Shown here: piece by piece, positions 1-64,000 of the stretch
Layout of the letters: the number at the start of each line of letters is the position of its first letter
Position numbering within the stretch: the first letter of the stretch is position 1
Sequence record: PP777464.1
Length of the DNA stretch: 64,000 bases
Direction: 5' to 3' (one strand)
Notes under the pieces: generated by a model
What the model was told of the DNA's origin: nothing
What the model saw: only the letters and a program-made list of their open reading frames with translations
Database searches by the model: none
Made by a program: the position numbers and the translations under genes

Positions 1-2
1 TC

Positions 3-407
3 ATGACTACTACTAATCAAGCTCGGTCCATCGCCAACGATAAAAATCATGCTGCAATGGTCGCTGGTTACATTGAAGCTATGCAATTCAGTACTGTACA
101 CAATGAGAACGGCGATTACCTGGAAGATTATGAGTTATCTGATGAAGCACGTCAAGCGGCGGTGATTGCATGTTCTCGCTTCATTGAGAAACACGGTAAT
201 GATCTGGAAGTAGTTCGCGGTATGTTTATTGATTACGGTTATGAGCAAGCTGGTCATGATCTGTTCCTTACCCGCGAAGGTCACGGAACTGGTTTTTGGG
301 ATCGTGGTTTAGGTCACTATGGCGATGTATTCACGAAGTACTGCGAAGAAATCAACGTTTGCGATCCCTATGTAGGCGATGATAATCTAATCTATATGGG
401 CGAATAA
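3..407 (+). CDS. Conserved phage early protein, acidic, with GHDxxLTRxGHGxGFWDR motif; function unknown
   Basis: 134-aa ORF with AGHDLFLTREGHGTGFWDRG, a motif I recall from other phage hypothetical proteins; upstream context cut by window edge. Confidence 0.7.
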   Translation: MTTTNQARSIANDKNHAAMVAGYIEAMQFSTVHNENGDYLEDYELSDEARQAAVIACSRFIEKHGNDLEVVRGMFIDYGYEQAGHDLFLTREGHGTGFWDRGLGHYGDVFTKYCEEINVCDPYVGDDNLIYMGE

Positions 408-413
408 AAGTAT

Positions 414-441
414 TTGACAAAGTATATCAGTACTGTATAAT
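414..441 (+). promoter_or_regulatory. Early sigma70 promoter
   Basis: TTGACA 414-419, 16-bp spacer containing CAGTACTG, TATAAT 436-441; leader hairpin GGGGAGA-actat-TCTCCCC 454-472. Confidence 0.85.
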
Positions 442-496
442 AGTTTACATCAAGGGGAGAACTATTCTCCCCACACCAATAAAAGGAAACAAAATT

Positions 497-769
497 ATGT
501 CCAGCTACTCCGCTACTATGATCATTAAAGATATGAACGGTAATCCTACTTCTGCTGGTGGATCATTTGGAAATATTAACTTAGATGGGCGGTTATCCAT
601 GCAATCAGCCATCGATACAGCGAAAGAAGTTTTTAAGAATGAATGTACTGTTAGTAAGCTGGATTATATGGGATTCGCTATCGAGAAAACTACTCGTTTT
701 GTGAACTACAAAAATCCACTGATGATTGATACTAACCTGAAAGCTAACGAAGTGGGGTACTTATTATGA
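497..769 (+). CDS. Hypothetical early protein
   Basis: 90 aa, AAGGA SD, directly behind promoter 414. Confidence 0.8.
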   Translation: MSSYSATMIIKDMNGNPTSAGGSFGNINLDGRLSMQSAIDTAKEVFKNECTVSKLDYMGFAIEKTTRFVNYKNPLMIDTNLKANEVGYLL

Positions 770-957
770 CAGTAGAAGAAGTTAAAAAAGTACTGGCAGT
801 ACTACGATATCATAATCATTGCAAGGTGAAGAATGATCCTGATTATCTTGATTCATCCCTGGAGGAAGACACCTTGAACGCTATAAGCCATATGCAGACA
901 TTAGCAAAGCGTATGACTGAAAAGAACATGCCGGACTATATCGGAAATAAAATTTAA
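766..957 (+). CDS. Hypothetical early protein
   Basis: 63 aa, ATGA overlap with upstream stop. Confidence 0.7.
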   Translation: MTVEEVKKVLAVLRYHNHCKVKNDPDYLDSSLEEDTLNAISHMQTLAKRMTEKNMPDYIGNKI

Positions 958-964
958 AAAGTAC

Positions 965-992
965 TTGCATTGTAGTTAGATTAACGTATAAT
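965..992 (+). promoter_or_regulatory. Early sigma70 promoter
   Basis: A-tract, AGTACT 960-965, TTGCAT-16-TATAAT; leader hairpin 1005-1026. Confidence 0.85.
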
Positions 993-1044
993 GTTTTATA
1001 TCGAGAGGGGGAAATGGTTTCCCCTCAAGTCCAGGAGATACACC

Positions 1045-1308
1045 ATGAACACTATCGAAATCACTATCAATGCACACGTATACGACAACGTAGTACTGCA
1101 AACTACTATGACCGCCAATGATACCAGTACTTTGCGGAATACTGTTATTAGTGCCGTATGTGCCGCTATCGGTGATGTCGCCCTGGAAAATGCAAAACAC
1201 GTAAACGATGGTTTCACTATGTGCAAACGTGATAACGCAAAACATATCATCGTGGAAGGTTACGGCGGTGTAGAATTTAATGTTTATATGAAAAAAGTAC
1301 TTGCATAA
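1045..1308 (+). CDS. Hypothetical early protein
   Basis: ORF 991-1308; start moved to ATG 1045 (AGGAG SD; upstream part is promoter/hairpin). Confidence 0.8.
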   Translation: MNTIEITINAHVYDNVVLQTTMTANDTSTLRNTVISAVCAAIGDVALENAKHVNDGFTMCKRDNAKHIIVEGYGGVEFNVYMKKVLA

Positions 1309-1328
1309 TAACTAAAACAAAGTATAAT
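1301..1328 (+). promoter_or_regulatory. Early sigma70 promoter
   Basis: AAAAAAGTAC-TTGCAT-16-TATAAT; hairpin GGGGGAG-atatc-CTCCCCC 1339-1357. Confidence 0.85.
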
Positions 1329-1375
1329 GTTTTGCATAGGGGGAGATATCCTCCCCCACTAAAAGGAGTAATAAA

Positions 1376-1600
1376 ATGGCTAACTTTGATGAACTGATGC
1401 GGGAAGTAGCTAACCTGGCAGAAGAGAAGAAATCATTCGATTCTATCTATAACACCGCTCACCGTGATTCAGTACTGGCATGTAACCAGGATCAAAAAGA
1501 TGAACTAATCGCCACCTATCATGAAGCATGGAAGTACTACCGACAATGGGAGAAAGAAGAAAGTGAGTCTACCATTGACGGCCTCAATAATCTAATCTAA
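1376..1600 (+). CDS. Hypothetical early protein, helical
   Basis: 74 aa, AAGGAG SD. Confidence 0.8.
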   Translation: MANFDELMREVANLAEEKKSFDSIYNTAHRDSVLACNQDQKDELIATYHEAWKYYRQWEKEESESTIDGLNNLI

Positions 1601-1619
1601 AAGTTTTATTTCAGTACTA

Positions 1620-1648
1620 TTGACATAGCTTGATAGTACTGATGTAAT
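1620..1648 (+). promoter_or_regulatory. Probable early sigma70 promoter
   Basis: TTGACA 1620-1625, TGTAAT 1643-1648, AGTACT upstream and in spacer. Confidence 0.6.
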
Positions 1649-1676
1649 AACTTTACTAACTACAAGGGGAAACATA

Positions 1677-1934
1677 ATGGATCAGTTCACACAATATCGG
1701 GTAAATCCACAAGCTATGGCCTACGTAGAAGACCATAAAACGTTACCAGTACTGCAACCAGTTAAAGGCCATATCTATCGTGCAATGTCGTGGTGTACGG
1801 CCCAGGATGGCTATAAAACCGTAGCCGTGGGTATGTATTGCGGTGATGGTGAATGGTTTGATCCAAATAATCCGGTAGCCATTGACAGTACTGAAAAAAT
1901 GAAATGGGCCGACTACATCGAAGATATTTCATAA
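1677..1934 (+). CDS. Hypothetical early protein
   Basis: 85 aa, AAGGGG SD. Confidence 0.8.
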   Translation: MDQFTQYRVNPQAMAYVEDHKTLPVLQPVKGHIYRAMSWCTAQDGYKTVAVGMYCGDGEWFDPNNPVAIDSTEKMKWADYIEDIS

Positions 1935-1941
1935 AAACTAT

Positions 1942-1969
1942 TTGACAGTACTAACCAATAATGTATAAT
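1942..1969 (+). promoter_or_regulatory. Early sigma70 promoter
   Basis: TTGACA-16-TATAAT, AGTACT overlapping -35; hairpin GCGGGGGAA-tag-TTCTCCCGC 1982-2002. Confidence 0.85.
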
Positions 1970-2024
1970 GTTTTACATAGAGCGGGGGAATAGTTCTCCC
2001 GCCAATAGTTTGGAGTAAAACATT

Positions 2025-2225
2025 ATGTCTATCGCTATCGCCCTGGTTGAAGTACTGAAAGAAGCTAAAGCCAACCAGATCGACGTAAAGATCCAGGAAC
2101 TACAAAACGGCTTAATCGGCTGTACTTGTACCGCTGGTGGAGCGGCAGACTATCGAGAACACGAATCACTCGAATCACTGGTTCGGTATCTTACCATGAT
2201 CGTTGATGATTGGAGAATCATCTAA
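2025..2225 (+). CDS. Hypothetical early protein
   Basis: 66 aa, GGAG SD. Confidence 0.8.
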   Translation: MSIAIALVEVLKEAKANQIDVKIQELQNGLIGCTCTAGGAADYREHESLESLVRYLTMIVDDWRII

Positions 2226-2240
2226 CAAAAAAGAATAAAA

Positions 2241-2268
2241 AAAGGGATTGACTCCGGTCAGTCCCTTT
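2241..2268 (+). terminator. Hairpin terminator overlapping a promoter (TTGACT 2248-2253, TATTAT 2271-2276)
   Basis: AAAGGGATTGAC-tccg-GTCAGTCCCTTT 12-bp stem after a stop codon. Confidence 0.7.
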
Positions 2269-2388
2269 GCTATTATATACGCATAGACAAAAACTAGCCC
2301 ACAGGGTGCATAGGTGTATCCAAAATATATAGTTAATAACGGTGAGTAACTATCTGCTGGTGGAACTAAAACTATTAATAAAAAAGTA

Positions 2389-2417
2389 TTGACAAAGTAT
2401 ATCAGTACTGCAATAAT
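2389..2417 (+). promoter_or_regulatory. Early sigma70 promoter
   Basis: TTGACAAAGTATATCAGTACTG identical to promoter 414; AATAAT -10. Confidence 0.75.
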
Positions 2418-2470
2418 GTATCTCGTAGGGCGGCAATGGTGCGACGGCCCACAAAGTTAGGAGATTCACC

Positions 2471-2803
2471 ATGAGTACTTCAATCGCTATCGTTAAAGCT
2501 TTCATCCGTACTAATGTTTCCTCTGTATTCATCGACGGCCTCGACCGTAACGTAGAATACTCAATCATTATCGCACAAACGGCAAACGGTTCTCGGTACA
2601 TCCTGAATGATAGTGAAGCAAATCACTACTACTTCACTAAAGCCACTGGCTTTAAACGCATCGATGCTGATGTAGTATACGCTAAGATGAATAAGCTGGT
2701 AGATAAGATTAACGCTAAAGGTACTATAGATTTACAGTACTGGACCGAAACCGATCCAGAGTATGGATCTCACCGCTACCTGAATCCAGGTATCAAAATG
2801 TAA
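2471..2803 (+). CDS. Hypothetical early protein
   Basis: 110 aa, AGGAG SD. Confidence 0.85.
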   Translation: MSTSIAIVKAFIRTNVSSVFIDGLDRNVEYSIIIAQTANGSRYILNDSEANHYYFTKATGFKRIDADVVYAKMNKLVDKINAKGTIDLQYWTETDPEYGSHRYLNPGIKM

Positions 2804-2810
2804 AAAGTAC

Positions 2811-2838
2811 TTGCATAGTACTTAGATTCATGTATAAT
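2811..2838 (+). promoter_or_regulatory. Early sigma70 promoter
   Basis: TTGCAT-16-TATAAT, with AGTACT at 2806 and 2817; hairpin GAGGGGGAA..TTCTCCCTC 2851-2872. Confidence 0.85.
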
Positions 2839-2892
2839 GTTTTACATAGAGAGGGGGAAATGGTTCTCCCTCCTAAATTAAGGAGTTTTATC

Positions 2893-3294
2893 ATGACCTT
2901 CTCAATCACTTCCTTCGCTGACGTTTTAGTACTGGCCCGGACTTTTGGTAAAGATGCACTGGAGTACGCTGTAAGTAATGGCACTATCCAACCGGAACAG
3001 TGCCGCATCATTGGAAACTGCAAACGTTGGGCGGTTTCCAATACTATTGCACTGGAAAACTTCCACGATGGCAACAATGAATATTCTGTTGATGTAGTAT
3101 TCGAAGCCGTTGATCTCGGCGGTATCTATAATACTAACCTGAATGATGTGCGTATCGTTCGCACTGGGTTCGGTGCTTATGATGTATCTATTCGTGAAGC
3201 TATGAACACCGGATACATTAGCAAGGACTTACTTGCTCACATCATGCAGCTGTGTACGGAACGTAACGAAGCACGCACTATCTTAGGACTGTAA
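2893..3294 (+). CDS. Hypothetical early protein
   Basis: ORF 2830-3294; start moved to ATG 2893 behind AAGGAG. Confidence 0.8.
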   Translation: MTFSITSFADVLVLARTFGKDALEYAVSNGTIQPEQCRIIGNCKRWAVSNTIALENFHDGNNEYSVDVVFEAVDLGGIYNTNLNDVRIVRTGFGAYDVSIREAMNTGYISKDLLAHIMQLCTERNEARTILGL

Positions 3295-3318
3295 GCGTTA
3301 CACATCACCAAACATCAT

Positions 3319-3338
3319 AGGCCGCCTTGTAGCGGCCT
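3319..3338 (+). terminator. Intergenic GC hairpin (terminator or processing site)
   Basis: AGGCCGC-cttgta-GCGGCCT, weak U tract. Confidence 0.5.
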
Positions 3339-3362
3339 TAACTATATCAGGAGTACATACAC

Positions 3363-3572
3363 ATGATCTATACAGTATACAACGTTCTAGGCACTATTGC
3401 AGGCGTACATGATAACGTCGATGGTGCTATGCGTACAGTACTGCAACAGGTTCCACTAAAGCCTAAGACCATTAAGCAGATGACAGCACGACTAACCAGG
3501 GCGACGGCTGGCGTGGAAGTATGGCAGGACTATGGGGATACACAGATAATCGTAAGCGTAACGAAGGATTAA
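3363..3572 (+). CDS. Hypothetical early protein
   Basis: 69 aa, AGGAG SD. Confidence 0.75.
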   Translation: MIYTVYNVLGTIAGVHDNVDGAMRTVLQQVPLKPKTIKQMTARLTRATAGVEVWQDYGDTQIIVSVTKD

Positions 3573-3596
3573 TGCGTAAAAGGATTTAGTACTGAA

Positions 3597-3668
3597 TCAT
3601 AAAAAAGTCAAGGCATTTTTAAACTTCAGCGTTAAAAAAATGCATAGGTAATCCCTTGACTTTTATGA
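3597..3668. repeat. Nested imperfect inverted repeat
   Basis: TCATAAAAAAGTCAAGG / CCTTGACTTTTATGA enclosing GCATTTTTAAAC / GTTAAAAAAATGC. Confidence 0.65.
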
Positions 3669-3763
3669 ATAAAAAGGGATTGGACTATGGCAAAATGCGT
3701 AGGGGGCTAAAGGGCGGGTAACCTTAGCGACTTCGATAAAGGGGTATTACTTATAAAATGTTA

Positions 3764-3791
3764 TTGACTTTTTATATGAATCGTATATTAT
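3764..3791 (+). promoter_or_regulatory. Promoter for F1 array
   Basis: TTGACT 3764-3769, 16 bp, TATTAT 3786-3791; GGAG SD before 3822. Confidence 0.6.
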
Positions 3792-3821
3792 TGGATTGAT
3801 ATTATTTTTAATGGAGTCCCT

Positions 3822-4019
3822 ATGCGTATTTTAACTCAAGAAGAGCACAACCACACACTCATATCCAACATGGCATATATCCTACATATGTCACATATCC
3901 GTGGTATTGCATATAAGCGTGAATTGGTTATGAAACTTTTCATAGGAACTAACTATCAAGAAAAGTATATCGAACTATACTTACAAGAATTACGAAGGGA
4001 CATAAAAGGTAGACTATGA
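3822..4019 (+). CDS. F1 paralog 1
   Basis: FIGTNYQEKY. Confidence 0.88.
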   Translation: MRILTQEEHNHTLISNMAYILHMSHIRGIAYKRELVMKLFIGTNYQEKYIELYLQELRRDIKGRL

Positions 4020-4216
4020 AAATGCGTATTTTAAATAAAGAAGATTATCAAGAACTGTTACGTAAAAACATGGTAAAGATTTATAACACAGACACAAACT
4101 TAGAACGAATTGAGTTATACCTTTTGATTACATTGGGTACAAGCTATCAGGGAAGATGGGTGATTCAATATATGGATGCATTGAAAAATGAAATATTGTC
4201 CACGAGGAAACAATGA
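4016..4216 (+). CDS. F1 paralog 2
   Basis: LGTSYQGRW. Confidence 0.88.
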   Translation: MKMRILNKEDYQELLRKNMVKIYNTDTNLERIELYLLITLGTSYQGRWVIQYMDALKNEILSTRKQ

Positions 4217-4422
4217 AAACTATAACACGAACCCAATCATTCGGTCTTATCTTGAAATACATGGACTTAATGTTTGATATCAGCAAAGACCTTTCTAAAA
4301 CTGAAATCCAAGTTGCAAGAGCAGAGATCCGCATGTTGGCTGTACTGAACACAAACCATCAGGAAGAGTATGTTGACGATTGGATTCATTTTTTAATAGA
4401 AGATATTAAGAGTAAACTATGA
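4213..4422 (+). CDS. F1 paralog 3
   Basis: LNTNHQEEY. Confidence 0.88.
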   Translation: MKTITRTQSFGLILKYMDLMFDISKDLSKTEIQVARAEIRMLAVLNTNHQEEYVDDWIHFLIEDIKSKL

Positions 4423-4631
4423 TTTTTTTAACACCAGAAGAATATAAGATACGTTTTGTTTCTGTCCAGAATAAAATCTTAATTATATACAATTCAAATG
4501 CAGACCTTAACTTATCAAGGGTATTAGAAAAAGATTTACTTATGGGTGCATTTTTGGATACAGACTTTCAGGTGTATTATGTAGGGGAATACTTAATTGC
4601 ACTCCAGAATTACATTAAGAGTAAACTATGA
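4419..4631 (+). CDS. F1 paralog 4
   Basis: LDTDFQVYY. Confidence 0.88.
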   Translation: MIFLTPEEYKIRFVSVQNKILIIYNSNADLNLSRVLEKDLLMGAFLDTDFQVYYVGEYLIALQNYIKSKL

Positions 4632-4840
4632 ATAGCATTAACTCAAATCTATATACCGAACGCGTCGCTGCAAGACAACTTGAAATTCTCATAGTATATG
4701 AAGAGACTGAGGATTTGAACTTAGCATTAGTATTGGAAAATGATATACTATTGGGTGCATTCCTCGGCACAGACTATCAGGAGCACTTCTTGAATGAGTA
4801 TATAATTGCACTCCAGAAATACATTAAGAGCAAACTATGA
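4628..4840 (+). CDS. F1 paralog 5
   Basis: LGTDYQEHF; close sister of paralog 4. Confidence 0.88.
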   Translation: MNSINSNLYTERVAARQLEILIVYEETEDLNLALVLENDILLGAFLGTDYQEHFLNEYIIALQKYIKSKL

Positions 4841-5055
4841 AACATTTAAGTAATTCCGAGAAGAATAAAATTATCATTGCTGCAATAAACAAATATTTTA
4901 CACTTCCTCACACAGAAGGTTTATGTGTAAGGGAACACAGGATAAACACCACCGATATACGCATGATGGCTGTACTGGGGACGAACTTTCAGGAAGAGTA
5001 TGTTGTTGCACACATAGTTGCCCTCACTGATTTAATAAGGGACAAATGCAAATGA
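4837..5055 (+). CDS. F1 paralog 6
   Basis: LGTNFQEEY. Confidence 0.88.
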   Translation: MKHLSNSEKNKIIIAAINKYFTLPHTEGLCVREHRINTTDIRMMAVLGTNFQEEYVVAHIVALTDLIRDKCK

Positions 5056-5270
5056 AAGACATAAACACCCAAGAATATCTTAAACGATTAGAACAAGGGA
5101 AGAACTTTAGACTTCAAGTTTACGATGATGAATCACTAACATCCAATGAAAAGTATGTTATACTAACAGACTCAACATTAATACCATTTGTAGGAACAAA
5201 CTATCAGGAGGTTATGGTTGACAACCACATCACGGCCTTAAAATGTCATGTCAGGGATTTAGGTAAATGA
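5046..5270 (+). CDS. F1 paralog 7
   Basis: VGTNYQEVM. Confidence 0.88.
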   Translation: MQMKDINTQEYLKRLEQGKNFRLQVYDDESLTSNEKYVILTDSTLIPFVGTNYQEVMVDNHITALKCHVRDLGK

Positions 5271-5524
5271 AACACTTAACACTAGATGAATATGAAACTA
5301 TAGTCCGTAAACTAACCCCTATAGCAAGGATAGTCTACGATGACCCCAGCCTTACATGGAACCAAATGCGAGCTAAAGTTAATGAGCTATGGTTGCTGTA
5401 CTTTATGGGGACTCAATATCAAGATAAGTTTTGCACAGAATATGTCGAACAATTAATGAATGTTATACAGGATAAACTAGATGATTATTGGCTCACAAAA
5501 CATGAAGACTTTATCAGGAGTTGA
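5267..5524 (+). CDS. F1 paralog 8
   Basis: MGTQYQDKF. Confidence 0.88.
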   Translation: MKHLTLDEYETIVRKLTPIARIVYDDPSLTWNQMRAKVNELWLLYFMGTQYQDKFCTEYVEQLMNVIQDKLDDYWLTKHEDFIRS

Positions 5525-5753
5525 GTATCAAACTGCCCTATTCTCTTTAATCCATGCCCTTAGAAAAAACAATGCCTTACATGGTGCACCTGAAGTGGAT
5601 GTTATCAACGGTGAACTTTATCTTATGAAATTCATTGGAACAAACTATCAAGATCTGTTCATTCAACGATACTTATCAGCATTAAGAAACCAAATCCAAT
5701 ATAAAACCCAGAGAGCCAAAAAAGAATGGAATAAAAAATGCGACACAGACTAA
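5502..5753 (+). CDS. F1 paralog 9
   Basis: IGTNYQDLF; start moved from 5481 to match family N-terminus MKTLSGVEY. Confidence 0.85.
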   Translation: MKTLSGVEYQTALFSLIHALRKNNALHGAPEVDVINGELYLMKFIGTNYQDLFIQRYLSALRNQIQYKTQRAKKEWNKKCDTD

Positions 5754-5989
5754 ATCACAAAATGTATTGTAAACTATTACAGACACTGGCACAGAAACAC
5801 TATGACACGGTATCTGGAATATTACCCTATGATATCATGCGTTTACTTCACTGTGAGGCCGAGATGCTTGTACTGATGACAGGCACAGATAAAAACGCAA
5901 TTGCCAAATCAATAGATATGTTCATCGAAGCACAATGTCAACACATTAGAACCGAGATATGGAGGCGAGAGAATGATAACACTAAATGA
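5738..5989 (+). CDS. F1 paralog 10 (divergent)
   Basis: MTGTDKNAI, motif degenerate. Confidence 0.75.
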   Translation: MRHRLNHKMYCKLLQTLAQKHYDTVSGILPYDIMRLLHCEAEMLVLMTGTDKNAIAKSIDMFIEAQCQHIRTEIWRRENDNTK

Positions 5990-6188
5990 GTATCAGTATC
6001 ATTGGAGGTTACAAGCTATAAGAAGGAAAGTTGTTAGTATTTCTTTAGACAAGTCTATTGCACAAGAGGACAAATGTGTTATAATAGCTGAAATGAAGTT
6101 GGGTGCATTCGTAGGAACAAACTATCAAAACATCTACACTGACGTATTGTTAAGTGCCTTACGTAACAAGGTGATATCAAAAGAATGA
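5973..6188 (+). CDS. F1 paralog 11
   Basis: VGTNYQNIY. Confidence 0.88.
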   Translation: MITLNEYQYHWRLQAIRRKVVSISLDKSIAQEDKCVIIAEMKLGAFVGTNYQNIYTDVLLSALRNKVISKE

Positions 6189-6403
6189 GAAAATTACAAG
6201 GCTTTGAATACATCAGACTCCTGAAAACATGTGCCAACAGAAGAGTAAAGATTCAATCTGATAAGAGCATCCCTGCCAACCTAAAACATGCATTGATAGC
6301 TGAACTCTATGCAGGGGCACTCATAGGGACAAACTATCAACAAATGTATATAGACATGTGGGTTGATGCATTAGTCAAGGAGATCCAAAGTAAATGCAAA
6401 TGA
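6185..6403 (+). CDS. F1 paralog 12
   Basis: IGTNYQQMY. Confidence 0.88.
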   Translation: MRKLQGFEYIRLLKTCANRRVKIQSDKSIPANLKHALIAELYAGALIGTNYQQMYIDMWVDALVKEIQSKCK

Positions 6404-6642
6404 TTAATTTAAGTAAATCTGAATATAAAGAACGCCAAGCAAAAATCTTACCTAAACTTAATGAAATCCATTTCGGTGAAGTAAACAAACACGAAAATAA
6501 GATGATTATGAAGCGTGAGACAAAGCTATGTGCATTCTTAGGAACTAACTATCAGGAGTATTATGTAGAGGAATATATAATTACACTTAAGAAATACATT
6601 GGAAGTAAACTAAGTAAACGTGCGAGAAATGCAAATGATTAA
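6394..6642 (+). CDS. F1 paralog 13
   Basis: LGTNYQEYY. Confidence 0.88.
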   Translation: MQMINLSKSEYKERQAKILPKLNEIHFGEVNKHENKMIMKRETKLCAFLGTNYQEYYVEEYIITLKKYIGSKLSKRARNAND

Positions 6643-6847
6643 TTTAAGTAAAGATGAATATTATGAACGTCTTGCAAAAACTTATCCAGCACGTAACGCC
6701 GTTTATAATAGTAACATTATTGAACGCTCAAAGAAGTTGATTGTAGTAAATGAGATTAAGATGCTTTCAGTCTTAGGAACAAACTATCAAGAGAATGCTG
6801 TACTGTTGTTAATTGATGCCCTCAAGAGAGAGATACAAAGTAAATGA
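6629..6847 (+). CDS. F1 paralog 14
   Basis: LGTNYQENA; MQM start at 6629. Confidence 0.88.
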   Translation: MQMINLSKDEYYERLAKTYPARNAVYNSNIIERSKKLIVVNEIKMLSVLGTNYQENAVLLLIDALKREIQSK

Positions 6848-7092
6848 TTAATTTATCTTTCCATGAATATCAAAAACGTTTAAATGCATCAAGGGATATA
6901 AGGATTCAAATCTTCAATAACAAAAGATTGAAACCTGACACCAGAAGAATCAAAATAATAGAAGCAGAGTTATGCAACTTCCTGGGGACGAACCATCAGG
7001 AAGGTAAGATAAAAAACTATCTTAGAGAACTCATGATTTGTATCGAAAATAAATGTGAGGTTGATGAACATGCAAATGATCAATTTAAGTAA
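6844..7092 (+). CDS. F1 paralog 15
   Basis: LGTNHQEGK. Confidence 0.88.
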   Translation: MINLSFHEYQKRLNASRDIRIQIFNNKRLKPDTRRIKIIEAELCNFLGTNHQEGKIKNYLRELMICIENKCEVDEHANDQFK

Positions 7093-7333
7093 AGATGAAT
7101 ATACCGAGCGTATGACAAAAATTACGCACAAACGTAATACAATCTATCACAACCCAGAAATTCAACACAGTAAGAAAATGATTATGATGCGTGAGTTAAA
7201 GATGGGTGTATTCTTAGGAACAAACTATCAAGAGCCAGAAGTAAATCGATTAATTGCTGAGTTACTATTGGAAATCAAAGGTAAGCTGTACTTTTATCAA
7301 ATGACCCAACCACTGAGGTGTACTGATCGATGA
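7070..7333 (+). CDS. F1 paralog 16
   Basis: LGTNYQEPE; MQM start at 7070 behind GAGG. Confidence 0.88.
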   Translation: MQMINLSKDEYTERMTKITHKRNTIYHNPEIQHSKKMIMMRELKMGVFLGTNYQEPEVNRLIAELLLEIKGKLYFYQMTQPLRCTDR

Positions 7334-7581
7334 ATGCGATGAATATTGTGAATAACATCAGATTAGCAGAAAGATTTGATAGAATTGGGGAAGCACTGAG
7401 AAGATACGATAAAGAATATGGTCATTTGAGCTTTTCTATAGAAAAGAGATATGAACTTGAAGCAGAGTTTAAAATGCAGAGTCTCTTAGGCACACAGTAT
7501 CAAAACCAATATATTCAAACTTGGATTGATTGTTTAATCCAGACAATTTATGTAAGAAACATTAAATGCAAAATGAAATGA
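7330..7581 (+). CDS. F1 paralog 17
   Basis: LGTQYQNQY. Confidence 0.88.
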   Translation: MNAMNIVNNIRLAERFDRIGEALRRYDKEYGHLSFSIEKRYELEAEFKMQSLLGTQYQNQYIQTWIDCLIQTIYVRNIKCKMK

Positions 7582-7802
7582 TATACTTAACACATGATGA
7601 GTTAACAGAAAGACTAGATAAATCCAAAAGACTTACAAATCAACTTCCTCACAACCCAAACCAAACCCCAGCGGAAAGGAGTGCAGAAGTTTTATTCCAA
7701 AGATTACCATACCTTCTTGGAACTGATAGGCAAGAGTATCATGTTGAACGTATAATTAAATATCTCAAAATTACTATTATGGAAAAAGTAAATGCAAAAT
7801 GA
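7566..7802 (+). CDS. F1 paralog 18
   Basis: LGTDRQEYH. Confidence 0.88.
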   Translation: MQNEMIYLTHDELTERLDKSKRLTNQLPHNPNQTPAERSAEVLFQRLPYLLGTDRQEYHVERIIKYLKITIMEKVNAK

Positions 7803-8049
7803 AATGAAATACTTAACAGACGATGAGTTAAAAGAACGATTAATTAAATCCAGAAAACTTACAAATCAACTTCCAAACGACACAAACAAGTCACATGCCG
7901 AAAGGAGTGCAGAAGTTTTATACATTCAACTCCTGTACTTTCTTGGAACTGACAGACAAGAGTATTACATTGAAAGTATGCTTCGATATCTTAAATTCTC
8001 TATAAAGGAAAAGGTACATGCTCAAGAATTTAAAAATCCTAACAGTTAA
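7792..8049 (+). CDS. F1 paralog 19
   Basis: LGTDRQEYY; close sister of paralog 18. Confidence 0.88.
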   Translation: MQNEMKYLTDDELKERLIKSRKLTNQLPNDTNKSHAERSAEVLYIQLLYFLGTDRQEYYIESMLRYLKFSIKEKVHAQEFKNPNS

Positions 8050-8260
8050 TGAATATCATAAGATTGTAATGAAAACTAATAGTGCAATATCTAAAAAATC
8101 AAACCCAAAGTACATACTGGAACACACATTCGAAGAACGTCAATTAGCTTTAGTTGAAGCAAAACTTCTTGCACTCCTAGGAACAAACTATCAGGAAGAA
8201 TACATCAGAAAACTAATATACCTTTTAACTAAACACATCAGGAAAAGAAAAAAAGCATGA
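8018..8260 (+). CDS. F1 paralog 20
   Basis: LGTNYQEEY. Confidence 0.88.
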   Translation: MLKNLKILTVNEYHKIVMKTNSAISKKSNPKYILEHTFEERQLALVEAKLLALLGTNYQEEYIRKLIYLLTKHIRKRKKA

Positions 8261-8487
8261 AGCACTTGACAGATGATGAACATGGGCTTATAGTAATGGA
8301 TGTAATCAACATCGAATACAAAAAGTTGATACGCTACCGTTGTTATGAAGATAAGCAACTCGTTCTAGCAGAACAGAAGTTGTTTCGACTCTTAAACACA
8401 AACTTCCAAGCACAATACGAAGAATCGTATTTGTACCTACTGTCGAGGAAAGCAAAAAGAGATTATGAAAATTTTAAGCCACAGTGA
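8257..8487 (+). CDS. F1 paralog 21
   Basis: LNTNFQAQY. Confidence 0.88.
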   Translation: MKHLTDDEHGLIVMDVINIEYKKLIRYRCYEDKQLVLAEQKLFRLLNTNFQAQYEESYLYLLSRKAKRDYENFKPQ

Positions 8488-8680
8488 ACAAACAGAATTG
8501 TTAATCTTTAATACAAGTAAATTCTTAAACATAACATTGTCTGATATAGATGAGGATGAAAAAGAGTTACTTAGAGCAGATTTAAGAGTTCTTTTATATG
8601 TTGGAACTAACTTCCAAGAGCAATTCGTTGAGGACTACATCGATGAACTTAAAGAATCTGTACTGAGAACATGCAAATGA
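8465..8680 (+). CDS. F1 paralog 22
   Basis: VGTNFQEQF. Confidence 0.88.
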   Translation: MKILSHSEQTELLIFNTSKFLNITLSDIDEDEKELLRADLRVLLYVGTNFQEQFVEDYIDELKESVLRTCK

Positions 8681-8913
8681 AAATCCTTTCACCAAGTGAA
8701 TACCACGAACTATTAAGTAGTTTAATTCTAAAATTGTATATAGCAAAGACCACAGATTTACCTGATGAAGAAAAAAATATTCTAATGAGTGAAATCTATG
8801 TTAATTCTACCCTAGGGACTAACTATCAAGAATGTAATATTAATGATTACATCAAAGAACTAAAAAGGTTTATCCAATGCAAATGCGAATCATTACCGAC
8901 GAAGAATACCTAA
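8671..8913 (+). CDS. F1 paralog 23
   Basis: LGTNYQECN. Confidence 0.88.
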   Translation: MQMKILSPSEYHELLSSLILKLYIAKTTDLPDEEKNILMSEIYVNSTLGTNYQECNINDYIKELKRFIQCKCESLPTKNT

Positions 8914-9128
8914 CAATCATAAATGGACTGTTTTCGAAGTTATTTGCCATTAACACATCAAAACTTCCAGATACTGATAAAATTATTAAGTTAAATGAAA
9001 TCTACGTTCAAGCTACTCTAGGAACAAACTATCAAGAAGCCAATGTGTATAATTACATTAATACACTCAAAAGGGTAATAAAATTAAAATGCACAGACAG
9101 CACAAACAGCCAATACACAAACCCCTAG
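8877..9128 (+). CDS. F1 paralog 24
   Basis: LGTNYQEAN; sister of paralog 23. Confidence 0.88.
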   Translation: MQMRIITDEEYLTIINGLFSKLFAINTSKLPDTDKIIKLNEIYVQATLGTNYQEANVYNYINTLKRVIKLKCTDSTNSQYTNP

Positions 9129-9328
9129 GAACAGCAGAATACATTGAACTAATGGCTGCAAACTTCTCATCCTTTAAGAAACTGATGCAAGAATCAAATA
9201 ATGATTTAGAATATCATATCAAAAGTTCAGATTTAAGATTACTACTCACTCTAGGAACAGACAGTCAGTACAAATTCGTACAGGAGCATATTAGAGCACT
9301 TTTAAATGGCATCAGGGATAAACTATGA
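9089..9328 (+). CDS. F1 paralog 25
   Basis: LGTDSQYKF. Confidence 0.85.
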   Translation: MHRQHKQPIHKPLGTAEYIELMAANFSSFKKLMQESNNDLEYHIKSSDLRLLLTLGTDSQYKFVQEHIRALLNGIRDKL

Positions 9329-9540
9329 AGGAAATATCAAATCAAGAGTACTTGGCACTATTCAGGAAGAATAATCACAAATATATGGCACTTGATTCAA
9401 GAACTGATATAAGTGAACTTCAGAAAAATCTTTTGCGTTCAGAGATGATAGTACTGACACTCTTAGGAACACAGCATCAAGAGAGAACTGTTAATTCACA
9501 CATAGAGATTCTTATGCAGATAGTACAGGAAAAGATATGA
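9325..9540 (+). CDS. F1 paralog 26
   Basis: LGTQHQERT. Confidence 0.88.
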   Translation: MKEISNQEYLALFRKNNHKYMALDSRTDISELQKNLLRSEMIVLTLLGTQHQERTVNSHIEILMQIVQEKI

Positions 9541-9758
9541 GAATCATAACACAACAAGATATGCTTAAGTTCGCAAGGGTTCATGCATCTGAATTTGATG
9601 CTATATTATCAAAAAGTTACAACAACCCTTATACACAAGATGTACATTACAGTGAATTATGGATGTATATACTTTTAGGTACAGATCATCAAGAGCAAGC
9701 AGTACAGAAGTATTTGAGAGCTTTACGTGATGCTACAGCTAATGGAGTACATGTTTAA
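9537..9758 (+). CDS. F1 paralog 27
   Basis: LGTDHQEQA. Confidence 0.88.
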   Translation: MRIITQQDMLKFARVHASEFDAILSKSYNNPYTQDVHYSELWMYILLGTDHQEQAVQKYLRALRDATANGVHV

Positions 9759-9759
9759 T

Positions 9760-10011
9760 ATGAAAGTACTGACAGAACTAGAAATGTATCATAGATTTAA
9801 TAAGTACTATCATTTACTTAAGCCTATACAGAGAATTAAATGTCCATTTGAAGAGAAACAGGTTTTAATCTATGAGCACAAGTTCTTTGTATCATTAGGT
9901 ACAGATCAACAAGAGTACTATTTGACGTTGTACTTGATTACATTAATAGATTTCATTCACTATAAAACCACACAATCTAAACAAGCTAATAAAGAGAAAT
10001 ATGAAAACTAA
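9760..10011 (+). CDS. F1 paralog 28
   Basis: LGTDQQEYY; start probably 9760 (MKVLTELE), ORF open from 9727. Confidence 0.85.
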   Translation: MKVLTELEMYHRFNKYYHLLKPIQRIKCPFEEKQVLIYEHKFFVSLGTDQQEYYLTLYLITLIDFIHYKTTQSKQANKEKYEN

Positions 10012-10339
10012 TATAAAACTCAAGGTATATAAATCATTTGCAAGTACATACATCAAATGCCATACATGTAACTCTGTAATGGACTACAAAGGTAAGCCAT
10101 TTGCACTTACTTATGATAATACAAGAGGTTTTTATATATCTTTTGCTGATTACAAATATAACATATACGAACACATTGACATTGAAGATTTAAGTACTTT
10201 ATCTGAAGAGGAATACTTTCAAGAATCATTAGTATGGGATTTGGAGTTTCCTATGCCATTAGTACATAAGATGATAGTACTAATAAAAGAAACTAAACCT
10301 GTACCTAATGGTTATGAAGAACACATTATTGAGTATTAA
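10001..10339 (+). CDS. F2 protein (EExxFQxSL family)
   Basis: LSEEEYFQESLVWD. Confidence 0.88.
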   Translation: MKTNIKLKVYKSFASTYIKCHTCNSVMDYKGKPFALTYDNTRGFYISFADYKYNIYEHIDIEDLSTLSEEEYFQESLVWDLEFPMPLVHKMIVLIKETKPVPNGYEEHIIEY

Positions 10340-10353
10340 TATATAAGGTAACT

Positions 10354-10695
10354 ATGAAAACTAATATACAACTCAATGTATACAGTTCAGAAGAACATAC
10401 ATATATCAAATGCAGTCTATGTAAAGATGTAATGGACTACAAGGGTAAGCCATTCACAATTACTTATGATTCTTATGTTAATGATTTATATATATCATTT
10501 CTTAATTACGAAAAGAAAATATACAAGCACGTTGATATTAAAGATTTAAGTACTTTATCTGAAGAAGAATACTTTCAAGAATCATTAGTATGGGATTTAG
10601 AATTTCCTATGCCATTAGTACATAAAATGGTAGTCCTAATGAAAGAAACTAAACCGGAGTTTAATGGTTATGAAGAACACATCGTTGAGTACTAA
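10354..10695 (+). CDS. F2 protein, recent duplicate of 10001
   Basis: LSEEEYFQESLVWD; C-terminal third nearly identical to 10001. Confidence 0.88.
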   Translation: MKTNIQLNVYSSEEHTYIKCSLCKDVMDYKGKPFTITYDSYVNDLYISFLNYEKKIYKHVDIKDLSTLSEEEYFQESLVWDLEFPMPLVHKMVVLMKETKPEFNGYEEHIVEY

Positions 10696-10698
10696 ACA

Positions 10699-10923
10699 AT
10701 GAAAATATTATCATACAAAGATTACCGCAAGCTTCGCGGTATTTTGCGACCAGAAATTCAAAGAATTAATTCTCTTCCTATATCTAATGCAGAATGTTCA
10801 GTACTGAAAGATGAGTTAATATTAAAACACACAGTAGGAACTAACTATCAAGCTGATAGTGTTCGATATCTAATTTGGGGATTAATATGCATAGTAAAGG
10901 AAAAACAAGCTCAAGTACTGTGA
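10699..10923 (+). CDS. F1 paralog (dispersed)
   Basis: VGTNYQADS. Confidence 0.85.
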   Translation: MKILSYKDYRKLRGILRPEIQRINSLPISNAECSVLKDELILKHTVGTNYQADSVRYLIWGLICIVKEKQAQVL

Positions 10924-11249
10924 CAATCGAAGTGAATTCTATTAATGCTGGTAATGCAGTAGATAAGTTCTTTATTGCTCAAGGGTACAGGAAAGATATT
11001 CATCAATATTGTTCAGTATATGGGGAGTACAATAGTACTGAAGATATAATTTATTGGTCAACACATCAAGATTATCTAACTAAAATTGGCATTCCAGATG
11101 TTAGTACTTTATCTGAAGAAGAATACTTTCAGTACAGCTTAGTACATGATTTACCTATACCTTTAGGGTTAATCAAGGGTATACAGGAAGAGGTTCATAA
11201 GCTTAAATCCATGAGTAAAGGTACTTTCATTAGAACAGTGCAATACTAG
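10875..11249 (+). CDS. F2 protein
   Basis: LSEEEYFQYSLVHD; start uncertain. Confidence 0.82.
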   Translation: MGINMHSKGKTSSSTVTIEVNSINAGNAVDKFFIAQGYRKDIHQYCSVYGEYNSTEDIIYWSTHQDYLTKIGIPDVSTLSEEEYFQYSLVHDLPIPLGLIKGIQEEVHKLKSMSKGTFIRTVQY

Positions 11250-11250
11250 C

Positions 11251-11279
11251 TTGACAGTACTTTTCATTACTGATATAGT
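11251..11279 (+). promoter_or_regulatory. sigma70 promoter
   Basis: TTGACA-17-TATAGT with TG extension; AGTACT overlapping -35. Confidence 0.7.
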
Positions 11280-11308
11280 ACCTGTACGTTAATCATGGGG
11301 TAAAAATT

Positions 11309-11554
11309 ATGTTGAATTTTTTAAATTTCCTTATCGTCTTGTGTATTGTTCTTGGGATTGCACCATTTGTATTGTATTTCATGGATTCAGATGAAATGCA
11401 GAAGATGAATTGTACAAGGACAGGACAGAGTAGAGTAGAGACGATTCTTATGCCTGTTACGGTTATTGTTAACAACATGCCCATTACCAACATGGTCCCT
11501 ACCCTAACGACAACGTACCAGTACTCTTGTACAGACGGAGAGAGGTGGAGATAA
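11309..11554 (+). CDS. Small membrane-anchored protein
   Basis: N-terminal hydrophobic helix, Cys pair flanking a beta-hairpin-like segment. Confidence 0.75.
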   Translation: MLNFLNFLIVLCIVLGIAPFVLYFMDSDEMQKMNCTRTGQSRVETILMPVTVIVNNMPITNMVPTLTTTYQYSCTDGERWR

Positions 11555-11877
11555 TGCGTAAGTTCAATTGTATTGTACGTAAGAATTCATGTTACATTGT
11601 AGTAGCTGATTTTAATACAGGTTCTGGATTGAAGATATTTGAGTACAGAAAATGCAATAATTCTTTTCATTGGAAATTGGGTGCAAGAAAAGCAAAAACA
11701 ATTTCAGTACCGAATTTATGTTCTATCTCTGAAGAAGAAGAGTTTCAGTACTTGTTAGTACATGATGATTCTTTAGGATTTACATTAGAAGATATGAAGA
11801 AAGTACAACAGCAGATGATTGCACATTGTCATCTTCCAAAGAATTTTGTTCAACACGTATGTGAATTCCACATATAA
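11527..11877 (+). CDS. F2 protein
   Basis: ISEEEEFQYLLVHD. Confidence 0.85.
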   Translation: MYRRREVEIMRKFNCIVRKNSCYIVVADFNTGSGLKIFEYRKCNNSFHWKLGARKAKTISVPNLCSISEEEEFQYLLVHDDSLGFTLEDMKKVQQQMIAHCHLPKNFVQHVCEFHI

Positions 11878-11886
11878 GAGAAGAAT

Positions 11887-12198
11887 ATGAAATTTAATAT
11901 AGCAAAAACATCGAGTATATGTATTTTTGGTTATGCAGAAGAGTTAGGTGATATTGACATTCTTTTGTACAAAAAGGATGGTGTTATGCATTTCAAGTAC
12001 CAGGATGAAGAGGCAGACAATTATCTTTTACCTAATTTAGTACACATGCAGGAAGAGGAATTATTCCAGTACAGCTTAATATACGACATTGATATTTGCA
12101 CGATGCCAGTATTAATTAGTATTCAAAAAGTGATGCTAGATATGTATGATAAGCTAATACAAGGTATGTCAGGGAGGATCATTGAAATTGACATATAA
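11887..12198 (+). CDS. F2 protein
   Basis: MQEEELFQYSLIYD. Confidence 0.85.
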   Translation: MKFNIAKTSSICIFGYAEELGDIDILLYKKDGVMHFKYQDEEADNYLLPNLVHMQEEELFQYSLIYDIDICTMPVLISIQKVMLDMYDKLIQGMSGRIIEIDI

Positions 12199-12226
12199 GA
12201 ATATACCTAAAGGAGATGCAATATAA

Positions 12227-12478
12227 ATGTACAAAAAAATAAACCGTTATTTGTATGCATCAAAGTACAGGGATTTTTGTTTACAAGGGGGAGATGACGA
12301 TTTTGCTCTGAGGTTATCGGAATTTAATATGTTATTTTATCTTGGTACAAAAGAACAAGAAGATACAGTACAGAAATTTCTCAATCATCTTGTACAAAAA
12401 ATTAATATGCAAATTTTGATGCTTAAGTTACAGAATGAGATAAATGAATATGAATCCAGAAATAGTTCAGGATCTTAA
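12227..12478 (+). CDS. F1 paralog (dispersed)
   Basis: LGTKEQEDT; AAGGAG SD. Confidence 0.8.
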   Translation: MYKKINRYLYASKYRDFCLQGGDDDFALRLSEFNMLFYLGTKEQEDTVQKFLNHLVQKINMQILMLKLQNEINEYESRNSSGS

Positions 12479-12854
12479 AAAAGTAATATTTCTTTTGAAT
12501 ACAAGAAGCTCTTTATATAAGGAGTTCAAGGATATTAAAACATCGTGTAATATAGATTTTTTTGAAACCATACATGCGGAGTTTCGTGATTTAATTGCAG
12601 ATGCATTGTTTGAATTTTCCGAGAAATATCAAGGTACAGTCTTCGGTGTTAAGAATGTTCTTCGTCCAAGTACAGGTACAAGGAAGATTGAGTTATCACA
12701 TTTTACAATTGGTAACAACGATTTATTCAGTTATAACCCCAGTACATCTTTATATTTTATTCCTGTTTCAGACAAAAATCATCCTATTCATTACGGATGG
12801 ATTATATCTTATACAATAAATGGAACGGAGTATCCTATTAAATGGCACGATTAG
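12444..12854 (+). CDS. Hypothetical protein
   Basis: 136-aa ORF in operon. Confidence 0.75.
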   Translation: MNMNPEIVQDLKKVIFLLNTRSSLYKEFKDIKTSCNIDFFETIHAEFRDLIADALFEFSEKYQGTVFGVKNVLRPSTGTRKIELSHFTIGNNDLFSYNPSTSLYFIPVSDKNHPIHYGWIISYTINGTEYPIKWHD

Positions 12855-12993
12855 GGTGTGAAGATTATAATATGAATATATTATTAAGAAATATTAATGC
12901 AGATTATTGTGTATGGGTTAAGAATAGAGATATGATGTATTATGATTTTTATTTAGATTGTGCCATTAAGCGTTTTTTAAGAGAAGAACATTA

Positions 12994-13176
12994 ATGAAAA
13001 CCGTTAATACAAAAGCAATAAATGATTTAAATGATTCTTTATTAGTAAGTATCAAGATGTATTACAATATACATTTAAAGGGTGGTATAGATAATTACAA
13101 TTATTATCTTTCATTAGTTACAATAGAACATTTAAATTATATAGATCAGTTATTACATCCAAATCCACCAAATTAA
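12994..13176 (+). CDS. Small hypothetical protein
   Basis: 60 aa, fills operon gap. Confidence 0.6.
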   Translation: MKTVNTKAINDLNDSLLVSIKMYYNIHLKGGIDNYNYYLSLVTIEHLNYIDQLLHPNPPN

Positions 13177-13187
13177 GGAATACCAAT

Positions 13188-13748
13188 ATGAATGATATTG
13201 AGTTATTGGTACATAAGATTTGCACAATATCGTTAGTGCTGGACAATGCGAATACAGTACAGAGTTCCCTTTTAAGAATTAATAAAGTTGGGAGTAGTTT
13301 ATATTTGGAAGTAAAAGCTGGTTTTGCAGGACAGTACAATGATAAAATCAAAGAAGAAGTTAAGGGAAATGAAGATGCTTTCATTGAGGTTTGTGCAACA
13401 GTTGGTTCAAATCCAATTTCAGTATCACCTTTAATGCGAAATGAAAATTCAGAATTTGATTCCAGTTTTGAAGGTTATTTGTGGTACAATTATGGTGATG
13501 ATTATTTTATATATCAGAATTCCAAAACGGATTATAGTGAAGAAGGTATAAAATTCATTGATCCTTACAATGAAGCAGAAGTATTTCAGACATCCCTAAT
13601 ATACAATACAAATCAAATGAAGTATCTTATGTTGTTTAGTACAATGCATTTGAATCCATTGAAAGATAATTTAAAATTTTTCATTCGTTTAGAATTAGTT
13701 GATATTGCTTATGATCTTTTAATGCAAGGATATAGTTATGAAGTATAA
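13188..13748 (+). CDS. F2 protein
   Basis: NEAEVFQTSLIYN; ends YDLLMQGYSYEV. Confidence 0.85.
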   Translation: MNDIELLVHKICTISLVLDNANTVQSSLLRINKVGSSLYLEVKAGFAGQYNDKIKEEVKGNEDAFIEVCATVGSNPISVSPLMRNENSEFDSSFEGYLWYNYGDDYFIYQNSKTDYSEEGIKFIDPYNEAEVFQTSLIYNTNQMKYLMLFSTMHLNPLKDNLKFFIRLELVDIAYDLLMQGYSYEV

Positions 13749-13818
13749 AATGCTTTATACAAAAGATATGATTTATGTTGAATTAGAAGACAATGACGAT
13801 GTATCCATCAATAGGTAA
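13738..13818 (+). pseudogene. Truncated copy of the 14321/14653-type F2 gene (26 codons)
   Basis: MKYKMLYTKDMIYVELEDNDDVSINR* matches the N-terminus MKYKMLYTL..IYVELE; 36-bp junction identical at 13719 and 14302. Confidence 0.75.
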
Positions 13819-13824
13819 TAATAT

Positions 13825-14331
13825 ATGAATGAGATAGAATTATTAGCACACAAGATTAGTACAGTAATGCTTATGCTCAAGAATAATCATTCTATGCATA
13901 AGTACATTTTTATAGGTGATTTACGCATAGAAGATAGATATGATAAATTATCGTTTATGTTTAAAGATGAAAGTAATGCAAAAGTTTGTTTTGCAGCATT
14001 TGCCCAAGGCAATCCAGAACAAGCATCTCCTGTTATATATGAAAATAGTGAAGGGTATTTGTGGGTCAACACAAACGATTATTTCTTTTATGTTTTGAAA
14101 CAAGATGATGAAGTAGAAGCACGAATTGATTTAATTGATATTAGTACAGATTGTAGTGCTGAATTATTTCAGAAATCGTTATTATACAGTCCTCGTCAAA
14201 TACATTATCTAAAGTTATTCAGTTCATTGTACGCGAATCCTTTAATTAAGGGTTTTAAATTTTATATCAAAATTCCGCACCTTTCAAACGTTTATGATTT
14301 ATTAATGCAAGGATATAGTTATGAAGTATAA
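13825..14331 (+). CDS. F2 protein, paralog of 13188
   Basis: CSAELFQKSLLYS; same C-terminus YDLLMQGYSYEV. Confidence 0.85.
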   Translation: MNEIELLAHKISTVMLMLKNNHSMHKYIFIGDLRIEDRYDKLSFMFKDESNAKVCFAAFAQGNPEQASPVIYENSEGYLWVNTNDYFFYVLKQDDEVEARIDLIDISTDCSAELFQKSLLYSPRQIHYLKLFSSLYANPLIKGFKFYIKIPHLSNVYDLLMQGYSYEV

Positions 14332-14632
14332 AATGCTGTATACATTAACATTAATATATGTAGAATTAGAATCCGATTCAGATGCATGGAATTTGGTTAA
14401 AGAGGTCGATACCAATCAATGGTACATGGCAAATTTAGACGCACATGTTGTTACGGATTATTTTATAGATTTTAATACATTATCTGAAGAAGAATTTTTC
14501 CAAATGCAATTGGTGGTTGACATGTACGGACATGACATGGTAACATTAAGAAATATACAGAAAGTCGTTAATGAATTCCAAAGCAAGAAAGATTATGAAG
14601 TAGGAGCGTATTATGACATCGACGTACAGTGA
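14321..14632 (+). CDS. F2 protein
   Basis: LSEEEFFQMQLVVD. Confidence 0.85.
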   Translation: MKYKMLYTLTLIYVELESDSDAWNLVKEVDTNQWYMANLDAHVVTDYFIDFNTLSEEEFFQMQLVVDMYGHDMVTLRNIQKVVNEFQSKKDYEVGAYYDIDVQ

Positions 14633-14979
14633 AAGCAATGAGTACAATAGTTATGAAGTATAAAATGCTTTATACATTATCAGGGATATATGTAGAATTA
14701 GAACCCGATTATCCAGATGGATGGAATTTTATTAAACGCTCCGAAAGAAATACATGGCACATGGCACATTTGGATAATGACGTAATATTAGACAATTTTG
14801 TGGATTTTAATACATTATCAGAAGAAGAATTCTTCCAAATGCAATGTGTGCTTGACACAAAAGGATTTGATGTGCTATTATTAAGGAATATACAGAAAGC
14901 TGTTAACGAATTAATATCCAATGACGAGTTAGGCAAAGTGAGGCTGTTCCATGATCTCGAAGTACCGTACCAGCAATGA
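14629..14979 (+). CDS. F2 protein, paralog of 14321
   Basis: LSEEEFFQMQCVLD; likely start ATG 14653. Confidence 0.85.
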   Translation: MKAMSTIVMKYKMLYTLSGIYVELEPDYPDGWNFIKRSERNTWHMAHLDNDVILDNFVDFNTLSEEEFFQMQCVLDTKGFDVLLLRNIQKAVNELISNDELGKVRLFHDLEVPYQQ

Positions 14980-15520
14980 AATTCAGTACACCTACGCTAA
15001 TGCAATCCTAATGGGACAAAAGTTAGCTTGTATTGTTGCAGCCTTATATAATGTACAGAAAGCAGCACATAATAAAAAACCATATACAAGAATCATTAAC
15101 GCATTCATGGGGTTTAAACCATCTGATTTTGATTCACATATTGCGTGCACAAGTTATTTTGACAAACGATTCAATACACCTGATACCCCAAATGCCCGTA
15201 GTGTTATTAGTCTTTTACAGTTTAATCCAACACCAGTTATATCAAAGAATGATTTGGATTACACATGGTACAATTCAAATCAAGATTCATTTTATTCTAA
15301 TGATCAATCGATTGAATATAATAAAATTAAATCAGAGGAAGCATTTTTTCAGGAATCATTATTTACACATGAACGTTCTTTGTTTTATAGTGTTATGTTG
15401 AGTACAGTATACAATAGTCCATTACACAAGAATAACAAAATTAATTTCAGTTTTTGTGCTTATGCGATTGATGGTGTTTATGAGTGCTTAATGGAGGTAT
15501 TGAGTTATGAAGCTGAATAA
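14951..15520 (+). CDS. F2 protein
   Basis: KSEEAFFQESLFTH. Confidence 0.83.
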   Translation: MISKYRTSNEIQYTYANAILMGQKLACIVAALYNVQKAAHNKKPYTRIINAFMGFKPSDFDSHIACTSYFDKRFNTPDTPNARSVISLLQFNPTPVISKNDLDYTWYNSNQDSFYSNDQSIEYNKIKSEEAFFQESLFTHERSLFYSVMLSTVYNSPLHKNNKINFSFCAYAIDGVYECLMEVLSYEAE

Positions 15521-15848
15521 TACATTTGATATTAATAAGTTAAGAGAATGGTTTAATAATATTGAAATTGACGCCATTCCTTATCATACATATGAACAAA
15601 GCGATTTACAAAGTATTGATATCAGAGAGTTGTACAAATATTATCAGAGTGCATTAGAGATGCATAAGTTATTTTTGAGTACAAATTTCATCCTAAATTA
15701 CAATTTTGAGGAATTTAATAATTATAATTTAGTACAGAAATATGTAGTAGCAAAGTACATGTACAATCAAGGTATAAAAGGTTGCATCGAATTCAATACC
15801 GTTCTTATTTTAGTTGAGGTAATTTTATGCACCGCATGTCTGATTTAG
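15507..15848 (+). CDS. Hypothetical protein
   Basis: 113 aa, GGAGG SD. Confidence 0.75.
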   Translation: MKLNNTFDINKLREWFNNIEIDAIPYHTYEQSDLQSIDIRELYKYYQSALEMHKLFLSTNFILNYNFEEFNNYNLVQKYVVAKYMYNQGIKGCIEFNTVLILVEVILCTACLI

Positions 15849-16324
15849 AGTTCAGTTTAGATGCAGCCTTTAAATTTGTTCACAAAATAGAAACAATATA
15901 TCGTACATTATGTGCAATAACATCAGTATCAAAAGAGTTTGATGTTGGTGAAAGGTATCAGGTGTGGAATAATTCATTTTATAATAAAGAACATTCTGCG
16001 ACGGCATTTTATATTTTAGCATTTAATCCCAGCAATTGTTACCCAGAGAAGCATGAACGTTATCCAAATGACGACATGTGGTTTGAGTACAAAGAAGATG
16101 CTGATATGTCGTCAATTGTAGTTCCTGATGATTTTAATGCACAAGATTTAACAGAAGAGTGGTGGTTCCAGCAGAATTTAGTACATGATGATATTGATTT
16201 ATTTTTCTATATTGCATTTAAAATGCTTTATCACAACAATATAGTTAAAGAAAGTTTATCGTTTTCATGTCTATATATTGATGATTTGTACAATGAAATT
16301 CAAATAAACATGCCTGTATCGTAA
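15827..16324 (+). CDS. F2 protein
   Basis: LTEEWWFQQNLVHD. Confidence 0.85.
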   Translation: MHRMSDLEFSLDAAFKFVHKIETIYRTLCAITSVSKEFDVGERYQVWNNSFYNKEHSATAFYILAFNPSNCYPEKHERYPNDDMWFEYKEDADMSSIVVPDDFNAQDLTEEWWFQQNLVHDDIDLFFYIAFKMLYHNNIVKESLSFSCLYIDDLYNEIQINMPVS

Positions 16325-16340
16325 GATATGGGCTTTTTTT
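16312..16340 (+). terminator. Intrinsic terminator
   Basis: GCCTGTATC-gtaa-GATATGGGC + T7. Confidence 0.75.
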
Positions 16341-16342
16341 GT

Positions 16343-16371
16343 TTGACACAAGTACAAATGCATGGTACAAT
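16343..16371 (+). promoter_or_regulatory. sigma70 promoter
   Basis: TTGACA-17-TACAAT with TG extension. Confidence 0.75.
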
Positions 16372-16398
16372 GTGTAATCATTTTTTAAGGAGATACCT

Positions 16399-16947
16399 AT
16401 GGAAAATTTTAAAATACCAGATGATTTCAATTCAGTACAAGAGATGGTACACAAGGTTCATTATATTTTTCATGAATTAATTATTGCCAATTCATCCGGT
16501 ATGCAAATTGAGTTAAAGGATATTGATAGAGAAGAAGTATTTCTGGCTTCCCCAAATTCAATCATTCCTTTTTATGGACAAGATCGTTTATGGTTCATGA
16601 GAGATACCCCAATTGACAAATACAAAATACAAACAAAATCAGAGTTTTATTCTATTTTTGAATATCTTAATATTACATTACAAACACAAGATATAAATGC
16701 AATAAGTGCCATGAGTGCTGAGGAATATTTTCAGTACAGTACATTGCATAGTCCAGAAGAAATCTTTGTTGTTATGCTCGTTGCAAAATTGAGTACAGTT
16801 GATTTTGGGACGTACCCAAATAAATCATTCAAGATTATTATTCCTGCATTCGTCGATCTTTATGATTTCATTGTGCACAAGAAAGAAAGTACAGTGTACG
16901 ATATGTATCGTTCAAATATCAGTATGATTACAGGGGAATTAAAATGA
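16399..16947 (+). CDS. F2 protein
   Basis: MSAEEYFQYSTLHS; AAGGAG SD. Confidence 0.85.
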   Translation: MENFKIPDDFNSVQEMVHKVHYIFHELIIANSSGMQIELKDIDREEVFLASPNSIIPFYGQDRLWFMRDTPIDKYKIQTKSEFYSIFEYLNITLQTQDINAISAMSAEEYFQYSTLHSPEEIFVVMLVAKLSTVDFGTYPNKSFKIIIPAFVDLYDFIVHKKESTVYDMYRSNISMITGELK

Positions 16948-17552
16948 ACATAGATCAATTAATGAAGTACAGTACAAGTGTAATTCCAGTGCTAAGTAAA
17001 GCATTAGATGCATTCAATGCTAAGTACCCTGAAGGTTCAGAGTTAAATATTCCTTTTACCACAGAAGGGATTGTTGATACGTACATTGTAAACATCAGTA
17101 GTACAGGTATTGTTTTGAAGCAAAAGTACGGCGAAAGTGAATATTATGGATTGAAGCTGGATAATATTTCAGGAGAGAAGACACCTTATGAGTTTTGGGT
17201 TCCGAATAACATTGAGTCATGGAAAACAAATATTAATAAGAGAGACGAAAGAAATTTACCTCTTGTACAAAATAATGAAAAAAGAATTGACGTATTTTAT
17301 TATTACAGTACAGCCCAGTTTCCAGAAGAGATTTATTTAAATTCAGAGGTTCATGAAGATATTGAATCATTTTTCTTTCAGTTATCATTGGTACAGGATA
17401 TCATGCCTGTGCAAATGTTCAGGGATGAAATAAATTTAGCGAAAGAGATTTCGGATATGTTACCTGAATTTAGTGTTCTTTATGGTAGTAGAGCTTTACC
17501 TGAAAATGTTTACAAAGAATTTATTTCCATTGTTAAAGGGTTGAATATATAA
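16944..17552 (+). CDS. F2 protein
   Basis: DIESFFFQLSLVQD. Confidence 0.83.
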   Translation: MNIDQLMKYSTSVIPVLSKALDAFNAKYPEGSELNIPFTTEGIVDTYIVNISSTGIVLKQKYGESEYYGLKLDNISGEKTPYEFWVPNNIESWKTNINKRDERNLPLVQNNEKRIDVFYYYSTAQFPEEIYLNSEVHEDIESFFFQLSLVQDIMPVQMFRDEINLAKEISDMLPEFSVLYGSRALPENVYKEFISIVKGLNI

Positions 17553-17553
17553 T

Positions 17554-17748
17554 ATGACCGCCTATGATATCAAACAAAGGCATACGAAGTTTGATTTGTT
17601 CACATACCAATTCCACAATGATATAGTGAATTTTAACATCAATGCGTCCTTGCATCCTACATCACAAGATGATTTTGACAACAGAGTGCTTAACATCGTG
17701 GTGCTTTTGTGTTATAATCATTTCAGTGAATATTTTAACACAAGATAA
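17554..17748 (+). CDS. Small hypothetical protein
   Basis: 64 aa, abuts upstream stop. Confidence 0.6.
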   Translation: MTAYDIKQRHTKFDLFTYQFHNDIVNFNINASLHPTSQDDFDNRVLNIVVLLCYNHFSEYFNTR

Positions 17749-17761
17749 GGTTGAGGCACAC

Positions 17762-18280
17762 ATGTATCAGGCCAAGTACAATACATCATATGCATTTGCA
17801 CACAACATTTTGAAGATCATCAAAGCGTTAGAGGGTGGATTGCTTAGTCATAAGTACACCAGAGTAGGTGACAATTGGTTCAGAAATGATGATGAGTTCA
17901 GAAGTCATAAGATTGTTTACAGCAATAATTACAGTGCCAATTACCTTCAGGATGTTGCTATGTGCTTCGAATACGTGTTACAGTTCAGGGGTTCCATCAG
18001 TCCTGATCTAAGAGAACACATGTACATTCGATACCTACCAATGCTTAAGGATGAGAAAACAATATTCAATTCAGTACACCACAGAGTACGAGAGAGATCA
18101 TTCAGGGATATTTTAGAAGATGAAGCTGCCTATTTTCAGCAATCATTGATTGATGCTCCTGATGTGTTACAGATGCAGAATTTGTATAATGTATTAGATG
18201 CGAACATCGATACGGATATCTTTTTTTCCTTAAGTGATTATGAAACATTTTTGGAAGATTTAAAGGAAATAGGATTATGA
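17762..18280 (+). CDS. F2 protein
   Basis: EDEAAYFQQSLIDA; start moved to 17762 (GAGG SD). Confidence 0.83.
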   Translation: MYQAKYNTSYAFAHNILKIIKALEGGLLSHKYTRVGDNWFRNDDEFRSHKIVYSNNYSANYLQDVAMCFEYVLQFRGSISPDLREHMYIRYLPMLKDEKTIFNSVHHRVRERSFRDILEDEAAYFQQSLIDAPDVLQMQNLYNVLDANIDTDIFFSLSDYETFLEDLKEIGL

Positions 18281-18621
18281 GTAGATTTTCAGTTTATATA
18301 GTAAACGTCAGTAAAGATGGTAGTTTAATTGAATTTGATGTAGTTGATAACAATGATAATTCATATGGTATTAAGGTACAGGACAATGATGTACAGTTCA
18401 GTACAAGGACAAATTTTGAGAATCCAGTCCAAGTTCCGAATTTCATAGAAGATGAAGCTGCACGATTCCAACACGAAACGGCCTTTGATAATTTAGCGAT
18501 GCATATTATTATGCAACAAAGTTTAGTTCAATTGCTTCAGGTATTCAGACAAAATATATATGTACATGAAGTGTCGATTAATGGCATTCAAAGTTCCGTT
18601 TTGTTCGGTACAAATATGTAA
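18277..18621 (+). CDS. F2 protein
   Basis: EDEAARFQHETAFD. Confidence 0.8.
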   Translation: MSRFSVYIVNVSKDGSLIEFDVVDNNDNSYGIKVQDNDVQFSTRTNFENPVQVPNFIEDEAARFQHETAFDNLAMHIIMQQSLVQLLQVFRQNIYVHEVSINGIQSSVLFGTNM

Positions 18622-18631
18622 GGAAAGTACA

Positions 18632-19186
18632 ATGAGTTCAATGAGTTTATTAGATACATTAGAAAAAGACAGAAGTGCCATTAAGAGATTAAAAAATCTT
18701 GTCCAGAGCATTGCGAACAACGCTGAGAAGTTCAGTGACAATCTTAGTATAGGTGATATAACCAGTACAGGAATAAAATCCCTGAAGTCAGATTTATTAA
18801 TTCATAAGGAAGATAAATTATTATTTGTATTGAGTTCAGATTTAATGGTTGCAAGTAATGGTTTCAATTCGATATCAACACAAGATGGTAGCACAGGATT
18901 ATATCTATCACAGGGTGTCCAGACGAACGAACAAAAGTGTTTTAGTTCAGGAGTACAGAATCCCTTTAAGTTCAGTACAGAACAAGCTACAGAGCTTTTA
19001 GATGCTTCAGAAGAGATGTTATTTCAGTACAAAACGGTTCATACAGATTTTGAATTACGATGCATGTACGCTGTTAAGCATTATGTTCAGGAGTTCGAGA
19101 ATTTAAGTTATCTTTTAGTTCGAACGAATACAAAGAACATTGGTGCATTAGAAGATTACATTTCAAAAGTTGTTAAAGGGTGCTAA
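18632..19186 (+). CDS. F2 protein
   Basis: ASEEMLFQYKTVHT; start moved to 18632 (AAGGA SD). Confidence 0.83.
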   Translation: MSSMSLLDTLEKDRSAIKRLKNLVQSIANNAEKFSDNLSIGDITSTGIKSLKSDLLIHKEDKLLFVLSSDLMVASNGFNSISTQDGSTGLYLSQGVQTNEQKCFSSGVQNPFKFSTEQATELLDASEEMLFQYKTVHTDFELRCMYAVKHYVQEFENLSYLLVRTNTKNIGALEDYISKVVKGC

Positions 19187-19195
19187 AGGGTGCTG

Positions 19196-19357
19196 ATGAA
19201 AGAGTTATTTGAAGAACAGTTCGATACATATGTGGATAATATTCTTTATTCTAGTCGTGCTAGTCAACGAGGAAATCGTGCTTACAACATAGATTACCTA
19301 TTAACGGTGCTGAGTTCACAGTACACCTACGCTGTGCAGAGGACATATTATGGATAA
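19196..19357 (+). CDS. Small hypothetical protein (53 aa, below ORF-track cutoff)
   Basis: MKELFEEQFDTY...QRTYYG*, fills the gap and overlaps the next start. Confidence 0.55.
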   Translation: MKELFEEQFDTYVDNILYSSRASQRGNRAYNIDYLLTVLSSQYTYAVQRTYYG

Positions 19358-19553
19358 TTTTAGAGATGTTGCAAAGGAGAAGTTCAAGTGCAGTTTAGAT
19401 TACGGTTTAAATGATTTTCTTACATGCACAATGTACAGGAATGATGATTATGAGCAATCCGTAATTTCGTTGCACAGATATTTCGAAATAATTTACGCAA
19501 GATATCTTAGAAGGTTAGATGGAATAGGGGATTGGAGTTATGATTACGTTTGA
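19350..19553 (+). CDS. Small hypothetical protein
   Basis: 67 aa, GAGG SD. Confidence 0.65.
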   Translation: MDNFRDVAKEKFKCSLDYGLNDFLTCTMYRNDDYEQSVISLHRYFEIIYARYLRRLDGIGDWSYDYV

Positions 19554-19755
19554 AGAGCCGGAAGTGGTATATTGCTATAGTGTGAAAGGTTTTGAATACA
19601 TGATGGATTCGATTTTGAAGGATACATATTTGGTTCAGATTGCAGTTGCAGATGATGCAGTACAACGAGTATTGAATATATACGAGAAGACGAGTCGAAG
19701 GCTTTGTGCGATGAAAAGGATTGAAGAAATCAAGCTTTCTAGGCTGAATAAATAG
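19540..19755 (+). CDS. Small hypothetical protein
   Basis: 71 aa, GGAG SD. Confidence 0.65.
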   Translation: MITFEEPEVVYCYSVKGFEYMMDSILKDTYLVQIAVADDAVQRVLNIYEKTSRRLCAMKRIEEIKLSRLNK

Positions 19756-19816
19756 AGACGTTTCGTTTTCACAGGCCGCAGGGGGGGGTCAAAAAAATTT
19801 TCGCTGAAAAACATGT

Positions 19817-19866
19817 NNNNNNNNNNNNNNNNNNNNNNNNNNNNNNNNNNNNNNNNNNNNNNNNNN
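19817..19866. other. Assembly gap (50 N)
   Basis: Run of N; true length unknown. Confidence 0.99.
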
Positions 19867-19915
19867 TCATGTTTCCTGAAACAAAAAATACCCCGCCGCA
19901 AACGTTCTCCTTATA

Positions 19916-20329
19916 TTGGAGTTTACCTTATTAATTACAGTAGAGATTATTATGGAAATAAAATATAAAGAATTTTGTATAGGGACATGGATGTACACGG
20001 GTGAGTTGATTACGTGTTGTAATTTGTACAAAGGTGATTTAAACTACACAAGGGGCAAGGTTATAAAGTTCTGGAATTCACAATTTTATTTAATGGATCT
20101 TGGTACTGGATTTAGTTGTAAAGCAACCGATATGCTGGACTATACCTTAATGGATGATGCTGCACTATTTCAGGAGTCATTAGTATTTGACAAGAAGTAC
20201 ATCTGTACATTAGAAGAGATTGTTGAAATCCAGCGTAGAATTAAATGCATTCACAGGGAATGTATAGATAAATGGTGTAAAACTGGTGAAACTAATTTTA
20301 GTAATCATTTCAATCTAGGGGAAGAGTGA
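19916..20329 (+). CDS. F2 protein, FDKKY subgroup
   Basis: MDDAALFQESLVFDKKY; CNLxKGD. Confidence 0.85.
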   Translation: MEFTLLITVEIIMEIKYKEFCIGTWMYTGELITCCNLYKGDLNYTRGKVIKFWNSQFYLMDLGTGFSCKATDMLDYTLMDDAALFQESLVFDKKYICTLEEIVEIQRRIKCIHRECIDKWCKTGETNFSNHFNLGEE

Positions 20330-20685
20330 TGGAATTTGATTTTTTAATATCAGTACATTCTTTTAAGAACAGTTTTCAGTACTTTTGTAATTTAAACAAA
20401 GGTGATTTGATGCACAGTGCAAATGAGTATATTCATTTTACGGATGGTAAATTCACATTCATTGATTACAATTCATTACAGTATCCACATCAGGATATGC
20501 CGGATTATACAGTAATGGATGCCGCTGAACTATTTCAGGAGTCATTAGTATTTGATAAGAAGTACTTGTGTACATTTGAAGAAGTTATTGCAATACAAAA
20601 TGAAATGAAAGAGTATGACTCTTTGAATAAAGGCAATGTCAGTATTAATCAAGAATACAAATTCAATATAGGAATACCAGAATGA
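20326..20685 (+). CDS. F2 protein, FDKKY subgroup
   Basis: MDAAELFQESLVFDKKY. Confidence 0.87.
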   Translation: MMEFDFLISVHSFKNSFQYFCNLNKGDLMHSANEYIHFTDGKFTFIDYNSLQYPHQDMPDYTVMDAAELFQESLVFDKKYLCTFEEVIAIQNEMKEYDSLNKGNVSINQEYKFNIGIPE

Positions 20686-21047
20686 CATATGATTATTCAA
20701 TGTACGTTTGTAAGTCCAGAACGGGGTGGGATTTGTGCTGTAATCTTGTCAAGGGTGATTCGGAACATGAGTTGAGTTTATATATTCAGTACTCGGATTT
20801 GTGTTTTAATTTCATTGATGTATTACATGATGACTTCGACTATAACTCTGAAAGTATTACAGATTATACAGTACTGGATGATGTTGAACTATTTCAAGCT
20901 TCTTTGGTGTTTGACAAGAATAAGTACTCATGTACAATAGAAGATATGATTTTTATACAAAATGAAATGAAGAGATATGTTAAAGAAAACACCTTTGATA
21001 CATCTACACCAACAACAAGTAATTATTATTTCAATACAGGTGAGTAA
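20682..21047 (+). CDS. F2 protein, FDKKY subgroup
   Basis: LDDVELFQASLVFDKNKY. Confidence 0.87.
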   Translation: MTYDYSMYVCKSRTGWDLCCNLVKGDSEHELSLYIQYSDLCFNFIDVLHDDFDYNSESITDYTVLDDVELFQASLVFDKNKYSCTIEDMIFIQNEMKRYVKENTFDTSTPTTSNYYFNTGE

Positions 21048-21048
21048 T

Positions 21049-21393
21049 ATGGAATATGATTTTTCTATGTTTATACCTAAGATTAGTACTTCACTGGAAG
21101 TGTATTGCAATCTTAACAAAGGTGATTATGAACACAAAATGGATCAGTACATTAAATTTAATGGTTCTTACTTTAGCTTCATTGATTATCAGGCCAAAGG
21201 AACAGTTGTAGAAAATATGAAAGACTATACAACTGTACAGGGTGAGGCTGAAATATTTCAAGAGTCATTAATATTTGACAAGAAGTACTTGTGTACACTA
21301 GAGGAAGTTATTGAACTCCAACAGAAGATGAAAGAATATAGAAGAATCTGTATAGAGACTGATTCCAAAGATAGGTATCGTTTTAAGCTATGA
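21049..21393 (+). CDS. F2 protein, FDKKY subgroup
   Basis: GEAEIFQESLIFDKKY; start moved to MEYDFS 21049. Confidence 0.87.
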   Translation: MEYDFSMFIPKISTSLEVYCNLNKGDYEHKMDQYIKFNGSYFSFIDYQAKGTVVENMKDYTTVQGEAEIFQESLIFDKKYLCTLEEVIELQQKMKEYRRICIETDSKDRYRFKL

Positions 21394-21575
21394 ATAAAAA
21401 AGAACAAATGGAATCATTCATGAATACAATACTTCGACGATTCGTAATTGATATTAGACATAACAACAGCATTAGGAATGACATGTACTTCGGTACATAT
21501 GATATTAGTGAATTGTATATAGCTAATATTCACATGGTTTACCGAGATTATATCAAGACACAACACAGGAGTTGA
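21390..21575 (+). CDS. Small hypothetical protein
   Basis: 61 aa, ATGA-coupled. Confidence 0.65.
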   Translation: MNKKEQMESFMNTILRRFVIDIRHNNSIRNDMYFGTYDISELYIANIHMVYRDYIKTQHRS

Positions 21576-21576
21576 T

Positions 21577-22047
21577 ATGAGTTTTGCAAGAGCATTAGAA
21601 ATTGCTAAGTTAATTGATTTATGTAAAAAGGAAATAGTACTCAATCAACTCAATGGGTATCTATTCAAGGAAGGTAAAGCTTATTGTCGAATGATATACG
21701 ATGACAGTAGTGAGTACATTCACATGTACGAAGAAAACTTAGATTCTTCTGAAACAACACTCACTGGGTGTGATGTTAATCTGGAAGATAATTACATGTA
21801 CTTCTGTCGTGATGCTGATATTTTAATACAATATACTGACATTATAACTGGTGCAGCAGAGAAACATCTTCCGTATTCAGTACTGGATAATGACTGGGGA
21901 AGTGAAGAGTTCTACTTCCAGCAGAATACTATCTACGAGGAATATGTGCTTGACAAGCTTGTCATTCTGTGGTACTTTAATAATACAGATTGTCCTAGCT
22001 TCTATTTGGACTTGGATCTACTACGAGTTATTAAAGAGGATATATGA
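21577..22047 (+). CDS. F2 protein, MSLxSAL subgroup
   Basis: WGSEEFYFQQNTIYE ... FYLDLD. Confidence 0.87.
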   Translation: MSFARALEIAKLIDLCKKEIVLNQLNGYLFKEGKAYCRMIYDDSSEYIHMYEENLDSSETTLTGCDVNLEDNYMYFCRDADILIQYTDIITGAAEKHLPYSVLDNDWGSEEFYFQQNTIYEEYVLDKLVILWYFNNTDCPSFYLDLDLLRVIKEDI

Positions 22048-22484
22048 GTTTAGCAAGTGCACTTAAACTGGCACACAAAATACATCACTTCCACGATAAC
22101 ATAAAAAGTGGTTTCTATGGTGATAAAGTAAGTGCATTTGGTAATGAGTATTATCTATCAGGTATAAAGACATACTCTGATGATATTTTACTTATGGGCC
22201 ATGATAAAGACAATACTATACAGTACTCTTCATGTAGTCAATATACTAGTTTTTTTGTATATATTCCAGGTACTAAGATTACTTTTGACACATCAAATAC
22301 ACCTGTTGACTTCGGGGTACTTGATGGGCCGTGGGGTACTGAAGAGTATTACTTCCAACAGAGTCTTATTTTTAACCAAGAAATGCTTGATTCCTTGGTT
22401 GTTTTGTGGTACTTTAAGGAATTGAATTTTGAACCCTTCTTCCTTGACTGGGGAGCATGTGAATATTTAAGTACAGGGGATTAG
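22044..22484 (+). CDS. F2 protein, MSLxSAL subgroup
   Basis: GPWGTEEYYFQQSLIFN. Confidence 0.87.
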   Translation: MSLASALKLAHKIHHFHDNIKSGFYGDKVSAFGNEYYLSGIKTYSDDILLMGHDKDNTIQYSSCSQYTSFFVYIPGTKITFDTSNTPVDFGVLDGPWGTEEYYFQQSLIFNQEMLDSLVVLWYFKELNFEPFFLDWGACEYLSTGD

Positions 22485-22486
22485 TA

Positions 22487-22978
22487 ATGTCATTAGAAAG
22501 TGCATTGAAAGAAGCAAAGAAGATTCATGAGTACATGATTATGGTACAAGAAGGTTCAGTGCCTGGTGTGTATAAAACATCTGATACTGAATTTTTTGTA
22601 AAAGACCGCGACGATTATGATGAGTCAGAGATATGTGCAGAAACGTTAGTACTACACACTGATACGGGTGATACTGATGACTGTGAATATCATATGTACA
22701 ATCAGTACATTAGTTATTGTAGAGATGAAGATATTATAATTTACAGTCCTGATTACGATGATTATGACACAATCATTCCGTATTCAGTACTGGAAGGTCC
22801 GTGGGATAGTGAAGAATATTACTTCCAGAACAGTACTGTGTACAATGAAGAAGAATTAGATGTTATTGTAATTATGTGGTACTTTAAAAGTATTGGTTCT
22901 GATAGTTTCTATTTCGATTATGAATACGTAGAGAATACTGTAGGGGAAGATAATGTCATTACAAAGTGCTCTGGATAA
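22487..22978 (+). CDS. F2 protein, MSLxSAL subgroup
   Basis: GPWDSEEYYFQNSTVYN. Confidence 0.87.
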   Translation: MSLESALKEAKKIHEYMIMVQEGSVPGVYKTSDTEFFVKDRDDYDESEICAETLVLHTDTGDTDDCEYHMYNQYISYCRDEDIIIYSPDYDDYDTIIPYSVLEGPWDSEEYYFQNSTVYNEEELDVIVIMWYFKSIGSDSFYFDYEYVENTVGEDNVITKCSG

Positions 22979-23396
22979 AGCAAAAGAACTACAGGTATAT
23001 ATTGAAGATATCAAGGCTGGGAAGTTCGAAGAAGTATACAAAGCCGAGAATGGTAACTACTACAAGGATAGTGATTTTACCACAACTACAGTTATTCTTG
23101 GGCTGAATTCCAAAAGTCCCGCAGATTTTTCACAATACAATCCAGATGCAGAATTTATCAGTTATGCTTATGGTGGTGAAATCCGTTTTTATAATCGCAG
23201 CAGACCTTTAAAATTGAACTTTGAAGTACTGAAAGGTCCGTGGGATAGTGAAGAGTATTACTTTCAGAATAGTACTTTGTATGATGATGAAGTACTAGAT
23301 ACTTTAGTTATTATGTGGTACTTTAAAAGTATTGATAGTACAAGATTTTATTTGGATTATGAATATGTACGTGAAGCATATAAGGGCAAACGATGA
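22953..23396 (+). CDS. F2 protein, MSLxSAL subgroup
   Basis: GPWDSEEYYFQNSTLYD. Confidence 0.87.
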   Translation: MSLQSALDKAKELQVYIEDIKAGKFEEVYKAENGNYYKDSDFTTTTVILGLNSKSPADFSQYNPDAEFISYAYGGEIRFYNRSRPLKLNFEVLKGPWDSEEYYFQNSTLYDDEVLDTLVIMWYFKSIDSTRFYLDYEYVREAYKGKR

Positions 23397-23707
23397 AATT
23401 CTTATACAGTATTCAGTACATTCCTGGTACAATTAGTTTAATGTATTTCTTCGATCATGATAATTTCCAGCTCCTTGCCATTAGAAGATGTAATGAATCT
23501 TTAATGATTGAATATCTTCACGATTGTGATTATATTCCTGACTTCCTTGAATGCGATTACAGAGATGATCATGAATCATTTATTTTTCAGGAATCACTTG
23601 TATGGGATAAGAGAATTAATTTTTATGCTTTACTTGAGATACAAAAACAAGTGAAGTACTACTGGGATTACTTAATTACCCAAAAATATATAGAGATTGA
23701 AATATAA
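23393..23707 (+). CDS. F2 protein
   Basis: HESFIFQESLVWDKR. Confidence 0.85.
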   Translation: MKFLYSIQYIPGTISLMYFFDHDNFQLLAIRRCNESLMIEYLHDCDYIPDFLECDYRDDHESFIFQESLVWDKRINFYALLEIQKQVKYYWDYLITQKYIEIEI

Positions 23708-24150
23708 TGTACGAAAGTGTTCTTAAGCACGCTGAAGAATTAGTTAATATAGTAAAGTTCTTTCAAAATAATGTAAAGTACTTAGACTATAAAGGGGCAT
23801 ATATTAGTACTATAAGTGTTGGAACAGATATACTAGGATTAGGTAATGAATATAAGTACGAGTCACATGATTATGATTTGGAATTCAAGTACTTCGTATG
23901 GGATTCTGGAACTTTCTATTCTATAGAGGAAGATGGCAAATATTTTGAATTCACAGAAGAAGAAGTACTATTTTTAAATTCAGAAGATGCTTACTTCCAG
24001 TACAGTACTATATACCCAAATGGGGCGTTAAGAGCTTTAGTAGTTTTTAATGCATTTCTGAAAGAGAACTTTAATAATTCTATATTCATTGATTTAGATT
24101 ATGTATATGAACTAAATCAGGTAATATATATGGAGTCCAGAGAAAAATGA
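23707..24150 (+). CDS. F2 protein
   Basis: NSEDAYFQYSTIYP. Confidence 0.85.
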   Translation: MYESVLKHAEELVNIVKFFQNNVKYLDYKGAYISTISVGTDILGLGNEYKYESHDYDLEFKYFVWDSGTFYSIEEDGKYFEFTEEEVLFLNSEDAYFQYSTIYPNGALRALVVFNAFLKENFNNSIFIDLDYVYELNQVIYMESREK

Positions 24151-24593
24151 GTTACGAAAGTGCAATCAAGAAAGCAAATGATATTCTAAAAGTTGTTAAG
24201 TTCTTCAAAGAAAATCCTGAATACGTAGATGATAAACGCAGAGAAGTTTCTAATGGTACGAAGATTACAATTGATTCTTTATTTGACACTAGCAACGACA
24301 ACTGTAGTACTATTGAATTAGCATACGATTATATTTCATTGAACAGAAAATATGATGAAGTTACGATAGAGCGTCATGAGAATGAAGAATCTTTTAAAAT
24401 TTCTGATATTTTATCTCTGAGTACAGAAGAAGGGTACTTCCAGGGAAGTACTGTTTATAATGAAGGAACACTAGACAATCTATGTACATTTAGTGTACTA
24501 TATCAGAAGTCAGTACTGGATATATTTTATCTAGACACTGAAAAACTTGATAGGTTAGTTGATTTCGTTACTATAGAAGAGGCATCCGTTTGA
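24147..24593 (+). CDS. F2 protein
   Basis: STEEGYFQGSTVYN. Confidence 0.85.
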   Translation: MSYESAIKKANDILKVVKFFKENPEYVDDKRREVSNGTKITIDSLFDTSNDNCSTIELAYDYISLNRKYDEVTIERHENEESFKISDILSLSTEEGYFQGSTVYNEGTLDNLCTFSVLYQKSVLDIFYLDTEKLDRLVDFVTIEEASV

Positions 24594-25123
24594 GAAAAAT
24601 TAACATTAATGATTATGATGCATTACAAGATTTATCAAAAAAGATTCGCACTATCGTACCAGTACTGAAAAAATGCAGTACTGGATTAATTGATCCTAGT
24701 ACAGTTATTAGTGAGAAGTACGATTTCCATAAACTTCTACAAGGGAATGGTGCATTCCAGAAGTGTGAGATACGTGAGAAACACGTCATTGATACATCAT
24801 TGCTTTCAATTGGTTCAGCCGTTCATAAGAATGTTGTATACCTTGAATCCAGATCTGAAACTATTCGACAGATGACTTTTAAGAAAAAGTGTACTGAAAT
24901 TGACGTGTACACTATGATATGGGGTTATCCAGAGTTATATCGTACTATTAATATTCCTAAGTACAATTACAATTCATTTGAAGAACAGTGCTTTCAACTA
25001 TCTTGTACTGATCCTGACTATGCTATTATTCAGTTCTATATGGAATTGCAGATGGCATTTAACAGTAATTTAAATATCAATTTATTAAAGGTTGATTTCG
25101 ATGAAGTATTCAAAAACATTTAA
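24590..25123 (+). CDS. F2 protein
   Basis: SFEEQCFQLSCTDP; TTG start. Confidence 0.8.
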   Translation: MRKININDYDALQDLSKKIRTIVPVLKKCSTGLIDPSTVISEKYDFHKLLQGNGAFQKCEIREKHVIDTSLLSIGSAVHKNVVYLESRSETIRQMTFKKKCTEIDVYTMIWGYPELYRTINIPKYNYNSFEEQCFQLSCTDPDYAIIQFYMELQMAFNSNLNINLLKVDFDEVFKNI

Positions 25124-25319
25124 TCGAATTGAATACATGAGAACTGTGAGTGCAGTGTGGGACATATGGTTCACTACTAAACCAAAAATGGATTACCATG
25201 ACTTTAAGCTATTGTTCTTCGTTGGCTCTAACAAACAGGATGTTGCAATGAAGGGTTATATTCAGCACTTACAGGAACTAATCCAGAAGAGAATATATGA
25301 AAATAATAGACCAAGATGA
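25092..25319 (+). CDS. F1 paralog (dispersed, divergent)
   Basis: VGSNKQDVA. Confidence 0.7.
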   Translation: MISMKYSKTFNRIEYMRTVSAVWDIWFTTKPKMDYHDFKLLFFVGSNKQDVAMKGYIQHLQELIQKRIYENNRPR

Positions 25320-25488
25320 TATTGCCAAACTATTCAATATATATTCTTCTAAAATGATGCAAACCGACTCATATAGTACTGAATTCAAAGAATTAAAAGT
25401 ACTGATGTATTTGGGTACACAGTATCAGGAACAAGTTGTTAAAGAATATATTGATTCTTTACAGAAGGATATCCGTTATGTACAATGA
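25297..25488 (+). CDS. F1 paralog (dispersed)
   Basis: LGTQYQEQV. Confidence 0.85.
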   Translation: MKIIDQDDIAKLFNIYSSKMMQTDSYSTEFKELKVLMYLGTQYQEQVVKEYIDSLQKDIRYVQ

Positions 25489-26032
25489 ACTTGACTTGGC
25501 ATTTGAGCGTGTAAAAATCTTCATTGAAACTTATATTATGCATGAAACTATACTGAAAACAAAAGGAATATGGTTCACTGATAAATTTCTTACTATGGCT
25601 ATGAGAGGTGGAATGAAACATCTGTACTGCACAGATAATGCAAGAATTTCAGTACTGAATTATGATGAAAGTGTAGCATCCAGTACCAGTTTAATTTCTA
25701 CATACAATGATAATGTTATTAGTATTATGTGCAATATGAATGTCCCATCTATTTCTGTATATAAAAACTGTGATAGTTCATTGGAGTACAAGATTGAGCA
25801 GTACTTATATCCTAACACAGAAGAAAACATCTTTCAAAATAGTCTTATGTGGGATGATACATCTACTAAGTGCATATATCTTTATAATAAATTAAAAGAG
25901 TACATTGTTGATAGTTCAATTAGTACTGCTGTATTCAGTGTTACTGTTTTTAATGATAATCGTGAAGATATGAGTTCTTACAGAGACATTGTAAGAATAC
26001 ATGCAATGTATAAGGATCTACTATGTTATTAA
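25478..26032 (+). CDS. F2 protein
   Basis: NTEENIFQNSLMWD; start moved to 25478. Confidence 0.83.
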   Translation: MYNELDLAFERVKIFIETYIMHETILKTKGIWFTDKFLTMAMRGGMKHLYCTDNARISVLNYDESVASSTSLISTYNDNVISIMCNMNVPSISVYKNCDSSLEYKIEQYLYPNTEENIFQNSLMWDDTSTKCIYLYNKLKEYIVDSSISTAVFSVTVFNDNREDMSSYRDIVRIHAMYKDLLCY

Positions 26033-26625
26033 ATGCAAATAAATGTTGTAGTATTGAGGTTCATTTGTATTTTAAGAAATTAGTAAATGATATTATCTAT
26101 ATGCAAGAAATCATTTATCACAAAAGAATGGACTTAGAAAAAGCATTAGTTCAGTTCTCTTTTAATCTCGATGGTGATATATCGTTAGATGGTGATGGAT
26201 TGCGTATAGCATTTGACGGTAATACAAATAGGGTTTTCTTTTGGATAGATAATAAATTATGTTCATCAATATGTCGTACTTTTTATAACCCTATTTCGGA
26301 CTTATATCAATTGGTGTATTCTAAAGGTGCAGTTGAAGCATCATACGGTGATAGCTTTGCACTAGGAAAGAGTATCCCATATATGCAATCATTTGATATT
26401 GAATTAGTCAGTACTGATGAAGATGCGATGTTCACAAATGATATAACAATGCAGCGTGAATCTGCAATGAGATATATTACAAATTCTATGCATACATTCT
26501 TCGAAAGAACAGAATTTGATAATGTGTATATAGCAAATGTAAATATTTTTACTGACCTTTGTCAGTTCTTGAGAAGTATTTTTGATTTCGATGAAAGCTA
26601 TTGTAAGCTTTATACTGAGGTTTAA
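26023..26625 (+). CDS. Probable divergent F2 protein
   Basis: STDEDAMFTNDITM. Confidence 0.72.
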   Translation: MLLNANKCCSIEVHLYFKKLVNDIIYMQEIIYHKRMDLEKALVQFSFNLDGDISLDGDGLRIAFDGNTNRVFFWIDNKLCSSICRTFYNPISDLYQLVYSKGAVEASYGDSFALGKSIPYMQSFDIELVSTDEDAMFTNDITMQRESAMRYITNSMHTFFERTEFDNVYIANVNIFTDLCQFLRSIFDFDESYCKLYTEV

Positions 26626-26630
26626 ATGCC

Positions 26631-26990
26631 ATGAATACCATTAGTATTACGTACTACACAACGAAAAAATACGTTTGTTGTTTACTTTCGTTAAAGACAA
26701 ATGATGATATGTTTGAAATGGCGGCATATACATTAGAATTATCAGAAGATGGTTTTCAATGTCATGAAGCGTACTCAAATACACGTGAAGATACAATTGA
26801 TACTACGCTAATGCAAGAAGATGAGTTATTTCAAGAAAGTTTAGTATGGGATAAAAAATACTATTGTGATTTTGATTTTCTTTGTTTAATCCAGAAAGAA
26901 ATGAAAAGGATCTTCGACAATTATCCGGTGAAGAGATTGAGTACTAAGCCGGAGCAGTACAGGAGAATTTTATTCCGTTATGAAGACTGA
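26631..26990 (+). CDS. F2 protein
   Basis: MQEDELFQESLVWDKKY. Confidence 0.86.
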   Translation: MNTISITYYTTKKYVCCLLSLKTNDDMFEMAAYTLELSEDGFQCHEAYSNTREDTIDTTLMQEDELFQESLVWDKKYYCDFDFLCLIQKEMKRIFDNYPVKRLSTKPEQYRRILFRYED

Positions 26991-27318
26991 ATTAGTAAAA
27001 ATAATGTACGCAACTCACACTAAGTTATTATTGGTTAAAATGAATTATAACAGAAAACATAATGAATTCTGTACATTAATCCGAAATGAGGAATCATTTA
27101 CATTGCGTACCAATGATAAGCCAATGCTAACTATAAATGATTTTTCATGTTTAGATACAGGTGAATTGTTCCAGGAGTCATTAGTACTGGATAGTAGTAT
27201 ACATTTGGAAATTGAAGTACTACAACAGTACCAGATACTTTTGAATCGTATTATGGAAAATTATCCATGTGAAGTTGGTGGACCAATGCAATTCAAATCA
27301 AAGATGTATGAACTATGA
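26980..27318 (+). CDS. F2 protein
   Basis: DTGELFQESLVLD. Confidence 0.85.
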   Translation: MKTELVKIMYATHTKLLLVKMNYNRKHNEFCTLIRNEESFTLRTNDKPMLTINDFSCLDTGELFQESLVLDSSIHLEIEVLQQYQILLNRIMENYPCEVGGPMQFKSKMYEL

Positions 27319-27325
27319 GGTTAGT

Positions 27326-27859
27326 ATGTTAGATAAAATAAAGAACGAGGGAACTCTATACAATCATCTTAAGTTGGATACGTTCGAGGCAGCAATCAGT
27401 ACTGCACAAGATATAATTGATATTATCAAGTACATTAAAGAAAATAAGTTAAAATGTGTGAAAACGCCAGAACGTACAATGTACAAAGATGACGACCTTC
27501 ACGTATCAGTTGTTAAGCCAAAAGATAAGGATGGTAATAGAGATTTCTATAATAACAGTGGACAGTATGAATGTGAATATGATCCCGAATTTAGAGGTGG
27601 ATTCATGTGCTTCAGTAAAACAGATACTTCACATGTTGAGATACGTACATTAAAAGGTCTAGGTAGATTTGAGTTCATGGATATAGAACTAAATGAAGAA
27701 AACTACTTCCAACAATCATTGCTTAATACTGAATACAATTTAGGTGTACTATTCATGTACAAGTACTTATATGAGCACTTAAATGAAGACTTCTATCTGG
27801 ACTTAGAAGATTACCATTTAGTATGGAAAGAAATGGTAGAACTTCGTGAGAACTCTTGA
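27326..27859 (+). CDS. F2 protein
   Basis: LNEENYFQQSLLNT ... FYLDLE; start moved to 27326. Confidence 0.85.
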   Translation: MLDKIKNEGTLYNHLKLDTFEAAISTAQDIIDIIKYIKENKLKCVKTPERTMYKDDDLHVSVVKPKDKDGNRDFYNNSGQYECEYDPEFRGGFMCFSKTDTSHVEIRTLKGLGRFEFMDIELNEENYFQQSLLNTEYNLGVLFMYKYLYEHLNEDFYLDLEDYHLVWKEMVELRENS

Positions 27860-27885
27860 CACCCTCCAAATCTTTGTGATATAAT
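27856..27885 (+). promoter_or_regulatory. sigma70 promoter
   Basis: TTGACA-18-TATAAT with TG extension. Confidence 0.75.
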
Positions 27886-27918
27886 CTCTTTATATTAATT
27901 GTAAAGGGTTATATCACT

Positions 27919-28398
27919 ATGTCCAAAGACCTATCATTTAGCAATGCACAAAAAATCGCACAAAATATCATTAAACTTCATAAGTTCTTTGTAACAGTTA
28001 AAGAGAATATAATTCTCCCACGATGCACACTTTATGCGTACAAAAATTATTTGTCAATGAATAGCAATTTGTTGCATACTACAGATGAGAATTTCTGTGG
28101 TATTCGTGTACTTGACGATGCACCATCAGGGGATTTTATCTCATATTGTTTCCATACATCTGATAGTTTTAAGTACTATCATCCTAGATCTAATGATGAT
28201 GATGAATATGACACATTTAATGTTAGATCAGAAGAAGAATTCTTCCAGTACAGTACTTTGTACAATGAGAGAATCGTGTTTAGTTCTACAATTTTTACAG
28301 TACTTAAAGATGAACTCAATGACGCAAATGATAGATTCTATATGGATTTAAACTTCGTAGATGAAATCATTGAGTACATGGAGAAAAATGGTCTATGA
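27919..28398 (+). CDS. F2 protein
   Basis: RSEEEFFQYSTLYN ... FYMDLN. Confidence 0.86.
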   Translation: MSKDLSFSNAQKIAQNIIKLHKFFVTVKENIILPRCTLYAYKNYLSMNSNLLHTTDENFCGIRVLDDAPSGDFISYCFHTSDSFKYYHPRSNDDDEYDTFNVRSEEEFFQYSTLYNERIVFSSTIFTVLKDELNDANDRFYMDLNFVDEIIEYMEKNGL

Positions 28399-28877
28399 TT
28401 ACAACAGAATATGATTACGATGGTGTTTTAGAATTTGCATCTAACATTCATCGCATTGCAAAGGAGTTCAGAAGTCCCCAACCTTTCGGTGGAATGCCTT
28501 TTGGTGGAATGTTCCAATATGACCAATTCAGTTCAACCAAAGGAAGACTTGCCTTTAAAAATAATAAGGGCAATCAAGTATATGCTGAGTTCTTTGACGA
28601 TAATGACTTTCACTACAGAGCTGAATATATTTCATATTGCCAAGGGTCTGATTTGAAGATTAACATTGATACATTTAGAGATTCAGTGTTTATCCCTTAT
28701 AGTGAGTTAGTTTTCATGACAGAAGAAATGTACTTCCAAGGGTCTTGTATTCATGATGCAAAAGTACTTAATGCTATATTACTTTATGGTGCACTACTTC
28801 ATCATTACAAATACAAACAACGATTCTTTATAGATTTAGTTGTATACCATCAATGCGTGGATTATTTGAATGCATAA
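28395..28877 (+). CDS. F2 protein
   Basis: MTEEMYFQGSCIHD. Confidence 0.86.
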   Translation: MITTEYDYDGVLEFASNIHRIAKEFRSPQPFGGMPFGGMFQYDQFSSTKGRLAFKNNKGNQVYAEFFDDNDFHYRAEYISYCQGSDLKINIDTFRDSVFIPYSELVFMTEEMYFQGSCIHDAKVLNAILLYGALLHHYKYKQRFFIDLVVYHQCVDYLNA

Positions 28878-29232
28878 TACAACAACAATTCAGTACATGA
28901 CGGATGGCAATGATTGCTTTGCTTCAAGATATGAATTCATCAAGAACCATTTCGTAACCTATATCCCTGAATATAATCAGTTTTATCTACAGATTTACCA
29001 AAATGATTCATATATGAATGAGATATATTCTGAAATAAAAATCCCTGATTATAGTACTTTATCAGAAGAGGAATTGTTTCAGGAGAGCACTGTCAATACT
29101 GAAGATGTGTACGAACTAATGGAATACCAGAAGGTACTTAAATATTTCCATGAAGTTCAGGATATACAAATGGATAGTGTTAAAACGTGGAATTATAACA
29201 CATACGAGGTAAATTATGTTCGAAATGATTAA
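28870..29232 (+). CDS. F2 protein
   Basis: LSEEELFQESTVNT. Confidence 0.86.
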   Translation: MHNTTTIQYMTDGNDCFASRYEFIKNHFVTYIPEYNQFYLQIYQNDSYMNEIYSEIKIPDYSTLSEEELFQESTVNTEDVYELMEYQKVLKYFHEVQDIQMDSVKTWNYNTYEVNYVRND

Positions 29233-29629
29233 AATTATGCAACGATGCATTGTTGACCAACATGGAATATATGGATATAGTTTAAGTGCAGCTATTGACA
29301 AAAACAAAACAACATATGTAAGCTATAATGCAGTACTTGGATTTGATATATTCATTAATGCCAACAATAAAATCAAACAAGCCAAGGATGTATCTATAAT
29401 GACCCCTGATGAGCTATTTCAGTACAGCTTAGTTCTGCCGGGCTGTATTGATTTACAACGTCTAGGAGCTATACAGAAGGTTTTACGCGAACATAAAGTA
29501 CAACCAAATAAAATCACACACATTCCAGAAACATTCTACAAACCCATAGAAGTAGAAACCCCTGATTATATGTTAAGTGATGATGAGTTCTACGAGAAAC
29601 ACTTCCCTGGTAAAGTTTGGAGAGACTAA
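29216..29629 (+). CDS. F2 protein
   Basis: MTPDELFQYSLVLP. Confidence 0.85.
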   Translation: MFEMIKIMQRCIVDQHGIYGYSLSAAIDKNKTTYVSYNAVLGFDIFINANNKIKQAKDVSIMTPDELFQYSLVLPGCIDLQRLGAIQKVLREHKVQPNKITHIPETFYKPIEVETPDYMLSDDEFYEKHFPGKVWRD

Positions 29630-30111
29630 TGAACCGAAAGTACAGAGAAACTATGAAGTTCGCTAAGGAGTGTTTAGAGACAGTTGATTTCATTTTCGAT
29701 AACAAAGACTCATTGGGTCGCCACTTCGTAATTACAAAGAAAGAAGATAAGAGATACAAATGTCAACGATTAGGATACAGTATTGAGTTCTCCTTAATGA
29801 TTGATGGCATGATAAACTCCTTATATGAATGTGGTAAGACTGATTACATTTCATTTAGATCTTGGAGTGAACGTGTCATGTTCTTGACTCCAAATGGAGT
29901 TGTATATCCTTTTCTTGATGATTTATCAGAAGAAAGTTACTTTCAAAATAGTTTAATTTACACAGAAAAAGAACTCAAGATGCTATTCATTATGTCGTAC
30001 TTTAAAAAGTACTGCAAATTTAAATCATTAGCTTTTGAGATTTCTGCAATGAAAGTATTCATTAAAAATGTAAAAGAATTAAAGAGGATTTACGATGTAC
30101 ATAGAAAATGA
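29617..30111 (+). CDS. F2 protein
   Basis: LSEESYFQNSLIYT. Confidence 0.85.
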   Translation: MERLMNRKYRETMKFAKECLETVDFIFDNKDSLGRHFVITKKEDKRYKCQRLGYSIEFSLMIDGMINSLYECGKTDYISFRSWSERVMFLTPNGVVYPFLDDLSEESYFQNSLIYTEKELKMLFIMSYFKKYCKFKSLAFEISAMKVFIKNVKELKRIYDVHRK

Positions 30112-30637
30112 TAATGTAAAATGCATTGCCGACATTTGTATAAAATTAATGAAAATTTTCATTAACCCAAAATACAAGACTCGTTCATTACGTCATGACA
30201 TTGATGAACATTGTGTAATTACTATTCTAGGTAATATGCTTGATGTAAAGTACGATGGTAAATTGTTATTCGGTATACGAGAAGAGAAGATAGATGATGT
30301 CTTCTTTTCTCCTAAAGATAAGTTTGAACCTTCTGATTATAAAGTAATTATTCGTGATGATAGTATCTACATTAGTAGTGATCATTCAAATTACGTCGAA
30401 CAGATATACACTGAAAATGTTGACTACAACCATGAACTACTAGATTTACCAACATCAGACATAGATATGGAGAGAATCAAATTTTCATTATCAAATAATG
30501 AGTACTTAGGTATACAAACATATTATGCACTTCAGGGAAAGATTCCACCTGCGATGTATATAAGAATTGAGATTGGTAATGTATTCAATGAGAAGGTTAT
30601 ATCAATTGCTGATAAAATATTGAAGGTACAATTATGA
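30095..30637 (+). CDS. Hypothetical protein, possibly divergent F2
   Basis: 180 aa, same size and context; motif not recognisable. Confidence 0.75.
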   Translation: MYIENDNVKCIADICIKLMKIFINPKYKTRSLRHDIDEHCVITILGNMLDVKYDGKLLFGIREEKIDDVFFSPKDKFEPSDYKVIIRDDSIYISSDHSNYVEQIYTENVDYNHELLDLPTSDIDMERIKFSLSNNEYLGIQTYYALQGKIPPAMYIRIEIGNVFNEKVISIADKILKVQL

Positions 30638-31191
30638 ATTTTACTAATTATAATTTACATAGACTTGAATTACGTCATTGTATTGCATTTGCAAAAACAT
30701 TAATGTGCATCATTGATACACTATCATCTAAAACTTTTCGAAAGGATAATGATTTATGCCTTAAAAAAGGTAAAGTACAAAAATACGATTATACAGATGA
30801 AACGTATTTTGATATCTTTTTGGGAACAAATGATAGTACAAGAGTAGGATGTTTGGGAACAGTTGGAACACATTGCTTTACATGGAATCCAAATTCAAGT
30901 AAAGTACGAATTGACACCAACGATACATGTTATGCTGACCTTAGTACTGAATCTGATTTAGAATCAGTTATGTTCCAACACATGTTAATTCATAAACCAA
31001 ATGAAATTCTTTATCTTGTTGCTTTTAGTTATCTCTTACAAAATTATAAATCAGGTTTTACTATTGAAACTGATATCGATGAGATTATGGATGAGATTCC
31101 TAGTTTAAAAGATATTCTTGAAGAAAAAGATTTCTATCAGGACTTTAGAGATTTATACAACATGCACAGGGAGTTATCTGATAATGAATAA
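30634..31191 (+). CDS. F2 protein
   Basis: DLESVMFQHMLIHK. Confidence 0.82.
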   Translation: MNFTNYNLHRLELRHCIAFAKTLMCIIDTLSSKTFRKDNDLCLKKGKVQKYDYTDETYFDIFLGTNDSTRVGCLGTVGTHCFTWNPNSSKVRIDTNDTCYADLSTESDLESVMFQHMLIHKPNEILYLVAFSYLLQNYKSGFTIETDIDEIMDEIPSLKDILEEKDFYQDFRDLYNMHRELSDNE

Positions 31192-31702
31192 AGATGATAT
31201 TCTAATCAGACTAATCAACAGTCTGTTAAAATTCGTGAATAGTGATAGCGATACACACAATGTAGGTGACATTGAATTCAAATCATTTGGAATGTACGGT
31301 GAGGACAAAACATATTATGCATCAATGAAATTCCAAGATTATTATGAAATGTTAATTGCGTTAACATACGAAGATGTGGACCAAAGATGGAGTTCCAGTA
31401 TTTCTCTGTCGAGAATGGTAATTCGTAGTAAACATCGTTACATTTCGTCAAAGAATACTCCTAATTTGTTTGATATTGTTTTGAATGAAAATACCAACCC
31501 CCCATCTAAACATGATATCGTACCTTTAACTGATGAAGTACAGTTTCAATTGAGTACCATTTGTGATGAAGATGTGATATCATGTATGAAAATTTACGAG
31601 AAGATTGGTAGTGATATCCCTAAGAACTATTACATAACAATAGATGGAACGTACCTCCGAGATGAGGCTCTAGCGTACATTGACAGCGTTTTACCAAAAT
31701 AA
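31184..31702 (+). CDS. F2 protein
   Basis: LTDEVQFQLSTICD; start moved to 31184. Confidence 0.82.
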   Translation: MNKDDILIRLINSLLKFVNSDSDTHNVGDIEFKSFGMYGEDKTYYASMKFQDYYEMLIALTYEDVDQRWSSSISLSRMVIRSKHRYISSKNTPNLFDIVLNENTNPPSKHDIVPLTDEVQFQLSTICDEDVISCMKIYEKIGSDIPKNYYITIDGTYLRDEALAYIDSVLPK

Positions 31703-31722
31703 AGACCCTTATGGGTCTTTTT
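31701..31722 (+). terminator. Intrinsic terminator
   Basis: AAAGACCC-ttat-GGGTCTTT + TT. Confidence 0.8.
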
Positions 31723-31733
31723 GTGTTTAGTGC

Positions 31734-31762
31734 TTTACATGAGCATTCAGGTGTGTTATAAT
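31734..31762 (+). promoter_or_regulatory. sigma70 promoter
   Basis: TTTACA-17-TATAAT with TG extension. Confidence 0.75.
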
Positions 31763-31789
31763 CGCTTTTAACAGAGTACAGGAGAAGAT

Positions 31790-32353
31790 ATGAGTACTGA
31801 ATTAATTAAAGAAATCACATTGTTGGTAAAGCATTGTTTTAAGTTCATTGATGATAATGGTTCACGCCAGTACATTAAAGTTAATGAGAAATATAACATT
31901 AACGTCCTAAAGAATGAAACCGTTAACAGTTATGCAAACATTGAGTTAGATGTTGAGGACAAATACACCGCATTACACATCATTTCGTCCGGCGATAGAA
32001 AACAAGATTATCGTTCTACATTTTATGATGATAGTGTTACTGTTGGTTATAAATTTCATAAAAATAAAATTGCTTATAAGAATACATACACACATGAAGT
32101 AATTGAAGAGTACAATTATAAAATTAAAAAAGACGAGTACGATGTACTTTTATTCAATGCGAACCTCATACACAACGCTGGTACTGTTCGCAATCTTATG
32201 TTAGCATATGAAATTCCAAAGATTATAGAAAGAAATGAATTGATAATCTTTAAAACTATATTAAAATTCAGTACAGAAGAATTAGAAGATCTAGTACTGG
32301 CTCTTAAGACGTTCATCAATGAACATGTACCTGTTAAATTAGAGGACTTATAA
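31790..32353 (+). CDS. Probable divergent F2 protein
   Basis: DEYDVLLFNANLIHN; AGGAG SD. Confidence 0.75.
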   Translation: MSTELIKEITLLVKHCFKFIDDNGSRQYIKVNEKYNINVLKNETVNSYANIELDVEDKYTALHIISSGDRKQDYRSTFYDDSVTVGYKFHKNKIAYKNTYTHEVIEEYNYKIKKDEYDVLLFNANLIHNAGTVRNLMLAYEIPKIIERNELIIFKTILKFSTEELEDLVLALKTFINEHVPVKLEDL

Positions 32354-32937
32354 TGCAAGCTGAACACATTCAAATTATGAAATTGATGCATGACATTGCA
32401 GAACTATCTGAAAAGCACAACATTACTGAACATGAGCCTATTGGAAATTATCGTCTTAAAGTTGAATGCAAATCACCATATCGTTTTGGTTCAGTAGTAC
32501 TGGAGTCTTATAAAGTTTACGATTATGGAACGACAAAAAAAGGTTCATGGGATACTATGGCAATGTATATCCGTACATCAAGGCATAGTGAGCGAATTGG
32601 TTCCATTACTCCAAACATGATATTTGTCAATGCTTTACACGAAGATATTAATCGAATTGTTGAATCTAATTTTGATGACGTAGAGAATGATACATATTTG
32701 GAAATTCCACCAGAACTAGATCAAAGTGAAGACATTCGTGAAGCATACATTTTCCAGAGATCAGTACTTGACAACTTCAAGGAGTTTGAGTACATGATGC
32801 TTTGCTATGAAACTGCAAAAGCTATTGACACTGGTGAATTGGTAATGTATAGTAAGTTCATTAACTGTGAATCCGATACATTAAAAGAGCTACACACGGC
32901 AATCAAAAACATCAAGGATACATATGAACGCTTATAG
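32353..32937 (+). CDS. F2 protein
   Basis: IREAYIFQRSVLDN. Confidence 0.82.
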   Translation: MQAEHIQIMKLMHDIAELSEKHNITEHEPIGNYRLKVECKSPYRFGSVVLESYKVYDYGTTKKGSWDTMAMYIRTSRHSERIGSITPNMIFVNALHEDINRIVESNFDDVENDTYLEIPPELDQSEDIREAYIFQRSVLDNFKEFEYMMLCYETAKAIDTGELVMYSKFINCESDTLKELHTAIKNIKDTYERL

Positions 32938-33502
32938 TTATATGACAGCCCGACACCAACAGCTATATGATATCAGTACAAAGATGCTACACATTGTTGG
33001 TAGTGCCAAAGAAATTAACAAACATTACCTCATTCGTGATGTGTCATTTTCATCTAAATGTATGTCCAAAGAATATTACGATCACGGTATTCTTACTATT
33101 TCTGGTGCCAGGAATATTTGTATTGTAAAAAATAATAGTAAAAGTAATGAAGAGTGCGAGATTAGATCCGATATCCAAATTAATGATGATGGAAGTTTTT
33201 CACACCATCCATTTCATATTAGTACTGTTGGTGTTTTATATAATATTAAAGTACTATTCGGTGATAAAGAGTATGAGTTAAAAGCTATCAATCCAGAATC
33301 AAGTACAGTTGATGAAGAACTGTTTCAGATGAGCACCGTTATACCTGAAGAGGTTCTTAGTACTGTTATTTTTTGTAGTTTAATTTATCACACATACAAA
33401 AAGTACCAGTTCGATTTCCACATTTTAGGAACGTACATCTTCAATACTTTGAATGTTGATCGTTTAAAAGCATTAAATGCAGCAATGGATAAGGTGCTAT
33501 AA
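32924..33502 (+). CDS. F2 protein
   Basis: TVDEELFQMSTVIP. Confidence 0.84.
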   Translation: MNAYSYMTARHQQLYDISTKMLHIVGSAKEINKHYLIRDVSFSSKCMSKEYYDHGILTISGARNICIVKNNSKSNEECEIRSDIQINDDGSFSHHPFHISTVGVLYNIKVLFGDKEYELKAINPESSTVDEELFQMSTVIPEEVLSTVIFCSLIYHTYKKYQFDFHILGTYIFNTLNVDRLKALNAAMDKVL

Positions 33503-33930
33503 TGACAAGAGATGAATGCTTATACATATGGGATATAATTGAAACTACACTTTCAAATCCAGAAAATTATAAAACAAAAAAAAGACAACGACACAAAATA
33601 TGGATAGATTTGTTCGTTGAGGGCATACACGCAGTGACTATTTGGGATTCACCGAGGGCATCATCATCTACTCTGTTGGACAATGAATGCATTGATTGCA
33701 TTAATTCCAATTTTCATCTCTACGGTACTACATATTTCGGCACATTTCTGGATATTGAAAGTAAAGATGATATTGATTCACTTGCTTTACAATACGGAGT
33801 ACTGTATGATACTAAATTAATTTACGATTTAGTACTAGCTTCTTATGTGTATAAATTAATGATGAAATATAATCATATTTCAGTTTCAGTTTATACTAAG
33901 GATATTCTTTCATTAAGAGACAAAACATGA
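33502..33930 (+). CDS. Probable divergent F2 protein
   Basis: DDIDSLALQYGVLYD. Confidence 0.72.
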   Translation: MTRDECLYIWDIIETTLSNPENYKTKKRQRHKIWIDLFVEGIHAVTIWDSPRASSSTLLDNECIDCINSNFHLYGTTYFGTFLDIESKDDIDSLALQYGVLYDTKLIYDLVLASYVYKLMMKYNHISVSVYTKDILSLRDKT

Positions 33931-34433
33931 GTTTATTAAATGCACGAGAATTAGTTGAGATGTATGAGATCTTATCTTCATATAAAAATTCCCCAAAAGA
34001 TGTAATTCTAAACAAAAAGTTCCATGTCAATGTTGATCATATGAAAAATATAGATATGATTTCTTTAGTGGAAAGTCGTAAATCGGGTATTGAGCGTGAT
34101 ATCATGCGTTTGATTTATATTACCAAACCATCATATACTAATGATAGTTCAATTAGTAATGAGACGTTTTTGTACACTCCTTATACTGATTGTACTTTAG
34201 TTTCAATGTCTAATCAGAAACAAGATACTATCCAATTCATCAATACCAGTACTGATAACATTGAAGAAAATGAATTCCAAAACAATACATTAAGTTCATG
34301 TAGTAGTGTTATAACCTTTATGTCATATCTGTGGTCAATCAAATCAAATGCAATTGTATATAGTTCTAATTACACACAAGATTGTATTGTTGAATCATTT
34401 AAAGTTCTAAAGGAATACTATGAAAATAACTAA
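33927..34433 (+). CDS. F2 protein
   Basis: NIEENEFQNNTLSS. Confidence 0.8.
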   Translation: MSLLNARELVEMYEILSSYKNSPKDVILNKKFHVNVDHMKNIDMISLVESRKSGIERDIMRLIYITKPSYTNDSSISNETFLYTPYTDCTLVSMSNQKQDTIQFINTSTDNIEENEFQNNTLSSCSSVITFMSYLWSIKSNAIVYSSNYTQDCIVESFKVLKEYYENN

Positions 34434-35001
34434 TGATTTTATTAGAAGCTTAGTGCACCCTATGCTTGGTGTTATGAAAAAACTACAGACTCTACCTGAA
34501 GACAACGATTACAAGTTTAATCGTTTTGATTCGGATGTGTTTTGTATTGAAATGGAAATTAATAACAATCGTTATTTTCATTTAAAATTCAAAGAATCGT
34601 CGAGTTCGCACTACAACTTTGACATGAATTTTAAAATAAGCAATGATATTGAAGAAAACGCAATATCAAATCATATTAGCAGAAATGGTTTCATGCATAG
34701 AACTAATATGTTCAATAATAAAAACAGTATTATATCTAAATGGAATCATCAATTCACTAAAATTTGTGATATTGATTGCAGTACATTTGGTGAAGAACAA
34801 TACTTTCAGTTAAGTACAATACATGAACTTCCACCATATGATTGTGTAAAAACATGGTTTGATATTCATAATATAATTGATGATGCAATCGTACTTCCAT
34901 TTGGGTTGTCAATATCATATACTGCACCTAAAACGTTTGTTTTTACTGAAGATATGATTATGAAAAAGATATGGGCGATGATGCCACTTATGCTTGATTA
35001 A
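34420..35001 (+). CDS. F2 protein
   Basis: FGEEQYFQLSTIHE. Confidence 0.85.
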   Translation: MKITNDFIRSLVHPMLGVMKKLQTLPEDNDYKFNRFDSDVFCIEMEINNNRYFHLKFKESSSSHYNFDMNFKISNDIEENAISNHISRNGFMHRTNMFNNKNSIISKWNHQFTKICDIDCSTFGEEQYFQLSTIHELPPYDCVKTWFDIHNIIDDAIVLPFGLSISYTAPKTFVFTEDMIMKKIWAMMPLMLD

Positions 35002-35012
35002 CGGAGAACTAC

Positions 35013-35564
35013 ATGAATCAAAGTCATGATCTTTTTAAATTATGTGCATCCAAAGATGTGGAAGGATGGGCAGATAAAATCAATACAATTATTAACCGTT
35101 ATCTTGGCTTCTGTGCACGTTCACGAAGTGAAGGTTCAATGCGTTTCCAAATAACCATGACAATCGATGGTGTTACGATTTATGTCAACGAAGAACGTCT
35201 TGGTATTAATCTCTATGATAGTTGTGTCTTTGCTATTCACCAGAAAATGGGGGCAGGTTGGGGTTGTAATAATATGAACACCAATGCTTTTTTCTGGGTA
35301 GGTCATAGCAACACAGTACTTGATCCTTCAAAGAAATCAAACCTTTTAGATGATAATTTGGTATATGATTTAGCTTACTCTGAAGAACAACATTTCCAGT
35401 TAAGTACAATACATAGCTTAGTTCAATATGAAGATTGTATCAAAGCATTAGAATTATGCCATTCACTTGAACTTAAAGAAAAATTGATACAAATTTACCC
35501 ACTGTTCTTCCATGAAGAAGTACAATGCACACTAGATCATATTTTATATGGGTACGACAAATGA
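35013..35564 (+). CDS. F2 protein
   Basis: YSEEQHFQLSTIHS. Confidence 0.85.
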   Translation: MNQSHDLFKLCASKDVEGWADKINTIINRYLGFCARSRSEGSMRFQITMTIDGVTIYVNEERLGINLYDSCVFAIHQKMGAGWGCNNMNTNAFFWVGHSNTVLDPSKKSNLLDDNLVYDLAYSEEQHFQLSTIHSLVQYEDCIKALELCHSLELKEKLIQIYPLFFHEEVQCTLDHILYGYDK

Positions 35565-36163
35565 GAAAAAGTTATCAAGAAGCTATTGACCTAATTCGAG
35601 AAGTTATTAAGGTGGCTCCTGATGCGATAGCATTCAAGAAGTCCCTATATAAAAAGTATGGTCCCATGTCAAGTATGTGCTGTCAAAAGAAACGTAGTAA
35701 ATTCACTACGCAGTACTGGCATGATTCTATTATCCTGAGTAATGAACATCAGCGTATTTTAACAATCGAATCAGTAGATAATCAATATGGTGAAGGAATG
35801 ATTTGTGTTCCTGACTATGATGAAATTAATTTCAATTGTGGAGATTATGAGACTACATTATTATTACACGAGGGTTACCCTGAAGGTGATGTAATGGCAG
35901 AGTATAACCCAAAAACCAAAATACTGAAACGTGGTATGCAGTTCAAAATCAATAACAAAGATGATGTGGAAGCAGCACTAATGCAACTTAGTACTAGTGA
36001 ACCTATCACTATTGATGTAGAAGAGTTATGGGGCATCATTTCAGTACTTAATGAGTGTTATAAAATTAAATCATTACACAAGTACGCTATCATTTTACAT
36101 ACTAATTGTGCAATGATAAAATGCAAGAACATACAAGAGATGGCGGTTCCAGATGAACTTTAA
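35561..36163 (+). CDS. Probable divergent F2 protein
   Basis: DVEAALMQLSTSEP; start moved to 35561. Confidence 0.75.
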   Translation: MRKSYQEAIDLIREVIKVAPDAIAFKKSLYKKYGPMSSMCCQKKRSKFTTQYWHDSIILSNEHQRILTIESVDNQYGEGMICVPDYDEINFNCGDYETTLLLHEGYPEGDVMAEYNPKTKILKRGMQFKINNKDDVEAALMQLSTSEPITIDVEELWGIISVLNECYKIKSLHKYAIILHTNCAMIKCKNIQEMAVPDEL

Positions 36164-36737
36164 AGAAATAGAAAGTAAAATTAAGTACTTTAAAGATATT
36201 AAAAAACTTTGGGAAAAGTATAAAATTGATTATCAATTCCAAGATGATGATACTGTTCAAAACATTGATATTAATATTCGTGTAAAGTTCAAGAATGGCA
36301 ATTATGGCGAAGTTAAATTGAATGCTATTGGTGTATTCCTTAAGGATTATGATGGTTCTTCACTCGCTCAATTCGATTTCACACCTGATCCTGATGATAT
36401 GTTATTGAGTGAAGTCAATGCATATGACCTTGAGATGTTTAATGGTAAACCTTTACTATTCCGCTTATCAGATGAATGGGATGAGATTTACTACACATAC
36501 AAAGATGGTGTGATTCGAGACGCAAATGATGAAGTAGTAAATGATATGGAAGAACGTCTATTTCAAGAATCATGTGTGTCATCGGAGTCATATACATATC
36601 AATATCTACTTGACATGTTCGATTTGTATAGTAAAATAGATTCAGAAATGAGTACATTGGGTATTCATTATCTTACAATCAACGACTTTGCACAACTTGA
36701 AACAGCGGTTAAAGCCCTGGTCAAAGTACTGAAATAG
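36153..36737 (+). CDS. F2 protein
   Basis: DMEERLFQESCVSS. Confidence 0.84.
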   Translation: MNFKEIESKIKYFKDIKKLWEKYKIDYQFQDDDTVQNIDINIRVKFKNGNYGEVKLNAIGVFLKDYDGSSLAQFDFTPDPDDMLLSEVNAYDLEMFNGKPLLFRLSDEWDEIYYTYKDGVIRDANDEVVNDMEERLFQESCVSSESYTYQYLLDMFDLYSKIDSEMSTLGIHYLTINDFAQLETAVKALVKVLK

Positions 36738-36746
36738 GAATGAATT

Positions 36747-37160
36747 ATGAAACTGTATCATGCGAGTACTGTAAAAATTGATAACTTTTATATCCCGTAT
36801 GGTGGTCTTCATATGGGAGGTAAACACAGTGCTTTAGAAGCTGCATTACGCAAGCTTAGAAGCCCACTGAACGTTGTTGACGCTGATACAGTATACTTAC
36901 ATACCTTAGAAGTTGATGTTGATAACGTGCTTCGGTGGACGGATATGGGCAGTGATGACGAATGGCGTGGAGTGATTGAGTACTGCGAAATTAACGGCTA
37001 TGATGCAGTTCAGTACAAAAACGATTACGAACCAGATACAGTTCCTAGCTATATGATTTGGGATACGTCTAAGGTTCGCATTGTCGAAGTTGATGCTATG
37101 CACATGGATGACGCAGAAATGATCATCGAAGATTTCCTTGATGAATATGAAGGTGTATAA
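36747..37160 (+). CDS. Putative ADP-ribosyltransferase-fold protein (ART-PolyVal-like)
   Basis: N-terminal LYHAS, GLHMG, helix SALEAA, YLHTLEV strand, GYDAVQYxNxYE, SYMIWD..KVRI; pattern of the phage ART-PolyVal clade. Confidence 0.6.
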   Translation: MKLYHASTVKIDNFYIPYGGLHMGGKHSALEAALRKLRSPLNVVDADTVYLHTLEVDVDNVLRWTDMGSDDEWRGVIEYCEINGYDAVQYKNDYEPDTVPSYMIWDTSKVRIVEVDAMHMDDAEMIIEDFLDEYEGV

Positions 37161-37678
37161 TGATTGAACCTATGACAGTACTAGCACGTACTAAATTATT
37201 ATTGAAGATTGCTGAAATATTCACTGTTCTTATGTACAATAATAAAGACATAAATGACTTAGATATTAAGCAACCGTGGCAAATTACAAAGTTCACGGCG
37301 TTCCACCGATTGTCATATAATGGTGAAACTGTTCTTGATTTTAATCCAAAAGCCAAGTTCGTGAATTACGCTGCATTATATGGATGTAATGGTGGATTAA
37401 CAAATGACTTCACTAAAATAAAAGTACAATCAGAATCATTAGAATTTAATGACTTACTATATCCAGAATTTAAGTTAACTGAAGAATCACTATTTCAGTA
37501 CTCACTAATTATAAAAGATGTATATGATCTTGAGTACTACAAAGAGTTAGTAGATATTTTTAAGAATACTCGACTTTCAAAAGATATTGTGATATTCTGG
37601 TATGTTGAGTATGTTACAGAGGAATTGCTTGAAGAATTTCTTCTAAATATGACAGCAATCAAGGAGAAGTTATGTTAG
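37160..37678 (+). CDS. F2 protein
   Basis: LTEESLFQYSLIIK. Confidence 0.85.
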   Translation: MIEPMTVLARTKLLLKIAEIFTVLMYNNKDINDLDIKQPWQITKFTAFHRLSYNGETVLDFNPKAKFVNYAALYGCNGGLTNDFTKIKVQSESLEFNDLLYPEFKLTEESLFQYSLIIKDVYDLEYYKELVDIFKNTRLSKDIVIFWYVEYVTEELLEEFLLNMTAIKEKLC

Positions 37679-38145
37679 ACATTTTAGGAAACATCGATAC
37701 AGCAAATTATTTTATTCAAGATGCACTGTTCAATACAGTACAGAAAGGGTTGGATGTACGATGTAATATCCATCAGGGAGATGGGTATTTTGTTGATATC
37801 ACTGAAACACGCAAGAACGTGTTCAATTTAAACATTACCACATTGACACGTCAAAACATTGCACGTATTTTGGTTAATAAAGATGAAATAGTTCTTCGTT
37901 ATAATTCCAAATTCTTGTTCACATACAAGAAGAAGACTGACATGTTCAGTACTAATTTGTTTGATGAACCCTTCAATCTGGAAGACTTAGAAGCAACTTT
38001 CTTTACACAGAACACTATGCTGAAATTCAATGATGTTGAATTTTCATCAGAAGTAATGTCTGAAACACTACAAATGGTTAAGGTAGTATTCTATGCTTTT
38101 CAACAGTTTAACGAAGAACGAAACAAGGTTAACAACAACAGATGA
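37672..38145 (+). CDS. Probable divergent F2 protein
   Basis: DLEATFFTQNTMLK. Confidence 0.72.
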   Translation: MLDILGNIDTANYFIQDALFNTVQKGLDVRCNIHQGDGYFVDITETRKNVFNLNITTLTRQNIARILVNKDEIVLRYNSKFLFTYKKKTDMFSTNLFDEPFNLEDLEATFFTQNTMLKFNDVEFSSEVMSETLQMVKVVFYAFQQFNEERNKVNNNR

Positions 38146-38506
38146 ACTAATCGCGGCGATGGGAGCCAATGAGAAATACTTCAATGGGATTCATTTTTTT
38201 AAAACGGATCTTAGTGAAAGTAAAGTACTATATGTGTATGGCTCCCAGTACTGCATTGTTACAAAGCACCCCGATGCGATTTCACTAAAATTTAATACTT
38301 ATTCAAAAAACTTCTTGACGATTAATAAAAGCAATGTTACTATGTCTGGTATAGGGAATCAGGTTGTTGAGATTCCTTTGGACTCAATTGATTCTATTGA
38401 GTTCTTTCAATACGAGTGCTTAGGTGTTGATTTTGGTACTGTCAGTACTGAATCTATGCGATCATTAATTAATTTACTTAAAGGTAAAGTTCATGCTTTT
38501 AACTAA
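38093..38506 (+). CDS. F2 protein
   Basis: IDSIEFFQYECLGV; start uncertain. Confidence 0.78.
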   Translation: MLFNSLTKNETRLTTTDELIAAMGANEKYFNGIHFFKTDLSESKVLYVYGSQYCIVTKHPDAISLKFNTYSKNFLTINKSNVTMSGIGNQVVEIPLDSIDSIEFFQYECLGVDFGTVSTESMRSLINLLKGKVHAFN

Positions 38507-38993
38507 TTCGATGAAGTATTCATTTAAAATTATCAAAGAAATACTAAATGGATCTAAAAATCATAGTGGGTCTTCCTTTACTAGTGACCAGATCCAACAC
38601 AGTACAAAGGATTGTACTGTAATCTTTGGGTTACATAGTCTGCGTTTGACAATAGTAAATAATATTGATAACACAGCAATTGTAATCACCCCATGTCATA
38701 TTCAGAATGATACTGGTGTATACTTACACCACATGGGGACTGTATTCTACATCTTCAATACTGAAGAAAACATTGTTAAAGAATACAACACACTCAATGT
38801 TGATGCTGGTGAGTTATTTCAATTGAGTACTGTCAATGATTGTAACTTCAGTGACAATGCAGAAGTACTTCCATTGTTTCTAAGTCTTCTCAATAACATG
38901 GAAAAACTAACCATTGCATACAACAAAAGTGACGTACCGCAAGCAGTATTGAATATCACCGAAGCAATGGAGAAATACAAAGCTGTGACCTAA
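38493..38993 (+). CDS. F2 protein
   Basis: VDAGELFQLSTVND. Confidence 0.83.
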   Translation: MLLTNSMKYSFKIIKEILNGSKNHSGSSFTSDQIQHSTKDCTVIFGLHSLRLTIVNNIDNTAIVITPCHIQNDTGVYLHHMGTVFYIFNTEENIVKEYNTLNVDAGELFQLSTVNDCNFSDNAEVLPLFLSLLNNMEKLTIAYNKSDVPQAVLNITEAMEKYKAVT

Positions 38994-39035
38994 TATATGT
39001 GCACATGGAGTGCCTTTGAAGATCAAGGATAGATC

Positions 39036-39509
39036 ATGGAGATTAAAACTGTTGAGAATGGAAAGATAGATGACATTTTAGAGTTGGACGCATTCAAAGT
39101 TCATGATATAATGTTCAATGTAAAGGACATAATTCAGTGCTTGTTTTTATGCAGTAAAACTATGCACGACTTCTTTCACAATCCAAATACTAATGTTTTC
39201 ATACTAACAATCAGTACTAGTAATTCGTTTATCATGGGTATGCCTATGAGTACAAATGACGAGTACATTGATTGTGTTATTCGTAACAATGATAATATTA
39301 CCCCACAATCTGAAGTACGTAAGAAAAAGAATACATACACCATCAAAGATGATAAAATCATGATGTGTTGTAGTAAAGGGTTTATTTTGGATAATTTTAA
39401 AGTGAAAGATAGTTATCATGATTTTAAAGTATCAGAGACACAAACTAATGTAGTTCTTTACGCAAGTGATATTGAAAGCCTAACAGTTAAAGATCCCGAT
39501 TTGGAGTAA
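39036..39509 (+). CDS. Hypothetical protein
   Basis: 157 aa, AAGGA SD. Confidence 0.8.
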   Translation: MEIKTVENGKIDDILELDAFKVHDIMFNVKDIIQCLFLCSKTMHDFFHNPNTNVFILTISTSNSFIMGMPMSTNDEYIDCVIRNNDNITPQSEVRKKKNTYTIKDDKIMMCCSKGFILDNFKVKDSYHDFKVSETQTNVVLYASDIESLTVKDPDLE

Positions 39510-39511
39510 GT

Positions 39512-39643
39512 ATGGCTAAAAATGTAAACAACTTTGTACAAAAGCATATGAATGAGTTTAATAAACCTCAAACACATGTGGACCGTAAAAAAGCAATGAA
39601 GAATGGTAAAGTAAAACACAAGTCGAGATTTATTCTCGACTAA
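39512..39643 (+). CDS. Small basic protein (43 aa, below ORF-track cutoff)
   Basis: MAKNVNNFVQKHMNEFNKPQTHVDRKKAMKNGKVKHKSRFILD; GGAG SD; resembles the phage N.V.K...FNK...H.DRKK...K.KHK peptides. Confidence 0.7.
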   Translation: MAKNVNNFVQKHMNEFNKPQTHVDRKKAMKNGKVKHKSRFILD

Positions 39644-39649
39644 TTTTTT
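39621..39649 (+). terminator. Intrinsic terminator
   Basis: AGTCGAGA-tttat-TCTCGACT + aaTTTTTT. Confidence 0.7.
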
Positions 39650-39676
39650 GTCCGAAATTTAGGAGATTGTATTACT

Positions 39677-40525
39677 ATGGATACAACAGATTTTCGTAAT
39701 TTCAAAAAGTATTCAGTACTTGAACATATCAACGAATTTCTGAATTCCCCAACACCATTTGGTATCAGTACATCAGATACATACGATGGATATAGAATCT
39801 TCCCATGCAATGACTTTCAAATTTCTGTCAAAAAAGGTACTTCAAAAGAAGTTGCAATTCGTGATGTAGTACTGTATAGCGATTCTTCTATTTCTTACTG
39901 TCATGATGTGAACAATTTTGAATCTCTTTCAACACCTAATTGTTCATACTACAAATCCAATGACACAATGATGTACAAAGAAGAACACATCAATGGGGTT
40001 TCGTTTTATAAAACCGCCAGCGATAAATCATATACATCTAGAGATGATTTTGGAAAATATACATGCACTATGTATACGGATGATGAAAAATCAAATCGTA
40101 TTCATTCATTCGAATCCAAATTCAAAGAGAGTGAAGTTTCAAATATCACTATACAAGAAAAGGTTACCGAAGATGGTGTTGTGTATCGTAGTACTGCATT
40201 CTTCCGAATGAAAGATATTGCAACTGGTCGCCCAATGATGTATAATATTGACATATTCATGAAAGGTGAATCATCGGAAGTGGTGATTAGTACTGGTTAT
40301 CGTACCAACTACACATTTACAATGGAATCACCTGATGCATCGTTGGTACATCTATTCAACAATTTATATACTTTCCAATTCGAACTTGGTTTCGAAACAA
40401 ATGAATATCAAATATTTGAGATATTAAAAAGTAATATTATTAATAAATTGGAATATTACTTCAAGTTAGGTGGGAAGATGAACATAGTTAATACTATGTT
40501 ACGCAACATAAAAGAAACAATGTAA
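39677..40525 (+). CDS. Hypothetical protein
   Basis: 282 aa, AGGAG SD. Confidence 0.85.
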   Translation: MDTTDFRNFKKYSVLEHINEFLNSPTPFGISTSDTYDGYRIFPCNDFQISVKKGTSKEVAIRDVVLYSDSSISYCHDVNNFESLSTPNCSYYKSNDTMMYKEEHINGVSFYKTASDKSYTSRDDFGKYTCTMYTDDEKSNRIHSFESKFKESEVSNITIQEKVTEDGVVYRSTAFFRMKDIATGRPMMYNIDIFMKGESSEVVISTGYRTNYTFTMESPDASLVHLFNNLYTFQFELGFETNEYQIFEILKSNIINKLEYYFKLGGKMNIVNTMLRNIKETM

Positions 40526-40541
40526 TTATGGAGGATTTGGT

Positions 40542-40835
40542 ATGGATACTAAATTCAAACTTATTTTCAAAACAGAGCCGTATATCCCTTATACTGGTGA
40601 ACGTTTTATTCCACCTGGTGCAGTGGAGATTGAGCATCCTGATGGAACAAAATTGTATCTCAGCCCATGTTCGTATGAACGTGCAGTTGAAATGCTAATT
40701 ATGAATAGCAAACACTGTAGTAATAAGTACATTAGCTACTTATACAATGAACATATTCTAGAATTTAATGATGAGAATATGTTTATGCTGGCTATTAACG
40801 ATTTCAATAACTGGCACGAAAGTTTGACTATTTGA
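40542..40835 (+). CDS. Hypothetical protein
   Basis: 97 aa, GGAGG SD. Confidence 0.8.
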   Translation: MDTKFKLIFKTEPYIPYTGERFIPPGAVEIEHPDGTKLYLSPCSYERAVEMLIMNSKHCSNKYISYLYNEHILEFNDENMFMLAINDFNNWHESLTI

Positions 40836-40845
40836 TAAAATATTG

Positions 40846-40873
40846 TGGACATGACAATTCCTTGTGATATAAT
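40846..40873 (+). promoter_or_regulatory. sigma70 promoter
   Basis: TGGACA-16-TATAAT, with TGTGA just upstream of the -10. Confidence 0.65.
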
Positions 40874-40906
40874 GTTCACATCTTTTTTTGATAAATGGAG
40901 ATATAG

Positions 40907-41293
40907 ATGAATACAAGTTCTGTTCTAAAAGCTATTGGTGGTGTACTTCTGATTGAAGTCCAGGGTGAACCTAAGCTATGTTGCTTAGAAGACATGAAGA
41001 ATACTAAACACTTCAGTACTGGACAGATTTTCAATGCTATTCGTGTTCTTAACGACAAATCAGTACAAGACTATGGAAAGGTATGGCCTTCGTATGTAAA
41101 TCCTGAAGGTGAAATTAGTGCTGATTGGAAAACAATTGAAGCAGTACGTGTGAGTTGTGAGAGCGATTGGGATTTCATCGTTGAAGTATGTGACCAACTG
41201 CAAGAAGATGTGCCAGAGATTATCGAACGTAAAGAAGTTCTAGCACAACTTGATAAATTCCGTCACGGTACTCTACCGTATGACGTAATCTAA
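40907..41293 (+). CDS. Hypothetical protein
   Basis: 128 aa, GGAG SD. Confidence 0.82.
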   Translation: MNTSSVLKAIGGVLLIEVQGEPKLCCLEDMKNTKHFSTGQIFNAIRVLNDKSVQDYGKVWPSYVNPEGEISADWKTIEAVRVSCESDWDFIVEVCDQLQEDVPEIIERKEVLAQLDKFRHGTLPYDVI

Positions 41294-41344
41294 TCTGATT
41301 TATTAAAAACTATCTAACTAACATTATATAAAAAGGAATTTAAA

Positions 41345-41650
41345 ATGGAAGACAACGGAATGAAATTTGATATGTTTGAAGGTATACCAGAGTTCGATTT
41401 CAATAAACTTGAAAATGGTGAAGAATCAGAACTAGTAAGTGTTACACTAAAATCAGATACCAAAAAGAAATATTCCCCATCAGTTCGTTCACGTTCTCAA
41501 GAAGAATATGAAACCTTCATTGAGAGTATTCATTACGAAACGTTCCATCATGCAGATGGTACTCCGTATGAAGTTCGTGTTACAGTACTGAAGCCTGAAG
41601 TAAACCCAATGGAAAATCTACGTCCTGTTTACTGCTGGGCAAGCCACTAA
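41345..41650 (+). CDS. Hypothetical protein, acidic
   Basis: 101 aa, AAGGA SD. Confidence 0.8.
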   Translation: MEDNGMKFDMFEGIPEFDFNKLENGEESELVSVTLKSDTKKKYSPSVRSRSQEEYETFIESIHYETFHHADGTPYEVRVTVLKPEVNPMENLRPVYCWASH

Positions 41651-41657
41651 TAAACCA

Positions 41658-41689
41658 AAGGACGGGATATAATATCTCGTCTTTTTTTT
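41658..41689 (+). terminator. Intrinsic terminator
   Basis: GACGGGATA-taa-TATCTCGTC + T8. Confidence 0.8.
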
Positions 41690-41701
41690 GTCTGGAGATA
41701 T

Positions 41702-42550
41702 ATGAAACTTTATCTAATCGTTGACTACAGTAAGGGTTATTATGACTACGCAGAAGAATCTGAAGGGTATTGCTCGTCTACTAATGTCAATGTACGCACC
41801 AGTAGTACACATGAGCATGAATCTATTACAAACCTAAAAGATTTCATCGCATATCGAGCATTTGAAAAGAATTTCTGTCGTAGTAGATATTCGAAGTTTG
41901 AGTACCCGTTAATTGATGTTCCTGATGAATTGATGTTCCAGTTAATGCTAACTGGAGTACAAGATTATGATTACATCGCGTACAATCACATTACTAAGAA
42001 AATTTATATCGGTACGTCAACACATGACATTTCTATGTATGCATCATGCCCGGATGATCGAATGAATGATAGAAAATCATACTATAGTGGATCAGTTGGT
42101 TCAAATGATTCATTAAATAAAAATTTATTCTTTGAGTACGAGTTTGATAATCATCGAGGGAAAAAAGACCGAGAAGATTATTGTACTGAAATTGATAGTA
42201 CCAATGGATATGAAGAAGTGAAAGAAGCGATAATGCCATATATCCTTGACAAGTACTACAAAGATTTTCAGTACTGTAGTAATTTTCTAATCCGAAATTC
42301 TATCATAATCGGTCGTCAAAGTACTGCATTCTCTAAGTACTACAATGATTCCCCTGTTGCTGAAAATGAAAACTGTAATATTCTCTCAATTCCACGTGAA
42401 GATATGGTATTCATGTTCACATCTTTCATTGAAGATGATGAGTTGTATGTAAAAAACAAGCACAGGTTCATGCCAAGTAAGATTGAGGTTATGAGAAGCT
42501 TAAGTGCAGATATCTTAACTAATTTCACTGAAAAAACAGAATACAACTGA
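41702..42550 (+). CDS. Large protein with internal F2 motif
   Basis: 282 aa; DVPDELMFQLMLTG. Confidence 0.82.
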   Translation: MKLYLIVDYSKGYYDYAEESEGYCSSTNVNVRTSSTHEHESITNLKDFIAYRAFEKNFCRSRYSKFEYPLIDVPDELMFQLMLTGVQDYDYIAYNHITKKIYIGTSTHDISMYASCPDDRMNDRKSYYSGSVGSNDSLNKNLFFEYEFDNHRGKKDREDYCTEIDSTNGYEEVKEAIMPYILDKYYKDFQYCSNFLIRNSIIIGRQSTAFSKYYNDSPVAENENCNILSIPREDMVFMFTSFIEDDELYVKNKHRFMPSKIEVMRSLSADILTNFTEKTEYN

Positions 42551-42576
42551 GACATACCATAAGTTTATGATATAAT
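42549..42576 (+). promoter_or_regulatory. Probable promoter upstream of the structured non-coding region
   Basis: GAGACA-16-TATAAT with TG extension. Confidence 0.55.
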
Positions 42577-42580
42577 GTAA

Positions 42581-42612
42581 GGTGACAGCAGAATATGTTG
42601 TCGCCTTTTTTT
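42581..42612 (+). terminator. Terminator-like hairpin
   Basis: GGTGACAGCA-gaata-TGTTGTCGCC + T7. Confidence 0.7.
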
Positions 42613-43210
42613 AATCCTGAAAGGTTCCATATGGAAATGATTAAAGCCTAATCCACTCGAAAAGTAGAGGGTAGATGAGTAGTCCTTTCAGTACGAACAG
42701 CAAATGAAACCCGTTAGATGATGGCATAGTTTGAACCACTCACGGCAATGCGGCTGTATAAAGAACTCCAATAGGATAAAGAGAGTTCCTCGATAGACAT
42801 ATAAGGATCGCACCTTACCAATTATCTAAGGGAGATTTCATGAGAAATTTGCGGTCGTAATTTATACAATATAGTTGCGTCCAAAATTCGTGAAATCAAA
42901 TACAAGTACTGGTCATATGGTATTTGTATTATGTGTCGGGATGTTTAAGACCGACGACCGTTGCTACAAGAACCGCGATAGAGAGAAACAGAGCAACCCG
43001 CTTTCGCCTCGTAAGAGAATTCGTGATATGAACTATGTGAAGGCCACCAGCGTCAAACTTTTTTTGTTCTTTCCCCTGCGGGGGGGATGAAATATGCTCA
43101 AGCAAACCCCGTCAATATTAATTAAAACAAATCATAGTACTTTCGTCGAATTAGACATGCGAAGCGTGTATAATTCGACTGGTGTTGATGTAGTCAACGC
43201 CATGTACAGT
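42611..43210 (+). ncRNA. Candidate large structured ncRNA (~600 nt)
   Basis: No credible ORF over ~680 nt; more than 12 nested helices with G-U pairs and a GNRA loop (see finding); strand inferred from upstream promoter. Confidence 0.65.
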
Positions 43211-43232
43211 CATTGATGTTTCCATAGGAATA

Positions 43233-43778
43233 ATGATGTCATTTATTAAAAAATCTAAAAGCGTCACTTATAAAACACTAGAATTTGTTGATTCAGACAA
43301 TCAGAACCAAGACCAAGAGAATTTTACTGGTTTTGTTGTGATTAAAGAAAAGGGATGTATTTCGTACATCAAAGAGTTGCAGTGCGGTTTTGAATTAACT
43401 TCCATTAAGTTATTCCCAACCAAGAAGCCTACAATTCTTAAAGCTCGTTATGGGAACTACTACGAAGAGCGTTATAGTAATAATCTAATCAGTGCGAAAG
43501 CACATATCGTCAATGGAGAACTAGAAGGAGAATATAGAAAATTCAACCCACAAGGAAAATGTGTTTGGGTTAAATACTTCAATTCAGGAAATGATGTAAC
43601 ATCAGAAATTATTGAGTTTTTAGGTTTAACATGTACCCTTGAAACTCTTCATGATTACAAATTTAATACTGAAGAAGAGTTTAATCTGATGATGCGTTAT
43701 GGATCACATTTTAAATTTTTATATGAATACAACATTGACAGTAGTACTTTTGATGACATAGTACTTAACTGTCTATAA
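43233..43778 (+). CDS. MORN-variant-like repeat protein with F2-like tail
   Basis: NGELEGEYRKFNPQGKCVWVKYF; NTEEEFNLMMRY. Confidence 0.6.
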   Translation: MMSFIKKSKSVTYKTLEFVDSDNQNQDQENFTGFVVIKEKGCISYIKELQCGFELTSIKLFPTKKPTILKARYGNYYEERYSNNLISAKAHIVNGELEGEYRKFNPQGKCVWVKYFNSGNDVTSEIIEFLGLTCTLETLHDYKFNTEEEFNLMMRYGSHFKFLYEYNIDSSTFDDIVLNCL

Positions 43779-43794
43779 TCAAAGGAAATTATGT

Positions 43795-44319
43795 ATGTCG
43801 AAGAAGGATGCTTCGAAGAAAAAACAATCAGTACATTTCAGTACTGGGAAAGATAACTGGACTACTCCAAAGGATTTCTTTGAAGATTTGGATGAACTCT
43901 GGGGATTTACACTAGATGCAGCATGTGTTAAAGAAACAGCATTGTGTGATAATTTCTTTACACCAGAAGACAATTCACTTGAACAGGACTGGGGAAACAA
44001 TATCGTGTGGCTCAACCCACCGTACAGTGATTTGAAAACGTGGTTATCTAAGGCAGTTGATGCATATAACAAAGGTGCTACAGTACTGATTCTCGTACCA
44101 TCAAGAACTGATACTATAGCCTTTCAGGATTATGCTGCGAAAGTTTGTGATTGTATTTGTTTTATAAAAGGTCGCTTAAAGTTCGGTATCCCTGAAGAAC
44201 CAGATAAAAAGACTGACAGTGCTCCATTCCCTAGTTGTTTAATAGTACTGGATAAGTATTTGACTCCAGCTAAAATCAACCATCTTAAATCTATTGGTCA
44301 GGTGATGAAGAACATATGA
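43795..44319 (+). CDS. Phage DNA N6-adenine methyltransferase (phage Dam family)
   Basis: DNWTTP, FTLDAA, catalytic WLNPPYS, LVPSRTDT, KGRLKF, SAPFPS. Confidence 0.9.
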   Translation: MSKKDASKKKQSVHFSTGKDNWTTPKDFFEDLDELWGFTLDAACVKETALCDNFFTPEDNSLEQDWGNNIVWLNPPYSDLKTWLSKAVDAYNKGATVLILVPSRTDTIAFQDYAAKVCDCICFIKGRLKFGIPEEPDKKTDSAPFPSCLIVLDKYLTPAKINHLKSIGQVMKNI

Positions 44320-44849
44320 AAGAAACATGCGTAGTGACATTCGGAAGAATTAACCCTGTACATCGAGGTCATGGTTTAGTGTTTGAAAAAGCTCAAGCAC
44401 TACAAGAACAGTACAATGCTGATTTGAAAATATTCCTTAGTACCAGTACTGATGCCATCAAAAACCCATTACCTCCTGAACTGAAAATGTACTATACAGA
44501 AGGATTTTACCCATCTGTACAAGAAAATATCTATACAGAAGATAATCTGTTTGATATAATGAGAGAACTGGATGGAAAGTACTTAGATGTTCTTTTCATA
44601 TGTGGTTCAGATAGACTTGAACCATTCCAAAAAACACTTGACACGTACAATGGGAAGTTATATAATTTTTGTTCAATCAAGGCAGTTCAAGCTGGAATTG
44701 ACCGAAATATAAGTCGCTACAGTTCCACACAGATGCGTGAGTTTGCCAAGAATGAAGATTTTAATAGCTTCAGTACTTTTCTACCTGGTAATGATGATGC
44801 ACTGAAAACTAAACTATTTGAAGATGTAATAAAATACATGAGGAAATAA
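44316..44849 (+). CDS. Cytidyltransferase-like HIGH-motif nucleotidyltransferase
   Basis: TFGRINPVHRGH, NPL, GSDR, SSTQMRE; family seen in T4-like/cyanophages. Confidence 0.8.
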   Translation: MKETCVVTFGRINPVHRGHGLVFEKAQALQEQYNADLKIFLSTSTDAIKNPLPPELKMYYTEGFYPSVQENIYTEDNLFDIMRELDGKYLDVLFICGSDRLEPFQKTLDTYNGKLYNFCSIKAVQAGIDRNISRYSSTQMREFAKNEDFNSFSTFLPGNDDALKTKLFEDVIKYMRK

Positions 44850-44851
44850 CT

Positions 44852-45145
44852 ATGTCAGTACTGTTTAAAACTAACCCAGTACTTTGGGATCAGAATGAGG
44901 ATTCGGGTTTCCGTTCAATCCATGTTGAATTCAAAGGTAATACGGTGGTTGCAATCATTGCAAACAAAACTTTAGGAAACTGGACTGCACAAGTTGTTCC
45001 TATGGGATATTCTTATACATCTGATGAAGTTGCGTTTCTGGCTGAATTATATAGTCAAACACCATTCATCATCAATGTTCTAGAGCGTAGTGATAAGTTA
45101 ACACATGACGAAGTAATTGACTTCCTGGCGAACTTACATGTCTGA
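44852..45145 (+). CDS. Hypothetical protein
   Basis: 97 aa, GAGG SD. Confidence 0.8.
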   Translation: MSVLFKTNPVLWDQNEDSGFRSIHVEFKGNTVVAIIANKTLGNWTAQVVPMGYSYTSDEVAFLAELYSQTPFIINVLERSDKLTHDEVIDFLANLHV

Positions 45146-45425
45146 TGATTCAAATCTAACAGGTTATTTTTTGCAAGAATCAATGATCAAATTCAGTGAA
45201 CATTTTCCAGTACTAGATGGTGTGGAGATGTGGCATGTAAAACCACTCTTCCACACTTTCAGTAAAGAGCACAAAATGTTATTGACTGAGGCTTGTAAAT
45301 CGAATAAAATATGCCAAATCAAGATTGGTGTAAATGTCTACAAAGGATTAGTCATCTTTTTTGACAACAACAGCAACTACTTTTATATTGTTAAGGAGCA
45401 TTACGTTGACAAATACAAATACTAA
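45138..45425 (+). CDS. Hypothetical protein
   Basis: ORF 45117-45425; likely ATG 45138. Confidence 0.75.
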   Translation: MSDDSNLTGYFLQESMIKFSEHFPVLDGVEMWHVKPLFHTFSKEHKMLLTEACKSNKICQIKIGVNVYKGLVIFFDNNSNYFYIVKEHYVDKYKY

Positions 45426-46020
45426 TACATATTTTCGTTATCTTCGCCTAGGGCTTTCCCTACGCCCAATCCGTGGTAAGTGTGATTCACTTGCTGATTT
45501 GGATTATGCATATGCATTACATTGTGATGGTGTTCAATATGTATTAGGTGACTATGGCACATTCGAAGAATCCAATGACAGTTCAGAAATTATTGCTGGT
45601 GTTGCTAACCTTAACAACATTGCCAATAGTTCTCGTCATGAAATCGTTCTTGAAATTCAGAACTTCATTGAGAAAAATACTGGCAAGCGTACATGGTCAT
45701 ATGTCGGTACTGATGCACAAATGTCAATCGCATTTGGTAACGAAGATGGTTATGTAGCACAACTTATTATGGATTTTGAATCAGAAGAGAAGTTCCAAGA
45801 ATACAAAGAAAAAATCATCCAATCCTTATTGCAAATGGGTATTCCTGAAGATCGTATGCCTGAAATTCAAAGCATTGATGAGTTTGTTCTTATCCCATCT
45901 GATGAAAAATATGATGCGATGTTCACAGCACTGAACATTCCTGGTGTAGTGGTTGAGTACTTCGATGATGGTGATAGTGACATTTACCTAGATCTCGACG
46001 ACGATGATGACGATGAATAA
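45406..46020 (+). CDS. Hypothetical protein with poly-Asp tail
   Basis: TTG start 45406, 7 nt after TAAGGAG; ends DLDDDDDDE. Confidence 0.8.
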   Translation: MTNTNTNTYFRYLRLGLSLRPIRGKCDSLADLDYAYALHCDGVQYVLGDYGTFEESNDSSEIIAGVANLNNIANSSRHEIVLEIQNFIEKNTGKRTWSYVGTDAQMSIAFGNEDGYVAQLIMDFESEEKFQEYKEKIIQSLLQMGIPEDRMPEIQSIDEFVLIPSDEKYDAMFTALNIPGVVVEYFDDGDSDIYLDLDDDDDDE

Positions 46021-46025
46021 TACAT

Positions 46026-46054
46026 ATAGCCCGACATAAGTTCGGGCTATTTTT
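46026..46054 (+). terminator. Intrinsic terminator
   Basis: ATAGCCCGA-cataagt-TCGGGCTAT + TTTT. Confidence 0.8.
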
Positions 46055-46066
46055 GTAAGGGGAAAT

Positions 46067-46336
46067 ATGAATTACAAACATATACAATTCACTTATATGG
46101 AATTATTTAAATTACACCACAATCACCGAAGTACTAACACAATTAATAAAAATGCGTTTACCCATAAAATATGGTCAAATTATCTAGAAGAATTACGTGA
46201 GTATTTTGTTAATACTGAAATTGTCATTAATGGAAAAAAACGAAAGATACTTAGAGTAGATAGTTTCGGTGGTAGATTAGTACTTTCATATAAATTTGAT
46301 AACGACCTATTCTCTGTGGATTTGGTGAATATATGA
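46067..46336 (+). CDS. F3 small protein
   Basis: MNYKHIQFTY ... SFGGRLVL. Confidence 0.82.
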   Translation: MNYKHIQFTYMELFKLHHNHRSTNTINKNAFTHKIWSNYLEELREYFVNTEIVINGKKRKILRVDSFGGRLVLSYKFDNDLFSVDLVNI

Positions 46337-46593
46337 ATTATAAAGATTTCCAATTAACATTCAAGTGCATTCGTGACCTAGCAAATAAAAATAATAGTAT
46401 ATTTTTAGAAGATACATGTAATGAAATGATTAATACTGTGCGTGAGAGGATTAAAGAAAAATTCAGTACTGTAATTATTAATAACGATCATGCAGAATTT
46501 TCAGATATAATCATTAAGCTCGATGGTAAAGTTGAGGTACAGTTCTTCACAGATTTTGGATTTACGAGTGTTCCTCTGGAGATATTCCCTTGA
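46333..46593 (+). CDS. F3 small protein
   Basis: MNYKDFQLTF ... DGKVEV. Confidence 0.82.
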   Translation: MNYKDFQLTFKCIRDLANKNNSIFLEDTCNEMINTVRERIKEKFSTVIINNDHAEFSDIIIKLDGKVEVQFFTDFGFTSVPLEIFP

Positions 46594-46901
46594 AATTAAA
46601 TTTGAATGATGTTCAATTCACATATAAAAATATATACGGTTTGTATGACATGTATCTTTTTAGTGGGAAGATTGGTGAACATGTAGAATCAAAAGAATCA
46701 CCATTTATTCATAATTACTATGATTACTTAGATTCTATTGCTGAATATATAAAAAAGAATTACAGTACTTACACTGATGGAGATGATATATTCGAATATT
46801 CAGGTGTCAAATCTTATCAAGGTATTATCCATGTAGAATTTCTTGAAAAAACTGATAGGGAATTTATGGAGATCAAAGTTTTGAAGTTAACGGACCTATA
46901 A
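46590..46901 (+). CDS. F3 small protein
   Basis: NLNDVQFTYK ... SYQGIIHV. Confidence 0.82.
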   Translation: MKLNLNDVQFTYKNIYGLYDMYLFSGKIGEHVESKESPFIHNYYDYLDSIAEYIKKNYSTYTDGDDIFEYSGVKSYQGIIHVEFLEKTDREFMEIKVLKLTDL

Positions 46902-46911
46902 GGATTGACAT

Positions 46912-47223
46912 ATGAATCTTAATGATATACAATTCACATACAAATTTTTGTATATCCAATACGCTACGGTTGATGCTGGAGAATATCTCTACGGTGAAAT
47001 CTATCGTTCGGTATGGATAAAGTTTTTGGATGAATTACATGAATATTACCATGATTTGTGTATAGTTCGTGATAATAAAATATACAAATTCCGCGATATT
47101 GTTAGTCATAGCGGTAAGCTACGATTGGAATTAAGTACTGATAGTGATGTTGATTGGATTGGTGTAAATTTACTGGAGTTGGAGAATGAAAAACAACTTA
47201 AAGGAAATACAAGTATTTTATAA
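46912..47223 (+). CDS. F3 small protein
   Basis: MNLNDIQFTYKFLY ... SHSGKLRL. Confidence 0.82.
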   Translation: MNLNDIQFTYKFLYIQYATVDAGEYLYGEIYRSVWIKFLDELHEYYHDLCIVRDNKIYKFRDIVSHSGKLRLELSTDSDVDWIGVNLLELENEKQLKGNTSIL

Positions 47224-47470
47224 ATTCTTATACTTGTCATATGTAAAAGATGAGTACTATGAAAGTGTGTATTATTTTTTATGGCAACATTACCGTACTA
47301 TAGTAAGAGATTTATATATAGGAAAATCTATCATATCCAATGGTGAAAAATGTATATGTACTGATGTTGTTAGTTTTAATGGTTCTTTAACACTGTGTTT
47401 CAGATGCGATAATAATAGTGGGTCATTTTCATTAAACGTATATCAGTTAGAAGGAATAAATTTTGAATAA
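47186..47470 (+). CDS. F3 small protein
   Basis: EIQVFYKFLY ... YIGKSI ... SFNGSLTL. Confidence 0.82.
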   Translation: MKNNLKEIQVFYKFLYLSYVKDEYYESVYYFLWQHYRTIVRDLYIGKSIISNGEKCICTDVVSFNGSLTLCFRCDNNSGSFSLNVYQLEGINFE

Positions 47471-47663
47471 ATGTCCATATTGCAACAGTACTCAATTAGC
47501 TCGTTTCCGTTTAGATTCAGACTGGGCCACTGGTGCTGGTGATTTCTTTCCCATCAATGATGATTCGGAATACACTGAAGAACAGCACAAAGATTTTGAT
47601 AAATCATGGCGACCTGACATTGAGTGCATTTATTGCCTTAATTGTGAGCGTATCCATGACTAA
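47463..47663 (+). CDS. Zinc-ribbon protein
   Basis: CPYC ... CLNC; TTG start. Confidence 0.7.
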   Translation: MNKCPYCNSTQLARFRLDSDWATGAGDFFPINDDSEYTEEQHKDFDKSWRPDIECIYCLNCERIHD

Positions 47664-47919
47664 AGCTGAACTGATCGTGCAAACACTGCGTTTATTGAGG
47701 GATTTAGATATCCCACGCACGGATGTGAAACTTGAAGATATCTACATTGAATCTCTTAGTGAAGATTACACCGATACCGTAATGATGCTGAATGACGTGC
47801 TTTATCGCATAGATAGCATCAGTCGTCTTGGAAGTACTTTAAAAGTGAATATGGAAAGAGTTGATAAACTTTACGTACATATATATAGTCTACCCATTTC
47901 AATATTAAACTATAGATGA
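47656..47919 (+). CDS. F3-like small protein
   Basis: Start moved to ATG 47656; RIDSISRLGSTLKV. Confidence 0.7.
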   Translation: MTKAELIVQTLRLLRDLDIPRTDVKLEDIYIESLSEDYTDTVMMLNDVLYRIDSISRLGSTLKVNMERVDKLYVHIYSLPISILNYR

Positions 47920-48206
47920 ATATTATATTGATACAAAAAACATATGCTATACTGATGAAAGAATATACTAATACTTATGATGAAAAGTGTAGTGCAAATC
48001 ATAATATGTATAAATTCATTACTCAAGAGTACAGGGATTATATATATGCTGCGTTAGTGGGTAGATATTTCAGTACTAAAAAACGTAAAGAACTCAAAGT
48101 TGTAGATATTACTTTTTTCTACAACGGGCATATAACAATTCATGGTGTGGAACATAATTCACAAATATATCGTAACTACCCATCTAACGAGGTAACATTT
48201 TTATGA
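47916..48206 (+). CDS. F3 small protein
   Basis: LIQKTY ... LVGRYF ... YNGHITI. Confidence 0.8.
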   Translation: MNIILIQKTYAILMKEYTNTYDEKCSANHNMYKFITQEYRDYIYAALVGRYFSTKKRKELKVVDITFFYNGHITIHGVEHNSQIYRNYPSNEVTFL

Positions 48207-48365
48207 GAGCATTATTTTTTATCTGGAGTCTTTTCTCACTAGCAGTACTGACAGTAAGTGGGATTTGTTTCCTTTCGACAATGAATGTCTGGTACATTAA
48301 TTTACTATTCCCATTCGTAGGTGTTGGTTTAGGATTTACTTTACATAGTGTTTGTAAGGATTTTA

Positions 48366-48650
48366 ATGGCAAATAAATCGAATGAAGTACTTGTTGCTGA
48401 AACAATGAAGATGGTTTATGCCATAACAACTAGTAATGATTTGTCTTACCCAATTAAGTCCAAGTTGAGGGATATAACTCTTCAGGTTATACAGCAGTAC
48501 TACAAATCTAAACACAAAAGTATTATTAGTGTTTATCGTGATTATGAAAGGATTCGTATTCTGTTCTGGAACAAGAACCGAGTTCGTGAGGAATGTGATA
48601 TAGAGAACTTTAAATTTGAGAATCTTTATTGTTACAAAGCGGGACAATAG
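48366..48650 (+). CDS. F3-like small protein
   Basis: ATG 48366 behind TAAGGA. Confidence 0.7.
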   Translation: MANKSNEVLVAETMKMVYAITTSNDLSYPIKSKLRDITLQVIQQYYKSKHKSIISVYRDYERIRILFWNKNRVREECDIENFKFENLYCYKAGQ

Positions 48651-48668
48651 CTCAAGTAGTGATATAAT
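48641..48668 (+). promoter_or_regulatory. Possible promoter
   Basis: GGGACA-16-TATAAT with TG extension. Confidence 0.5.
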
Positions 48669-48708
48669 ATTGGATGAGGAACAATAACTAACACAAGGAG
48701 TGTGTAAA

Positions 48709-49437
48709 GTGCTTGACCGTATCCGTTTCGCTACAGAGATGGCGAATGAATTAAACATGGCAAATTTTCAAATGTTAACATCAGTGATGGCTGAACATGC
48801 ATGTGCTTATTCTGTAAGTGGTGTGCAGTGCGGTCAGGAGAATATGTTAGCAGATGTATATAGCGAAGTTCAAAGTAAACAATACAGTGTAAAGACGTAC
48901 AAGGATAAGTTCGTTAGTCTTTATATGAATGAAGACATTGCAGAAGACCGCAAATATACTGATTTTATTATTGAACGAAGAGTATCAGGTGTATCCAACC
49001 CAAATGCTGACAGTACTACAGTATTTGCAGAAGTACTTCAAGATATATATGAAAATGAATTGAAAAGTAAGAATCATTACAATGTACGTGAAACTAACAC
49101 AGTGCTCTTGGGATATGATGAAGACGATCAATATTATTATTTCCGTATGACTGAAGTTCCTTTTGAATATAAATCACCAAGTACTACTGCTGTAAAAGAA
49201 TTTACCGAGAAAAGCAAGAACTACAAGAAACATGAAGGCAACCGTTGTAGTATAAATGGTTATAATGAAGATGGTGTTCATATATATGAATGGGTTCATC
49301 CTAATTGCCAGACATATACCCGTTGCTTGAAGAAACGTTATAATTTAGAAGACAATGAATCCTTCTACTTTAAAGTTAAGAAACAAGGCTATACTCGCCC
49401 TGAAGATTCAGAATTGATGGGTATGGTATATTTCTAA
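48709..49437 (+). CDS. Hypothetical protein
   Basis: GTG 48709, 8 nt after AAGGAG; ~242 aa. Confidence 0.8.
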   Translation: MLDRIRFATEMANELNMANFQMLTSVMAEHACAYSVSGVQCGQENMLADVYSEVQSKQYSVKTYKDKFVSLYMNEDIAEDRKYTDFIIERRVSGVSNPNADSTTVFAEVLQDIYENELKSKNHYNVRETNTVLLGYDEDDQYYYFRMTEVPFEYKSPSTTAVKEFTEKSKNYKKHEGNRCSINGYNEDGVHIYEWVHPNCQTYTRCLKKRYNLEDNESFYFKVKKQGYTRPEDSELMGMVYF

Positions 49438-49446
49438 GGAACTGTT

Positions 49447-49728
49447 ATGGATTTTTACCTACACACATGGTCATACGAACAATACATTACATTATATCTT
49501 GAGATTATTAATACTGATCCCAGATATGGTTGTGATTTTGCTGATATTATAAAAGAGTATGCAGATGAGTTTGAGTTTGTATATCTTGGCTCTGACCTAT
49601 TCGTGAAGAGTGTAGGTAAAACCGGACGCATCACTGAGATTGATTATGATACTGTTAGTGTGAATTTCTATGTTGATTTTCCTTGTGATGGCGTTGATGG
49701 TGTATATTGTCTATATGAAATAATTTAA
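49447..49728 (+). CDS. F3 small protein
   Basis: YLGSDLFV..GKTGRITEIDY. Confidence 0.78.
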   Translation: MDFYLHTWSYEQYITLYLEIINTDPRYGCDFADIIKEYADEFEFVYLGSDLFVKSVGKTGRITEIDYDTVSVNFYVDFPCDGVDGVYCLYEII

Positions 49729-49734
49729 ATTTTT

Positions 49735-49759
49735 AGGCCAGCGTTTGCTGGTCTTTTTT
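49735..49759 (+). terminator. Intrinsic terminator
   Basis: AGGCCAGC-gttt-GCTGGTCT + T5. Confidence 0.8.
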
Positions 49760-49772
49760 CGCAGGTACAAAG

Positions 49773-50072
49773 ATGATTAGTATAGATTTAATTAACAGTA
49801 CTATAAAGTTGTTGGCTGATGTAGTGAGAGAATCCAATGGAACTGTATACCCATCAATGTATAAAATCTTTGAACGATACATCAAGGATTGTAACATATC
49901 CTTATATGGACTGGCGGTTGATATAGACGACCACTATGAAATTAATACTTCATATAAAACAGGAATGTTAATTGGTATTAATATGATGGGATATTTTCCT
50001 TATTACTGTATAGGATTACCAGATAGTACTATGGTAGATTATCCAGCCAGTACTATTAAACTAAGAGGATAG
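49773..50072 (+). CDS. F3-like small protein
   Basis: LYGLAVDI ... KTGMLIGI. Confidence 0.72.
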   Translation: MISIDLINSTIKLLADVVRESNGTVYPSMYKIFERYIKDCNISLYGLAVDIDDHYEINTSYKTGMLIGINMMGYFPYYCIGLPDSTMVDYPASTIKLRG

Positions 50073-50076
50073 AATT

Positions 50077-50766
50077 TTGATTAAAGATTTAGATAGAATT
50101 TTATATGTACTGAGGGGTGTAATTACATTACAACCACAGGTTAATCGTATGGAGAGAGCCTTTGAATTAAAATCAAGAGAAACTCCATATTCACATATAT
50201 CAAATGTAGTTGGTTCATTCAGTACTGAAGACTCCCCTTATGATATTTGTGTATGTGAAGTACAGCCAAGTTCGGATCTTGGGTTTGCTATTTTTGATAA
50301 AAATCAAAATCTAATTAGTATGTTTCAGTGCAATAATCCTTTTTGGAAAACATGCCTGTATCCAGAGTGGGCTATGCTTGATCCAACCAAGAGTTCCATT
50401 AAAGTATATGACTCTAAAAATGATGAAGTCGTTATTGATTTGGATGAGTCAATGTCAGAGGAAGAACACTTTCAGCTAATGATGATGCGTGCTATGCCTG
50501 AATACAATGCAATGATTAACACTGTGCAATACATTAAGGATACCATGCCATCGTTGCGTACACATGAGTTTTGTCATCCGGTATTGTATGAACATTTGGA
50601 TTTAGATTTCAGTACTATTAAATTTAAAGATAATGTTATTAATTACATTCAAGAGAATGTTAAATTTGATTTTATTAGTACAATGACAAATAATCCAAAT
50701 ACTAATTTCAGGCATCAGTACAATGAATCTTTGTCTGGTGGTCGTGATACAACTTGGTGGAAATAA
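50077..50766 (+). CDS. F2 protein (outlier position)
   Basis: MSEEEHFQLMMMR; TTG start with GAGG SD. Confidence 0.82.
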   Translation: MIKDLDRILYVLRGVITLQPQVNRMERAFELKSRETPYSHISNVVGSFSTEDSPYDICVCEVQPSSDLGFAIFDKNQNLISMFQCNNPFWKTCLYPEWAMLDPTKSSIKVYDSKNDEVVIDLDESMSEEEHFQLMMMRAMPEYNAMINTVQYIKDTMPSLRTHEFCHPVLYEHLDLDFSTIKFKDNVINYIQENVKFDFISTMTNNPNTNFRHQYNESLSGGRDTTWWK

Positions 50767-50767
50767 T

Positions 50768-51031
50768 ATGAATATCCAAGATAGATTGCAATTGTTGCAC
50801 ACACTTGAAGAAGCTGCTTTTGAACTTGTTAATAAAATTGCACAAGAACTCCCAAAAGGAACCAAAGTTCGTGTTCGTGAAATGGATTATTTAACGGGAA
50901 AAATTGATGAAAAAGTTCTAACAGTGATCAAAGTAACATACTATGAATCAGAGTTATCAATTCAATGTAATTCAGATAATGGTTACGTTTCCTACTATGG
51001 CACAGATGTAGATATAGAGGTAATAAAATGA
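50768..51031 (+). CDS. F3 small protein
   Basis: PKGTKVRV ... TVIKVTYYESELSI; start moved to 50768. Confidence 0.78.
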   Translation: MNIQDRLQLLHTLEEAAFELVNKIAQELPKGTKVRVREMDYLTGKIDEKVLTVIKVTYYESELSIQCNSDNGYVSYYGTDVDIEVIK

Positions 51032-52170
51032 CCCTTTTACAAATATATGAAGATTTAATGCACTTATGTAATACTCGTGAGGCTTTCTTTTATGTGGATC
51101 ATAAAAGTCCTGCTGGTGGAACATATCGTGTATTCAGTTATCGTCTAGCATCATATACCGATTTCATGCAACCCAATGCATTAGAAACCCGTGGTTCTAT
51201 GTGGGAAATTGATGAAGACGGTGATATGATTCGTTGTGCTGCTCGTACTATGAAAAAGTTCTTCAATGCTTACGAAAATCCTGCTACAATGTTCCCTGCT
51301 GATACCACATTCGATGACATTGCAGTAGTGATGCCTAAGTTGGATGGTTCAGTAATCAGTACTTACCGTGATAATGATGGTGTAATTCGTTGTAAATCAC
51401 ATACTGCATTGTATTCAGACCATGCGATTAACAGTACTCGTCTTCTCAATGAGAACCAAAATTTGTATCAATACATTGACGAAGCAGACCGTTTGGGCTA
51501 TACTGTTAATCTGGAGTATACAAGTCCAGAGTACCGTATTGTATTACCATACCAGGTTGAACAAATATTTGTACTAAACGTTCGCCATCGCAAGAGTGGT
51601 GAACTATTATGTGGTTCTGCATTACGTAACAAGTTTCCATGCCTTGCACAGTACAGTACTAACATGACAGGTAAAGATATTCATTACACTTTCCCTGTTC
51701 GTGCTACATTCAAAGAAAGTGTTGAAGAAGTTAAGAAAATGCTTGACATTGAAGGTTTTGTGTGCATCCTAAATAATGGTACAATGTGCAAAATCAAAAC
51801 CGACTGGTATTGTTCTTTGCATTTAACGAAAGACAGTATTATATTCGATTCCCATTTATATGAAGCTGTATTAAATGGTTCGAGTGATGATTTAAAACAG
51901 TTGTTCAGTACTGACGAATATGCTACCCAAAAGATATTAAGAATGGAACAACTAGTCTTTTCGTGCTATAATGCTTTACAAGATGAAGTTGAAAGCTTCG
52001 TCAAGGAACACAAGCACTTGGAGCGAAAGGAATTCGCTAAGAAGGTTCAGGAGTGTTTAACTAATGAACTGAATCGTCAGGGCTTGGCCTTTGCAATGTA
52101 CAACAATAAGAAAGTCGATTACAAAGAGACTCTTATTAAGTACATGAAAATTGTACTAAAGGATTTTTAG
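51028..52170 (+). CDS. rnlA: RNA ligase 1 (T4 RnlA-like)
   Basis: FSYRLASYTDF, LETRG, KKFFN, motif I KLDGS, T.NLEY.SPE.RIV..Y, motif IV EGFV, motif V KIKTDWY. Confidence 0.93.
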   Translation: MTLLQIYEDLMHLCNTREAFFYVDHKSPAGGTYRVFSYRLASYTDFMQPNALETRGSMWEIDEDGDMIRCAARTMKKFFNAYENPATMFPADTTFDDIAVVMPKLDGSVISTYRDNDGVIRCKSHTALYSDHAINSTRLLNENQNLYQYIDEADRLGYTVNLEYTSPEYRIVLPYQVEQIFVLNVRHRKSGELLCGSALRNKFPCLAQYSTNMTGKDIHYTFPVRATFKESVEEVKKMLDIEGFVCILNNGTMCKIKTDWYCSLHLTKDSIIFDSHLYEAVLNGSSDDLKQLFSTDEYATQKILRMEQLVFSCYNALQDEVESFVKEHKHLERKEFAKKVQECLTNELNRQGLAFAMYNNKKVDYKETLIKYMKIVLKDF

Positions 52171-52196
52171 TACTATCTAGCCTAGCACAAGGAGAA

Positions 52197-52454
52197 GTGA
52201 TGGCTAAACCTAAGTATAAAAATGACGGTTCCCTTTCTCCGACAGAATTCAGGAAAATACAAGAAGAAATCGATGAATTACAGCACAAACGCTCTAAGAA
52301 AGGTGTGAAGATTAGTAAGAAACGAATCGAGAATACTTTCGGGTGTAGTAGTACTGAATACAAGAAGAAAAGGAAACCAAAAGGTGTTAAGCCGAGAATA
52401 CATGATGTAACTCGCTATACATCAAAACGTGAAAATAAATTCGACCCACTATAA
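52197..52454 (+). CDS. Lys/Arg-rich small protein
   Basis: 85 aa, AAGGAG SD. Confidence 0.75.
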   Translation: MMAKPKYKNDGSLSPTEFRKIQEEIDELQHKRSKKGVKISKKRIENTFGCSSTEYKKKRKPKGVKPRIHDVTRYTSKRENKFDPL

Positions 52455-52463
52455 GGAGTTCAT

Positions 52464-52700
52464 ATGAAAGTTGAAGTTCAGCATAGTATTGTTCAGGATA
52501 TGTCAGTAGTTAAATTTCTTTCCTTGAAAGATTATTTCAGATGTATCAAGTTCCTAGAAGAATCTCAATTACAGTGGACCCCATTAAAGTACAGTTCATC
52601 CAATGATACTGCTAGTATTCGTTGTGATGAATCTGTACTTGTGAAAATCTCCAAGCGATTTGGGATTGGGAAATACAATGATAAACAATGCACAAAGTAA
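52464..52700 (+). CDS. Hypothetical protein
   Basis: 78 aa, TAAGGAG SD. Confidence 0.8.
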   Translation: MKVEVQHSIVQDMSVVKFLSLKDYFRCIKFLEESQLQWTPLKYSSSNDTASIRCDESVLVKISKRFGIGKYNDKQCTK

Positions 52701-52989
52701 TTTACTATATATAAAGTCAGTAGAAGCTGAAATTAAAAATTCAGTACAAACTATCGTCGATGAAATGATTGACAAATACAAGAGCAATCTTATTGGAAAG
52801 AAAGTCAGATGTTGGGATTACACATTCAAACACTGGTACGATTCCGAGATTGTGAAAGTTGATGTGAATACTGATAGTAATGGTCTAATTAATGGTATTG
52901 CGTATATTGGTGTTTTAATACGCAAGGGAACACCACAGGAATGGCTCACCTATCATAATATAGAGCATGTTAAATTTTTAGAGGATTAA
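52678..52989 (+). CDS. F3 small protein
   Basis: NLIGKKVRC; start moved to 52678. Confidence 0.78.
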   Translation: MINNAQSNLLYIKSVEAEIKNSVQTIVDEMIDKYKSNLIGKKVRCWDYTFKHWYDSEIVKVDVNTDSNGLINGIAYIGVLIRKGTPQEWLTYHNIEHVKFLED

Positions 52990-52992
52990 TGG

Positions 52993-53925
52993 ATGCCAAC
53001 TATCACACTAACAGTTGGATTGCCTGGGTGTGGTAAAACTACATGGGCAGTGCAAGAGATTAAAAAAGCCAAATCCAAGACTATCAACATCAACCGTGAT
53101 GATATTCGTGAATCTATGGCTGGGTCACATGATGCTTACAAATTCAACGATGCTAATGAGCAGTACGTAACTAATTTACAGTTCAGTGCAGCAAATTCAG
53201 CAGCAGAGAATGGTTGGAACATCATCATATCCGATACGAACCTTAAACAACATTTCCGTAATCTATGGAAAGTATGGGCTATAGATAATGGTTATGATTA
53301 CAAAGAAAAGAACTTCTATGATGATTTTGTACCTAATGAAGACCGTGGTGCAGATGTTCATGAATTCTTTAAGATTAAAGAGTTCGTAAAACTTTGTAAG
53401 AAATATAACCTCCAGCGTGAGCGTTCAGTACAAGATAATATCATTGACACTATGGCAGATACGTACTATTATAGTAAGGCATTACACATTGGTTACTATG
53501 GTAATTCACGAGAAGCTGCTATTATCGTTGATATCGACGGTACTCTTGCTCATAAATGGGGACGTAACCCGTTCGATGAAAGTACTGTACTCCAGGATAC
53601 ACCAGACGAAGAAGTTATTTTATCTGTTATCGCTGAAGCAGTTTTTCATAAACGCAAGATTATCGTCATGAGTGGGCGTACTGAAGGGTGTCGTGCTGAT
53701 ACCGAACAGTGGCTTAAGAATTGGGGTGTTCCTTATGATGCGTTGTTTATGCGAGGCATCGATGACAAACGTCCTGATGATGTTGTAAAATTCGACCTGT
53801 ACATGAAAAATGTGGTTGATCATTACGATGTTAAAAAGGTTTATGATGATAGATCACAAGTTGTATTCATGTGGCGTAAGCTACTTGGGTTGAAAGTAAT
53901 GCAAGTTGCTGAAGGTAATTTCTAA
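52993..53925 (+). CDS. pseT: Polynucleotide 5'-kinase / 3'-phosphatase (T4 PseT-like)
   Basis: P-loop GLPGCGKTT, NRDDIR, DTNL; HAD DIDGT, SGR, LFMR..DD.R.D..VK, DDR. Confidence 0.95.
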   Translation: MPTITLTVGLPGCGKTTWAVQEIKKAKSKTININRDDIRESMAGSHDAYKFNDANEQYVTNLQFSAANSAAENGWNIIISDTNLKQHFRNLWKVWAIDNGYDYKEKNFYDDFVPNEDRGADVHEFFKIKEFVKLCKKYNLQRERSVQDNIIDTMADTYYYSKALHIGYYGNSREAAIIVDIDGTLAHKWGRNPFDESTVLQDTPDEEVILSVIAEAVFHKRKIIVMSGRTEGCRADTEQWLKNWGVPYDALFMRGIDDKRPDDVVKFDLYMKNVVDHYDVKKVYDDRSQVVFMWRKLLGLKVMQVAEGNF

Positions 53926-53928
53926 TAC

Positions 53929-53956
53929 AAAAGGGATCATATATTGGTCCCTTTTT
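53929..53956 (+). terminator. Intrinsic terminator
   Basis: AAAGGGATCA-tatat-TGGTCCCTTT + TT. Confidence 0.75.
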
Positions 53957-53992
53957 CTTTTAAGGTACATTATAGTGAATGTAACAACACAG

Positions 53993-54151
53993 ATGTTATT
54001 ACGAAATGAATACTTAGAAAATATAGAAAGATTCTATAGAATGTCTTTGTATAAAAATAAGCATAAAAAATATAGTTTTGATAAACTACTAAATTCTAGT
54101 ACTGAAGATTATCTATTTTCATCAATGTTTTATGTGAGAGGATTATTGTAA
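53993..54151 (+). CDS. Small hypothetical protein
   Basis: In-frame ATG 53993 of ORF 53906-54151; TAATG-coupled to the next gene. Confidence 0.5.
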   Translation: MLLRNEYLENIERFYRMSLYKNKHKKYSFDKLLNSSTEDYLFSSMFYVRGLL

Positions 54152-54411
54152 TGGATAAATTTCACACAGATATATCACAGATAGGTAATCTTATCAATAG
54201 TCTAATTACTGATTTAGAAGAAAAGTACTTAGGACGAAATGTATACTTAGAAATGTATGAAACATATGGTGTTATTGATATGATTTATTACAGTGCATTG
54301 AAGTGTGAAATACGTTTAACTGTATGTTTATATGAAAAAGGTACATTTAAAAGAAGTACTGCAATTCGCCAAGTTGGAGTTGATGACATGGAATTATACG
54401 AGGAACAATGA
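54151..54411 (+). CDS. F3 small protein
   Basis: EEKYLGRNVY..YGVIDMIYY. Confidence 0.82.
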   Translation: MDKFHTDISQIGNLINSLITDLEEKYLGRNVYLEMYETYGVIDMIYYSALKCEIRLTVCLYEKGTFKRSTAIRQVGVDDMELYEEQ

Positions 54412-54662
54412 TGTTTGAGCAGGACTTAGAGCTATTCAAAAGTTATATCGAGTACTTAGTTACATTAGAAAAAGAGCTAACTACAAAGTATAAAGGTATT
54501 CGTGTTCTGTGCTGGTATGATGATTCGGATTATAAACGTGAACTAACAATCGACCGAATCTATTTCATTGACGGTGTATTGAATGTGCATGGTGTAAATG
54601 ATTTTGGACATTCATATACTTATTCGAATAATGCTAAATTCAAGAGGATCGACCATGAATGA
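54408..54662 (+). CDS. F3 small protein
   Basis: TKYKGIRVLC ... IDRIYFIDGVLNV. Confidence 0.82.
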   Translation: MMFEQDLELFKSYIEYLVTLEKELTTKYKGIRVLCWYDDSDYKRELTIDRIYFIDGVLNVHGVNDFGHSYTYSNNAKFKRIDHE

Positions 54663-54957
54663 GTACTATCAAAATTTATTCAATTACATAAAACAAATAG
54701 ATGATCTTGCTTTCGATTTTCTTAGTACTGAAAAAGTTCTTGAACCTCTCTATTATGATTGTATTAGTTCACTATGTTTAGATGAAAAAGAGATATTAGC
54801 AAACAACTTACCATCCACGGTCTGTACAATCAATGGTTCCAAGGCATTAGTGTGCGAGGTTAATTTTCATAAATCACTTAATACAATTGTTTACAAGTTC
54901 GATAACACTGTGTTTAAACATGTAACAAGTAATATTAAATCTGTGAGGTTCTTATGA
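54655..54957 (+). CDS. F3-like small protein
   Basis: Start moved to 54655 (GAGG SD). Confidence 0.72.
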   Translation: MNEYYQNLFNYIKQIDDLAFDFLSTEKVLEPLYYDCISSLCLDEKEILANNLPSTVCTINGSKALVCEVNFHKSLNTIVYKFDNTVFKHVTSNIKSVRFL

Positions 54958-55250
54958 ATTTAAAACTTTTGTTAGAACAGGTACATTTATTGTATAGCTG
55001 TGCTGATGGTTCTGATAAGGAGTATAGTGAAGTTTATTTAGAACTGTTTAGAACGGAAATACACATAATTAGAAGATACTTAATTGATAATAAAACTGAA
55101 GTAAAAGTTAGATACCATAATGGTACTTTAAAGAATGGTATAATTATTGGATTGATAGTTACACGAATGTCTAGTAATATTAAAGTTGCAGTTAGATTAA
55201 TGACTGATGATGGTGTCTACACCATAGAAGTAAGTGAGATTATATATTAA
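54954..55250 (+). CDS. F3 small protein
   Basis: EVKVRYHNG...GIIIGL. Confidence 0.75.
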   Translation: MNLKLLLEQVHLLYSCADGSDKEYSEVYLELFRTEIHIIRRYLIDNKTEVKVRYHNGTLKNGIIIGLIVTRMSSNIKVAVRLMTDDGVYTIEVSEIIY

Positions 55251-55556
55251 ATGGATATACAAACATTCAATAAACTAAAGTACTATGACAATGGTTTTGC
55301 TATTATCATTGATGAACTAGATGGAATACCATATGAGTATCATAATGATGTAATGAAGATAGTAAAAAGTATTTGTAATGATTTAAAAACTATTTTCGAA
55401 AATGAATATGTATACGACTTAGGTACAAACAATAAGAAACTATACATAAAGAAATTCTGTGGAACGCATTGTGGTCTGATGGTTGATTTAGGTTTAAGTG
55501 CTGACAACAATTTCGAAGCATGTAGTTTATATCTGGATGAAATGCGAATCTCATGA
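55251..55556 (+). CDS. F3-like small protein
   Basis: 101 aa, helix then beta strands. Confidence 0.7.
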   Translation: MDIQTFNKLKYYDNGFAIIIDELDGIPYEYHNDVMKIVKSICNDLKTIFENEYVYDLGTNNKKLYIKKFCGTHCGLMVDLGLSADNNFEACSLYLDEMRIS

Positions 55557-55613
55557 GACATATCTTGATTCGGTGATATAATTTCATTACAACACTGACA
55601 TGGAGTAGTTGTT

Positions 55614-55943
55614 GTGAATAACGATTTTTTAAAAATGTGGGAAAAAACAATAGTAATTCTATCTAGTTCATTAATGCACATTTTCAGTACTGATAATTCT
55701 TATAGTTCACATATATTTGATTTAATATGTAATAACTATGTAAATGGTATATCAGATGAAATATGTCCATTCATTGCGTATTCACCGGATGGTATTGAAG
55801 AATTTAATATATGCAACATCAGTTGTGGTTTTGGTGATTGGCTTGTGTTAAATGATCGAGGTGGAATCTGTTTATACATCGAAGATATTGGTAAATTTAT
55901 ATACAAAGGAGTAGAATATGTTAACAATCGCAGCAGTTATTAG
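55614..55943 (+). CDS. Hypothetical protein
   Basis: 109 aa, GTG start with GGAG SD. Confidence 0.7.
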   Translation: MNNDFLKMWEKTIVILSSSLMHIFSTDNSYSSHIFDLICNNYVNGISDEICPFIAYSPDGIEEFNICNISCGFGDWLVLNDRGGICLYIEDIGKFIYKGVEYVNNRSSY

Positions 55944-56514
55944 TGTACTTGGTGTAGTTATTGCAGGTATGCTTGCATACAATTACAATCGTAGTGTTAT
56001 CGGCTATGTACTACTTAGTCTAGTACTAACCCCAGTACTCACCATCGTTACTTTATTAGTGCTAGGTGAACGTAATATCAACTTCATGATTAATGATAAA
56101 CGTGATCAGGTTACACCAGAACCTGAAAAAGTTATTCCTGAAGAACAAGAAGAACTTAAAGTTGAAGTTCAAATGCAAGTGAATGTTCACAATGCACTTG
56201 ATGAATCTGACCCTAAAGTTAATGTTACTGTTGTTCCTGTAGTTAATGAAGTAAAGCCTAAAGCAGCACCGAAAAGTACTAAAGCACCAAAGAACACCAA
56301 AACTACAAAGAAAGCTCGCTATACTAAAGGGAAGAATAAAAACAAAGTCCAAGATGAACCACAACAAGGTACACACGACCATACTTCCCATATTATTACA
56401 GCAGCCACCACCGCAGCAATCGTAACGCCATATATCTCTTCTGCTGATACTGGTTCATATGATAGCTCTAGCTGTGATTCAAGCTCTAGTTCAAGTTCCG
56501 GTAGCTGTGATTAA
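55918..56514 (+). CDS. Membrane protein with Lys-rich linker and Ser/Cys-rich acidic tail
   Basis: Two N-terminal TM helices; KAAPKSTKAPK; HIITAATTAA; ends SYDSSSCDSSSSSSSGSCD. Confidence 0.82.
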   Translation: MLTIAAVISVLGVVIAGMLAYNYNRSVIGYVLLSLVLTPVLTIVTLLVLGERNINFMINDKRDQVTPEPEKVIPEEQEELKVEVQMQVNVHNALDESDPKVNVTVVPVVNEVKPKAAPKSTKAPKNTKTTKKARYTKGKNKNKVQDEPQQGTHDHTSHIITAATTAAIVTPYISSADTGSYDSSSCDSSSSSSSGSCD

Positions 56515-56516
56515 CA

Positions 56517-56849
56517 ATGAAACATCTTGCACAATATAATCAGTACTTGATTGCGTTGCATCAAATGAAAGATGATTTCTATAAAAGTGCAGAAACAGAA
56601 CTCGTCGGTAAGATAGTAAAATTTACTGACGAGTACATCAACCGATATGCGGAAATGGACGATGATCCAGAGTATGAATCATACTACCAGTACATAAATT
56701 CCAATACAAGAATGAGAATTATTGAAATTCTAAAATACGGTATACGTTTAATTGCACAAGTAGAATACATCAATCACGATGCAATTGATGCCGCTGCCTT
56801 TGGTGATGAAATAAGTTTAGAATATCTTATTCAAGTTGATGAGGAATAA
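56517..56849 (+). CDS. F3 small protein
   Basis: ELVGKIVKF ... RIIEI. Confidence 0.78.
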   Translation: MKHLAQYNQYLIALHQMKDDFYKSAETELVGKIVKFTDEYINRYAEMDDDPEYESYYQYINSNTRMRIIEILKYGIRLIAQVEYINHDAIDAAAFGDEISLEYLIQVDEE

Positions 56850-56851
56850 TA

Positions 56852-57067
56852 ATGACTACCTTTTTTGCAATATATGGATTTGTTGCGTTTTGCTCATTTA
56901 TATGTAACTTTCTAGTACTGAATTGGAAATGTTTCAAAGATGAAATCATAACTGCAATGAGTCTACAATCAGCAGCACTAATGGCTATAATTTGGCCTGT
57001 AACTATGGTGTATCTTTTTATCTCAATAACAAAAGATATCATATCCCACTTCAAGAGAAAGAAATAA
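56852..57067 (+). CDS. Small membrane protein
   Basis: Two hydrophobic helices, IIWP motif, basic tail. Confidence 0.8.
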   Translation: MTTFFAIYGFVAFCSFICNFLVLNWKCFKDEIITAMSLQSAALMAIIWPVTMVYLFISITKDIISHFKRKK

Positions 57068-57321
57068 TGTTCAACACCGACTATTCACATTTGCGATATC
57101 TTATGTCTTTGGCTGATGATTTTATTAATGATTTGAAGCCGAAGTATATTGGACAAGAAGTACGTTTGATAAACTCAAGGGGTTATGGGAAGTACATTAT
57201 CGCTGATATGTATATTAGCGGTGGTGAATGGCGTTTCAAAGTTAATACGTATCTTAAAGATGGTTCTTTTGCAGGTACACAAGTTACAAAACACACTAAC
57301 ATTATATGGTTGGAACAATAA
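57067..57321 (+). CDS. F3 small protein
   Basis: PKYIGQEVRL ... IIADMYISGG; start moved to 57067. Confidence 0.8.
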   Translation: MFNTDYSHLRYLMSLADDFINDLKPKYIGQEVRLINSRGYGKYIIADMYISGGEWRFKVNTYLKDGSFAGTQVTKHTNIIWLEQ

Positions 57322-58064
57322 TGAAACATTTTTTGGAAGTTACAGTACCGGATGATAAAGATTTATATATCGTTGGTGATTTACACGGCAATGGAAAACT
57401 GTGGGATGCTACCAAGAAAGAATTTGGTATCACCAATAATGACTATGTTTTTTGTGTAGGTGATGTTATTGACCGTGGTGACCAGAATTCCAAACTACTG
57501 TTTGAATTCCTTTTCGGTGAAAACCGTTTTATGATTGCTGGTAACCACGAGATCATGTGCGTTGATTCTGAAACTCACCGTGACTGGCATCACTGTTGGG
57601 TACAAAATGGTGGAGATAAGTTCATTGATGAAGTTGGTGAGACAGGTATACAGTTCTTCCGTCAGTACTTAAAGGATCTCCCTATGATTATCCAAATCAA
57701 TCACCGAGGATTGAAGATTGGACTGGTTCATGCTGGTGTTCCTTTGGAATATACCACATGGGAACGTTTCGTTAGTGGGACAAAATCACTTAGTGCTGAT
57801 ATAATTGAGAAGTGCTTGTGGGACCGTGATACATTCGACTACTGCAAGAAAAATAACACATATTACGTCCCTAGACTTGATGGTATCCATTGCGTCTTTA
57901 GTGGTCATACCGCAGTATCCGACCCACTCATTTATGGTAATCGTATCTGGATTGATAGTCAGTTCTTAACTGGTGATTTGACTCTTGCAACTCCCCAAAG
58001 TGGTGGGATGAGATACTTACGTAAAGAAAAAGATGAGTACTCATTTAACCGCTTCAAAAGGTAA
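57321..58064 (+). CDS. Ser/Thr protein phosphatase (lambda NinI / PphA family)
   Basis: GDLHG, GDVIDRG, GNHE, W..NGG, VHAG, LWDR, GHT, ID. Confidence 0.93.
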   Translation: MKHFLEVTVPDDKDLYIVGDLHGNGKLWDATKKEFGITNNDYVFCVGDVIDRGDQNSKLLFEFLFGENRFMIAGNHEIMCVDSETHRDWHHCWVQNGGDKFIDEVGETGIQFFRQYLKDLPMIIQINHRGLKIGLVHAGVPLEYTTWERFVSGTKSLSADIIEKCLWDRDTFDYCKKNNTYYVPRLDGIHCVFSGHTAVSDPLIYGNRIWIDSQFLTGDLTLATPQSGGMRYLRKEKDEYSFNRFKR

Positions 58065-58068
58065 TAAT

Positions 58069-58338
58069 ATGCATGATGTAGTTAAAAAATACTTAAATGA
58101 TAGATATGTTGTGAAAAAATCTATTAATTCTATCCTAAAAGACCATGCTAATCAAATACGTGAGATTCTATCAAAGAAACTTATTGGTTGCTCAGTTGAA
58201 TTCAACTACAAAAAGAATGTGGTGAAGAGTGGAGTTATTAGTCGTGTAGTTGCTGTTTATGACCAAAATGTATATGTTGAAATTGAATATGATGGTAAAT
58301 TATTACAATTAAGTACTGAAGATTTAACATTTTTATAA
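58069..58338 (+). CDS. F3 small protein
   Basis: KKLIGCSVEF ... GVISRV; start moved to 58069. Confidence 0.8.
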   Translation: MHDVVKKYLNDRYVVKKSINSILKDHANQIREILSKKLIGCSVEFNYKKNVVKSGVISRVVAVYDQNVYVEIEYDGKLLQLSTEDLTFL

Positions 58339-58348
58339 GGAAATAGAA

Positions 58349-58576
58349 ATGAAAGTAATTCAAGTTATGGTAGAAAAATACCAAACTGAAGATGGTCGTA
58401 TTTTTGATTCAGCAAAACAAGCTGAACACCATGAACGTATTATTTCTGGAGCACGTAAAGTGTGCCCTACATGTAATGGTACACAACAAGTTCCATCTGA
58501 AGACTATCGCAGTTATTATGCTTGTCCACATTGTGATGGTAAAGGGTTTGTAGAAAAACAAGAGGTATGGAAATGA
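58349..58576 (+). CDS. DnaJ-type zinc-finger small protein
   Basis: CPTCNGT and CPHCDGKG (CxxCxGxG). Confidence 0.8.
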   Translation: MKVIQVMVEKYQTEDGRIFDSAKQAEHHERIISGARKVCPTCNGTQQVPSEDYRSYYACPHCDGKGFVEKQEVWK

Positions 58577-58986
58577 AATTATATTGCTTAACAAACATGT
58601 ACTGTCAAGGTGTCCAAGCTGGCATTCAAGCATTTCATGCTGGCATAAAACTAATTAAAGAATATGAAGGTACTGCTTTCAGTACTATTATTGATGAATG
58701 GTATTATGACCACGAAACTATTGTAGTACTAAATGCTGGTGGTCATGATAAGTTAAATTCTTATTATGATGACCTTTGTAAGCAGGGAAAAGTGCCATTC
58801 GCTAAATTCAATGAAGCCGGATTAAATGATGCAACTACATGTGTAGCAGTACTATGTACATCTGAAATGGTTGAAGACATGTCTGTTATGCGTATGAATC
58901 TTCCTGCTGGGGATCAACTAATGCAAGTAAAATATGGTGCATTGTTTAACACATTAAAAGCAATTAGCACAATGAGGACTGTTTGA
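58567..58986 (+). CDS. Peptidyl-tRNA hydrolase 2-like protein
   Basis: GIQAFHA, W...HETIVVLN.G, F.E..L....T.VAV; PTH2-like pattern. Confidence 0.55.
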   Translation: MEMKLYCLTNMYCQGVQAGIQAFHAGIKLIKEYEGTAFSTIIDEWYYDHETIVVLNAGGHDKLNSYYDDLCKQGKVPFAKFNEAGLNDATTCVAVLCTSEMVEDMSVMRMNLPAGDQLMQVKYGALFNTLKAISTMRTV

Positions 58987-60185
58987 TGGATTTTCCAGAG
59001 AAGTTATTTGTGGCTCGTTCATATGTAAATCATAACCAAGTTACTGGTTACATTATAGATGCCACAAAATCACACACAAAAGCGTTTGAGACTAAAAAAG
59101 AAAAGGCCGAGTACTGGGCTAAGAAAAACAATCTACCTTCACTATGGATTGATAATGTGCCTACAATTGGGTTTTCTGTGGTACATAAGCTCACTGTTCA
59201 TGCTCGCGAAACATACTTCACCATACGTCACCCTGAAGGTTTCGAGTTCTTGGTGAGTGCTAAAAACATGAACGACCTTATCATCAACAATGATATTGTT
59301 AAGGGTGTATTTGTTGAACCTATGTTCTTTAATAATAGTTTAGAACTAATTAACGGTAAAACTAAAACCTTTGCTAAATTGGTTGAGAAGGAGAATAAGA
59401 AAGAACATCAAAAAGAAGTTGTTTCTAAATTGAAAGTGGGTGATGGTTTTAGACACAATAAGGAAGATTACTATTATTGTGGTAAAGTAAATGCTATTTG
59501 TATCAAGAAAACTAAAGAGTTTTCATTTTCTGATAAGAGTTCCAAGTATCACTTAGTATATAATACTACTCGTGGGACATATGCTCTTAATGCTCGTCTT
59601 GAAACTTATGCGTTAGAACCAAGTGCTGCACTGAATGTAAAAACTACAGTTCAAGATGAAATTGTTAAAGCTAATGCATTTTGGCAAAATATCCAACGAA
59701 ATCGCAGTAACCCATTATGTGAAAGCAATATTCCAGTACTGATAAGTGATAAGTCGTTTAAAGCACAAGATTTGAAAGTAAAGTACGAAGAAATCAATCC
59801 TGATGATATAATGAGTAATGGACGATTCAATGAGAACGTACCGTTCATGTGTAAAGTTGATGAACAGGCATATCGTGTTTTCTTTGGTGTAAAGAACAAT
59901 ACAACCAGAAGTTATTATGGTCGCAATGGTGATTATATTCTTCAATACACTGATGTATTTGAACGATACAGTGCGTATCCAGTTGAAATTGATGCTAATG
60001 GTATTATGACAATGGATGTGGATTTAAACGAACATGTATCATTTGGTACATGGAATGGATACCGTTCTCCTTTCTTCCCACCAACTGAAAATAAAACAGC
60101 ATCAACTCGTTACTACCAAGAAAAACCTTGTCACGTCCAGCTATCACTAAGTAATAAACTTTACATTGGAAAGTATTATCTATAA
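58983..60185 (+). CDS. Hypothetical protein (400 aa)
   Basis: Long ORF, GAGG SD; no motif recognised. Confidence 0.85.
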   Translation: MMDFPEKLFVARSYVNHNQVTGYIIDATKSHTKAFETKKEKAEYWAKKNNLPSLWIDNVPTIGFSVVHKLTVHARETYFTIRHPEGFEFLVSAKNMNDLIINNDIVKGVFVEPMFFNNSLELINGKTKTFAKLVEKENKKEHQKEVVSKLKVGDGFRHNKEDYYYCGKVNAICIKKTKEFSFSDKSSKYHLVYNTTRGTYALNARLETYALEPSAALNVKTTVQDEIVKANAFWQNIQRNRSNPLCESNIPVLISDKSFKAQDLKVKYEEINPDDIMSNGRFNENVPFMCKVDEQAYRVFFGVKNNTTRSYYGRNGDYILQYTDVFERYSAYPVEIDANGIMTMDVDLNEHVSFGTWNGYRSPFFPPTENKTASTRYYQEKPCHVQLSLSNKLYIGKYYL

Positions 60186-60196
60186 GGGAATATACA

Positions 60197-61615
60197 ATGA
60201 GCATTTTAGCAATTCTTGAAAGCATTAAAAATACTAGCAGTACTCTGGGTAAAAAAGCTATCCTTGAACAAAACAAAGATAATCAAACATTACAAAAAGT
60301 ACTGAAATATACACTAGACCCTTCAATTGTAAGTGGATATAAAAAGCTACCACAAGCTGATGATCTATACCAACATATGACATTAGACGAAGCAATTGAT
60401 AAGCTAGAATGCATTTACAAACGTGGTGTGACCGGAAATGCTGGACGTGACTTCATTGCTTCAGTACTGGGTTCTGTATCAGAAGATGACCAAGAAGTTC
60501 TTCGTAAAATGCTCACGAAGAACCTTGATTGTGGTATCCAAGAAAAGAACTGTAATGATGTGTTCGGGAAAGGTTTCATCAAAGACGAACCATACATGCG
60601 TTGTTCTTTGATTGACAAAAAGACTGCAAAGAACATTAACTTCAAAGATTATGGTTATGCTATATCAGAAGTTAAAATGGATGGTCAGTACTTGAACCAC
60701 GTTGTCATTAATGGTTCATTAACTTCTACATCCCGTAATGGTAAACTATACGACTTCCTAGGTTGTCGTGATGGTGAGATGGCAGGTCTTGCTCACATTA
60801 TCCAAAGTAAAGATGAACGTTTTAGTAGTGGTGTAGTCTTTATGGGTGAAGGTGTAGTACTGGACAATGATGGAGAAACCATTCTCCCACGCACTACTGG
60901 TAACGGTATCATTCAGAAAGCTGGTAAAGATAGCATCAGTCAGAATGAAGCAATGCGTACTGTATTCGTTCTCTGGGATGTTGTTCCATATGATGCATTT
61001 TGTGAAGGTGTATGGAATGTAAAACGCAAAGAACGCCGCGAGATCTTAGTAGATGCAATTAACGAACTCGGTAGTGATTTTGTTCGTATGGTTGGATTCC
61101 GTAAAGTTCTAAACATCAAAGAAGCATTTGAGTACAATAGTGAACTAATGAACGAAGGTGAAGAGGGTTCAGTACTGAAATGTGAAGATGGTATCTGGAA
61201 ATCTCACACTTCTCCTAAGCAGTTGAAAATGAAACTTAAAATGCAATTGGACTTGCGTATTGTTGGTTTCAATGAAGGTGAAGGTAAGCGTAAAGGTAGC
61301 CTTGGTTCTTTACAACTGGAAAGTGCTTGTGGTACATTGAAAGTTAATGTAGGCACTGGAATTAAAGAGAAAGACGCAGAATGGACGTTTAAAACCATTT
61401 GGGAAAGAATGCAAGAACTCATTGGTCAAGTAGTGACAGTAGAGTGCAATGATATTGTGTTCGATAAGCGAACTGGCGAGCCATCACTATTTTTACCAGT
61501 GTTTATTGAATTTAGATTTGACAAAAACACCTGTGACGACTATACTCGTATCTTAGAAATTCGTGATAGTGCTGTTGAGGTGTTCTCTAATAGTATTCTT
61601 GAATCACTCGGTTAA
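60197..61615 (+). CDS. lig: ATP-dependent DNA ligase (T4 gp30-like)
   Basis: N-terminal domain with DLxCG, motif I EVKMDG, SRNGK, GE, WD, motif IV EGSVLK, motif V KMK, OB fold GTG, LFLPVF..FR.DK. Confidence 0.95.
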   Translation: MSILAILESIKNTSSTLGKKAILEQNKDNQTLQKVLKYTLDPSIVSGYKKLPQADDLYQHMTLDEAIDKLECIYKRGVTGNAGRDFIASVLGSVSEDDQEVLRKMLTKNLDCGIQEKNCNDVFGKGFIKDEPYMRCSLIDKKTAKNINFKDYGYAISEVKMDGQYLNHVVINGSLTSTSRNGKLYDFLGCRDGEMAGLAHIIQSKDERFSSGVVFMGEGVVLDNDGETILPRTTGNGIIQKAGKDSISQNEAMRTVFVLWDVVPYDAFCEGVWNVKRKERREILVDAINELGSDFVRMVGFRKVLNIKEAFEYNSELMNEGEEGSVLKCEDGIWKSHTSPKQLKMKLKMQLDLRIVGFNEGEGKRKGSLGSLQLESACGTLKVNVGTGIKEKDAEWTFKTIWERMQELIGQVVTVECNDIVFDKRTGEPSLFLPVFIEFRFDKNTCDDYTRILEIRDSAVEVFSNSILESLG

Positions 61616-61634
61616 TCATTTATAGGAGGTAATT

Positions 61635-62426
61635 ATGAAATTTGTTGTAACGTCAGACGTACACGGTGGCACTGATTACCTCCATAGTGGTGATTACAGT
61701 GATACAGTACTGATTATTGCTGGGGATTTTGATGAAGTTAAACGTAGTCGTTATCGTACTGGCATCGAATCCCTGTGCAAGCAGTTCAAGAATGTAGTAC
61801 TGGTTCCTGGTAATCATGAGTACTACGGTTCAAACATTCACAAGACTAATAAAGTACTGTCCGATATGCAAGATGAGATTCCAAATTTCATCTTTTTGCA
61901 AAACAAATTTGTATGGCTGGATGGTGTACTGCTGGTTGGTAGTACACTGTGGACTGACTTTGATAAAGGCAACGCACTGGTTAAGTTTGATGCTCAACAA
62001 AAGATGAATGATTATAAACACATTCGTCATGGAACAACATCAGAACCGTGGAAACGTAAGCTCAAACCTGATGATGTTGAGTTCATGCATCATCAGGATA
62101 AACAATTTATCAAAAATTCAGTTAACACAGTTCGTCTAATGAATGATAATGATTTCAAGGTTGTGGTGGTAACACATCATGCACCAAGTTATCAGAGTGT
62201 ATCTCCGAGATACAAGAATGACTCACTGAATGGATGTTATTGTTCTGATATGGACCAGTACATCGAAGATTTGGGTGCTGATGTTTGGATTCATGGTCAC
62301 GTTCATAGTAGCTTTGACTACAACATTGGGAAAACTCGTATCATTTGTAATCCAAGAGGTTATGAATCTTACAGTGGTGCATGTGAGAACTTCGATTACG
62401 ATCCTAAATTTGTATTTGAAATCTAA
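61635..62426 (+). CDS. Calcineurin-like metallophosphoesterase
   Basis: SDVH, AGD, PGNHEYY, G.TLWTDF, THHAPS, HGHVH, NPRGY. Confidence 0.92.
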   Translation: MKFVVTSDVHGGTDYLHSGDYSDTVLIIAGDFDEVKRSRYRTGIESLCKQFKNVVLVPGNHEYYGSNIHKTNKVLSDMQDEIPNFIFLQNKFVWLDGVLLVGSTLWTDFDKGNALVKFDAQQKMNDYKHIRHGTTSEPWKRKLKPDDVEFMHHQDKQFIKNSVNTVRLMNDNDFKVVVVTHHAPSYQSVSPRYKNDSLNGCYCSDMDQYIEDLGADVWIHGHVHSSFDYNIGKTRIICNPRGYESYSGACENFDYDPKFVFEI

Positions 62427-62435
62427 GGAATTACT

Positions 62436-62831
62436 ATGATATATACATTGCATATAAAAGACAAAATGCTTGTTATATTGGGTAGCTGTCATTTGTATCG
62501 ACGATGGGGTATGCGTATACTATACTCTTGTGATAAAACCCAATACTACAATCCTGATGGTACTGGCACTGTGATGAAAGATAGGTATAACTTCACCAGT
62601 GATGTAAGACAAGCAGACGATTTGGATTCATTTGTGGGAAAGGTGTATGTTCTTGTACATGATGATAGTCGTGGTGATGTGTTACCATTCAGTACTTTAT
62701 CAATTAATACGTTCTTTAAATACGAACAATTTTCAAATTCACTAAGAATGATTGAGATTGATTTTGATGACATCCCAGTTGGTATACGATATGAATTTCT
62801 TCATGCTCTTGCGTCAATAGGGGTGTACTGA
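62436..62831 (+). CDS. Hypothetical protein
   Basis: 131 aa, AAGGA SD. Confidence 0.8.
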   Translation: MIYTLHIKDKMLVILGSCHLYRRWGMRILYSCDKTQYYNPDGTGTVMKDRYNFTSDVRQADDLDSFVGKVYVLVHDDSRGDVLPFSTLSINTFFKYEQFSNSLRMIEIDFDDIPVGIRYEFLHALASIGVY

Positions 62832-63214
62832 TGGAAAATATCGTTGTGTATGTAATTGAGTACAATGATGAAATAAAGTACGTAATTAATGGTTATAAAC
62901 ATTACTCCAGTGCAGCCAGAAAGCTGGAAATATATTCAAAAGAAGCAAGAAACTACTGCTTAGATGATGATTCAGTTGAGGTTTGGATTGATGGAAATGC
63001 AGAGTACTTTGATGCTAACTTCTATGAAGATCTTGACAAATCAAATGAATTATACATTTATGTAGAAAATGAACGTTATTACACAAATTCTTTGTTTGAC
63101 ATTACCGACTCTACGGTGTATGATAATGCTATGGTTAAGTTGTTAAAGATTGACCACGATATGTTTAATAAACATACAATTTGCGGTTTACTCGATTTTT
63201 TAAGAAACTTGTAG
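62831..63214 (+). CDS. Hypothetical protein, acidic
   Basis: 127 aa, TGATG-coupled. Confidence 0.8.
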   Translation: MENIVVYVIEYNDEIKYVINGYKHYSSAARKLEIYSKEARNYCLDDDSVEVWIDGNAEYFDANFYEDLDKSNELYIYVENERYYTNSLFDITDSTVYDNAMVKLLKIDHDMFNKHTICGLLDFLRNL

Positions 63215-63239
63215 ACAAATACGAACACTGTGATATAAT
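63212..63239 (+). promoter_or_regulatory. sigma70 promoter for clpP
   Basis: TAGACA-16-TATAAT, with TGTGA just upstream of the -10. Confidence 0.7.
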
Positions 63240-63273
63240 ACTCACATCAATGAAACAATAGAGGAAAATAACA

Positions 63274-63969
63274 ATGGTTGAACAATTCAATTTTGGTGGT
63301 TATGCTGGTGGTGAAGTTCGCGACATTTCTATTCCTTATGTAGTTGAAAAAGTTAATGGTGCAGAACGTACTTATGATCTAGCATCTCGTATGATGCAAG
63401 ACCGTATCATTTTCCTTGATACTGACTTCAATGACCAAATGGCACATATCATCAAGCAACAATTGGTGTGGTTGGATTCTCAGGGTTCTGAACCAATTAC
63501 CTTCTACATTAGTTCTCCTGGTGGTTCAGTACACGCAGGTTTAGGTATCGCTGACATTGCTAAGTCTTGTGTATCTCCTATCCGTACAGTAGTAATGGGT
63601 TATGCAGCATCAATGGGTTGCTATACACAATCAGTAGTTGGTACTAAAGGTTTCCGTCTAGGCGGGAAGCGTTCTTACTTCATGTGTCACCAAGTAAGTT
63701 CCGGTACTCAGGGTCTGATTACTGATCAGAAGATTTCCTTGAAACACTCTGATGCATTGAACACACTACTGACTAAAGAAATTGCTGAAGCAGTTGGTGT
63801 ATCACACGAACAACTACTGAAAGATGCGGATCGTGACCTGTGGTTGAACGCTGAAGAAGCACTCGAATACGGTGAACATGGTTTCATTGATGGTATCATC
63901 CTTGGTCCACGCAACGAAGAAGGTAAGTATCTCGTCAAACGTCGCGGTGGCGTGGAAGAGTGGGTCTAA
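63274..63969 (+). CDS. clpP: ClpP protease proteolytic subunit
   Basis: E...D..SR...DRIIFL, YISSPGGSV.AG, G.AASMG (catalytic Ser), CHQ (His), D.DRD. Confidence 0.93.
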   Translation: MVEQFNFGGYAGGEVRDISIPYVVEKVNGAERTYDLASRMMQDRIIFLDTDFNDQMAHIIKQQLVWLDSQGSEPITFYISSPGGSVHAGLGIADIAKSCVSPIRTVVMGYAASMGCYTQSVVGTKGFRLGGKRSYFMCHQVSSGTQGLITDQKISLKHSDALNTLLTKEIAEAVGVSHEQLLKDADRDLWLNAEEALEYGEHGFIDGIILGPRNEEGKYLVKRRGGVEEWV

Positions 63970-63986
63970 TTTGAATTTCATTTGAT

Positions 63987-64000
63987 GCCTCATTTGGGGC
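63987..64000 (+). terminator. Probable terminator cut by the window end
   Basis: GCCTC-attt-GGGGC after the clpP stop. Confidence 0.4.

What the first reader, a model, noticed from the sequence alone, without database searches (positions are those of the whole stretch)
42611..43210. Candidate ~600-nt highly structured non-coding RNA
Seen: the only long gene-free stretch in an otherwise packed region, and GC-richer than its flanks. Helices found by eye: TTAATC/GATTAA (42611/42639) closing CCT-gaa-AGG and TTCC-atat-GGAA; long-range TGTATAAA/TTTATACA (42755/42861), enclosing GAACTC/GAGTTC (42763/42783) and GATCGCA/TGCGGTC (42806/42850), which itself closes CCTTA/TAAGG and ATTTC-atga-GAAAT; AATACAAGTAC/GTATTTGTATT (42899/42920); GTCGG/CCGAC; GTTGCT/AGCAAC; GCTTTCGC/GTGAAGGC (43000/43037) closing CTC-GTAA-GAG (GNRA) and TTCGT/ATGAA; GTCGAATTA/TAATTCGAC (43145/43171) with inner ACATGC/GCGTGT; TGGTGTTGA/TCAACGCCA (43180/43194). 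Multi-way junctions with G-U pairs point to RNA-level selection. Known: phages carry large ornate RNAs of this size (ROOL, GOLLD) with unknown function. I see no tRNA, tmRNA, RNase P or group I intron signatures, so this may be a new class.
Basis: partly seen in the sequence, partly recalled or inferred. Interest (0 to 1): 0.82.

Follow-up and report, generated by a model that had tools for sequence, protein, structure and literature searches.

The report
Large pseudoknotted RNA of jumbo phages
The gene-free stretch encodes a real, previously uncatalogued ~600-nt folded RNA that jumbo phages of enterobacteria keep in four or five spaced copies and that small integrase-bearing defence islands of their host bacteria also carry, so it may be the link between those islands and the phages.

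Summary
The finding holds. Window ~42583-43205 (+) is a large structured RNA gene, not coding sequence and not a chance fold. It has no Rfam 15, tRNA or tmRNA match.

The window is an Asteriusvirus coliphage, 100% identical to Ecwhy_1 and fEgEco12. This copy is one of four dispersed paralogues, about 72% identical to each other. Related genera (GAP32, BF, fHe-Yen9-04, XbC2, 7t3) have five. All copies are syntenic across genera, lie on the main strand, and are unusually evenly spaced.

Across 41-66 diverged copies, 72 base pairs stay 92-97% paired, against 72-76% in shuffles. The compensatory changes include three pseudoknots.

Most copies have a TGnTATAAT promoter just upstream.

The same RNA occurs once in the conserved backbone of small integrative islands of Enterobacterales. 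These islands carry a serine or tyrosine integrase, a CI/Cro-like switch and defence cargo, but I recognised no replication or transfer genes in them.

Function is not shown. My favoured guess (~0.35) is a locally acting origin or primer RNA that the islands copy in order to be replicated and transduced by the jumbo phage. Rivals are a trans-acting RNP or ornate RNA, and an antitermination leader. Transcription is not directly proven.

The parts
42568..42576 (+). Extended -10 promoter, TG-a-TATAAT, with no clear -35.
   Evidence: Consensus scan. TGnTA[TC]A[AC]T lies upstream of the 5' domain in 51 of 66 copies, and 9 more have a -10-like hexamer only. It is visible in the alignments.
42579..42607 (+). 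12-bp hairpin plus U-run. It is the terminator of the upstream operon and probably also the 5'-terminal stem-loop of the RNA.
   Evidence: The same promoter-then-hairpin layout occurs in the GAP32 orthologue. Whether the RNA starts inside the stem is inferred from -10 spacing only.
42583..43205 (+). Whole structured RNA. The 5' end is inferred from the -10. The 3' end is the end of the last conserved hairpin.
   Evidence: The family HMM matches 42612-43121 at E = 1.6e-112, the only copy in the window. The 3' module is shared with phage and island copies.
42617..42691 (+). P1/PK3: 42617-24 pairs with 42684-91. The 3' strand sits in the loop of stem 42679-81/42692-94, so this is a pseudoknot.
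   Evidence: 86-87% paired, all 8 pairs show double changes, 0 of 500 shuffles reach it. The closing stem is 100% paired.
42625..42636 (+). P1a: variable hairpin, TTCC/GGAA in this copy.
   Evidence: Present in all copies with different sequences and lengths; 97 compensatory cells.
42654..42671 (+). P2: 5-bp stem closing the near-invariant loop GAAAAGUA.
   Evidence: 85-89% paired, 5 of 5 pairs show double changes.
42697..42757 (+). P3 (42697-701/42753-57) encloses P4 (42711-14/42742-45) and a variable arm. Flanked by the conserved CACGGCAAUGCGGC.
   Evidence: P3 is 98-100% paired with compensatory changes. P4 never varies, so it is uninformative.
42763..42788 (+). P5 hairpin, GAACUC/GAGUUC.
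   Evidence: The strongest covariation: 92-94% paired, 144 compensatory cells, 4-6 pair types per position.
42802..42834 (+). P6 hairpin (42802-06/42813-17), followed by the near-invariant single-stranded UAAGGGAG (42827-34).
   Evidence: 82% paired, and the two arms co-vary (AAGG/CCUU, AGG/CCU, GAG/CUC) while UAAGGGAG stays fixed.
42856..42890 (+). Movable module: a hairpin with a UACAAUAU-type loop, followed by GUCCAAAAUUCG.
   Evidence: The same about 26-nt module sits here in some paralogues, inside the P13 hairpin in others, and at both places in island copies. The pairing itself is weakly supported (62%).
42899..42930 (+). P9 long hairpin (42899-905/42924-30 and 42907-11/42918-22).
   Evidence: 82-97% paired, 186 compensatory cells. 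G-U pairs at 42910/19 and 42911/18 fix the strand.
42935..42955 (+). P10 hairpin, GUCGG/CCGAC.
   Evidence: 87-92% paired, 5 of 5 pairs show double changes.
42960..42997 (+). PK1: 42960-64 pairs with 42993-97 and crosses P11/P12.
   Evidence: 100% paired in 66 copies, 29 compensatory cells, e.g. GUUGC/GCAAC changing to GUCAU/AUGAC.
42974..43025 (+). P11 (42974-78/43021-25), P12 (42981-85/43001-05) and the P13 hairpin (43008-10/43015-17). The core motif UAGAGAGAAACAG lies here.
   Evidence: 97-100% paired, with 101, 66 and 60 compensatory cells.
42913..43031 (+). PK2: the P9 loop (42913-18) pairs with 43026-31.
   Evidence: 99-100% paired, 6 of 6 pairs show double changes. Four distinct complementary versions occur in different paralogue types.
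43072..43093 (+). G+C hairpin (43072-77/43081-86). The G-run and the following AUGAAA are near-invariant, while the C-rich arm varies.
   Evidence: The register is ambiguous because shifted pairings score about as well.
43145..43202 (+). 3' module: the GAAUU...AAUUC bracket (43145-53/43171-79) with an inner hairpin, then the terminal hairpin 43180-88/43194-202.
   Evidence: The bracket plus a following hairpin was recognised in at least 38 of 66 copies, island copies included; many sequences were cut short. Column-wise pair counts are weak.
43233..43778 (+). Next ORF (181 aa), with a ribosome-binding site right after the RNA and no terminator between.
   Evidence: Orthologues follow the orthologous RNA copy in GAP32, BF, Yen9-04, XbC2 and 7t3.

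Best explanation
SHOWN (confidence above 0.9): the region is one member of an uncatalogued family of ~0.55-0.65-kb structured RNAs read from the + strand. The fold has at least 12 covarying helices and three pseudoknots around near-invariant single-stranded motifs. Most copies have an extended -10 promoter of the host sigma-70 type just upstream.

Rak2-like jumbo phages keep 4 (Asteriusvirus) or 5 ancient paralogues. Each is syntenic across genera, all lie on the main coding strand, and the spacing is roughly even (about 50-110 kb). The same RNA is a single-copy backbone element of small integrative islands of Enterobacterales.

INFERRED mechanism (about 0.35, the figure given as confidence): the RNA acts locally on the DNA molecule that encodes it, as the transcript of a replication origin. 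Host RNA polymerase makes the folded RNA early. Its 3' part, with the invariant G-run, stays hybridised as an R-loop or is processed into a primer. The T4-like replisome of the phage is then loaded there. Several evenly spaced, co-oriented origins would serve a 350-kb genome. Islands in which I recognised no replication or transfer genes would carry one copy so that the infecting jumbo phage replicates them and then packages and transduces them.
For: RNA and structure:
- RNAalifold predicts 33 pairs in the 3' domain, 25 with double changes, and 22 pairs in the 5' domain, 17 with double changes.
- 41 bp are 97% paired against 76% in shuffles (maximum 78). 31 bp are 92% paired against 72%.
- G-U pairs fix the strand. 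Folding z is -3.5 on + and -1.6 on -.

Family and layout:
- 4 copies in G17 and fEgEco12, 5 in GAP32, BF, Yen9-04, XbC2 and 7t3, all on one strand.
- The five paralogue types form clades that each span genera, and the flanking genes are syntenic.
- Spacing CV is 0.14-0.21 in the 5-copy genomes, P about 0.001-0.004.

Stand-alone unit: the GAP32 177-kb copy lies between opposite-strand genes, with its own promoter and a hairpin about 40 nt after the RNA. The same holds in G17.

Local rather than gene-specific action: the downstream genes differ between paralogue types.

The G-run is invariant while its pairing partner varies.

Islands:
- nhmmer finds copies at E = 1e-81 to 1e-89 in Serratia, Enterobacter, Silvania, Buttiauxella and other Enterobacteriaceae genomes, and blastn finds one in E. 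coli LR-29-1.
- 9 of 9 loci fetched through the island's 286/327-aa protein carry the RNA between the integrase and the CI-like repressor.
- Cargo is Hachiman, Kiwa, CBASS Cap4 or DarT/DarG-like genes. I recognised no replication or packaging genes in these islands.

Precedents:
- Integrase-plus-defence islands without transfer genes are transduced by a jumbo phage, by an unknown mechanism (PMC12595487, PMC12772148).
- From my own knowledge, not checked here: T4 ori(uvsY) and ori(34) are R-loop origins, and plasmids carrying them are replicated and transduced by T4 (Kreuzer and Alberts 1985-86). ColE1 RNA II is a ~550-nt folded primer RNA.
Against: - No replication data of any kind were available.
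- No known origin or primer RNA needs three pseudoknots and this many invariant loops. That degree of order is typical of ribozymes and RNP scaffolds.
- T4 origins have no conserved RNA fold.
- Most copies run straight into a ribosome-binding site and ORF, as a leader would.
- The even spacing is effectively a single observation, because gene order is shared among the genomes. It is weak in the window's own genus (P about 0.03-0.08).
- The island proteins of 286 and 138 aa are of unknown function and could themselves be replication proteins.
- Transcription is not directly shown. In one search, contig depth over the element is only 2-4 times the flanks in one run and about equal in another, and DNA carry-over is possible.
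Confidence: 0.35

Rival explanations
1. A trans-acting stable RNA: the scaffold of a phage RNP, a ribozyme, a self-assembling ornate RNA like ROOL or GOLLD, or a decoy that titrates a host or phage protein. The several copies would give dosage or specialised variants. Islands would carry it to mimic or sequester the phage partner, either to sense the helper or as a defence.
For: Size, three pseudoknots and near-invariant loops are what RNP RNAs and ribozymes look like. The kissing pair PK2 has paralogue-specific complementary sequences, which could equally be intermolecular. One paralogue type is a discrete unit unrelated to its neighbours. Other large RNAs of unknown function occur in phages (10.1101/2024.12.08.627333, PMC5737381).
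Against: It does not explain why 4-5 diverged paralogues are each held at syntenic, evenly spaced, co-oriented places without homogenisation. Most copies have no terminator at the 3' end, so processing would be needed. Depth in RNA libraries is only modestly above neighbouring genes. The RNA belongs to the island backbone, not to the variable defence cargo.
Confidence: 0.3
2. A cis-acting transcription leader at the head of long transcription units. The nascent folded RNA would modify host RNA polymerase, like the put RNA of HK022 or other processive antitermination elements, or stabilise the mRNA, so that transcripts run through the many terminators of a 70-kb segment.
For: The layout is upstream terminator, then promoter, then RNA, then ribosome-binding site and ORF with no terminator between. 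The RNA is on the same strand as the bulk of genes. Three paralogue types contain a terminator-like hairpin plus U-run inside the element that would have to be read through. The even spacing would fit heads of transcription units. In islands without a CI gene the RNA directly precedes the conserved 327-aa and 138-aa operon.
Against: The 177-kb paralogue in GAP32 and the 176-kb one in G17 point into opposite-strand genes and are followed by a hairpin terminator. In most islands the RNA converges on the repressor gene. It is about ten times larger than known antitermination RNAs (my own knowledge).
Confidence: 0.2
3. Not an RNA at all: a decayed gene, an unannotated small protein gene, or a DNA-level repeat such as a binding-site array or recombination site.
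For: Some records annotate short ORFs inside it: 7t3_0243-0245 and fEgEco12 g160. The window has a 71-aa TTG ORF at 42875-43090.
Against: Only 21% of indels between copies are multiples of 3. Stop-free stretches are short and inconsistent (median 52 aa). Changes are pairwise compensatory, with G-U pairs on one strand only. The annotated ORFs differ in strand and place between records. No tandem or iterated repeat was seen in the alignments.
Confidence: 0.03

Closest known systems
ROOL and GOLLD (large ornate RNAs of phages and prophages; Rfam)
   Same: Several hundred nucleotides, many helices and pseudoknots, carried by phages, no known function.
   Different: No covariance-model match even at E up to 10. 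Found in Enterobacterales jumbo phages rather than Firmicutes or lake samples. 4-5 diverged copies per genome at even spacing. No tRNA genes in this window. Also present in integrase islands. Oligomer formation was not tested.
Origin transcripts and primer RNAs: T4 ori(uvsY)/ori(34) R-loop RNAs and ColE1 RNA II (from my own knowledge)
   Same: Made by host RNA polymerase from a promoter next to or upstream of genes. Several origins per T4 genome. RNA II is ~550 nt and must fold correctly. G-rich RNA stabilises the hybrid. DNA that carries a T4 origin is replicated and transduced by T4.
   Different: T4 origins have no conserved RNA fold. RNA II has simple stem-loops and no pseudoknots. There is no sequence relation, and nothing about replication was tested here.
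put RNA of phage HK022 and other processive antitermination leaders (from my own knowledge)
   Same: Folded nascent RNA placed just downstream of an early promoter, acting in cis, with terminators downstream.
   Different: put is ~70 nt with two stem-loops. One conserved paralogue here does not lead into co-oriented genes.
I55-type genomic islands transduced by jumbo phage JPTI55 (PMC12595487, PMC12772148)
   Same: Islands with an integrase and defence cargo, and without recognisable transfer or replication genes, that depend on a jumbo phage.
   Different: Those are 20-70-kb Pseudomonas islands with tyrosine integrases beside tmRNA. The shared RNA is not reported there. The islands here are about 10-12 kb by the gene maps, in Enterobacterales, mostly with large serine integrases. 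Their mobility is untested.
ncRNA001-004 of the Rak2-related phage PA5oct, found by RNA-seq (PMC7318152)
   Same: Gene-free, transcribed stretches of 236-619 nt in a related jumbo phage. Two are abundant throughout infection.
   Different: No sequence similarity. The family HMM finds nothing in the first 30 kb, which holds ncRNA001 and ncRNA002, and blastn finds nothing in the whole record. Structural relation was not tested.

Membership tests
Any Rfam 15 family (includes ROOL, GOLLD, HEARO, OLE, raiA, group I and II introns, RNase P, tmRNA, 6S) | Covariance-model score at or above the family's gathering threshold | tested here: not met
   0 matches in the whole window at gathering thresholds. 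At E up to 10 only four chance-level hits, all on the flanks or the terminator hairpin. No hit inside the element in 8 other copies at E up to 1.
tRNA / tmRNA | Cloverleaf or tRNA-like domain with tag reading frame, as recognised by ARAGORN | tested here: not met
   0 genes in the window.
ROOL / GOLLD-type ornate RNA | Assembly into symmetric RNA-only multimers | not testable with these tools
   Needs native gels or cryo-EM. The PK2 kissing pair could be intra- or intermolecular.
Group I intron | P3-P7 pseudoknot with the P4-P6 domain between P3 and P7, plus flanking exons of one gene | tested here: not met
   PK1 and P11/P12 cross, but only 9 nt separate their 5' strands. The flanks are separate genes with a stop, a terminator and a promoter between them.
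Riboswitch / gene-specific cis-regulatory leader | Recurs upstream of functionally related genes | tested here: not met
   Downstream proteins are orthologous within a paralogue type but unrelated between types and to the island genes. One type has no co-oriented downstream gene.
RNA-primed replication origin (T4 ori / ColE1 RNA II type) | Promoter-driven transcript that forms a persistent RNA-DNA hybrid and primes DNA synthesis; confers replication on DNA in cis | not testable with these tools
   Only circumstantial: promoter, invariant G-run, spacing and orientation, and carriage by islands in which I recognised no replication genes.
Processive antitermination RNA (put-like) | Lies between a promoter and the terminators and genes it serves, on the same strand, in every copy | tested here: inconclusive
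   True for most copies. Not true for the GAP32 177-kb and G17 176-kb copies, nor for most island copies.
Phage satellite (the islands that carry the RNA) | Helper-dependent excision, replication and packaging | not testable with these tools
   The architecture fits: integrase, CI/Cro-like switch, and no capsid, packaging or replication genes recognised. Mobility is untested.

The most novel reading that the evidence does not exclude
The RNA is the cis-acting handle of a new helper-satellite system. Rak2-like jumbo phages would start replication at 4-5 evenly spaced origins, each defined by a large pseudoknotted RNA. A widespread family of minimal defence islands in Enterobacterales (integrase, CI/Cro switch, this RNA) would copy that single element to be amplified and transduced by the phage. 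That would give both a new kind of origin RNA and the first molecular explanation of how islands without transfer genes hijack jumbo phages.
Probability: 0.25. Interest if true: 0.92.

Novelty: new member of a known kind. Interest (0 to 1): 0.82.

Why it matters
Large, intricately folded bacterial and phage RNAs are rare, and each class found so far has opened a question about function. This one has covariation strong enough to draw most of its fold, including three pseudoknots.

It sits in culturable coliphages; the record for the related Asteriusvirus Sharanji lists E. coli K12 MG1655 as host. It also comes with two unusual handles on function. One is its multi-copy, evenly spaced, co-oriented layout in 350-kb genomes. 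The other is its presence in the conserved backbone of small integrase-bearing defence islands of the phages' hosts.

A 2025 study showed that islands without transfer genes can be moved by jumbo phages, by an unknown mechanism. A shared RNA element is a concrete, testable candidate for that link. If it marks replication origins, it would also say how these giant genomes are copied.

Practically, several deposited genome records annotate spurious small ORFs across it.

Tried and rejected
- Rfam at gathering and permissive thresholds, on this copy and 8 others: nothing. ARAGORN: nothing.
- Own-genome search: no genome is held for the window. I used identical or related public records instead.
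- RNA evidence: one raw-read RNA run held no phage reads. Three contig-only runs cover the element and its flanks alike, so transcription is neither shown nor excluded. A contig break near 42600 and 2-4 times higher depth in one run are only hints.
- PA5oct ncRNAs as expressed homologues: no similarity.
- Plasmids: no match.
- Coding hypothesis: rejected.
- Gene-specific leader: rejected, because the downstream genes are unrelated.
- A phage protein partner shared with the islands: the island 286-aa and 138-aa proteins have no phage homologues. The flanking window proteins have no island homologues. The 286-aa family has no Pfam domain.
- MAFFT Q-INS-i was not installed. Variable arms (P7, P8, 3' module) therefore remain loosely aligned and their pair counts are weak.
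Typed pseudoknot strings were avoided; pseudoknots were counted by script instead.
- The literature searches found no description of this RNA.
Full report
WHAT THE WINDOW IS. The 1-kb stretch around the finding is 100% identical to Escherichia phages Ecwhy_1 and fEgEco12 and 89-99% identical to other Asteriusvirus jumbo coliphages of 350-385 kb. The upstream ORF ends at 42550. A 12-bp hairpin with a U-run follows at 42579-42607. The next ORF starts at 43233, and only short ORFs lie between. G+C rises to 0.41-0.455 against 0.337 for the window. Records of related phages either leave the stretch unannotated or place short ORFs on it that differ in strand and position from record to record.

IS IT MORE THAN CHANCE? 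The + strand folds at -161 kcal/mol, z = -3.54 against dinucleotide shuffles. The - strand gives z = -1.61. The stronger evidence is comparative. The intergenic stretch alone finds 62 phage records, and each holds 4 or 5 separate places.
- In phage G17 the four copies lie at 65, 176, 255 and 311 kb.
- In fEgEco12 they lie at 59.9, 110.7, 195.8 and 307.2 kb.
- GAP32, BF, fHe-Yen9-04, XbC2 and 7t3 have five each.
- All copies in a genome are on one strand.
- Paralogues are only about 70-74% identical.
- All G17 copies lie in gene-free gaps of 0.6-0.8 kb.

A pattern from the core finds the family in IMG/VR only on ~350-380-kb contigs and fragments of them, RaK2 included. The window holds one copy.

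STRUCTURE. I aligned 29, then 53, then 66 non-redundant copies from phage paralogues, metagenomes and bacteria. I searched all column pairs for covarying stacks. RNAalifold on tool-made alignments of 41 sequences predicts 33 pairs in the 3' domain, 25 with kept double changes, and 22 pairs in the 5' domain, 17 with double changes.

With my curated helices on those same alignments:
- 41 bp are 97% paired, against 76% in 500 column shuffles (maximum 78).
- 31 bp are 92% paired, against 72%.
- Covariation scores are about three times the shuffled values.
- Sliding the partner by 1-2 columns drops pairing to 20-60% for most supported helices; P15 is the exception.

The shuffles ignore relatedness. 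However, the compensations recur independently in the five paralogue clades and in the island copies.

Three tertiary pairings cross other helices:
- PK1, 42960-64 with 42993-97.
- PK2, where the loop of the long hairpin (42913-18) pairs with 43026-31. Four different complementary versions occur in different paralogue types.
- P1, 42617-24 with 42684-91, which lies in the loop of the stem 42679-81/42692-94.

Frequent G-U pairs, for example 42983/43003 and 42911/42918, would be C-A on the other strand, so the RNA is read from the + strand. Between the helices lie near-invariant motifs: GAAAA-GUA, GAUGAG, ACCCGUUAG, CACGGCAAUGCGGC, GAUAGACAUAU, UAAGGGAG, GACCGUUG, AGAAACAG, AACCCGCUU, GGGGGGAUGAAA, and CGUCA twice.

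A 26-nt module with a UACAAUAU-type loop followed by CCGUCCAAAAUU sits at one of two places in different phage paralogues and at both places in island copies. A constrained fold of the window copy is given.

NOT CODING, NOT A KNOWN RNA. Only 21% of indels are multiples of three, and stop-free stretches are short and inconsistent. No Rfam 15 model matches this copy or eight others, and no tRNA or tmRNA is found. The paper searches found no description of it. A related phage, PA5oct, has four RNA-seq-defined ncRNAs, but they show no similarity.

TRANSCRIPTION UNIT. TGnTATAAT-like extended -10 elements lie upstream of the 5' domain in 51 of 66 copies, island copies (TGnTATACT) included. In the window's paralogue type the -10 (42571-76) sits just before the terminator hairpin of the upstream operon. 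That hairpin would then also be the 5' stem-loop of the RNA; this point is inference.

Conservation runs on past the G+C hairpin into a 3' module, a GAAUU...AAUUC bracket followed by a terminal hairpin. This ends at about 43202 in the window. Most copies are followed within 10-40 nt by a ribosome-binding site and ORF, with no terminator. These downstream genes are orthologous within a paralogue type and unrelated between types.

One type is different. In GAP32 (177 kb) and G17 (176 kb) the copy lies between genes of the opposite strand. It has its own promoter and a hairpin about 40 nt beyond the RNA, so it is a discrete unit there.

RNA libraries: three metatranscriptome or RNA-labelled runs contain contigs over the element and over its flanks. 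In one run depth is 2-4 times higher over the element and a contig starts near 42600. The one raw-read run had no phage reads. Transcription is therefore likely but not shown.

GENOME LAYOUT. The five paralogue types form separate clades, each containing GAP32, BF or Yen9-04, and XbC2. The duplications therefore predate these genera, and each copy has been kept in place. In the five-copy genomes the gaps are 44-86 kb with CV 0.14-0.21. Random placement gives such evenness with P about 0.001-0.004. Because gene order is shared, this is one observation, not five. In Asteriusvirus, with four copies, the evenness is weak (P 0.03-0.08).

THE BACTERIAL COPIES. A looser pattern scan of species-representative bacterial genomes gave 16 hits. 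Eight are true family members by nhmmer, at E = 1e-81 to 1e-88. They include the complete Serratia fonticola GTA-SR07 chromosome, Serratia sp. 2723, Silvania hatchlandensis, Enterobacter chinensis, Enterobacteriaceae RIT714 and three MAG contigs. Each of the five genomes checked for copy number has one copy.

The element is rare:
- 2 of 401 genomes of the family.
- 2 of 5,426 complete E. coli genomes.
- No plasmid.

The context is always a small integrative island.
- In E. chinensis and Silvania the order is: large serine integrase, the RNA, an S24/CI-like repressor on the other strand, proteins of 286 and 138 aa, a resolvase, then DarT/DarG-like and UvrD-like cargo.
- Serratia sp. 2723 has the integrase, the RNA and Hachiman.
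- S. fonticola has a serine recombinase and two ParB-like proteins beside rof and tilS.
- RIT714 and E. coli LR-29-1 have tyrosine integrases; the latter island lies beside ffs.

I then fetched nine further loci through the island's 286/327-aa protein, from Enterobacter, Klebsiella, Atlantibacter and metagenomes. All nine carry the RNA in the gene-free gap after the integrase, on the integrase strand. Cargo there is Kiwa, CBASS Cap4, PLD or AAA_15/21 genes. The RNA therefore belongs to the island backbone. The 286-aa and 138-aa proteins have no phage homologues. The E. coli island copy nests inside the phage 177-kb clade, which suggests exchange between phages and islands.

WHAT IT DOES. Nothing here measures function. 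Three features argue for a local, position-dependent role: 4-5 diverged paralogues retained at fixed, spaced, co-oriented sites; unrelated downstream genes; and a copy that is not a leader for anything.

The islands point the same way. They have an integrase and a switch, but I recognised no replication, capsid or packaging genes in them. They share only this element with phages that infect their hosts. Zhao et al. (PMC12595487; commentary PMC12772148) showed that such islands can be transduced specifically by a jumbo phage, by an unknown mechanism.

In T4, as I recall and did not check here, origins are promoter-driven R-loops, and any plasmid carrying one is replicated and transduced. I therefore favour an origin or primer-RNA role, with the invariant G-run as the hybrid-forming part. 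I put this at about 0.35.

The main objection is that no known origin RNA is this ornate. A trans-acting RNP, ribozyme or self-assembling RNA (0.30) fits the architecture better but the layout worse. A put-like antitermination leader (0.20) fits most copies but not the antisense-context paralogue or most islands. A non-RNA explanation is effectively excluded (0.03).

VERDICT. This is a new family of large pseudoknotted RNA, filed for now with the other large phage RNAs of unknown function. Its genomic behaviour is unusual: multi-copy, evenly spaced, and shared with defence islands. That behaviour makes specific, cheap experiments possible.

Noticed in passing
window 949-1026, 1288-1339, 1926-2003, 2795-2872: Repeated ~50-78-nt elements: AAAAAGTACTTGCA, a spacer, then GTATAAT, followed in three of the four by a GAGGGGG...CCCCTC-type hairpin. 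They look like a family of early sigma-70 promoters with a 5' stem-loop, in a region of very short ORFs.
   Followed up: no
window 4000-11800, 13700-14900, 20000-23400, 26800-27200: Many tandem arrays of diverged paralogous short genes with periods of about 210-470 nt (repeat families D1-D14), typical of jumbo-phage early regions.
   Followed up: no
window 3295-4418 and 1935-2470: Two other stretches without a + strand ORF of 70 aa or more (1.1 kb and 0.5 kb, GC 0.37-0.40). The family HMM does not match them. They may hold small genes or other RNAs.
   Followed up: no
window 19817-19866: A run of 50 N (assembly gap or mask).
   Followed up: no
L228 2578-13464; L222 1763-12118; L227 9959-20303: A family of about 10-12-kb integrative islands in Enterobacter, Klebsiella, Escherichia, Serratia, Atlantibacter and others. 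The backbone is integrase, this RNA, a CI-like repressor, a Cro-like HTH_35 protein, proteins of 286 and 138 aa (the latter LprI-like) and a resolvase. Defence cargo varies: Kiwa, CBASS Cap4, Hachiman, DarT/DarG-like. I know of no description of it. It is a possible satellite of Rak2-like phages.
   Followed up: partly
Serratia sp. 2723 genome, G004:C9:192298-192328 (RNA at 189382-189915): A 31-nt direct repeat (94% identity) of the RNA's 5' end lies 2.4 kb downstream of the RNA. It could be an attachment-site repeat or a remnant of a second copy.
   Followed up: no
L237 2807-2980 (fEgEco12 g160); L013 1547-2147 (7t3_0243-0245): Public records annotate short hypothetical proteins inside the RNA, on differing strands. 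These are probably spurious gene calls.
   Followed up: partly
L068 and L096 (Klebsiella phage RaK2, IMG/VR 2595698293): The RaK2 copies keep the 3' pseudoknot core, but the second half of their 5' domain is very different. RaK2 shows only two clear copies. It is a divergent branch worth modelling separately.
   Followed up: no
window 42571-42607; L012 1403-1442: In this paralogue type the RNA's -10 hexamer sits 2-6 nt before the terminator hairpin of the upstream operon, an overlapping terminator and promoter layout conserved across genera. Whether the RNA starts inside the stem is unknown.
   Followed up: partly
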